48,494 nt of DNA, from NCBI RefSeq assembly GCF_021028975.2, contig NC_059437.1, positions 37,401,507-37,450,000 on the forward strand, read 5' to 3'. Positions 1-48,494 of the stretch are shown here, piece by piece. The position numbers and the translations under genes were made by a program. The stretch is from Sphaerodactylus townsendi (taxonomy: Eukaryota). The notes beneath the pieces are model-generated. The model saw nothing but the letters and a program-made list of their open reading frames with translations. It searched no databases and had not been told where the DNA came from. Each line of letters opens with the position of its first letter. Positions within the stretch are counted from its first letter, which is position 1.

Positions 1-62
1 GCAGGGGCTGGTGGGAATTGTAGTCCATGAACATCTGGAGAGCCGCAGGTTGCAGACCCCTG
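1..62. mobile_element. Right half of a palindromic hAT-type MITE (truncated by the window edge)
   Basis: Nearly identical to the 3' arm of the element at 20657-20800; ends ...GGTTGCAGACCCCTG. Confidence 0.8.
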
Positions 63-99
63 GGCTAGCCAGAGACAAAGCCAAACAAACCCCATCAGT

Positions 100-678
100 G
101 GTGGATTCCACACAGGGCAAATATAACAGGTGTAGAATGCGATAGAAACCATTTGGGGGAGGACTTCGCACAGATCCCATCCCCAAAACGAGCCTGCCCC
201 ATTTTATTTCCCTCAACCTGGGACTTTCGAAAATCGCTAAGCTGGCAAACTTCTCCCAAAATCCTGGGTTGGAGTTACTCCTGCAATAAACAGGAGGCGC
301 TTTATTTCTCTCTCTTCCACCGCACCACTATGGTCAGGGAGAATCCACCTGCCATTGCCCTGCCATTGCAGGGAGGCCCCTTTTTCTTTTTTAAAAAAAT
401 TGCAGGTTTAATATGTGCAGCTATGCAGGTGCAGTTGATCATATTGTGGGACGATCGGCATGGCTGTGGGGGTTCATTCCTGCATGCCTGATAGCTACAC
501 ACGTGTTGCAGGACATTTTAAAAAAGAGAAGTGTCTCTGTGAAGGCATGAAAGCAATCCGGATTGTTTCCATAGGCTCCAGTCACTGTCTGCACAGCATG
601 CATGTGAATGGGGAAAAGGAAAATGGGTTCTTTTATAACGACTGCAACCTCTTATACATTTGCTGTGTGGAATCGACC
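100..678. mobile_element. Non-autonomous DNA transposon with terminal inverted repeats (PIF/Harbinger-like)
   Basis: GGTGGATTCCACACAG at the left end and CTGTGTGGAATCGACC at the right end form imperfect TIRs. Confidence 0.55.
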
Positions 679-1159
679 ATTGTCTCTCTCACCAGTCCTA
701 CAGTAACAGGAAATAATTCCCTGTAAAATTCTTCCTTCTGTTTTGTTGAAGAGAGGCTTCTCACCTGTGGCTCCATGATATGTCCCCAATGTTTGACCCA
801 CAAGTATTCCCTTTGTGTCTTATTGTTTAAACAGGAAGCTAGCCTATGCTCCAATTATTTCGTGCTTTTTCATTTTCTTTACTGACATGCCTTAATGGCA
901 CAGTATTTCCTCAGACCCTTGTTTATCTGCCTGTTCCAAGCCTCCACAATTTGTCATCCAGTCTAATGTTCCATCAGACAGCTAGAACTTTTCACTGAAG
1001 CCCTTTTGAGCAAGGGTGAAATGTTAGGAAGAGGACCCTTTCTGCAGAGTTTGGCTAATGGAGGCAATCTGCTTTGGCTTGCATTTCTAAGGGGAAAGAT
1101 GCTCAGTGGTGCTAAATTGGTTTCTCTCCACCCAGGAGCCAAGGCTTCTCTTGAACACG

Positions 1160-4100
1160 ATGAGGGGACCTTCTGCGTGCCTGTTCCTTCTGTTGTTTGT
1201 GTGTGGAATCACCTCAGGTAAGCACATATTTGAATATTGCACAGAAATAACCCACAGTCTCTGTGGACCTGCTATACTTTAAAGCCTCAAAGGGCAACAG
1301 CACAAGGTAGAATTGCAGCCATTTGCAGAGAGTTTAATTAATTGTAATACCACACTACATACAGGTGGAAGGTACTGATGACAAACACTCAGTTCAGACT
1401 GAAGAGGGAAGCATGTTCAAATGGTGAGGAAAGTTGAACATACTCCCTTGAGGATGAAGAGCTCAGATTGGTTTTGTTTTTGTTTTTAATTTAACAGTCT
1501 GTCAATATTCAGGGATATCTGAGCTACACCCTTTTCAGGATAAAGATGACAGGAGATTTGTGAATTCATCCATCCTTTTCTGGATTGTCTTTGTTCTATA
1601 ATGTTCTGCTGAGGTCCTGGTGCTTTGGGGACAGAAATAAGTAGGCATTTTCATGTGCGTATAGGTGAGCTAATGTGCAAAGAGTACCATTTAGAATCTT
1701 TGATGGAAAAGCTGAAAAAAACTGAGATATAGGAATATATTTGGACAGTTGGAGACCAAGTGGGGTTGCCAACCTCCAGATGGGACCTGGAGATCTTCCT
1801 TGATTGTAACTGATTTCCAGATGACATGTATCAGTTCTCCTGGAGCAAATGAGTTTTTTGGAAGGTAAGTAGTATGATGTAAAATCCTGCTGAGGTCCCT
1901 CCCTTCACCAAACCCCATCCTCCACAGGATCTGCCTCCACAGGATCTCCAGAAATTTCCCTACCCTGGGTCTGGTAACTCTAAAGTCAAGGCTCGCCATT
2001 ATGGCAAAGAGGATTAACGATCAGGAAGTAGTGCTGAGTTCTCTTGTTTGTTCTGAATCTCAGCAACCTATCATTACAGACCAATTGCCTCGTAGCAGTG
2101 GCCTTTGTGCAGAAAAATGCTTATCTAGTGTAAAATTGAAACAGCTCAGAGAAGGGTATCTGACTGTGTTTTAAAATCTCTCCCATATCAATTTGGTATG
2201 GGGAAATGGGGTTGCACACACATCATTTTCCCTAACGTAACACATACAACCCCTGTTCCAGGGTACATTAAACTGTACAGGAGTCCATCTCATCATTCTG
2301 GGACAATGACTGAGGCAAGGAAAATGAGGAGGACACTTATATGTGGATGCTCCATTGCCCTGATGAACGTCTTTGCTTTTGAAAGAACGAGATCTATCTC
2401 TGTGTACAGAAGCAAATCCCTACAAAATCATTTAAAGTAAGATATGTTCATTGCAAGCCGCCCACCATCAACCCTGTTCTCAGAAAGAGTTTCCATATTC
2501 TCAGTCATTTCGAAGGTTCATTTAACAATGAGCCTCATTCAACAGGAATGTTACCTCATTTTGAGCATTTTTCATGCAGTTGACCAAAAGGTATGACATA
2601 ATGTATCAAAACAAGGAAGAAACGTATACCCTAGCTTTCTTCCTCCATGGAACGAATCACAACTCGCAGAGGATTCCCAAGTGGTCTCCCATTGGTATAG
2701 TGATCAGGCCAAAACCCTTTAAGTTTCAGCAAAGTTTTTCTATCATGTACCCTCTACCTACAAGCTGATATTTATTTATTTATTTATTTACTTCATTTAT
2801 ACTTTGCTTTCCTCCCCAGTGGTGACCCAAAGCAGCTGATATTGTTTTCCTGTCCTTTGTTTTTTCACGAGAACAGTTGTGTAACGTAGGTGAGGTTGAG
2901 TGTAACTGCCCTAATGTTATCTAGCAAGCGTCCATGACAGAGTGGGGATTTGAACCTGGTTCTCCCAGTTCCTAATCTGACACTGGAATGACTTCACCAA
3001 ACATTGAATTAAAATGCAAGGAATAGAAGCACAAAGCAGAGGGTATTCTAGTAGCTAGCTGGCGTGGTGGCCTCCGTATTCTGTTGTCCATTTAGTCCTT
3101 TGCCACATTTCTAGCATCCCCAGTGGTTCATAAACCCATGCTTATGATATTTTTCCTTTGATTTTTCCCCCCAGCTCTGAAATGTACTGTGGTGCCCGGA
3201 GTGCTGACACAGATCGATGCTAGCAATGGACAGGTCTTTGGTGTGAACAGTGCTGGCAATATTTACACCTTGCATGGAAGCACATGGACCCAGCTGCCAG
3301 GGGGACTGATCCATGTCACAACTGGTCCTTCTGGCGTCTGGGGTGTGAACTCAAACCATAACATCTACAGGCTTGTGGGTGGCAACTGGGAGCTGGTTAC
3401 AGGTATTGTAAGGTGCCTTATTTTGAGTTCTGTGTGTGTGTGTGTGTGTGGAATTTGTTTTAAACCCAAATTATATATATTTTTATAAAATAAGCACAGC
3501 CATCCGTATAAGTCATGAACTTTCCTCTGCTTCTAGGACAGTGAAATTAGCTCAGAAGAACCACAACCCTGTATTTTCCCTTATAGTAAAACAAACAAAT
3601 AGTATGTGGGGAGAACTGGAGGAGATGTTTATACTCTGTTGAAAACGCTCTTCCATTATTTCAACCAGCTGGACTCTTTACCTGGAAATACGCTTGACTA
3701 AGGATGAAATACAAGAGCGTTTTCTGGTTGTCAAGTCTGCTAGTATAGCAGATCCCCACCCCACCCCCAATGTTGGTGAAATCAGTTTATAGAATTGGAT
3801 GAACACACAATCATGCTTATACACAGGTTTAGATTACATGGGGTAAAATAGTGAAACTTCTTAAGGTATGCAAATCTAAATGTACCCATTACTCTAATTT
3901 CTAACTTATTTCTATCTTGTATAATAGAATTTGATTATATATTTTGTAGAAAAGTAAACAGGCAAATATTCAATGTGCTGGAATTCACAGTTTCAAACCG
4001 AAAAATTCAAATCATGATGCACCTTGAGCCGCAAAATGCGGCAAAAGACTGCATATATAAATTCAGTAAATACATAAATAAATTTGCACACTTCATTGAT

Positions 4101-6371
4101 CAAATGTTGTGATTCACTGAAAACAAATACGATTGTATGGGAAACAGATATTTAACAAATCTTTCAATATTTAGCAAATCCTCAAGTAGTCAGAGGCATA
4201 TCTGGAGAATATTTTATATCAAATTTTATGTAAAGGGATAAACATCTGGTGGGAACAAACTTAGCTCCATTTTGCTGTCTTCACGTCTAATGTCCTGTAG
4301 ATTTAGCTCTTTTTGCTACTTTTCAGGTTTGCTGAAACAGATGGATGTAGGTGGAAGCCAATTTGTTGTTGGAGTCAACAGGAACGATGACATCTATTGC
4401 CTACCCAAGTCTCCAGCAATCTCTGCTGATGGCAGCTCAGCACTGCCATGGATCCACATTGAAGGAAAACTCAAATACTATGTTTGTGGGCCTCGGGGTT
4501 GTTGGGGAGTTAACTCAGCTGATGCCATCTATTATCGGCATGGGGTTACCCCAGATTCCTGTGCTGGATCCAGTTGGGAGAATGTGCCTGGTGCACTTTC
4601 CATGATTGAGGTTAGCACAGAAGGAGATGTCTATGGAGTAAACAGCGCTGGAAACATTTATCGCAGGTACAGAATGCAATATACAGAGATTGGGAAAGGT
4701 TTTCCTCTCCCTAAAGCAGAGCATCTTACACATAAATCTGTGATTCTGAGACTCGTTTAACCACATGTGACAGCAGTGGACCTATCACTTTAAATGTGGG
4801 TCTTCTCTACATATGATGCATGGGGGTATTGCGTTGAAGAGCTAAAAGGAGGGGGGGGGGAGAGATGCTACATCTTGGTTCCTATCTACTCCTGGTGCCA
4901 CGTTCACTCTCTTGGCCAGGCTCACTTCCAGTATCAGAAACCGGCTGAGAGAAAAATGATAGCAGAGGACAGGCAAGTTGCAGAGAAACAACCATCTGGT
5001 GGTGGAATAATTCAGTATTGCCCACACCACCCGCACATTTTGCTCTTTCAATGAGATTCCCTGCTCTGTTCTCTTTCACACACAATAGGCGTAGTCTCTT
5101 ATTTAACAGCCATACATCTTGTGAGGTAGGTGGGACTGAGAGATTTCTGAGAGAACTGTGACTGACCCAAGGTCACCCAGAAGGCTTCATGTAGGGAATT
5201 GGACCCAGTTCTCCAGTATAGAGTCCACCACTCTTAACCACTGCACCATATTGGCTCTTCATTTAGGATTTCTCTCTTGCTTCATTACAAATATCTCAGC
5301 ACTTCCTTCAACTCCTTCGGATAGTGCTCTGATGAAAGGAACTTTTCCTCTCAAATGCTCGTACCCTGAAAATCCTGTCTCAAAGGTAGTAATGAACGAC
5401 TCTAGGTGTTCTCTAGAACAAATTATCTTCAAAAAAATTTTCTAAGGTAGGACATTAAGGGTCAAACTACAGAGGATCTGGGAAATCTGAGGCAGGATCT
5501 CCCTCCAAGAACTCCAGCTGCTGCAGTGCGTCATATGGTGCTTTAAGTTCTCCTCCATATAACAAGTAGCACTTCCAAACTGCATCAGAAAAGCAGCTGG
5601 GGAGATGATGGGTTAACACCCTCTTCTTGAATGCCACAGCCCTAATACGATTTGAGGGTTCACAATAAATTACCTCTGACTAGATTCACCATCAGTTAAG
5701 AACATAAAGAGTTAATTGCGTGGAGAAGGTCAGGAACATGGGCAGCCAGAGATGCTCTCATACATGGGTCTCCTGTAGAGAGGGAAGAAAGATGACAATA
5801 GTAGGGAAGGGAAGGAGGAGGAAGACCAAGTTGTAGGAAGCATTTAGAGCCCTCAAAAAGGGAGTGCAGAAGCCCAGACATTGTCATCATTTTGCTGGCA
5901 TTCCACTTTACTCTTTATAACCAGCTAGGAATTAGCTGCAGCTGCTAATCTCTCTTACACTTGGATTTTCAATTCATATTCCAACACCAGTTTTTGTCAG
6001 ACACCCTTCAAGTAATCAATGTATGAACTGACAGAGTGTTTACTTCAAGTTTTAGATGACTTTAGTGTCTCACTTTGCTTTTAGAAATCATATCTCTACC
6101 AGGTTTTTAAAAACTTCATTGTCTATAATACTTGCACATATTTAAGACATAATTCCACATTTTCAACCCACAGCTACACAGCAGAGATGTTAACCTTCAG
6201 AATATTCTTGTTAAATTTTCTTGCAGGATTGGAATTACTGCTGCCAATCCCATTGGAACCACATGGGAACAGTTGAACAGTGACTTCGGACAGGCCAAAC
6301 ATGTATCCTATGACCTTGGCCTGCTATGGGTTTTGACTACAGAAGGAAAGATTTTGAGCTGCAAAGGTTGA
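1160..6371 (+). CDS. Fish-egg lectin-like (tectonin-repeat 6-bladed beta-propeller) protein, copy 1; 256 aa, secreted
   Basis: Coding exons 1160-1217, 3175-3402, 4327-4666 and 6227-6371, all GT-AG and phase-compatible (771 nt). Protein: signal peptide MRGPSACLFLLLFVCGITSA, then LKCTVVPGVLTQIDASNGQVFGVN...GLLKQMDVGG..VGVNRNDDIYCL...GKLKYYVCGPRGCWGVNS...PGALSMIEV...KHVSYDLGLLWV...SCKG. This matches recalled carp FEL/leukolectin motifs along its whole length. AATAAA at 6744. Confidence 0.93.
1762..1981. repeat. Dispersed repeat with GGGTTGCCA..TGGCAACCC-type ends
   Basis: Related copies at ~20520-20905 (interrupted by a MITE), 33562-33780 (inverted), 35305-35525 and 40630-40850 share CTGGAGATCT..GATCTCCAGA..CAGTTCCCCTGGAGAAAATGG. 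Confidence 0.65.
2770..3003 (-). mobile_element. tRNA-derived SINE, diverged copy
   Basis: (TTTA)n tail plus GGGATTTGAACC B-box complement; similar to the other SINE copies in the window. Confidence 0.6.
5116..5257 (-). mobile_element. tRNA-derived squamate SINE (Squam3-like), 5' part
   Basis: Reverse complement of the SINE at 24748-24897. Confidence 0.7.
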
Positions 6372-8099
6372 ATCAGTCATTAATAATTTCTTTGCTGGCT
6401 GTGCTTGCTTCGCTTATACCCAATGATATCAAGACATTAAATATGATCTAATGATCCAGGCAAATGCATTCTCTATGTCACTTGCTGTATTTTCTCCCCT
6501 CTGTTTCACTTGCTGTATTTTCTGTAACGCTGTCCCATTCCTTGCAATGAGATTTAAAGTAAAATATATGAGACAGTTTGATATTATTTCCCAACTTTCA
6601 TTTCTTTCAGAAACTAGACCAAAAATAGCTGATGCTTAATATATATTAATTTGCATTGAGGTTTGTGTATTTTTAAACTGATTAAAGTCGGTCACTTATG
6701 ATTCTTGATGAAGTTAAATGGATTCATTTTAGTTGAATACAAAAATAAATCTATGGACTTCAGAGACCAGTTGATCTGGAAGAAATAGCTGCTTCAGAGG
6801 ATACACTATAAAGTCTTGGAAAAACTGTAACATTACATCTCATCTCTGCTGAGTTCTTTCTCCACCACAAACTCAGCTCTCTCCAGATATTGCTCCTGAA
6901 CCTACAGGAATTTCTCCAGCCAAAGATGACAACCTTATTTCCAAGAGGGAGGAAAAGAATGCTGAGGTTTAAATGCCTGCTGTTTGTGATATTCCTGACG
7001 GAAGTACACAAAGGGCAGAGCAGTTTAAGAGCACTCCGTGTACTTGTTTTTTAGTGCCCTACAATAACCACAGGAATGTCATAATCAGTGGTCAAATAGT
7101 CCCTCATTTGAAGCTTGAGACATACAAGGAATGGTGGTGGTCATTGTCTTCCCTGACCTTCCTTAATGATACCATCGGATACAGTTTTTGGCATCACTGG
7201 TACTTGTAAAATGAAAAACACTAGATTCCAAGAATGTCTGCAAGTCCTGCCTTCTGATCTTGATGTGTTCAGGCAGTCAGTGGTTGTTCAGTGCTGGGGG
7301 AAAGGCATTATGCACATATTCAGATGCACATTATTGGTTAATACTTTGGGAAGACTGAAGCCGGGAATTAAAAGCCGTTTCCAGGACTGACCCGCTTAAA
7401 TTCTTCCTCCATTCAACCTGCTGCAGGATCCCAGGGGTGCAGGTGCTTTCTAAGTGCTCTACTAAGGGCTGGTTGAACTTAGAAACCAGATGCTGACAAC
7501 TGGCCAAGTCTCATATATCATTAGCAGTGCAAGAGATTTTCCCAGGCTCTGATTTCAGAATTCACATAAAGCAAATCATTTGAGACACTGATTTCTACTT
7601 GCTGTTGGCATCTACATTTGTAATTACGAATGGCCCAATGGCAAATGCTCTCCATCATGGCCTGGCTAAATTAATATAGTAAGAGACATCCAGAAGAACA
7701 CTATGACATTACATTTTAGCTCACCAATCAAGCCCCAAACCTGAATTGGCAACACAGTTTCACTCCCTAATTTCCAGTTGCGTATTCCTTGTCATATTGG
7801 CATTACTCACTGCTTGCATCTTGGTTGACCGTTAAGGAGTTGAATTTCCCTGACCCTGATTCATGACAATAACAATCACTGGTGTGGGCAAAGAAACTTC
7901 TTACTGATGGGAAGGAGCTATGTGACAAGTTCCGACTTGGGCTTCAATTGCAGGCCTGGCAGGAGCTGCAAAGTTGATTGAAATCTCCAAGTCAGATCCA
8001 AGTGTGAAAGATATAAAAGGGGGAGACTAAATCAAGTCAAGAGATATGTTTGTGTGATTAAAGTTATTTTCCCACAACAGTTTGATCCTGACAGAAGTC

Positions 8100-8295
8100 A
8101 GTTCCAGGTAGCCAGCTCAAGGTTGACTCACCCTTTTATCCTTCCAAGGTTGGTAAAGTGGGGGTAAAGCGTAGATGACTGGGGAAGGCAATGACAGACC
8201 ACCCTGTGAACATGATCTACCGAGTAAATGTTGTGAAGTGGCATCACCTCTTGGGTCAGTGATGACTTGGTGCTTGCACAGAGGACTACCTTTAT
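8100..8295 (+). mobile_element. Sauria SINE-like 3' portion
   Basis: GCTCAAGGTTGACTCA..CCTTCCAAGGTTGGTAAA..GGGGAAGGCAATG..GACTACCTTTA, recalled as the Sauria SINE core and tail. Confidence 0.65.
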
Positions 8296-8889
8296 CTTCA
8301 ATATACTGTAATTATATTGTCCTTTGTGCAGTGATTTGCCTTTTATCTAACCCATTGAACTAATATGAGCACCTTTAACTGTAACCATGCTTTTATTAGC
8401 CTATCAGTTCTCTGCTATTTACCCCAAGGAAAAGAATGAGGAAAGCCACACAACACAAATAGAGCTAATCTTTATATTAGCCCCAGTCTGAAGGCACATA
8501 TTTGTTTTAATGCACTGTTTGATCCATGAACCCAGCTTTGGCAGGGAATTGCTAGGATTATATGTTTTAGTGGATTAAGATCTGGGTTGAGCTTCTGTTT
8601 TCCTTCCTATTTCCTGGTATTTAATCTTGGGCGTGGCCAGAGATGGGAGCTTTTTGATGTGAACCAAACAGTAAAGCTCTTGTCTCTTGGCCCATAACCC
8701 ATGGTTCAAAAGCTGTGGTCATGAGTGCGACCGCCCAGTGCATCTAAGGGTAGTCCAGAATGCAATGTACTGGAATTTTTTGGGTTTTCCTGTATTTTTA
8801 CGCTGTAGACCACTTCGCAACCCCACTGAAGAGGAAAGAGGGATAGACTATACCTATGTAATGGGTCATCTTCTTCTAGGGCTGTATTC

Positions 8890-9180
8890 CCCTTGAGGGG
8901 GTTAGCACTGACATTTTCTTCACCGAATAGCTCAATTTTGGGCATTTTCCGGGGTAAGGTTGACAGCACGCATGTCTTCAGCAATGCTGTCCATCCACTG
9001 TTTCTTTGGCCCTCCTCACAGGCGGTGGCCTCCAGGGTCAAAGTTTAGGGCCATTTTTGCAAAAGAAGTCTCCTCCTGGCGCATAATGTGCCAGTACCAC
9101 CGGAGCCATGCTTTCCTCACTTTCTTTGTAACTGGTGTAATTCCAAGTCTTTGTATGACTTTGTTTGTAACATGATCAGA
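8890..9180 (-). mobile_element. Degenerate RTE-clade LINE, 3' end of ORF
   Basis: Minus strand reads ..LRWYWHIMRQEETSFAKMAL..GGHRL*GGPKKQWMDSIAEDM.., resembling the RTE C-terminal RLRWxGHVxR...RGRPKKRWxD motif, with stops. Confidence 0.65.
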
Positions 9181-9233
9181 AAGAGTACCTATGCAATGGG
9201 TGAGGCTATGTATTTTACATGATGATGACTCTT

Positions 9234-9548
9234 GAAGAAGAAGAAGAAAAAGAGTTTGGATTTATATCCCCCCTTTCTCTCCTGCAGGAGACTCAAAGGG
9301 GCTTACAATCTCCTTGCCCTTCCCCCCTCACAACAAACACCCTGTGAGAGTGTCAGGTGCAGGAGCTGAGAGAGCTCCGAGAGGCTGTAGACTAGCCCAA
9401 GGTCACCCACAGCTGGTGTGTGTGGGAGTGTACAGGCTAATCTGAATTCCCCAGATAAGCCTCCACAGCTCAGGCGGCAGAGCGGAGAATCAAACCTGGT
9501 TCCTCCAGATTAGATACACAAGCTCTTAACCTCCTACGCCACTGCTGC
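9234..9548 (-). mobile_element. Full-length tRNA-derived SINE with (TTC)n tail
   Basis: High similarity to copies at 11424-11709 and 40275-40561; A and B boxes on the minus strand. Confidence 0.8.
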
Positions 9549-9804
9549 ATTCCTTAACCTATGATGTCATCCAAACATTGCATCAGGCTCCCAGTTGCAC
9601 TCCTTGGAGTAAGGGATGGAGCAATAGAATGCAGGGGAATGACCCATCAGTTTTCATTTTTGATGGTACTGCAAGAAAATATATTGCTTGTCAAAGCGAT
9701 ATTGAATAAATGGTTTTGGCAAGTGGAAGATGAGAATTTAGGGGGTGGTGTATAAGTTTTTTCCCATCTAACTCAAAGCAGAGTATTCAGTGCTTCTCTT
9801 ACAG

Positions 9805-12800
9805 ATGATAAGGGACCATTATGTGCTGCTATTGCTATGTGGATTCACATAAATGTAAGCAGGAACTGCCCTCTGAAAACTCTGCAGCCTACCGCTCACA
9901 GTGATGGGGATTCAGATTGTTGGAGTTCAAATATTCATGTTTAACTATGATTGCATCAAGGTACCAGTGCTAATGCCTATAATATTTATTGATAACCAGT
10001 TCCTCTGAATGGCATGTGGGCACTGGCTCTGCACTGTAAACAGCAACAGTACTGAAGCATGATAATTGGCTGGAGAGGGACCACAGCAGATAAAAGATTG
10101 GGGCAGAAACTAGGACCTCTGTTGCAAGCCAGGCTCTAGAACTGAATGAGCAGGGCCTATCAGGGCAACCAATACAAGGAGGACTGTAAGAGCAAAAGTC
10201 AAGACTGGATGCTGCGAGTAAGGAAAACCAGAGCATCAACCACAGAGAACCAAGGGACAAAATGGAAGAATCAGGGAAATACATGCAGAGGCCACCAAGC
10301 TCGATCTTGAGCCAAATGCCAGGTGAGCTTTTGCTCCGAGCTTATTTTTATCCAGACCAGACCAGGAGGAACACGCTATTGGAGAGCTGGAGGTATGAAG
10401 CCACAATGATGCCTAGAAAAATAATAGCCTTCCATTTGTCATCCATTCCGTACCACAAGCAGGAGACCACTAGGAGACAATGCCCTTATTCGGGTCATTC
10501 ATATCCAGCTAAGTAGGTGAAAATTTTCTTGTCCAAGACTAAAACCTGCATGAGTGCTGGTTCCTCAGTGGGGGGTGATGTCTGCATTATTCTACCCACC
10601 TTGAGTCCATATTTGTTCTCCTTGTGATATACCTAGATTCGCTGATGAGTATATAAATATAACACTTTTTTGCTCTAGTTTCAGATTGCGAACAGGTGCC
10701 TGGAGCATTGAAACAGATCGAAGCTAGCAATGGACAGGTCTTTGGTGTGAACAGTGCTGGCAATATTTACACCTTGTATGGAAGCACATGGTCCCAGCTG
10801 CCAGGGGCACTGACCCATGTCACAACTGGTCCTTCTGGTGTCTGGGGTGTGAACTCAAACCATAACATCTACAGGCTCGTGGGTGGCAACTGGGTGCTGG
10901 TTACAGGTATTGTAAGACAGCTGATCCTAGTTGTATGGATGTGTAAGAAATAGAAACAAAAGGAGAAAGAACGGCATGCACAAAAAGAAATGTTTGTCAT
11001 TTTTCAGTATATGTTTTATCCCCAAAAGGACTTTTGTGGTGTCAGGAATAGTTCTCCGTACTCAGCTTGGAAATCATTTTAAACTCCCTTGCCTAAGGGT
11101 AAATTAGTGGGACCACACAGTCTTATTTTGTGCACTGTCTTGTTTGATCATATGAGACCTCAGCAAATGAAGAGAAATGGCTAGACTGACTTGTTTGAAT
11201 GTTTCATCATTCTTGCCCTGTTGGCATCTCATGAAAATTCTGATGCACCAAAAGGGACATACAACCATTGTCTTCCTTCCAGTGTACATTGATGGTGTAG
11301 CTGGAACTCAAGCAGTCATGTGAACTGTCCCACTGTATGCTAGCAGGCCTTGTGCTGGAGAAGCCCTTCTCCACATCTGGGAGCCCTCCTGAACCATTTT
11401 CTTTTTAGCCAAGCACCCAATGAAGGAAGAAGAATTTGGATTTATGTCCCTGCTTTCTCTCCTGTAAGGAGACTCAAAGGGGCTCACAACCTCCTTTCTC
11501 TTCCCCACCCCACAACAAAAACCCTGTGAGGTGGGTGGGGCTGAGAGAGCTCCAAAGAACTGTGGCTAGCCCAAGGTCACCCAGCTGGCACGTGTTGGAG
11601 TGCACAAGCTAATCTGGTTCACCAGATAAGCCTCCACAGCTCAAGTGGCAGAGCGGGGAATCAAACCCAGATTAGAGTGCACCTGCTTTTAACCACTACA
11701 CCACGCTGGAATGGAACTGTTTTCAGCATTTTGTGTATGGTTCTAGTTATGCTTAATTTTGATCAGTTCATAAGATCAACCCAGTGAACAGCAATTGAAA
11801 GAGAGGGTCTCTTGATGGTTGGGGAAATTAAACTTACAAATAAAGTTGTTGAGAACTGAAACATAGGAATGCTCTCACTGACTGGTCAAGACCCAGGAGG
11901 GAATACCAGATCTCAATAACAGGACCCAGAGCTGAAATTAGGATATTTAGACCATCTTAGAACAGAGCTGAGGAGAATTCTTTGCTTGAGAATTTGGTTG
12001 CTTCAGAAAGGGAACCGTATGGAGCTAAACAACATTGTTTTATCTTAGAATATGCCAGGAGTAAGGATCAGTCTAGATGGGCTTAGAATGGATGCATTTT
12101 CCCTTTGAATGCTATCATGGTTTTTTTTTAATATAAAATACTCCTTTATAACTTAATTATGTAGTGTACTATATTTAAGGCTTTTAAAAATGTTTAGTTA
12201 AAAAGTGGCTTTCTTGTATAAGTAGCTGTCTCTGAAATTTTGGTCTCACCTAATCCCACAACAGTAATGAGGGACTTCCTCCCGCATACTACTAGAGGAT
12301 CTGACCAAAACAGTTTAAAAACCTTTGCCTGTACAAAACTTTGTAGCATCAGAATTTATCTTATTAAAGGTGATTTATAACCTTTTATTCTGATAACACA
12401 AAAGAGTAGGGAGTAAAGTTCAGTTCCTGAACTATTTAATCAGACAGAACATCAATAGAACCTTTTATCTTCTGCTGAGAAAAGATTCTTTTTATTGAGC
12501 AAGACAGAAAAAATACTGGCACGAAAAGTTAACCATAAAATTACGGTGAAGATAAATACTACAATTATTAAAGTTCCCACAATTGTTAATCATATTATAG
12601 CCAGTAATAGGTTTTAAAAGCCTCCTCAAGTTTCAGCTTTTGTCTCCCTGGTTTTAGGGATTATCAAAAAACCCAAATTATCTCACCAAGAATTCTTTTG
12701 AGACTTCCATCCAGAGAAATCTGATTTCCTCATCACAGGAGTGCATATTTATATCAACATCATTTGCTAAATCTGATCTATTGTAACCCTATGGTCATAT

Positions 12801-15785
12801 CTAGATAACTGATTGGTTCATAACTAGATATGAGATAATTAACATAAGTGCAAATAATCCAGGCAGCATGTGCATATGAGTTACTTACACCTGATATGGT
12901 AAGACAAGAAGGTTAATCTCAACTCTTAGCCTCTATTTAAAAAAACAATATTTTTTCTATCTGTTTCAACTGACTGTCCAAGATGACAACGGCTCTTAGC
13001 AACAGAGTTCATTGACAGTGGAGAAGTCTGTGAACTCTTAATTTTCAAACTGAGCAAGGGAAGAGTCATGATATCACAGCTATGCTACACAGCCATACTA
13101 TTTTTATCTGGTGTTTGTAAGTTGATTGACTCCTATAATGATATAAAGAAAAGGCTGTTGGGTAGAGGCAACCAAGAGAAAAAAAAATCGACTTCTGGCT
13201 GGTGTTGGAGCAAAGGACACTGGAGGACCTGGAAGCAGAAGCTGCTTTGGCTTGTCTTCCCTTTCTCATGGAGCAGGCTCTCACACAGACCTTTTAAGGG
13301 AGGCATAAAATTGCAGTCATGGTGACCCTGTAGGGCAGTGGTTCTCAACCTTCTTAATGCCACAACCCTTTAATACAGTTCCTCATGTTGTGGTGACCCC
13401 CAACCCTAACATTTATCCATTTTACAGATGGAGAACACTGATGCAGAGAGTCTTAGGCGACCCCTGTGAAAGGGTCGTTTGACCCTCAAAGGGGTCACGA
13501 CCCACAGGTTGAGAACCACTGCTGTAGGGTTTTCAATCCAAGAGATGTTCAGAGGTGGGTTCCCATTGCTTGCTTTGGCGTTTCAACCCTGATATTCCTT
13601 GGTGGTTCCTCATCCAATTACTAACCGGGGCTGATCCTGCGTAGCTTCCAAGATCTGATGAGATCAAGCTAGCCCAGGCTATCCAAGTCAAGTCACAGAC
13701 CATATTACACATACCAATTGTACGTTTTTGGAGGAACCTGGCTGAATTCACAATCTGAAACTCTACACACAGCTAATCATCTGGAAGTGCTGTTTCCCTG
13801 CGACTTCACTGTAAAACTCTATTGTAATCATTGTAAAACACGTATTGCAGTGTTCTGTGAAATGTGTGCTCCTATAAAACTAAGTGTGTGAAAGGAAGGG
13901 CTTGCTTTATTAATTCTCATGCATTAAGTTTCCAACATGTGCAGTAGATGGCAGTTCCACCATTGCATGATTAAAAGCCACAGGACTGACTGTACACGCA
14001 CCAGCATTCCTGATTGCACAATTAATCCAAATCCCAATTGCCTCATGTGCCTCCAGTAGGATGGTTGCCTGGCGCATGACGTTTGCTTACTTGACATTTG
14101 CCAAAACCAAAACTCATTCTGCTTATCATGCTAAATGTGACTTAATTCTTACCGGTAATTGATGCATTTTGACAGACTTCTTAAAAATCCTAGATCTTTT
14201 CACAACTTTTCAGGTTTGCTCAAACAGATAGATGCAGGTGGAAGCCAGTTTGTTGTTGGAGTCAATATGAACGATGACATCTATTGCCTACCCAAATCTT
14301 CAACCATCACTGCTGATGGCAGCTCAGCATTGCCATGGATCCACATTGAAGGAAAACTCAAATACTATGTTTGTGGGCCTCGGGGTTGTTGGGGAGTTAA
14401 CTCAGCTGATGCCATCTATTATCGGCATGATGTTACCCCAGATTCCTGTGCTGGATCCAGGTGGCAGAATGTACCTGGCGCACTTTCCATGATTGAGGTT
14501 GGCACAGAAGGAAATGTGTATGGAGTAAACAGCGCTGGAAACATTTATCGCAGGTACCACTAAGAGGACTTTTGCCTGGAAGAGTCTCTCTCCTTTGAAA
14601 GCCTAGTGCCAATCGTGGGAGGCTGTAGCATGTCTTGAACCAGGATAACAAAACAACAAGATAACTTTTAAGGGATTTCAACTTGTTAGTAACCCAGCAC
14701 CTGTGATTCAAGTGGCATTTGAGTACAAGTCACTGAGTTTGGTTTCAATCTCAAACAGGACCATCTCAGAGTCAATCACCACATTATATACAAACAAGAT
14801 GTATTTTAAAATGAACAAAGCTTCCCGTGGCAGGAACCTGGAGAGGAGGTCCATCAGGGAGGGACGAGCCAGTATGGTATACTGGTTAGAAGCCAGGACT
14901 AGGTTTGAATTTCTATGCTGCCATGGAAATTCAGTAGATGACCTTGGCCCAGCTTAACCCAGCTGGGCCAGTAGATGACCTTGGCCTAGCCTAACTCACA
15001 GGATTGCTGTTGTGAGCCTGGCAGGGGAAGGGTGGTAAAAATATCTAAGAAAATAAATAGACAAGTAGAAAACAATGTTGTAATCCTCTCAGGATCATCA
15101 CTGGGGTATAATAAATAAGGCTGCTAGATCATTTTCCCACAGAGCATTTTTCCACCTAAAATATCAAATGAAGGGCAAAGAAATAACAATTTGATATATT
15201 TGTACCTGAATGTTCTTCAACACAGCAAAGGCAACTGGGAAGGAGGAGAGATTTTGAGCAGAAAAACAGCAATCAGGGGAAAGCTCCTCTTAAGCTCTTC
15301 TTCTTCCTCCAGTTATTTGCACTTTTTTTGTTTACAAATAAATCAATGGTGGAAAATTATCTGCAATTAAACGTAATGTGTGGTTTTGGAACACTGGAAC
15401 ACCTATCTTGAGGAGCCACTTCAAACCCTCAGCCATGTTTGGATCACTTTTGCATCAGATTTGTCTGATGGGGTGAAGCTTTGCCTGTCTAGCAATTTTT
15501 ATTTTCTCCTGGCTTCTGTACTTGTCTTTCACCAACAAGTAAGGTAACACTGAGTTAGGCCCACTCCTTAAATGAACCTCAAGAATGCTTATTTTCAAAC
15601 AGAGCTAAATGAACAGCTGTCCTATTACCTTTCCTTCCAGGGATGGAATCACCAAAGAAAATCCGATTGGAACTACTTGGACACAAATAGTCAAAAAACC
15701 TGGAACGGCCAAACACATTTCCTTTGACCTGGGCCAGCTATTTGTTATCACTACGAAAGACTCCATCTTCAGATACAAAGTGTGA
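9805..15785 (+). CDS. Fish-egg lectin-like protein, copy 2; signal-peptide exon disrupted (signal-less variant or young pseudogene)
   Basis: Exons 10679-10906, 14214-14553 and 15641-15785 are open and have the same lengths as in copy 1 (228/340/145 nt). The exon-1 homologue 9805-9854 reads MIRDHYVLLLLCGFT* (TAA at 9850). A second ATG at 9821 is in frame with exon 2 (248 aa). AATAAA at 15932. Confidence 0.85.
11424..11709 (-). mobile_element. tRNA-derived SINE, same family as 9234-9548
   Basis: Direct sequence similarity. Confidence 0.8.
13310..13690 (-). mobile_element. 5S-rRNA-derived SINE, interrupted by the SPIN-like MITE
   Basis: Minus-strand GATCTCATCAGATCTTGGAAGCTACGCAGG..GGTTAGTAATTGGATG resembles the 5S internal promoter region; a related copy lies at 46295-46495. 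Confidence 0.7.
13336..13521. mobile_element. SPIN/URR1-like non-autonomous hAT MITE
   Basis: TIR CAGTGGTTCTCAACCT; perfect 8-bp TSD CTGTAGGG (13328-13335 and 13522-13529); both ends match the recalled URR1/SPIN_NA consensus. Confidence 0.85.
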
Positions 15786-16619
15786 ACTGACCTTTACTGT
15801 CTAATTAATATGCTGAAGAATGTCAAGAAATTTAAAGTAGCAGCAAATTGATTCACCCCATATTTTCTCTCACACTTTTCTCTCTTTCTGTAAAAGTGTC
15901 CCCTTCACTGCTTTTTAAAGTGTCATTTTAAAATAAAATTAAATTCATCAGCTTGAGCCTTTGGTTATTCAAGTATATCTTCCTTCACTTTTGAAAAGAC
16001 ATTTCTTTTTAAGGAGCAAACCCTGGTTTGTTATCAAATGTACACCACTCATAAAAGGTTCATAAATGTTGTGGGAGACTTTTCGGCTGGCATGGATGAT
16101 GCTCCTTGGTCTCTCATGGATGGCCTTGGTCCCTCTCTGGAATGGTGAGATGAATAGAACCATTGACACGTAGAGCGCAGATGGCATAAATCCTGCTGTG
16201 AGGCTGACCGAACATGAGTCAGAGAACATTTTCAGGTGGAGGGGGTGATGGCAAAAAGGCATTTTTTTCTCTGCCACCATTGTGTCCTCAAGTAATTGTC
16301 CAGCAGAACATTTTCTGAATTGTGAATGGCCTTCTAAGATCAAGACCAAGGAGGCAAGGGCAGTTTCAATTAAATGAGGTCTGATGATATGGACAATTTG
16401 CTTGCTGGTGTCCAGCCAACAACATGTCTTTTAGATCCTTGCTCCTTTTGTCTTATAAAAGCTAGTCATCAGGATATGACAGAATGGATACGGGGGTAAT
16501 GATGCCTCCTTGAGAGAGGCAGTGGTTCCAATGGCTCTCAAGGGGGCGGTGATGTGCTCCCTTCTTACGAGCTCTTCTTTAGATCCTGAACATCTAAATA
16601 ACTATTGCCCAGTGGCTCT

Positions 16620-16950
16620 CAGTGGTGAGACAGGTAGTGACTAGAGACCAGGTATTTTCTGTGATGACGCCTTGCCTTTTGAACATCCTCCTTTTAAAAA
16701 CTTGTCTGGTGCCTACTTTACTTTCTTTTAGGTGCCAGGCTAAAACATACCTGTTTACACAGGTTTTTAATTATGGGTTTTATCTTATCAGCTTCTTAAT
16801 ATTCTGCTTCTGTTTTAAGGATAGTTTTTTTTTCCTGCTTATGTCTAATGGCTTGTTTTTTTAATGGCTTTTTTGTTATATGGTGGTTTTTAACTGTAAG
16901 TGTCCTTGAGCAGAACTCTAAAGATGCAGCATAAAAATATTCTAAAGAAA
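16620..16950 (+). mobile_element. L2-type LINE 3' fragment
   Basis: Degenerate ORF-end and T-rich 3'UTR pattern (TTTTCTGTGATGACGCC..TTTAGGTGCCAGGCTAAAACATACCTGTTT). Confidence 0.45.
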
Positions 16951-16993
16951 CAAAATAAAATGAGGCTGTACTTTTGGATAGGACGTTTTAGGG

Positions 16994-17129
16994 CAGTGAT
17001 GGGATTCAGCCGGTTCGCACCACTTTGACAGAACCGGTTGTTAAAATGGTGCTTGCAAACAACCAGTTGTTAAATTATTTTAATCCCACCACCAGAACCG
17101 GTTGTTAAATTATTTGACCCCCACCACTG
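16994..17129. mobile_element. Short non-autonomous hAT element
   Basis: Ends CAGTGATGGGATTCA / TGACCCCCACCACTG; TSD TTTTAGGG vs GTTTAGGG (7/8); internal repeats of ACC(G/A)GTTGTTAAA. Confidence 0.7.
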
Positions 17130-17797
17130 GTTTAGGGTCTTATCAGAACTCCTAGTGCGAGCTTTTATGAGGAGGAATGGCTATAGACTAAAAGTCATGG
17201 CATATGAAAACACGGCTGTTCTGATTCTTTAAAATCAATCAGTTGCTCCGGGACTGGGCAGCAACAACGATTTTGTAAGCTCATGTCTGCTATGCAGAAG
17301 CATAACACATCATGGCAACTAAAGGGGGGAAAAGGATATGAATGTGTCATTTTTTTCAGAAGTGACCCCTCGTTCAGACACTGCTTGAGCCAGAATTTCA
17401 GCGCACCCCCCCCCCCAAGTATCTTCTTCATGATCCAGTGATTTGTGGGCTGGGCTTTGATCTGCAACATCTCAGTCCCAGTTTTCCTTTGATGGTGGGC
17501 GCACTTTATACACCGAAGTCTAAGAGCCTCAATTAACCAGCTTCAGATTGGGAATAACAGCAGACTGCAGGACTAAGGAGACAAAGCCTTTTGAACATGG
17601 AACATTGCACCTAATTGATCCTGTTCAAGTTGCAAAAGAGCAGCTCATGTTGCCGGATTGCAAGGGCTGAGGCCCAACTTTATTTCCCACTTGGCTAAGG
17701 AGAAAAACCAACAAGAAGGCATGGAGGGAACTGCACATAATCAGCATTATTTACTCCATGTGAGATGAAGGCATAGCCGCCACCTCAACCGAAGTAC

Positions 17798-20700
17798 TTA
17801 TCGGTTCTTCAGGAGAGCCATCTGTAGTTGGAGGGAGTACTGCCCAGGATACATGAGTGTGGCTTGACGCATCGCTCGCTGGTCAATTTTCTCCAACATT
17901 CTCTGGTATCGACTATACTGCTGCTTCCATCGATTCATCTTGTTCCGTTGGTCATGCAAAAATCTCTTCTTCAAATGTTCATAGTGATTGCCTGTTTTTC
18001 TTTGGCTGTTGTCCAAGTCCTTTATCTAAAAAAAAAATCAGTCACAAAGGAAATAGTTACACTGAGAATCATATAAGGGGGAAAAAATGAAGCCAAAGGT
18101 CTGGAAAACACCAGAAAAGTACCAGATTAGATCATATAACCCATCTTGTCCAGAGTTATCTGTTGGCAAAATTGGAGGCAAAAAAACCAAGAAAACAACA
18201 ACCACACAAAGGCTATTGCAACAGTTACTATTAATAAGAGTCAACATCAGTAAGAACACAATAACAAAATAGCACACATCAAGCAGAGAGAACGTACACA
18301 ACAAAATGAATTGAGAAAGTACCGACACAATTCTACAACTCAGAAACCAGCTAAGTCCAAATGTGATGCAGTACAATATAGGTAAGTGTACTGAACGACA
18401 ACAAGTTTCTCCAGTGTGAATGAATTTTTCAAGCATAAATATTAGGAAAAAGTTCCAATGTAATCCTGCAACTGGAAAACCAGGTAAGTTCAAACATGAT
18501 GTAGTTCAATATAGGTAAGTTTTGCACCCACTAGAATGGAAAATACAGCATGGAATTCAAAGTGAGCCTTGAAGGATATCCTCCATTCACAGAGCCGGCC
18601 TGGGGTTGGAGGAGTGGTGGCGGGTTCAAATGCAAACCTTACCTTAATTTCTTGCACTCGTTGAACACTGATGTTATCGTGAATTATCACGTTAGTCAAA
18701 TGGCTCTTGGGTAAAAACTTCTGCAAAGCTGATTCATCACCCTCGAACAAGCTGAATGGGAGAAAGCAAGCTTGTTCAAATTATAGGTGCTCCCGGCCTC
18801 CCTCTACAACCAACAGTGCCCGTTTCCAGAACTACCAGGTCTTAGCAACATTAATCTCTGCAGTGGTTTCCACATAAAAACAGGCTTGTGTGAAGTCCCT
18901 GTTACTGGTGTGGCGGCCTACATAACACAGAGGCAATGGGGTTTTCCCCACATAAGAGGGTTCCCTGCTGTCCCTTTGCCCTAAACTGCCAACAGTGGGC
19001 ATCAATTCTGCCTCAGGACACTTGGGCATTTCCTTTTTTTAATTGATAATTTCATATTGTTACATCACTATGCAGTTGTAGCAATAGGTGTAGCAAGTTA
19101 TGTGAATTGCCAGCTTTCATTAGAAAAAAAAAACACAAGTTTCAACTCCCTTTCATTGCAGACAGGCCTTTTCCCTTATATCTCTGCAACAGAATGGGTA
19201 AGAGACAAACAAATACTTTCTAAAAATGAAAGCTGGGAATCCACTGAACCTGTTGCACATATTGTTGTGCTAGTACAGGGGTAGGGAACCTGCGGCTCGA
19301 GAGCCGCATGCGGCTCTTCTGCCCTTGCACTGTGGCTCCACAGTGCCACAGTGCCCTGCAGGAAGCAGGGCAGGCACACCAACTGCCCATGGTCGGCTGG
19401 GCCGCGCCGCGGGCTTCCCCTCTCACCGGCCCCATTGGAGCAGGGTGGGCACTTTCCCGGCGGCTGGCGAGGCCGAGCCACTGGCTTCATCCTTGCCCGC
19501 CCTGCAGGCAGCAGGGCAGGCACATCCATGCACTTCTCAGAATGAGCAGAGTAAAAGGTTAAAAAACCCCCTATATATATAGTGTTATCTTTATTTTAAA
19601 TGTCAAAAATTATTTGCGGCTCCAAGTGTTTTCTTTTCCCGTGGAAAACGGGTCCAAATGGCTCTTTGAGTGTTAAAGGTTCCCTTCCCCTGTGCTAGTA
19701 TATCAATATAATGATATGAAATTGCAGATTTTTTTTAAAAAAAGTGTGTGTTTGTGGGGGCGGGGGAGAGATGGCTATCACAGGGACAGGGTCAGGGCAA
19801 ATGGCTGCCATGTGGGTGGACAAATTCAAACTTTCCCAACCATGTGACAGCCTTTGTTGAGATCTTTCCTAGAACTTTGTAGCAAAGCAGGTTTGAGAAA
19901 GATTGTAGAAACGTCAGGAAACACCGGGAGGTGCGCTAACACACCTCAAATGCTGTGGGGAAGGAAGCAAAAAAGCCCACTTTGCAATAGCATTGACTCC
20001 AGGGCACATAACCCATGTGGGAATGGCCTGTGTCTAACTGACAGCTCCAGACATTTCAGATCTGTATTCAGGATGCATCAAAGGCAGGCAACTGGTTTAG
20101 AAGGCGTGAGGCAAAATTTCAAGAGATACTTTGCATTCTTCACAATCCAGACCTTAACACAGGAGTGTGCTTTAAAGAAACTGTTTCAGCTGTAACTTAA
20201 GAAATGAAGTGAAGGTGTTCCCCACATCTGACCACAACCCTTCAGCCAGCTTCCACTGTTTCAGCTGTAACTTAAGAAATGAAGTGAAGGTGTTCCCCAC
20301 ATCTGACCACAACCCTTCAGCCAGCTTCCACAGGGGAACAGGGGAGGTTCTTCCTTTCACCTACCTCCTGAAGACTGTTTCCTTGTTGGAGGTAACACAT
20401 AGTTCTATCCCCACTCCTGGATATCTTGTTTGGATCCCCTCACTTCACCTCCCAAATGCAACTACTTCTGAAAGTAGAGCAATGCCCTCTTAAAATACCA
20501 CCAGTACCCCTACCTATTTATGGTAGAACTTGGAGATTCCCTGAATTATAGCTGATCTCCAGACTATACAAATCAGGTCCCCTGGAGAAAATGGCAGTTC
20601 TGGAGGTCAGACTCTATGGCATACCATAATGTCTTGGAGAAAGAGAAGTTCTAGAGCAGGGGTCTGCAACCTGCGGCTCTCCAGATCTCCATGGACTACA

Positions 20701-21550
20701 ATTCCCATCACCCCTGACATGGCCAATTGGCCATGCTGGCAGGGGCTGATGGGATTTGTAGTCCATTAAGATCTGGAGAGCCGCAGGTTGCAGACCCCTG
20801 CTCTAGAGTAACACCCCAGCTGAGTTCTCTTCCTAAATTTCATCCTCATCAGGATCCAACCCCTAATCTCCAAGAACTGTGCAACGCAGACTTGGCGACC
20901 CTAATTTAAGGAGCTAAGGAAAGAAAATGATGCCCATGAAGAATGCCTTTTCCCCATTTTTGACTAATTACTTACCACCCTCTGTCCCTCTACCCTTTCC
21001 CCAGTTTCACACAGGGTTACATTAAGCAACTTTGGTCGTTGTTCAATCATATCCTATTCGCTTCTTTCCACAGCCCATATGACTTTCTTCCACATAGCCA
21101 GTGCCACAATTCCTAGCAGAGCCTTTTTTGTGATTTCTCCCATTTCCAGAAGAAAAGCTGGCTGCCTGGATCCAACCAATTAACAGAATGAAACTTCCAA
21201 TACTTTTTTAAAAAATCAGTGATGCTTTTTATGCGGTTAAAATTTTTTTATTGTTTCTTTAACCTTGTAAACTATCTCGCAGATATGTACATATTTTAAA
21301 AATAATCTTCCCCAACCTCTCTGTGGGTCAGTGAAAGTAATTCGACATGTGTTGAGTTACAAGTCAATAATAATAAAAAGTACGGGAGGGAATTTTACAC
21401 AAAGTTTGACATGTTTATAACCCAGATTTTGTTTTTCCCTGATAGGGCGCATCCATCCCCATCTTACCTGAAAAGCACCAGCTCCTGGGTCGAGTGGGGC
21501 GGGAAGAAAGTGACGACGGGGCGAGGGAGGTCGTCTTTGGCGCCCTCCAT
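17798..21550 (-). CDS. C5orf52: C5orf52 family protein, 139 aa, 3 coding exons
   Basis: Exons 21550-21468, 18751-18643 and 18025-17798 (420 nt, GT-AG, in phase; in-frame TGA just upstream of the ATG). Protein MEGAKDDLPRPVVTFFPPHSTQELVLFS-LFEGDESALQKFLPKSHLTNVIIHDNISVQRVQEIK-IKDLDNSQRKTGNHYEHLKKRF... matches recalled human C5orf52 motifs (VLFSL, LPKSHLSRVIIHDN, YEHLKKKF). Confidence 0.88.
19276..19692. mobile_element. Non-autonomous hAT (Charlie-like) element in C5orf52 intron 1
   Basis: 16-bp TIR CAGGGGTAGGGAACCT (one mismatch); perfect TSD TGCTAGTA. Confidence 0.85.
20180..20329. repeat. Perfect tandem duplication, 2 x 75 bp
   Basis: 20180-20254 is identical to 20255-20329. Confidence 0.92.
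20657..20800. mobile_element. Palindromic hAT MITE
   Basis: Whole-element hairpin, TIR CAGGGGTCTGCAACCTGCGGCTCTCCAGAT; TSD TTCTAGAG/CTCTAGAG. Confidence 0.88.
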
Positions 21551-21970
21551 AGCTCACCTTCCCCACCCAGCCCCGGGGCACCCCGTGTGCTGTGCCGTGC
21601 CGTGGCGAGCCGTGCCAGGCAGGGGAAAGGGTCACAATGGGATCCGGGATCCAGGGTTGCCCTGGAAACCGCCCCGGTGTTGGAAAGCCCTGGCTTTCTC
21701 TTGCTGCAGCTGGCGCCGCCGCGTGGAGAGGAGAGCAGGTCCAGAGCAGAAGCTGCGGGGCGGGTGGGGGTAAGGAAACTGTGCCCACCCCCACCCCAGG
21801 CGAAGAGGTGCTAAACCTGGGAGTGGGTGTGTGCGTGTGGGTGTGTGAGTGTGGCAAACAGACATTTTCCCCTCGCTTTTTTCTCTAGACGGAAATGACT
21901 TGGGTTGGGTAAGGAAGGGGGAAAGTATTGCCGAAGAGAGCGAAAAAGGACGCCGTCCCCACTCACAGGC
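21440..21970. promoter_or_regulatory. CpG island, probable bidirectional promoter for the C5orf52 homologue (-) and DUSP18 (+)
   Basis: GC- and CpG-dense stretch in otherwise CpG-poor DNA. It contains the C5orf52 first exon on - and a candidate + strand donor (GGG|GTAAGG, ~21770) for a DUSP18 5'UTR exon. Confidence 0.65.
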
Positions 21971-23239
21971 AGTCGATCACTTCTGACTATCAGCTATTTG
22001 AATTTTGAGATGACGGAAACAAAGGGCTTTTTTGCCTTTGGGCTTTGCTGTCACTTACCTGATCGCACTTGCAGTCCCTAAAATATGATCCCAGCAAGAC
22101 CTGCAGACCAGCCTGGCAGCCGCAAAATAGTTCTTGCTTGTGTGGCTTTGAAGGTCAGGGAAAGTAATATGTACAGAGAGCTACTGGCCATGATGAATGG
22201 AGCCTCCATCTGTACAGGCAGTGTACCAGATGTATTATATATGAGTATTCGAGTACTATACATGCTCACGCAGACCATCCAATTCTCACCATTCACGTGG
22301 TTAACTGGTTATGGACCTGGGACTCCACTGATCCCCTTCCTATCTACAAGGCAGCAGACTGTATCAAGACTACTAGGGATTTCTCTTCTTCATGCATTCA
22401 GGGATGGGGAATATAGGAATGATGGCTCCTCCTCCCCACCTTTTTTTTTTCAGAGCACTTCTTGTGAACTTCCAGGTTGTAGTCAAGTCCTGGAGGCATG
22501 CGGAGCTCTCAAGGAGACCCCCTCTAAAGGTACCATTTCTGCCTCAACCACTCCCTGCTGCTTCAGAGATAAGAGACTAGTGCAGGAACTTCCATGCAAG
22601 TGGGCTTGCCCCATTTCTTGCCTGTATTTTCCACACATCTGCAAAAGTCAGAACTGGTTGCCTTTTACGCGCCTCTTGTTACGGGAAAGCTCAGCTCAGC
22701 TATAACCCTAACCCAGTTGCCAAAATAGTGTTGGCATCTAGTAATCCTTTACTAGCCCTTCCTGATTTTAGAGACAGCAAGACCTGCACTTGCTCAAATG
22801 CCATCAAGAGCGATGGATGCTGTTTCAAGCAATCCTGGCAACAACATCATCTCTTACCTCCGGCACGAAATTTATACAGCAAATGTGCCAAAGTAAGTTC
22901 CCACAACTGGCACTTCCTGGGTAGTGCAACAGTGCTAATGCAATGAGTGATGGGAAAGAAATAATTTTGCAATGGAAAGAAGATTTCCCTAACCTTACGA
23001 TGGGGGGCTAATTATGGGGGATTTGTTTGCGATATTTCCAAGCCTTGTTTCTTTCTTCTCTCTTTTAAGCATTTCTGTAAGACCAGCATGTCTATGATGT
23101 CCAAGCAAAAAGCTTCCTGACTCACTCAGTATCTGAAAGCTACAGTAGAAGCCTGCACTATTTGGCCAGCAGGTACACAGAGGACAGCAGCTTAGAGGTT
23201 GGCCGTAGAAATATTGTGTGGCAGCCAAGCTGGAGAGGG

Positions 23240-23520
23240 ATTTATGTAATGATTGTATTGTATTTTGTACTGTATATTTAATTTATATACCGCCCTCCCC
23301 TGAAAGGCTCAGGGCGGTGCAAGACAATATAATAACACCAGTACTCATAACACCATTTAACAAACATCAACAAACATAGCATCAATAAACATAAAGTCAA
23401 TAACATAACGTCATAAACATAACACTGTAAACAACAATAACATAGCATTATAAAACATAGCATTATGAGCAACAATAAATATAACATTATAAATAACAAA
23501 CATCAGTAGCAACGTATAAG
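23240..23520. repeat. LINE/SINE tail plus low-complexity (AAC/ATA)-rich tract
   Basis: TTGTA repeats, ATTTATATACCGCCCTCCCC..GGCTCAGGGCGG, then a degenerate A/C-rich simple repeat. Confidence 0.6.
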
Positions 23521-24747
23521 AAAGACGATGATGAAGGGGTTGGCGCCCCTTTTCTAGCAATAAAGGCTGGAGATTTTGGAATACTCCAAATGAGGCTTCA
23601 CCCCACCCTTTTGTTTTCAGTCCCTGTTAAAATAGTCCCTGGCGTGGAGTTCATCCTTTTTCACGGGTGCCTCACTGCTGCATGTTGACATTTTCATCCA
23701 GTTGTCCTCTCTGACCCCAAGATTTTTTTCCCCGTCGGCCTCATCAGCACCTGGACAGATCCTCCCGCAGCTCTTTGCTACCCAGTCTGGATTTCATCAG
23801 CCTCAATCATTTGGTATCATCTACAAATGTGGCTGCTGCTATGAGATGGTTCCTGAATCAATCAAATAGGCTTCTCTGGGACCCCCTGGGACCCCCTTGC
23901 CCCCCACTCCACTGCAAGAACTATCCCTTGACTATACTTCCCATTCATTATCAGTTTATTTAATTTGCAGACTGTACTGCCATCCCTTGAGAAGCCACGG
24001 AGCTGTCCCTTGAGTCATCTGGAATGCAGGAGAAAGAATCTGCAGACCGGGCAGCTGATGTTATTGATGTTTTATTTTCAACTATTGTGTCTAGTGATAA
24101 GTGTTGGCAATAGCCTTGCTGGATCAGACAAAGTGGCTATCTAGTCTAGTCTAGCTTCCTGTTTCTCACAAAGTAGCCATTCAGATGGCCCCAGAAGGCT
24201 TACAAGCAGGATATGGAGGTCAGAGCCCTCTCCTGTTATTGCCTCCAACATCTGGTATTTAGAGGTACTCTGCTTCTGAAGATGGGTAGCCTGCATTCTG
24301 ATTTCACGGGCTGAGAAAAAAGGTATCTCTACGCACTAACTCAAAACCAGGTATAATTGGATAAATAATGGCAGTGGGAATAAGTTGTCTAGGACAACTT
24401 ATCAGTCAACACTGATTGACAATTCTAAAAATAGATCTAAAACTGGAAGTTTCAATGCATTTTGCATTGATGGGGAGATTTGTTTCTTTGCAAATAATCC
24501 AGTTTGGAACAGAATTTGAATAATTTTAATATTAATTTTTTTAAACCCCTGAAAGCTCTTGAAATTGATCCAATTGAAGAGAATTTGTACTAGAGAATAC
24601 CTAGATTCATTCATTACCACCTTAGAGACAGGATTTTCAAGGTATGAGCACTTGAGAGGAAAAGCTCCTTTCAACAGAGCACTATCTGAAGAAATTGAAG
24701 GAAGTTCTGAGATATTCGTAATGAAGCAAGAAAGAAATCCTAAGTTA

Positions 24748-24897
24748 AGAGCCAGTGTGGTGTAGTGGTTAAGAGTGGTGGACTCTAATCTGGAGAACTG
24801 GGTCCAATTGCCTACTCCTCCACATGAAGCCTTCTGAGTGACTTTGGGTCAGTCACAGTTCTCTCAGAAATCTCTCAGCCCTACCTACCTCACAAGA
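24748..24897 (+). mobile_element. tRNA-derived SINE, 5' part
   Basis: AGAGCCAGTGTGGTGTAGTGGTTAAGAG A-box head and GTGACTTTGGGTCAGTCAC core. Confidence 0.7.
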
Positions 24898-25318
24898 TGT
24901 CTGTTTTGGGGAACTAGGTGGGTAGTAGAAGCTGACTAAAGTTGGCTCCACCCCCTGGCCTATCCCTGGAACACTGCTGGCCAGGCATGGGCAATGACTT
25001 CTGGGTTGGGCACCGCGGAGCCAAGTGGTACCCATCTGAGTAAGTCATCCTCCACCGGTTCATTTGCCCCTTGTGCTGTCAGGATGGGCACCCACATCAG
25101 CAGAGGGCTGTACTGGCTCCAGAGATGGGTCCTCCCCCCCTCCCCACCCAGTCTGGATTGGTTTATAAGTTGCTTTAAGACTCCTTAAAGTAGAGAAGAG
25201 TGGGTATAAAAACCTGTTCTTATTTTTCCTTTGTCCACAATACTTTTTCTTTATGCCTCCAAGCCCAGCAAGCGACCATGATGCTGTCCAGTGCAGCTGA
25301 TGTCTAAAGTTTGCCTTA

Positions 25319-25879
25319 ATGAATACAGTCTTTGGAGCCATCCCCCTCCTATTCAGGCATCCGTCTGCCTATGGCCTGTCCCGGATCACCAGCAGTCTGT
25401 TCCTCAGCAATGGGGAAGCCGCCAACAACAAGCTTCTCCTCTACGCCAACCGGATCACCACTGTTATCAATGTCTCCGTGGAGGTAGTCAACACCTATTT
25501 CCCAGACATTTCTTACATCCAGGTTCCTGTCCTCGACATCCCCTCAGCTCGCCTTTATGACTTCTTCGACCCTGTCGCTGATAAGATTCACGCTGTTGAA
25601 TTAAATCAAGGCCGCACTTTGGTGCACTGTGCTGCAGGCGTCAGCCGCTCCGCTGCCCTTTGCATGGCCTTCCTGATGAAGTACCATTCAATGTACCTGG
25701 CCAACGCGTATGCCTGGGTCAAGGCCTGCCGTCCCATCATCCGTCCCAACATCGGCTTCTGGCAACAGCTCATTCAGTATGAGCAAAAACTCTTTGGGAA
25801 AACCAGCGTCTCGATGATCCGGTCTGCACTGGGGGTGATTCCTGATCTCTACCAAAATGAGGTAATGATTGGCTTCTAG
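25319..25879 (+). CDS. DUSP18: Dual specificity protein phosphatase 18 (atypical DUSP, single coding exon), 186 aa
   Basis: Catalytic motif VHCAAGVSRSA, plus GLSRITSSLFLSNG and RPIIRPNIGFWQQL motifs. Splice acceptor at ~25263; AATAAA at 26028. Synteny with SLC35E4 favours DUSP18 over DUSP14/21. Confidence 0.93.
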   Translation: MNTVFGAIPLLFRHPSAYGLSRITSSLFLSNGEAANNKLLLYANRITTVINVSVEVVNTYFPDISYIQVPVLDIPSARLYDFFDPVADKIHAVELNQGRTLVHCAAGVSRSAALCMAFLMKYHSMYLANAYAWVKACRPIIRPNIGFWQQLIQYEQKLFGKTSVSMIRSALGVIPDLYQNEVMIGF

Positions 25880-26775
25880 CTAATGCAGAGTGGGCGGCAG
25901 CAGGTTACAAAGCACACAGCACAACACAAGAAGCACCAACACTGTCTTCTCTGAGTCGGGAATTTTTCAGTCTTAGCAGCTGTGCAAGGAAAGGAGACTT
26001 GCTGATACGTGTCATTTTTCTTCTATAAATAAACACAAGAAACATGAGGGGGTGGGGTGGGGAATATTGTTAAGTCTTCCCCAGGCTTTGAAAGAGATCC
26101 TTTGGTGAAGAGGGATACCTTTGTTTGCAGAAAATGCCTTTGTGTTTCAGCAAAATATGGTATGCAAAAGGGGGAAACTGGCCGCCTCTGGGAAGTCTCT
26201 TCCCTGAATGTGTAGTTTTCACTGGAAGAAGCAGCAGTGGCAGCAGGCCTTTTCCTTACAGAAGTCTAAGGAAAACTGAACAAGCAGAATTTTGCCTACC
26301 TATTCAGTAAGGAGTTAGCTTGTTCCTGATGTGAGTTCAAAGGCTTACCTCTGCTTCATTAAAGTGACGTTTTACAACAGTAACATTATGAGACTTATTT
26401 GTGTTCAGGTTTGTGCATGGACAAATGGTGCTCCTCCCCTTACCGCCATCACTATGTTTCCTACAACAAAGCATTTCCCATTAAGGCTTGCTACATTTTG
26501 GCTGCCAGCCTGCAGCATTGCCCCCGCCGCCCCCCCTTGAATTTCCTTGTGTCCTCATTTTTCATTTGCTGTTCATCCACAGTTTCTTTGTTGTTTCTCT
26601 ATGCTTTCTGAAATTGGATTAAAAGTAATTTGAGAAGGCATGAGGAAATTAAGAAACAATGGAGAGAGAACATGAAAAACTAAACCAGAGGGAAGTTCAT
26701 TGCCAGTCAGCACCCAAACCAGGGGAAAACCTGTGTGAAATAATGGCTAAAAAACTGTTTAGAGTAGTAGTTGTA

Positions 26776-27228
26776 GGCCATTTCTGCACGGTCCAAATAT
26801 CCTGGGATGGGCAAGTGATATATCCCGGTTCGTGCAAGCTTTCCACACGGTTTCCGGTGCTGAAGCGGGCCTGCCCTGGTGTTGCCCTGCAATATTTCTC
26901 TTAGGTCAGGATTTTCAAAAATCGCCAAATTAGTGATTCTTTTCAAATACTGCTGGGTGACCTGTCATACAAACACCATAGGAACATAAAGTTTATTTTT
27001 TCCTGCCTCGCCATTCTTGACCAATAAAGATGTTTGTGAATAAGGGGATGAACTTGCAGCGTAAATACAAAAGACCTGGGCTCATGCAGAACAAACTGGA
27101 GTATTACCTCCCGGTCCTAACTCAGCTCCTGGAAAGAAATGGGCGGCCGTGCGGAGGGAGAAATAAAATAGACCCAGGTTAAAAATATCGGTGGTACACA
27201 GGTATAATTTTGCCGTGCGGAAACGACC
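26776..27228. mobile_element. PIF/Harbinger-like non-autonomous element
   Basis: TIRs GGCCATTTCTGCACGG / CCGTGCGGAAACGACC; 3-bp TSD GTA; same termini as 42440-42931. Confidence 0.65.
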
Positions 27229-27729
27229 GTAGTCCCATACTCTTGAACAGTTCCTATCGATGGTGCCTGCATAAGAGTTCCACCAGGGATGTGGGTTGGG
27301 TCCCCAGGGGTCTGTTCACCAGTCACCCCTTAGCAGCATTCCAGATCTGCCGTTTGAAGTGGATTCTTCTCCTTGTCTTATGGTAAGACTGCCTGTGAGT
27401 ACTCAAGTTTTTGCAAATAGATTCTGAACGCAGATAGGAATACTTTCTCTGGAATACAAGTGTGCTTTATTAGGTATATTTTCAAGTTTCTTATACAAAT
27501 CATCTTACAAAAAACCGCACAAGGAGGTTTCTAGTAACTTGTTTCAGCTTTTCACAAAGTCTTTGAGTCCCCAAAGGGACCTTTCTCAGCTATTTCAAAG
27601 TCTCTTTCCTTCACCTGAGGATTCTGAGATTCTTCTTCGTCATAAGCTTGCCATCATAATGGAAGCTACACATGCAGTCTCACCTTCCAGAAAAGGGACG
27701 ACTACAGTCACCTGGGAAAGGAAAGGGGA

Positions 27730-30700
27730 TCACTTCTGTCTTGGCAAGGTAGAATCCACACAGTTCAACCAGAAATTGGCACAGCTAACATGATAACAGC
27801 TACCTTGGTATATAACAGAGTCAGAATTTCCTGTCGGCACCTGCCAAAATAAATTAACAATTAATTGTAGAAGTCTTGCTCAGTGCTGATAGATGGCCAG
27901 CTTTTTTTTCTACTCCAGAAAGGTCCCAATAGGCAGTCTGTATTTAGACCAGAACAGAGTGCAACAAAACCCCACCCCCATCCCCTGTTTCACCTCAGGC
28001 AGAGTTCAGTGGAACTCTGTTTTCTTTGGGGATGCCCACCAAACTTATGTTTGCCATTCTGGAAATTCTTTTGGATTATGGAACCCCCAGTTGTAGCAGT
28101 AATAGTGTTTTATTTACAATCAATAGATTAGGGCTTCCACTTTTAACTTGGATTGTGAGATTAATTGCTGATTTTAATTTGCCTGATTTTAAATCTGCAC
28201 ATTTCCAATTTGTTTTTTATTTTTAGAATGTATATTTTGTCTTTTAAACTTGTTCAAAAAATTTAAATTCTTTTAACGTTTGACTGTGAATCTACTGATT
28301 GTAAATAAAATACTACTACTTCTACAGTTGTGACAGCAAATACACGGGAAGGGTTTAGCACAGGGGTCCCCAAACTACAGCCCGGGGGCCAAATGTGGCC
28401 CCCTGAAGGCATTTATCCGGCCCGCCAGGCATGGCGGTGATGGCTCCATTCATGTGCAGTGGGGGCTCGAGGGAGAGGAGGAACTGGCCCCAACAGCTGT
28501 TGATTGCAGTTACATGATGGCACCCCCAAATCTCCATGAATTTTCTGACCCAGAGTTGGAAACCTTACATGTGGCAAAGCCTGCTCCGCCCTTCCCTCTC
28601 AGCTACTCCATGTGTTGCTCTCAGGCTTTCTGTTCCGCCTCACTCCCATTGGCATCAGCCAGGCTGGCGAATCGCTCGCTGGCTGCTAGGGAGGAAAGAA
28701 CCCAGGAAGATACCTAATACTGGGTTAGATGGAATGTTTCATTGGGAAAGTTCTGCTTTTTTTTTTTTTTTTACAGGGGAAGGTATTCCACAGCCTCCCC
28801 AACAATATTTGGAGCCCACCCTGTACTTGACATATTTTGGTCACTGTTCTTAAAATAGACCATGACAGAAAGGCTGAAAGGTGAAATCAAACATTTTACA
28901 ATCATTTGTGCATAGGAATTTGTTCATAGTTTTTTTTAGTCCGGCCCTCCAACAGTCTGAGGGACAGTGAACTGGCCCCCTGTTTAAAAAGTTTGGGGAC
29001 CCCTGGTTTAGCAGCTCTGGATTACCAGTACAGCTGACCTCTGCCCATACATAGCTGAAAAACATTACACAGTGTCAGCATAGTTTGTTTCCATGGCACA
29101 CCAGCTGCAGCAGACACACACGAATCTGCCTTCTACTGAATGAGTCTATCAAGTCAGTACTGTCAATTCTGATTGGTAGCAGCTGTCCAGGATTGCAGGT
29201 CTTTCATATCACCTACTACCTGGTCCTTGTAACTAGAGATGCTAGGAATTGAACTTGGCCCTTCTGTATGCAAAACAGATGCTCCACCATTAAGCCACAT
29301 CTACTTCCCTCAGCTGTTCAAACCTGTGGTGAGGACCATCACATATCAGCTAGTCTGTGTTAGTTCCAATTCTATTCTGGCACAAATGGGATCAGAACTG
29401 GGCATTTTGCAACAAAATAATTAAGAAACATCTCCCCCTCTTTTTTTGTTGTTGTCAAGTCACAGCTGATTGATGGAGACCCTAGGTTTTTTCAAGGCAA
29501 GAGACATTCATCCTGTCTCTATAACAGCATTAATCCAAACACTATCTCATGCATGAGATTTCTTTGGACAGTATTTTGATGGGGCAATAGGAAATCAATA
29601 TGCTGTGTTTTTGATAATTACCTCTGATTCTCGCCTCACCTCCATTAGGCAAACCCCGCAGACTTGACTCAGGGCCGGGTTAGGACCAGATAGATGAGTA
29701 CTGCTTTCTACTGATGACTCCAAAAGCTTCAAGTCCCATTGGCAGAGGCAAAAGAGGGGCAGGGAGGAAACAGATATTAAGCCTTGCCTTTTCTCCTACA
29801 AAGCCAGTTCTAGGGACATTATTATCAAGGCTTCAAGTCCAATGCAATGACAGGTTGGGGAACCGCTGCCATTACAACATCAGAGACCCCACCAAGTGTT
29901 TTAAGTGCACTCAGGAGAAGTATTGCACCAATTATCATATGTTGGCATTCCAATTGAAAGAAGAACTGTAGAAATGGGAAAGGCTTGGATCTCAGAAAGC
30001 CATATCATATTTTAGCGACACCCTTTGGGAGATCCTATGAAGCCGACATGCTTTTCAACCCTCCAGCCCTGTGTTGTCTACCCTAATTGGCAACAAATCT
30101 CCAAGGTCTCAGGCAGAGAAACATCTTCACCGGCCTTAATGCTTGAGATCATTTTAAAATGGAGATGGCAAAAGTGGAGACTGGGATCTTGTGCATGAAG
30201 CAAGAGCCTTGGATGACTCACAGGGCTCCATTGTGGAGTGACAGAAAAGGGGGCCGGCTTTGGTTCCCATTCTGCTAACAGATGCATACCGGACAAAGGA
30301 ACATTGTGCACACAGAATGAAAGAGCGGCAGCAATGCTGGAATTACTGATGGGGAGTAAGGATCTGGAAAGCATACTTGTAAAGCCCACCCACCTATTGC
30401 CCACTCTCCCAAGAATGGCAAGCAAAAAGTGGGCTGCTTATATGCTATCATTCCCCTTTCAGCTGTTCCACATTCTCCCCCAGGCATGTTAGAAGCTTTG
30501 GGGAATGGGAGAGAGCACATCCTGCAGATGTATCATTATGTGACCCATTTAATATGTCCTTGCCCGAAGATCTATTAATAAAAAAGGTCTTTGGCTTAGA
30601 AAGTGCCTGGTTTGCCTACTATCTCCTGTGACGTTTACACTCACAGACTAGAATATCTTACCAGCATTTGGAGCAGGGGGTGACCAAAGGCAAGAAAGGA

Positions 30701-33700
30701 CAGTAAATTATTCCAGGCTAAGTCCACCTCTCGTAATGTATGTCGAAGCAATTCACTTGCTGGCTGCCGAGTCTTTACCCCCTCTTCCAAGCGCTTAGAC
30801 ACCCGGTACACCTCAAACAAGCCTGCATGTGAGAACAAACTGCAAGGAGTACTGCATCCTGGCCAAATCAGAGAGTAGATTTGCTGAGTACAGGGGGCTG
30901 TGGCATTTAAAACTGCAGGTATAATTCTCTCCTTTGTAAAAAACGGGGCAATTCACTCCGCTATCTTAAGTGCTGTGCATTCCTTCATCAGTTTGCTATC
31001 TGTTTACAATATTTAAAATATAATTTGCACTTCTCACCCTTCCCCATTCATTTCCTCTCCAATATCGTATAACGTATTCTCACACACCATTTCTGCAACA
31101 TATGACAGAGAATCCACACCAGCACTAAAGTGTGATTCCCCCCAAATAGTTGCATCATGTCCTCCAGCTGTCACTGCCCTTAGACGCCACCTTTTGGCAT
31201 CTTCCTGAAGGCCCACGTTGTCCAGAACTGAAAAGCTTTTAATACCCCAGAAGGAACCAATGCAGATAGACATGAAGCACAATTCTACTTTAGGTGTGAT
31301 TCTGTTGGTAAGGTGTCAATGGCAGTTGCCTGGATGGTGCTCTCTCTACTCCTTTCTTCCCAAGTCTAGAAATTTTTAAGGGGTCAAAGCAGACAATAGC
31401 CAAGTTCTAATCAAGACTAGACCCAGTTCTGCCTATTATCAAGATTTGATTTTCACAGATTTCACACAGCAGTGGGCAAAGAACTCAGCAGCTAGGAAAG
31501 CCCAAGTTTGGGTCGTCTATCCCTCATGAATGCATCGACTGAGTGTTAACCCTGTGTCACAGCTACAGCATCCGGTGACGACTTTTCTAGGTGCCATTGA
31601 TATCAACAGAGCTTGCGCAGCAAAACTTTTTGGTGGACTGGGCCCTACACGTTCAGTCTGCCCATAGCTCATGCTGTTCCCCTTTATGGTGTACAAAAGC
31701 CAGCAGCTGAAGAAATCATGTCATCTAGTCTCCTGATGGTGTTGCTTCTGTCAGTTCCATCATGTATAAACAAAATGTTGCCTTCTTGTAATTGAATCAG
31801 AATTCAGACTGTTGACACAAACCTGCTCATACACGGATCATGAGGAGAAGTTCCAGGTAAGAGATGTCAGAGAACACATTCCAGAGCAAGGGACTGATGA
31901 GAGACCATCACATCCAGACTTTATTATAAATTATATGCACAAATCCATACCCAACATATATGCAGTCCCTGGTTTGGATAGCAGCACCTCACTGCACACT
32001 GATGGATTGCTTACACCTGCAAGGATTTCATTCGCCTTTCCAATTACCTGCAGAGGGTACAGGAGAGGCACATGAACAGAGGGGGGGGGGTGCCATCTCT
32101 GCAAGTCAGAGTTATTTTTCCCATTAACCCTAGAGAATATCCACAGCTAGCAACATAAACACATATTTCAAAGTCCTTGTGAGCCTTCAGTGCTTACTCC
32201 AGTCTTGTCAGTCTGATGTACTTTGGAAATTTCATGCTCAGGACATCATTTTCAACCATATAATGGCCCAATTTGGATCAGGGCCATGGAGTAAGTGGAA
32301 TGTAAGTCTTCTTCTCCACATCATTTCCCCAACCAGGAACAACCCAAGCACTGCTATTTTTCCTCACTGGAGAAATTTGCATGCGCTGGTGGGCTATATT
32401 TCCCCCCAATGGGCTCCAGGGTAAAAGATGAGGGGGCAAAGTCCCCCACCCTGAGAAGCCTTGATCCGATCTGATCCGAAGTGCCTGGCCGAATACACAT
32501 AGATGATAACTTTTTGCAAATGCCACAGCAACCAGTCAGTGATCCACCAAAAACTGTCCATTTTACTACTGTATTACAATCTATAGTCTACTCCTTTATG
32601 ATAGATGTTGCGTTTGGTACATCACTTGCTAACTAGCTTTGACTATTAAAAAGATTGACTCTTTAAATATTACAGATAAAGGTCTTGGGGAGGGGGGGGA
32701 AGACTTGGCTGCATCTCTCAGAGATGCACAAATGAAACAGATCTCTGAGGAGGGCTTTTGGGGGCTCTCTTGGGTGGTTTCAGTGTCCTCCACAGACACT
32801 GGGGATAGTCCAGGAGGAGAACTATTATTCTCTCCTTGACTCTTTCCCCTCACAACACAAACAACACCCTATCCTTTACACTCGTTGGTAACCCAAATCC
32901 CAGAAAATAGAACAAACTATGCAAAACACATGCAACACTGCCAGTAAAAGAACATGAAGCCCATGAGGAGTGAAAGTAAACAAGAGGATGACGCAAAAAT
33001 AAGCAACTCTGTACAATTACTAGGCCGAACCAGCAGAGGGCGTTAAGATTACATACAGGTTACACTGGGAAACTTCTCATTCACAGCCATGCAAGGGATT
33101 TATAATTAAATAAACAAACAAACCAAAGATCCTAACAGATAAATACATGTTGAATAATTGGTTTCCAAGCTAGCTCAATCTGCTGTATATTATTTTTAAA
33201 TGGAGTAAGCTTGTAGTGTGAGAGCGTATTAGCTTCTCAATCCACTGGGCCTTTGGAGAACTGGCAAACTAATCTTGAACATTATCCTAGAGGGCTTTAT
33301 AGCCAAGTAGTAAAATTCCATGAAACATCAAGCAAGAAGGTCAAAAAGGGTGCAAGGGAGGGAAATCAGTGAGGAGAGCAGGTATTAAGGGCAGGAACAA
33401 TCATGGTGATTCTGGGGAGCTGGGTGGAGCCCCCATATCCCTGCCACACCATAGCTGCCCCCCCCCAGAGCAAACCGAGGAGTGCCCCTTGCCCTATATG
33501 AGGTGGGAGAAGCTGCCGCCAGAAGAAGCCAGCTGCCCAAGCCCCAAATGGGGTGGGTCAAGTAGGGCTGCCAATTCTGGGTGGGGAAATTCCTGGAGAT
33601 TTGGGGTGGAGCCTGGGGGACAGCAGTGTTTGGAGAGAAAAGGGACTTCAGCGAAATATAGTGCCATAGAATTCACCTTACAAATCAGCCATTTTCTCCA

Positions 33701-35590
33701 GGGGAACTGACCTCTGTGGTCTGGAGATCAACAGCATTTCCTGAAAGCTTCCAGACCACATCTGGAGGTTGGCAACCCTTGGAAAGTTTCAGTGGCTGCA
33801 CGAGTCCGGTACCTGAGCCCCAGACAAGGTGTGTGTGAGTAGCTGTCTAGAAGTCAGATATGCCTGAGCTCCAGACTGGATAGGCATGGGTGGTGGCAGG
33901 AGTCTGCTCTTCTTTCTCCGTCTATTTCAGAAGGGCATGGGTGGGTGGGACTGTTCCTGGCATTGGCCTATGGCAGCTGCCCTATTGCCCATTGGCTAAG
34001 ACCAGCTGTGGTCAGGAGCTTACAGGCATTTGCAAACTTCATTGGAGAGCAGCAGGTTTCAATCCCTCAGCTGAGAGGGGGGAGATAATAAAAAAAAAAA
34101 CCTAATCTAATTACTTGACAAAGGGGATATAAATTAATAAAACTACAGATCTCACTTGAAAGAGATCTAAAGTAGGTCCTGAGAGAGGATGTAGTAAGCT
34201 CTGTATCTCTCACCTGAACCCAACAGTAGCCATAGGACAATATTCTGCCTCCTCCCATGAGGTTATTTTAGTATGTGTGACAAATGAAAAGAGAACAAGA
34301 ACATAAGAACAAGCCAGCTGGATCAGACCAGAGTCCATCTAGTCCAGCTCTCTGCTACTCGCAGTGGCCCACCAGGTGCCTTTGGGAGCTCACATGCAGG
34401 ATGTGAAAGCAAGGGCCTTCTGCGGCTGTTGCTCCCGAGCACCTGGACTGCCAAGCACCTGGGCTGCCAAGAGATAACAAGAAGAGCAGTTTGGTGATAG
34501 TTTAAACAGAGATAAGCTGGAGAGAGAGACCAGGGGAAGAAAAGGGAGTAGGGTTGCCAACTGCCTGGAGATAAAATAGTTAGGTCCTTTAATAGAGGCT
34601 TAATGAGACTGTTTATACAGGGTGATTTATTTACCTCTGTGCCATGAAAATTTCCAGCTGCCCATATCCCCCCATTAAGTCTCCAATAATGGGACAGGAC
34701 ATTTTCCCCCAGGCTGTAGGCAATCCTAAAAGGCAGACATCTTAAAGGATAAAAAAGTGCCATATTTACTCCAATGCAAGATGAGGTTTTTTCCCCCAAA
34801 TATGCCATCCAAACAAAAATACCTCAAAAGGGGAAACCATGTTTGCATACAAGTTACAGTTATGTTCAATTACATTTGAGGGGAGGGCATATAACTTTCT
34901 TAGGTGGCCATCTTATATTTAGGATTGCCCTCCTTTTGAGTAAATACCATAGCCAGCAGTGCAATGGAAATGTATAGACTTGGTGTGGATCTACATTATT
35001 TGCCTAGTCCTTTTGAGAAACCTTTTTTGTTACAGAACAGATGCTGGAAGGGAATGTCACACATAGGGTTATCTTTCCCCTCGTATCAATTTCCCACTGA
35101 AAACTACCAGTTGCTTTTATCCCACCTAGGGGAAAAGTATAGGTACCTGTCTTTTTCACCAGCAGCAATAAACCAAGGTAACTGCCAGGACCAGTTTAAG
35201 GTATTTTGACACCCAAAGTATACTCATTACCTGCCATGCTGGCATGGATGAGATCCATCCCCTTCTTACACTACTAATGACCAGAAGATTGCCAAGGAGT
35301 ATCTTAAGGTTGTCAACCTCCAGGCGGGACCTGGAGATCTTCCACTTTTATAACTGATCTCCAGACTACAGATATTAGTTCCCCATGACAAAAATGGCTG
35401 CTTGGGGGGCGGGGGGTGGACTTTATGGCATTGAATGCTGCTGAAGTCCCTGCTCTTCCCAAGCACCACCATCTCTAGGTTCCACCAAATCTCCAGGTAT
35501 AGCCCAACCCAGAGTTGACAATCCCAAAGGACCCTTTACCTTATGGATCTGCTGCAGGCATTGTATCAGATGGGCTGTCTCAGAGGTCAT
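27730..35590 (-). CDS. Uncharacterised synergin-gamma C-terminal-domain-like protein, 174 aa, 5 coding exons
   Basis: Exons 35590-35540, 32047-31951, 30822-30662, 29726-29622 and 27840-27730 (525 nt, all GT-AG, phases 0/1/0/0). Protein MTSETAHLIQCLQQIHK-VIGKANEILAGVSNPSVCSEVLLSKPGTAYMLG-LFEVYRVSKRLEEGV...VDLAWNNLLSFL...-SQVCGVCLMEV...-YQGSCYHVSCANFWLNCVDSTLPRQK. It is collinear with the recalled SYNRG C-terminus (VIKKANDTL..VCTEV..EVYRVTKRVELG..WNNLIGF..ACGVCLLNV..YHASCANFWINCV). Minus-strand AATAAA at 27471-27466. Confidence 0.85.
28361..29005. mobile_element. OposCharlie1 (OC1)-like non-autonomous hAT element in the last intron of the SYNRG-like gene
   Basis: TIR CAGGGGTCCCCAAACT; perfect TSD GTTTAGCA; 3' end GTGCATAGGAATTTGTTCATAG..GGCCCTCCAACAGTCTGAGGGACAGTGAACTGGCCCCCTGTTTAAAAAG matches recalled OC1. 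Confidence 0.82.
34290..34455 (-). mobile_element. CR1-type 3' end fragment
   Basis: AAGAACATAAGAAC..CTGGATCAGACCAGAGTCCATCTAGTCCAGC; an older related copy lies at ~24110-24290. Confidence 0.65.
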
Positions 35591-35645
35591 CACTCAGACT
35601 TAGTCGTCTGGAAACAAGAAGAAAGAGTAATATGTGGGGGTAAGA

Positions 35646-35884
35646 AAGAAGAAGAGTTGATTCATATACCCTGCTTTATCTTTACCACAAGGAGTCTCAA
35701 AGCAGCTTACAATCACCTTCCCCCTTCCCTCTTCACAACAGGGACCTTGAGAGGTAGGTGAGGTTGAGTGAGTTCTGAGAGAACTGTGACTAGCCTAATG
35801 TCATCCAGCAGGCTTCATGTGGAAGAGTGGCAAATTGAACCCAATTCCTTAGATTAGGGTCTGCCACTTTACCACACTGGCTCT
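35646..35884 (-). mobile_element. tRNA-derived SINE
   Basis: Similar to the 9234 and 5116 copies; lies just upstream of the first coding exon of the SYNRG-like gene. Confidence 0.7.
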
Positions 35885-38365
35885 CCAGCCCTGATCCTGT
35901 TTCTTTAATGCCAGTAGACAGGTGCTTACAGGTGAACAATTTTAGCTTCATGCCAAGAAACAGGTGCATCTGGCACCTTCTAAAGGAAAAGTCTAGGCCA
36001 TGTGGGGGTGCTCTTTCTGTACTTCTGGTTGCCTGTTTAAAATAGACTTGTCCATCTTCACACAGCTCTTTGGAAATAGCTGTATGTAGAAGTCCCTATA
36101 ATAGTTCATCAGTCGTCTGGCTAAGTAGACCAGATGCCAAGGACCAGAGGGCTTCTACACCTTCTGCAGATGTGTAAAAGAGAAAATTTCAGGTGTCACC
36201 TTTTTTTTTAAATCCCAAACCTGTGCTAATAGGATTGCAAGCTGGTCTGATTTAAAAAATATATTCTGTGCCTTGAATAAGTATGGAAATGGATGGTGAA
36301 ACTTTTCATGGCATGGAGGTAATTAACATCATCTGGTAAATAATAGCTCATTAAGCTCTATTAAAGGAATGCTGCCTTTTTTCCTCCAGATATTTGGCAG
36401 CCCTAAGTATAGGCTGCACCATATAAGTGAGCCTATTAGTCTTGCCAATTATTCAGGCAGCAGTTCTGAAAGATGTTTTAATGCACTTGTAAGTCTCTGG
36501 GTGGAGGGCACGACATTCCTCTCCGTTCCTCTCTGAGACACAGGAGTGAATGTCTTTTCTGAAGCTGTACCAACTGTGACATGAGTGTGCATCTTCTGCA
36601 AAATAGAGGAAGAATTATTCTTCCTTTCAAAATTATTGTTTTTGTGACATGAAAATGTATGCAGACAATTACGCTCACATGATTGACCTGCAAAGATTTT
36701 TTTAAACCATGGCTGGAACCTTGCTGACCTCCTTTAAAGCAGTTTGTCTACTTCTTGCCCTGTATTTACCAGTTCCACGTGGCACTCTCAAGCAGCTTTC
36801 ACAACTAAGGCGGTTCATTTCCCAGGTTTTCATGAATTCAGAACTTTGTAGAATGAATCTTGATGATAACCACAGAGGGGAATTACTGCAGATAATAACT
36901 AGAAGAGAACCTGGAAGTTCTATGAATGCATTGACAGAATTTATTTGCGGGGGCCGGGGGGGAGGGGGAGCACTGGTTTTCATTGGGACTTAATTTAATA
37001 TTATTTATTTTATCAAATATAACATCTCACCCTATCCCAACACAAGGCAGGGATTAATATGCAGCCCCACCTATTATATGTGAGGCAAATAACACAGGCA
37101 AATAACAGGTATGGGGAGAGTTGAAGACAGAAGAATGGGGGGGGGGGTTAATCCTTTTCTTCCAAAATGTAGTCTAAAACTACACTGAGGGGCCCAGTAG
37201 ACCAATTGATACCCATTATGGAAAAAATGTCCTGAAAATCTATTTAAAAGTAATCCAGTCTAACTAGAGGAAGCAAGTTGCTTCCAAAATATCTGCATTG
37301 AGAGCTCAGGTTCAGCCCTGGAACTAGGGGTTGCCAGATGTTCCCACAGCCCTTTGAACAGGTGTTTGATTTGCAGGCATGAACAGGTAGAGTTGTTCAG
37401 AGAACTGTGCCTGCATAAAACACCTACTCATCTATAGTACCTTTTATTTTGCTTTGAAACACTACCACCACACACTCACCCCAGTCAGTTCATCCCTCAG
37501 AAGAAAAGTTTCACCGTTTGTAGGAAAAACTTTCTGCCTACCGTGAGATCCAGACAATTCCCAACAGGTGGAACGCAGGAGAGACCATTGGATAAAATGT
37601 GCCTTTGTGCTAAGTCTCTCTCTTCAAGGAAACTGATCTAGGCAGGTACCTGGCAAAGTCTTCACTTTCTCCAGGAAGTGTGTTGTGTGTCACCATAGTC
37701 ACATGACAAAAGCTGAAGAAAAGTTCCCCCCTCCTTGCTTTGGCATTATTGATAGAACTGGCAAGAGACAGTTTGTAAATAAGAGTTTAGTTACTTATTA
37801 AGGATCTCCTCTGTAACTGGACATATGGAAATTCAACAAATGAAACATTTCTTGCGCTGGAAAACAATGATGGGGGGATAAAATCAGAAGATCTGTTTGC
37901 CATGTAACTATTAAAGCACAGGAGCCGCATCATGAAAAAATATTTGGCAGCTCTACTTTTTTTTCTAGAAATCAGCATGACAATTGCAAAATAATTTACT
38001 TGGATGGGAGTCTCACATAAACTAATGGAGTTCCTTTCTGAGTCAACCTAGATTGACATGGGATGTAAATTGGGTTGAGTTACCTTTATATGCTCCAGCG
38101 CTACATGTAGCAGGCCATTCTTTCAAAAACAGCATATGAAGTGGCTTTACACCAACTCAGATCGTCTTGTTTAATACCATCTGCTCTGACCTGGGTTTCC
38201 AATAAACCAAGAGAAAAAAGGACATCCTGTCACTTTAAAAAAAAGTCATAACAGGTTGCTACTTAACAGGCAACCTTATTTACCTCCATGAAATGAAAAG
38301 CTTCAATTGCCCATTTAGGAACATTAAGCCTTGAATATAGAGGCAGTATATTTATTCCTCTAGGG

Positions 38366-38496
38366 CAGGTGTCAAACTCACGCCCCTCCAGATGTTATGG
38401 ACTACAGCTCCCATCATCCCCTGCCAGCATGATGCTGGCAGGGGATGATGGGAGCTGTAGTCCATAACATCTGGAGGGTTGTGAGTTTGACACCTG
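38366..38496. mobile_element. Near-perfect palindromic MITE
   Basis: 65-bp arms around a 1-nt centre with 2 mismatches; the core is shared with 20657-20800. Confidence 0.88.
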
Positions 38497-40274
38497 TGTG
38501 GCTCTGGAACCCTAAATCTGCCTGCCTGGCAGCTGCTTGTGGCCAGCGAAAGGTATTCACTATGCCTGCTATTTGAAATCCTTTAACTGGAGATACCTGG
38601 GCCTTCCATCGAGGTATGGCTCAACATGAATCAAGTGCAGTCAACATGAATTAATCAAGTGGAGTAATATTTCCCAGCTGGGATAGCTTGCACCTGTACA
38701 TTCTGTGCATTCGGATGCTATTAAGAACACTGGAGCAGAACCCAAACCAAAAAGCTGGCATCCTTCCAAAGCACTTCAACATGTTTACATTAAAAAAAAC
38801 ACCCTCAAATCCTTTCTGCTGGTTGTAAGAATTCAGACTGTAGCACTTGGAAAAGAATACCAAGTGATAAGCAGTACACACAGATATTTCCATAATAGGA
38901 AAGGCCTGTTCTGAGGGCTGTCCCTAAGAGACGGTGTTCAGCTGTGAATGTCATTCTTGTTCAAGTTGTCAAAAATTCTGTACATTCAACATCTCCATCA
39001 GGTGGATATCCAGTGGGTGAAGCTTTCCCCTAGTGTGAAGGTGTTGCACAGCAGCTTAAGTTTTTCCCCAGGCAGGCAGGACTCTGTGCTTTTAACAACT
39101 TCACCATAAAATGGCAGCATTTTCTGGCGCAGCAAGACTTTTCCTGTTGATTTTCTGCCTAGCTGCAGCATAAAAGCAACAGGGGCCTTGACACAGGAGG
39201 GGAAGGCAGCAAGCAGAGAATGGAATGTTCCCTGTGTAGGGGGAAGGTTAGCTTCTGCAGTATCCCATCAGCAGTGGAATATAATCTTGGTAATCCAATG
39301 CGGAAAAACAGGAGGCCAGGGAAGGGAACACAAAAATTTAAGCAAGATTGTTTCCTTGTATGGATCACTTATTGAGTGACTGGTACTTGCAGACCTAGCT
39401 CGGTGGAATCTCTGATCCATTAAAGGATAAAGAACAAAACAAGCCTATAATTGAGGCCAGCCTGGAGAAAGCCTGTATTGCTCGCTGGGTTAACTGCTTT
39501 TAACTATGCAACACTCAAGAACAGAAAACTGGGTTCCCTCTGTGCTGGATTCACTATGAGGCTTAGACAAGTGGTGTTGCCAACTGCCTGGTGGCAAAAA
39601 ATGTTTTGTTCCTTAATAGTGTTGAAATGTGTAGAAATGGGCAGCCCAAGCTTTTCATGGCATGGAAGTTAACAATGTCACCAGCAGGCAAGCAACATCC
39701 TATTAAATCTCTATTGAAGGCATAGGACTTGTTTTCTGGAAGGAGTTGGCAATCACAGTTCTGAATGAGTCACCCGACTTCCTCCCATGCACGTAAAACC
39801 ATCCCGATGCCTGGCTGCCTGCTGCCAGTGGTCAGGCATTTGACTCACAAGCTTCTAAGAAAACTGGCAAAACCAGTTTAAAAGTACTTAAATGGAATCT
39901 CTTCCGCACAGACAAGTGCAACACCCTTCTGACATTCTTGGGGTTAGGCGTGGCCATATTTGTCCATTTATTCCACAAAACAGTATCACAGCAGTCTCCC
40001 CTCTCTGAGGGACAAACCACAAGCAGTAACACCCACTGCCTTTGGAGAAATGTCATTCTCATGCACAGGATGACAGGCTGGTGTTGAAGCACAAAGCCAG
40101 ACTCTTGCGATCTATTGAATATCTAGGATAGTCTTGTCTGCTCCTGGGCCTTTGTCAACCAGGTATGCAGAAACCAGCCAGTGGAAGCTTTGCTACGCAT
40201 GGAGGCAAGCATCTGGCAATGTGATGTTATTGCTAAAGACACAAGTGCAGGGTCAATAAATGAGTTTATTCATA

Positions 40275-40561
40275 GAAGAAGAAGAAGAATTTGGATTTAT
40301 ATCCCCCCTTTTTCTCCTGTAGGAGACTCAAAGGAGCTTACAATCTCCTTGCCCTTCCCCCCTCACAACAAACACCCTGTGAAGTGGGTGGGGCTGGGAG
40401 AGCTCCGAAAAGCTGTGACTAGCCCAAGGTCACCCAGCTGGCATGTGTGGGAGTGCACAGGCTAATCTGAATTCCCCAGATAAGCCTCCACAACTCAAGC
40501 GGCAGAGCTGGGAATCAAACCCGGTTCCTCCAGATCAGAATGTACCTGCTCTTAGCCACTG
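40275..40561 (-). mobile_element. tRNA-derived SINE with (TTC)n tail
   Basis: Direct similarity to 9234-9548. Confidence 0.8.
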
Positions 40562-42439
40562 TGAGAAATGTGGCAAAAATGTTGGAGTAGGCACTGGGAA
40601 ACTCAAGCGCTAATCTTTCCTCTGCCGTTAAGGTTGCAAGCCTCCAGGCGGTGGCTGGAGATCTCCTGCTATTACAGCTAATCTTCAGAAGACAGAGATC
40701 GGTTCCCCTGGAGAAAATGGCCGCTTTGAAAGGTGCAACCTATGACATTAAATCCCATTGAAGTTCCTCCCCCCCCCAAACCCCCCCCCCCCCCCGTCCT
40801 CAGGATCCACCCTGAAAATCTCCAGGTAATTCCCAACTCTATCTGCCAGCTTGCTGGGTGACTTTGGGTCAATCACTCTCTCTCAGACTAACCTACTTCA
40901 CTGGCTTGTTGTTGTAAGGAGAAAATGAAGAAAGGGAAAATGTTTAGGTCACTTTGGAGCCCCACTGAAGAACAAAGTAAGGTATAAACAAACATTTGTA
41001 CTGCTATTGCCTCTGTGCTTTCACCAGAAACTTGACATATAAAACCAGAGGATTTTTTTCTGGCATGGAGCAAAAATTTTGGGAAAGGAACAAATCCTGT
41101 TGTTTTTTTTAAAGGAGCCATGTTTAGATGTGAAGTCTTACTTACCAAAAGTTTGTTTCTGCTTCACAGATACTCATTTTCGGATTACTTGGTATTGTGT
41201 TGGCTGCTAAAATACTTTCTTTTTTTTAAGTGACAAAATTCACTCAGAACAAAAACATGAAAGGGGGGAACATGCTATATAATTTCCATTCCATATATGA
41301 TAATATAGTATATGCTAAGTAGGCTGTGGCCAAATTTCATTCCAGGCCACTGGAAACCTGCGAGTGGCCCTGCAGGTGCCACAGAACCTGACTATGACAG
41401 GCAAGGAAAGCAAAACCATCCAGCCAGCCTACTTGGGCAATGTGTACAAGGCAGAAGCAAAAACCACTGGGAACACCGAGCAATTTCCTTTGCTTAAATA
41501 GCTGCTTCTTGAGATACTCAACTCCCCTCCCCTTTCCAAAGAATCACGGAAGGGGGAGCTGGTGCTCTCTGGCCCCCCCACCATCTCTCCCTTTTTAAGG
41601 TCATTCAAGTACACAAGAGTAAGACAAAAATAGAGCTTTATTTGAAGAGCAAATGCAACTGGAGACACCGGCCTGCCCTCATTTGGGGGCACATGTGGTG
41701 ACAGAAGTAGGGGAGATGAGCTTCACCACCATCACAAATGGCACAATACATATTTATTTATTGGGGGGGGGGGTATTTATGATTTAAGAAACAGAATGGA
41801 TACAATCCTGGAAGAGTCCTCCAACACTCTGCCTCATTCTCCTAATTCCTCAATGATGGCCATTCCCATCATACCTCAGGTGCTTTTGGGATTAAGGGAG
41901 ACAGTTCCACACGGCTTTCTGCTACTCTACAAATCTAGTGAGTGACCAGAAGGCTAAACTCCCATGCAGGTGCTTTGGGGAGGAGGTTGTCCGATTGTCC
42001 CCCTCCTATGGCCATCCAAAAAACCAAACAGTACAGTAAAAATGGACATCGAAGAATCACTGATAATTAATTCCTCAGCAAAGTTGTATTTCTGGTCTTC
42101 AACAGGCTGGTTTTACTGCTGTGGCCAATTATTGTCCTTTTATCCAGCAAAGATACTATGGTGCCCACAGCCAGTGGCTAATTATGGGCAACAAAATGGG
42201 AAATGGACAAATTCCTCTCCCACCCACACACAGAGTGTTCACGTGTAACTGCTATCCTCATTTCAATAAGGCTTGTGTGGGAGACCTACTTTGTGCATAA
42301 GACCTCATGTTAACTATTGAGAAGGGGTGCTATTTGTTTTTATGGGTTCTTTGCCTGAAAGCATTAAAATGGCTCAGGCAACCTTCCCAGGTTCTTAGAA
42401 AACAGTGAACTGAATACTGGCAAAAACATTTGTCTCTTA

Positions 42440-42931
42440 GGCCATTTCTGCACAGCCAAATAACTGTGCCCTAGGGACAGAAAAAACTTCATCCCTAGGG
42501 TGCTGTTCACACAGGAGGTGCAGCTGCATTGCTGTCCTGGCCGCCCCCGAGCGGCACAAAGGCGCCGTTTTCAAACCTCGCTCAATGAGTGAGGTTTTTG
42601 AAATGCAGTGCCTTTCCGCTGGCACCAGCACCAGCGGGAAGACACTGCTTTTCCTGTTCCCTCCACTCACCTTCCTGTCCATCGCTGCTCTGGAGGGCTG
42701 GAGGAACATGCCCATGCTGCCCTCCAACCCCTGGAGGTCGGAGGCCAGCATGGACGTGTCCCTCCAGCCCTCCAGAGCAGCGCTGGACAGAAAGGTGAGT
42801 GGAGGGGGCCGAACCAGAGCTGGGTAGAAAGTCGGGGCCACTCGCACAATAGCATGTGAACGGTCCCCAAGCCTCCACCGGCATAATTTATGCCGGTGGA
42901 GCTGTGTTTCCGCCACCGTGCAGAAACAGCC
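42440..42931. mobile_element. PIF/Harbinger-like non-autonomous element with an internal hairpin
   Basis: TIRs GGCCATTTCTGCACAG / CCGTGCAGAAACAGCC; TTA TSD on both sides; internal inverted repeat at ~42660-42805. Confidence 0.72.
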
Positions 42932-45244
42932 TTACTGTAGACATCATTGTTGAACATAATAGTGGCTGACCATACAACAGCCATCTGCTTGTCTAATGGT
43001 TCTTAGTCCTAAACTAGAATGACACGGCTGGGTCAGTTCATCCATGGTTTTCCCTAAAACTCATACACCTACCACCCACCCCATTTTTGAAAGCTACATG
43101 AGCACTGACCCCCTCCCCTATAACACAAATGGATGGGTGTCCTCCCAGCATGTCAGGTAGTCATTTGGCCACATAATGATGGCAAGCCCATATCAGTGAA
43201 GTTTCCAAACATCTATTTGGGGAAAATGTAATGTGTGAAACAGTTTGGGGCCAAAAGTGGAAAATGAGAAGACAGCTTTAAAAGGCAATTCTAAACCTGC
43301 AGCTAAATCATATGATTCAGAGTTACATTTCAAACAGCAGGTAGGCAGGAGGGAGCTGTGTGTTTGAACTGCCTCCTGTGTTTGCGTGGAATACCTCCTT
43401 GCATGTAGAAACTAGCATGTCAGGAAGGAGACTGAAAGCCATTCCCTGACATGCTAACGTTTGTGATCTGGATTCAAATGTGAAGTTCACATCAGCAGAA
43501 TGAAATGGCTTAAGCCAAAAAAATTGATTACTCTGCACGTGTAGATCAGCCCTCGTTATTTTAAAATGTGTTGTATCCTGCCACACATATAAACATACAG
43601 CCACACACCCTGATATTATTTCACCCTTCCAAAAATAATACTGACAAAATTCCACCACACCAGTGGGTTGAAGAGACGCCCTTTGAAAGAAGATGGCAGT
43701 CAACAATCTTGGCGGGGAGGGGGAAAATGGACCTATAATACATTTATCCAAACCTCAAAATCTCCAGTCACCCAACAATCACACAAAGGCAGGCGTCTTA
43801 CAGATTCCATTCTGGGAAGGAAGCAAAACATGGAAGTACACTTAAAAATTCCACACCAAATGGTAAAAGCACCCACAATTACACAGCCCACGGGGCTGCT
43901 GTGCTCTGTCCAGCAGAGCAAAACAGTGGAACAATAATTACCCCAAGGTGGCTGGAGGCGCAAGCCAGCCATCCAAGGACTACAAGGGATGTATGTGCAT
44001 GCACACATGGGCACACACAGAGACATCTAACTTACTCTGCCCAGCAAAGGCGAACATATAAACAGATACATTGCACTAGACTCCCCACCTGGCAGATGGC
44101 AGAAGTGAGCAGGAACAGAGACCCCCAAATATGTGCAATTTTTCATCGACCTGGGCATGTTCCAACAGGGGCGTTTCTCCACACAGGTGGTTCAGTGCTT
44201 CAATATTAAATAGGATGGCAAGGGAGCAGCACCCTGAGCACTGAAACCGTGATTCCTTCAGGCTGTGGCATGAGCCGGTGGAGAAAGCAACCAGGATGGG
44301 TACAGCTGCCGCACAGCTTACAGGAGTCAAAGGTATAAGCCAGCACCTCTGACTCCTGACATTTAATCTCCTGACATTTAATCTCTTCCCCTTCCCAAGA
44401 AAACCCTGTTGCCACAGTCTTAACTGTAATGGCTAACCTCATGTCAGCGACCCCTCTAGAAAGCAGCAAGAAAAGGCGTGCTGACCATGGCAGGTTAATT
44501 CTGTGCCTTTAAGTAGTGCCTTTCCTTGGAAAGAACATTTTGGCCAATTAAGTAAAACCTCCCCCCTTCCCACTGACAATCCAAACTTGTTTTGTAAATC
44601 CTTAGCTCTGGACAGTGACAGAAGGAAGAGGTGGGCACCTCTATCATTCCAACATGCTATCCCTGAGAAGGAAGCTGGGAATGCTGTCGGGGGGGTGGGG
44701 GGGGGAGAAAACTAGCATGCCAAGAAGTATAGGCTAGAGCTCTCCTCCCTGACAGGCTAGTATTTCATAGGAAGGGAAGGGTTTTTTTTTTAAAAAAAAA
44801 GCACGGGGGAGAATTCAAACATGCTGCAGCAGGCAGAGGAAGCCTCTGTCCAGAGCTCTCTTACTCTTGGGGTAGCACAACTTGGAGGTTAAATATTTGG
44901 GGAGGCTAAATCCTCCCAACACTCTTCTAGCTGCTAATGAGCACTGCCCTCTCTTCTGCAGGCTTTAAAGGTGGCTAACAGACAGGCAACAGATGTGTGT
45001 GTGCTTGAATGGAGCTCAGGTTGGGTTTAAGATGACAATGGCTGAGGAAAAAGAAGTCACCTGTGGGGGCTCTGCCCTTGCCCGAGGCCTCGTTTAAACT
45101 GGGACACTACCTGTGTAAAGGCAGTGCCCTATTTGAATACAAAGCCCTGCGAGAGAGCGCTTTTGCCTCAGCGGCTGTCCCATTTCAGTCACTGCTGAGC
45201 AGTCACAGTTCCAGCAACCTCTTGAGCCGGACAAGAGTCCCAGA

Positions 45245-48151
45245 TTATTCTTGCTTGTCTCGCCTGCCCAATGAACGCCAGCAGTTGGCTATGCGGTCAC
45301 AGTGATGGTACATGAAGACCCCCGAGAGGGTGAGGGCAATGCCCACATAGCCGAGCAAGGTCAGATGGCTCCCGAAGAGCACGTGAGAGAGCAGCAGGTT
45401 CCCCACAATGTTGAAGTTCCCAAGGATGTGGATGGTGAGGGCAGAAGTCAGAGAGATGACGCAGAAGCTGGACAGGTTGTAGAGCACCGAGCCCAGACAG
45501 CTGAACAGGATGCACAGCCAGAGGCTGCTGCTGGAGGCCAACGTGCCATCCCAGGAGGGGCCGACTTCCAGCAAGAGGGCCGCTGTGAAGAGGATATAGA
45601 AACTGGGCAAGGAGGTCAGGCACAGCAGAGTCGGACAGTCCATTCGTTCCTCCTGGAGCAGGGTACCTGTGGACAAGACCAGAAGAGTATAGTGATTAGA
45701 ACAGGGGTGTCCAACCCTGGCCCTCCAGATGCTCATGGACTACAATTCCAGTCTGCTCCTGCTGGCACTGTCAGGGGCTGATGGGAATTGTAGTCCACGA
45801 ACATCTGTAAGACCAGGATTAGACACCCTTGGATTACAGCTTTTGAATAGGACAGAGACATCTGGTTTCAAACCCCTGCTTACGTATTCCTGGACTCGGG
45901 GGGGGGGGGCTCTACATGGTTCTACAATTCACAAGCACAATTCACAAGCACAATTCACACCCACAGTGACTCAATGAAGCAGGCAGGCAGTCTCTCCTCC
46001 CTGTCCTAACACTAGAGGCATAGCAAGGCAGGAAAGCGCCCGGTGCACCGGTGTGTTCTCCGTCCCCGCCCCACCACACCTCCACCCCGCTCCGGAACAT
46101 CCCTGCCACGCCCCCAGAACGCCCTCGCCACGCCCCCACAGGGGTGCGTGCCCGGTGCATCGCACATCCCCCTGTCCCCTTGGGAGCTACGCCTCTGCCT
46201 AGCATACCTTGCTAGGTTGCTGTGAGGATAACATGGGGGAGGAGTAGGCCATGGGTGCTACCATGAGCTCTCTGCAGGAAGAGAAATAAAGTTCTGTTGA
46301 GCTGCAACGACTCATGGTGACCCCTTCCATAGGGCATTCCAGGCAAGAGGGAAGCAGAAGTGTTCTGCCATTGCCTTCCTCTGAGTAGCAACCCCAGTCT
46401 TCCTTGGTGGTCTCCCATCCAAATACTAACCGTGGACAATCCTGCTTAGCTTCCATGCTCTCAAGAGATGGAGGCTAAGCTGGGCTATTCAGGCTGTTCC
46501 CTTAGAGGAAGGGTGGGGAAAGATCAGGGTGGGGCAAAGATCGATAGGAAGACTGCTAGGGACCGGTTCTGAGGACCCAAGTGGGTACATGTCCTACCAA
46601 AATCATGCTAAGTCTGGGGCAGGAGAGGGGGAAAGGAGGTTATTTTCACAAGACACACTGTGTTGGAATGCACACAACGCAGGGCTGCAGCTTCTCCATA
46701 AACTTTAAAAATAGGGAACAAACTGAGCACACTCCCTTCCCAAGACAACAGACAGGTGATGCATTAAGTATTTCTCCCTGCAGTTTTACAGGAATCATTA
46801 CCCTTCTTTCTATGTCATAATGAGACGAAAAGAAGTGATTCAAACCCTGGAGGTAGAAATGTAAAATGGGGGAGAGGAAACAGGCTGCTCACCCTCTGCG
46901 CTAAAATTTCCGGCCTTCAGAACTACTCAAACCTGCCTGAACTATGGACTGGGTCCAACCAGCTTTTCCACTGATGAAAAAGGAAACGGGGTCTCCTTTG
47001 ACTACCTCGAAGGGTATGTTGTGGGTTACAGGACCTGTACAGACAAAAGCCGTGTGAAATGGCGGGGGTAGTAGCAAGCAGGGGAATTAAGTGAGGCTGA
47101 GTGGGAAAAGCTGGCTAAATCCAACCCTTTGAGAATTATTTATTTTATTTTTGCTATTGATAGTCTGTCTTTCTCGCTTGGACTCAAGGCAGATTATACG
47201 GAGTGAGTCAATGCAATTGACAGATGGGCCACACAATCAATTAAGCAAAATCTCCTGTTTGCATAATTAGCATTTGTTACAGTCCATAATTTATTCAAAC
47301 TCATTACAGGCACTGCAGCTCCGCCCTTATAATTGCACTCCTCTGGTCTCTGAGACGTGACCGGGCCTTGCCACATTCTTTCAAACGTTAAGGACTAGAA
47401 ACCTGTTCCCTTTTCAAAATGAAAGCTGAGATTCTGCACATGCGATACTTCAGAAGAGCCAAAACACACTCACAGACACACACACACTCACACGGAGCCT
47501 CGGGAACGACTTACTCTGCTGAATGGATTTCAGCCCTCGGAGGAAGGTGGCAGCAAAGAGGAAGCAGCATCCGGCTTGATCAAACTGCACCTCTCCGATG
47601 ATGCTCAAGGAGGCACCCAAGCAAATGGGCCCCATAGCTGCATACTGCAGCGGGTGGTGGTGCTTCCCCAGTAGCACTTTGGAGAGGGTCAGAGTGAAGA
47701 GCGGCGTGGTGGTGTAGACCATCTGAGCAAAGTCCAGCTGGACGTAGTTGAGGCCCAAGTTCCCAAAAGCTACACTGGTGCAGAAAGTCAAGCTCAGCAG
47801 TAAAACCCGGGCTTTGGCCTCAGGACCGAGGGTAGGGTTTCCTGTCCCTCCAGCCCGGAGTTTGGCCAAAGGTCTGCCCACCACTACCGCTGACAGCATG
47901 TGCAGGGATGACAGCAGCACAGGGTACCGGAAATTGTGCACAGCGAAGATCCACTTGTTGAGGCTGGACATGGTGGTGCCAGTGGCCAGCCAGACAAGCA
48001 CGGTGGCCACGAGGGGAAGAGCATGCAGAGATGGAGGGGACGGCCTCTGCCCCCCTTGCTGCCCCGGATCTGGCTTCCAAGGAGAGCGCGGCCATGCTCC
48101 ATGGGGAGAGTTCATTCCTGCTTCATTTCTCCTCTGAGAGGGCAGGCACAT
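45245..48151 (-). CDS. SLC35E4: Solute carrier family 35 member E4, 352 aa, 2 coding exons
   Basis: Exons 48151-47515 and 45666-45245, joined in phase 1 (KSIQQ-S-TLLQEER). Motifs VWLATGTTMSSLNKWIF, AFGNLGLNYVQLDFAQMVYTTTPLFT and SVLYNLSSF..TSALTIHILGN. Two-exon structure as in mammals. Confidence 0.95.
45702..45831. mobile_element. Palindromic hAT MITE, diverged copy, in the SLC35E4 intron
   Basis: Shares CCAGATG.TCATGGACTACAATTCC..GGGAATTGTAGTCCA with the other MITE copies. Confidence 0.8.
46013..46197. mobile_element. GC-rich short hAT-like element
   Basis: Termini TAGAGGCATAGC / GCTACGCCTCTG; imperfect 8-bp TSD CCTAACAC/CCTAGCAT. Confidence 0.55.
46295..46495 (-). mobile_element. 5S-rRNA-derived SINE
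   Basis: Minus strand reads GGAAGCTAAGCAGG..GGTTAGTATTTGGATGGGAGACCACCAAGGAA. Confidence 0.7.
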
Positions 48152-48494
48152 TGGGGACGGCAGCCTCGTACAATGGGAGCGAGTTCCTTCTCAAGCAGCT
48201 TTGAGCCTGGAGATGCCCCAGATGTGAGTCACCTCCAATTATATTCCCATCTCACTGCTGCAACAGGCTTTCAATCCTCAGCTGACCTTGGTGCCCACAG
48301 AGTGATTTCGCCTCCTGTATCTTTTCCAACAGTCACTCCCAGTGACTCACCAGGATCAAGTTTCTTGCTCCAGCCTGGTGAGGCTCCCTCGCTCATTTGG
48401 AGATTTTTCTGTAAGATCTGGAACCGAAGCAGAAGAAATGGCAAAGAGCTGGAACTGGGGAACAGTCTGCTTCAAATGGAAGGCAAGCGGTCAT

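What the first reader, a model, noticed from the sequence alone, without database searches (positions are those of the whole stretch)
27730..35607. Stand-alone synergin-gamma C-terminal domain gene between DUSP18 and SLC35E4
Seen: five small exons, nearly invisible in the ORF track, splice into an intact 174-aa ORF. An in-frame TGA two codons before the ATG means it cannot simply be the tail of a longer ORF through this exon. Knowledge: SYNRG is a ~1300-aa AP-1 accessory protein (aftiphilin/p200-HEATR5/gamma-synergin complex) at another locus, and I recall no coding gene between human DUSP18 and SLC35E4. Inference: this is an unnamed paralogue keeping only the C-terminal module (no EH domain, no gamma-ear-binding motifs), possibly lost in humans. 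It could act as an alternative adaptor or a competitor of SYNRG.
Basis: partly seen in the sequence, partly recalled or inferred. Interest (0 to 1): 0.8.

Follow-up and report, generated by a model that had tools for sequence, protein, structure and literature searches.

The report
Stand-alone synergin-gamma C-terminal domain gene
A real, conserved five-exon gecko gene encodes a 174-residue protein equivalent to only the last five exons of the trafficking protein gamma-synergin; databases auto-name it "synergin gamma-like", it has never been studied, and no annotated bird or mammal protein matches it.

Summary
On the minus strand, five GT-AG exons (35590-35540, 32047-31951, 30822-30662, 29726-29622, 27840-27730) join into an intact 174-codon ORF. 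A TGA sits in frame at 35596-35594, two codons before the ATG.

The window encodes two RefSeq "synergin gamma-like" isoforms of Sphaerodactylus townsendi exactly (168 and 139 aa). The gene model is therefore already in databases, but I found no paper on it.

Orthologues of 130-310 aa occur in squamates, turtles, amphibians, sharks, rays, chimaera and sturgeon. No bird or mammal appears among the best 120 hits. Synteny (SLC35E4, this gene, DUSP18-like on the opposite strand) holds in geckos and a turtle, and partly in Xenopus. dN/dS among geckos is 0.27-0.30.

Its four introns match the last four introns of a frog SYNRG in position and phase. The protein equals the SYNRG_C domain: a three-helix bundle plus a RING-like knuckle with invariant C-x2-C...H-x2-C. 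It has no EH domain and no gamma-ear motifs.

A role as competitor or alternative subunit for SYNRG's partners is inferred, not shown. No RNA data exist here for this species.

The parts
35540..35590 (-). Coding exon 1: ATG plus 16 codons, donor GTAAAG
   Evidence: Homologous to the 49-nt SYNRG exon (+2 carried nt = 17 codons).
35594..35610 (-). Short 5' leader: acceptor-like tract ...ttgtttccag (AG at 35609-35608) and in-frame TGA at 35596-35594. All three frames entering at 35607 hit a stop within 9 codons.
   Evidence: A pyrimidine tract plus AG lies 5-17 nt before the ATG in Gekko, Eublepharis, Emydura and Xenopus too.
31951..32047 (-). Coding exon 2, 97 nt, ends in phase 1
   Evidence: Same length and phase as the SYNRG exon in L007. 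Aligns to turtle.
30662..30822 (-). Coding exon 3, 161 nt, ends in phase 0
29622..29726 (-). Coding exon 4, 105 nt, encoding the linker and the C-x2-C knuckle. An alternative donor after 29640 gives the 168-aa isoform. Skipping the whole exon gives the 139-aa isoform.
27730..27840 (-). Coding exon 5: 36 codons plus TGA, encoding the beta-hairpin and helix with Y-H-x2-C-A-N-F-W
25319..25879 (+). Neighbour: single-exon dual-specificity phosphatase ORF (DUSP18-like), convergent, 1.85 kb from the stop codon
   Evidence: DSPc 6e-35. Same arrangement in L003, L004, L005 and L006.
45245..48151 (-). Neighbour: SLC35E4-like gene on the same strand. Its two ORF pieces are 48151-47450 and 45736-45245. 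It ends 9.7 kb upstream of the ATG.
   Evidence: TPT/EamA. Same order in L003, L004 and L006.

Best explanation
SHOWN: This is an intact gene under purifying selection that encodes a 174-aa protein (with 168- and 139-aa isoforms). The protein is a stand-alone copy of the SYNRG_C domain, the C-terminal ~190 residues of gamma-synergin. It arose by DNA-level duplication, because all four introns sit at the positions and phases of the last four SYNRG introns. It is at least as old as jawed vertebrates and has stayed between SLC35E4 and DUSP18 in geckos and a turtle; in Xenopus it lies beside the DSPc gene, and no SLC35E4-like gene fell within the 10 kb fetched upstream. The predicted fold is a spectrin/Habc-like three-helix bundle followed by a small beta-hairpin-plus-helix module. 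That module carries four residues invariant across 168 animal sequences (C126, C129, H149, C152 in P0002 numbering). They align with zinc site 1 of RING-H2 fingers; the second RING zinc site is absent. INFERRED (about 0.35): the protein binds whatever the C-terminus of SYNRG binds, most plausibly the aftiphilin/HEATR5 complex. Because it lacks the EH domain and the gamma-adaptin-ear motifs, it would occupy that site without linking to AP-1. That would make it a competitor or an alternative, AP-1-uncoupled subunit, much as CLBA1 relates to aftiphilin.
For: The exact spliced match to RefSeq proteins and the intact 174-codon ORF are. The word search gave 136 hits, and the small proteins among them span squamates to chimaera. 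Exon sizes are conserved at 51/97/161/105-111/111+ nt. Against turtle only exons align. dN/dS is 0.27-0.30 at dS 0.30-0.38, with Fisher p from 3e-7 to 1e-5. Two ~1.2-kb contigs hold the ORF uninterrupted, with in-frame stops 23-24 codons upstream; one aligns to the turtle genome in five blocks equal to the five exons. Identity to frog SYNRG is 46% over 157 residues. Intron positions and phases match. Of 30 columns at least 80% conserved in animal SYNRG_C, 23 keep the same residue in the small clade. The C2HC residues are invariant. The AF2 model has pLDDT 86 and pTM 0.82. For the C-terminal module alone, the listed top Foldseek rows are almost all RING, LIM or PHD zinc fingers. Weak profile hits fall on RING-H2 domains. 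No gamma-ear, NPF or clathrin motifs are present. CLBA1 is a precedent, and how SYNRG joins HEATR5B is unknown (PMC10798858). The gamma-adaptin-binding region and EH domain map outside the C-terminus (PMC2169493).
Against: No RNA run of this species was available, so expression in this gecko rests on the RefSeq isoform models. No binding partner of the SYNRG_C domain is documented in the papers I could read. AlphaFold2 gave the authors of PMC10798858 no confident HEATR5-synergin interface. Zinc binding is inferred from sequence and a predicted fold, and every RING/LIM match has E > 0.05. The tree does not place the small clade as sister of vertebrate SYNRG, although that placement is not rejected (AU p 0.23). 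The small clade evolves several-fold faster than SYNRG_C, which could mean a changed partner.
Confidence: 0.85

Rival explanations
1. It is not an independent gene but an alternative 3' module of the SLC35E4 transcription unit. Transcripts would start at the SLC35E4 promoter and splice into the acceptor just before the ATG, so the small ORF would be expressed from read-through or bicistronic mRNAs.
For: The gene lies on the same strand, 9.7 kb downstream of SLC35E4. An AG acceptor 5-17 nt before the ATG is conserved in five genomes, so an upstream exon probably exists. No CpG island lies between the two genes. One ray model of this protein is filed as 'SLC35E4 isoform X6'.
Against: All three frames entering at 35607 stop within 9 codons, so no fusion protein is possible. 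The 5' end of mRNA-like contig L001 matches turtle intergenic DNA 2.9 kb before the ATG, not SLC35E4 exons, and its upstream ORF has no TPT similarity. Even if true, this changes the promoter, not the protein.
Confidence: 0.15
2. It is a decaying partial duplicate of SYNRG, a truncated pseudogene that happens to keep an open frame in this species.
For: It lacks the 5' four-fifths of the parent gene. It is absent from annotated bird and mammal proteomes. No RNA data exist for this gecko.
Against: The frame and identical exon structure are intact from frog to gecko. Orthologues reach cartilaginous fishes. dN/dS is 0.27-0.30 and significantly below 1. Only exons are conserved against turtle. Spliced transcript contigs exist in two other species. 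The family's invariant residues are all kept.
Confidence: 0.03
3. The C-terminal module is a working RING finger and the protein is a small E3 ubiquitin ligase or E2-binding factor, unrelated to AP-1 traffic.
For: The motif C-x2-C...Y-H-x2-C-x3-W-L aligns with RING-H2 domains of RLIM, RNF13 and EL5. RING domains are prominent among the weak structural matches.
Against: Only four of the eight RING zinc ligands exist. The C3 and H4 positions are variable, and the protein ends before C7-x2-C8. All matches have E between 0.06 and 1. The same module sits at the end of SYNRG, which has no reported ligase activity.
Confidence: 0.05

Closest known systems
Gamma-synergin (SYNRG), C-terminal domain (Pfam PF25999 SYNRG_C)
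   Same: Homologous over the whole length: 46% identity to frog SYNRG. Same four intron positions and phases. Same invariant C2HC, Trp and Pro residues. The domain is C-terminal in both.
   Different: It has no spectrin-like N-terminal domain, no EH domain and no DFGDF-type gamma-ear motifs. Length is 174 aa against 1000-1500 aa. It forms a separate clade with several-fold longer branches. It sits at a different locus, next to SLC35E4 and DUSP18.
CLBA1, the short aftiphilin-like protein (PMC10798858)
   Same: Both are short proteins that resemble only the complex-assembly part of a large AP-1 accessory protein. Both could define alternative HEATR5 complexes. This is an analogy only.
   Different: There is no sequence relation. 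CLBA1's binding to HEATR5A/B is at least predicted by AlphaFold2, and nothing comparable exists for this protein. CLBA1 is present in humans.
RING-H2 zinc fingers (RLIM, RNF13, EL5)
   Same: The C-x2-C knuckle, beta-hairpin and helix starting H-x2-C-x3-W-L correspond to zinc site 1 of the cross-brace.
   Different: The second zinc site is missing, similarity is below significance, and no ligase role is implied.

Membership tests
SYNRG_C domain family (PF25999) | Significant profile match over the whole domain | tested here: met
   Precomputed PF25999 on P0002 and P0001, which the window encodes exactly. A profile of the small proteins retrieves SYNRG C-termini at E 1e-50 to 1e-76. The local Pfam copy lacks this model, so hmmscan was silent.
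SYNRG_C domain family (PF25999) | Invariant core residues (C-x2-C, Y-H-x2-C-A-N-F-W, W86, P165) | tested here: met
   C126 is C in all 92 short and 76 long sequences. C129, H149 and C152 depart only by gapped rows and a single H-to-C change. 23 of 30 family-conserved columns keep the same residue.
SYNRG_C domain family (PF25999) | Gene structure shared with the 3' end of SYNRG | tested here: met
   Exons are 51/97/161/105/111 nt, against 49(+2)/97/149/111/132 nt in Hymenochirus SYNRG, with identical phases.
Gamma-synergin orthologue (SYNRG proper) | EH domain and N-terminal spectrin-like domain | tested here: not met
   The protein begins at the C-terminal domain. Pfam finds no EH domain, while frog SYNRG carries PF26996, EH and PF25999.
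Gamma-synergin orthologue (SYNRG proper) | Gamma-adaptin ear-binding motifs (DFGDF type; region 518-786 in PMC2169493) | tested here: not met
   No motif in the window protein or five orthologues; 3-4 in frog SYNRG.
Gamma-synergin orthologue (SYNRG proper) | Groups with vertebrate SYNRG in a tree | tested here: not met
   Separate clades, SH-aLRT 96-100 each.
RING finger | Eight zinc ligands in cross-brace order | tested here: not met
   Only C1, C2, H5 and C6 equivalents are conserved. C3 and H4 positions vary, and C7-x2-C8 is absent.
RING finger | Zinc binding and E2 binding | not testable with these tools
   Needs metal analysis and biochemistry.
Aftiphilin/HEATR5B/gamma-synergin complex subunit | Physical association with aftiphilin or HEATR5A/B | not testable with these tools
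   No multimer prediction or interaction data were available. The literature gives no mapping of the SYNRG C-terminus.

The most novel reading that the evidence does not exclude
The small protein is a natural, lineage-restricted antagonist or alternative subunit of the aftiphilin/HEATR5 complex. It would use the SYNRG_C module, a three-helix bundle plus a one-zinc half-RING, to occupy gamma-synergin's docking site without coupling to AP-1. That would identify SYNRG_C as the so-far unmapped assembly domain of gamma-synergin. Its apparent loss in birds and mammals would mean a layer of AP-1/HEATR5 regulation that the usual model organisms lack.
Probability: 0.3. Interest if true: 0.65.

Novelty: new variant of a known kind. 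Interest (0 to 1): 0.5.

Why it matters
How gamma-synergin joins the aftiphilin/HEATR5B complex is unknown, and the function of its most conserved part, the C-terminal domain, is unassigned in the papers I could read. A small protein consisting of that domain alone has been kept for more than 400 million years. That gives a compact tool to find the domain's partner and to test the predicted zinc site. It also suggests that non-mammalian vertebrates run an extra variant of this trafficking machinery. Practically, the gene has no human orthologue-based name, so it sits in databases as "synergin gamma-like" LOC models, and in one ray as an SLC35E4 isoform. It deserves its own name.

Tried and rejected
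1. Pfam scans of single exon-bearing ORFs and of whole orthologues gave nothing, because the local Pfam copy lacks PF25999. I used the precomputed domain calls and my own profile search instead.

2. My first ab initio exon chain (31204-31038, 30839-30662, 29795-29640) looked protein-like but was wrong. Orthologous proteins gave the true exons.

3. RNA evidence for this species was not obtainable: no RNA run holds the stretch. Read laying on the two DNA runs showed only genomic contigs. Of a relative's 43 substitutions in one contig only 17 were listed, none in an exon, which is too few to count.

4. The AU test on the 107-row tree did not finish in two 300-s runs. I replaced it with a 38-row tree.

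5. Look-ups for Lacerta P0005 and Alosa SYNRG P0124 were not on record. The shark locus came without DNA.

6. Hirst et al. 2005 is not held.

7. Whole-model Foldseek gave no significant match. The VIA matches (Z 7-8) are generic three-helix bundles.

8. The L001 upstream ORF is not SLC35E4.

9. The joined 174-aa model was built only inside scripts from window.fa. It was never sent to a search or folding tool. P0002, a database protein that the window encodes exactly, stood in for it.
Full report
**Observation**

The gene lies on the minus strand. Reading the DNA and mapping database proteins onto it gives five coding exons:
- exon 1: 35590-35540
- exon 2: 32047-31951
- exon 3: 30822-30662
- exon 4: 29726-29622
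- exon 5: 27840-27730

Joined inside a script, they give 525 nt, which is 174 codons plus a single terminal stop. Every intron is GT...AG. The leader reads cag|ACGACTAAGTCTGAG TGA GTG ATG. All three frames entering at 35607 meet a stop within nine codons. P0002, a database protein that the window encodes exactly, was used instead.

**Identity of the window and the gene model**

A word search with the stop-free stretch around exon 3 returned "synergin gamma-like" proteins of squamates. Two are from Sphaerodactylus townsendi: P0002 (168 aa, isoform X2) and P0001 (139 aa, isoform X3). Both are reproduced exactly by splicing the window.
- This longer exon 4 (105 nt) is also the form found in Gekko, Eublepharis and Emydura.
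- The 139-aa isoform skips exon 4.

The model is therefore already in RefSeq and UniProt. However, no paper in the library contains "synergin gamma-like", PF25999 or "synergin C-terminal".

**Distribution and synteny**

A profile of five squamate proteins found 136 proteins, and all but one of the 120 listed carry the precomputed PF25999 (SYNRG_C) call. The small proteins among them, 130-310 aa, come from squamates, turtles, frogs, a salamander, caecilians, sharks, rays, a chimaera and sturgeons. A few listed hits, including several fish sequences, group instead with true SYNRG in the tree, and one is a crustacean protein. No bird or mammal appears among the 120 listed.

In Eublepharis, Gekko and the turtle Emydura the order is: TPT-family gene (SLC35E4-like), SYNRG_C gene, then a DSPc gene on the opposite strand. 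In Xenopus tropicalis the gene lies next to the DSPc gene, inside the range of an oxysterol-binding-protein gene.

The window shows the same order. The DSPc ORF is at 25319-25879 (+), and the TPT/EamA pieces are at 48151-47450 and 45736-45245 (-). I did not test the names DUSP18 and SLC35E4 beyond domain content and this synteny.

**Selection**

- Exon lengths are conserved from frog to gecko: 51/97/161/105-111/111-162 nt.
- Against the turtle locus, only SLC35E4, DUSP18 and three exons of this gene align. Gecko-gecko alignments cover introns too.
- Nei-Gojobori dN/dS among three geckos is 0.27-0.30 at dS 0.30-0.38. Synonymous changes exceed non-synonymous ones with Fisher p from 3e-7 to 1e-5.

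**Expression**

No RNA run holds this stretch. The four runs found are genomic, and laying two of them showed only DNA contigs. Indirect evidence comes from other species:
- Two Logan contigs of about 1.2 kb carry the whole ORF uninterrupted. L001 is nearest to turtle and L002 is nearest to Ambystoma. Both have in-frame stops 23-24 codons upstream.
- L001 aligns to the Emydura genome in five separate blocks that equal the five exons. It is therefore a spliced transcript.

A pyrimidine tract plus AG lies 5-17 nt before the ATG in all five genomes, so an upstream non-coding exon is likely. I could not locate it in the window.

**Relation to SYNRG**

An HMM search of 1.84 billion representatives gave 548 clusters. 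In these the match ends at the last residue (median 0 residues after it). Those looked up are named synergin gamma in toad, shad, lamprey, amphioxus, scallop, snail, nemertean and tunicate.

The last exons of Hymenochirus SYNRG (L007) are 49 nt (plus 2 carried nt, making 17 codons), 97, 149, 111 and 132 nt. Their phases are 0, 1, 0, 0. This is the same pattern as 51, 97, 161, 105, 111 nt in the window. The small gene therefore equals the last five exons of SYNRG, copied as genomic DNA. Protein identity is 46% over 157 residues.

In trees:
- The small proteins form one clade (SH-aLRT 96-99) whose inner order follows vertebrate phylogeny.
- Vertebrate SYNRG forms another clade with much shorter branches.
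- A sister relation of the two is not recovered, but it is not rejected either (AU p 0.23).

An origin in the vertebrate genome duplications is plausible from what is known of the regions involved. I did not test it.

**Protein anatomy**

AlphaFold2 on a 70-sequence alignment gives pLDDT 86 and pTM 0.82:
- Residues 3-112 form five helices, three of them long, packed as a three-helix bundle. It matches spectrin repeats and syntaxin Habc domains at Z 7-8, which is generic.
- A disordered linker spans residues 111-119.
- A strand, a beta-hairpin and a helix span residues 124-160.

C126, C129, H149 and C152 are effectively invariant in 92 short and 76 long sequences from across animals: C126 never varies, and the other three depart only by gapped rows and one H-to-C change. 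C147 is not conserved. The motif aligns with C1, C2, H5 and C6 of RING-H2 fingers (RLIM, RNF13, EL5; E 0.06-0.4).

The module was also modelled alone, using a turtle-like orthologue with an alignment (pLDDT 73). The listed top Foldseek rows are almost entirely RING, LIM and PHD fingers, though none is significant.

I read this as a single-zinc, RING-derived treble-clef knuckle. This is an inference. The exon-4-skipped isoform would lack the C-x2-C half of it.

**Function**

Of 30 columns conserved in animal SYNRG_C, 23 keep the same residue in the small clade. The module's core, and probably its binding surface, is therefore retained. The protein has no gamma-ear, NPF or clathrin-box motifs, while frog SYNRG has three or four DFGDF-type motifs.

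What the papers say:
- The original paper places the EH domain at 295-377 and gamma-adaptin binding at 518-786, outside the C-terminus (PMC2169493).
- A 2024 study states that how HEATR5 proteins bind their cofactors is unknown, and that AlphaFold2 found no confident HEATR5-synergin interface.
- The same study describes CLBA1 as a short aftiphilin-like protein predicted to bind HEATR5A/B (PMC10798858).

By analogy I propose, at about 0.35, that this protein occupies SYNRG's docking site without linking to AP-1.

**Verdict**

The gene is real and ancient. It is already auto-annotated, but it has no proper name and no study. Interest is moderate. It is a domain-only variant of a known protein, and it could open the unmapped C-terminal domain of gamma-synergin to experiment.

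Noticed in passing
window 28300-29100 and 33500-33700: Intronic stretches whose k-mer depth in genomic runs is 1e5-1e6, against about 90 elsewhere, with many short joints. They are high-copy interspersed repeats inside introns 4 and 1.
   Followed up: no
window 29622-29726 (exon 4): In-frame skipping of exon 4 (139-aa isoform) is annotated in Sphaerodactylus, Podarcis, Naja and Salvator. It removes the linker and the invariant C-x2-C, so it would abolish the predicted zinc site. This may be a regulated isoform or annotation noise.
   Followed up: partly
window 35594-35610; L003, L004, L005, L006 just before position 10001: A splice acceptor is conserved 5-17 nt upstream of the ATG in five species, implying an unmapped 5' non-coding exon. 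In contig L001 the AG is replaced by AC and the transcript reads through.
   Followed up: partly
P0029 (Narcine bancroftii, 191 aa): This orthologue of the small protein is filed in RefSeq as 'solute carrier family 35 member E4 isoform X6'. That hints at transcripts shared with SLC35E4, or at a merged gene model.
   Followed up: no
L001:2-595: A 197-codon ORF lies in the GC-rich (0.71) 5' part of the mRNA-like contig. It has no Pfam hit and no similarity to SLC35E4, so it is probably a chance ORF in a long 5' UTR.
   Followed up: partly
L003:23492-25741 and L004:24803-26830: In Eublepharis and Emydura a DUF5528 (PF17666) gene follows the DSPc gene. In this window other notes of the scan place lectin genes on the far side of the phosphatase gene (1160-15785).
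   Followed up: no
L007 (Hymenochirus SYNRG): Frog SYNRG carries a Pfam 'Spectrin-like_SYNRG' domain (PF26996) near its N-terminus. The helical half of SYNRG_C also looks spectrin-repeat-like in the model, so an internal duplication within SYNRG is possible.
   Followed up: no
run X4 (organism B) on window 27700-33699: A related species' genomic contigs cover the gene at about 1.5% divergence. None of the listed differences lies in an exon, but the list was truncated.
   Followed up: partly
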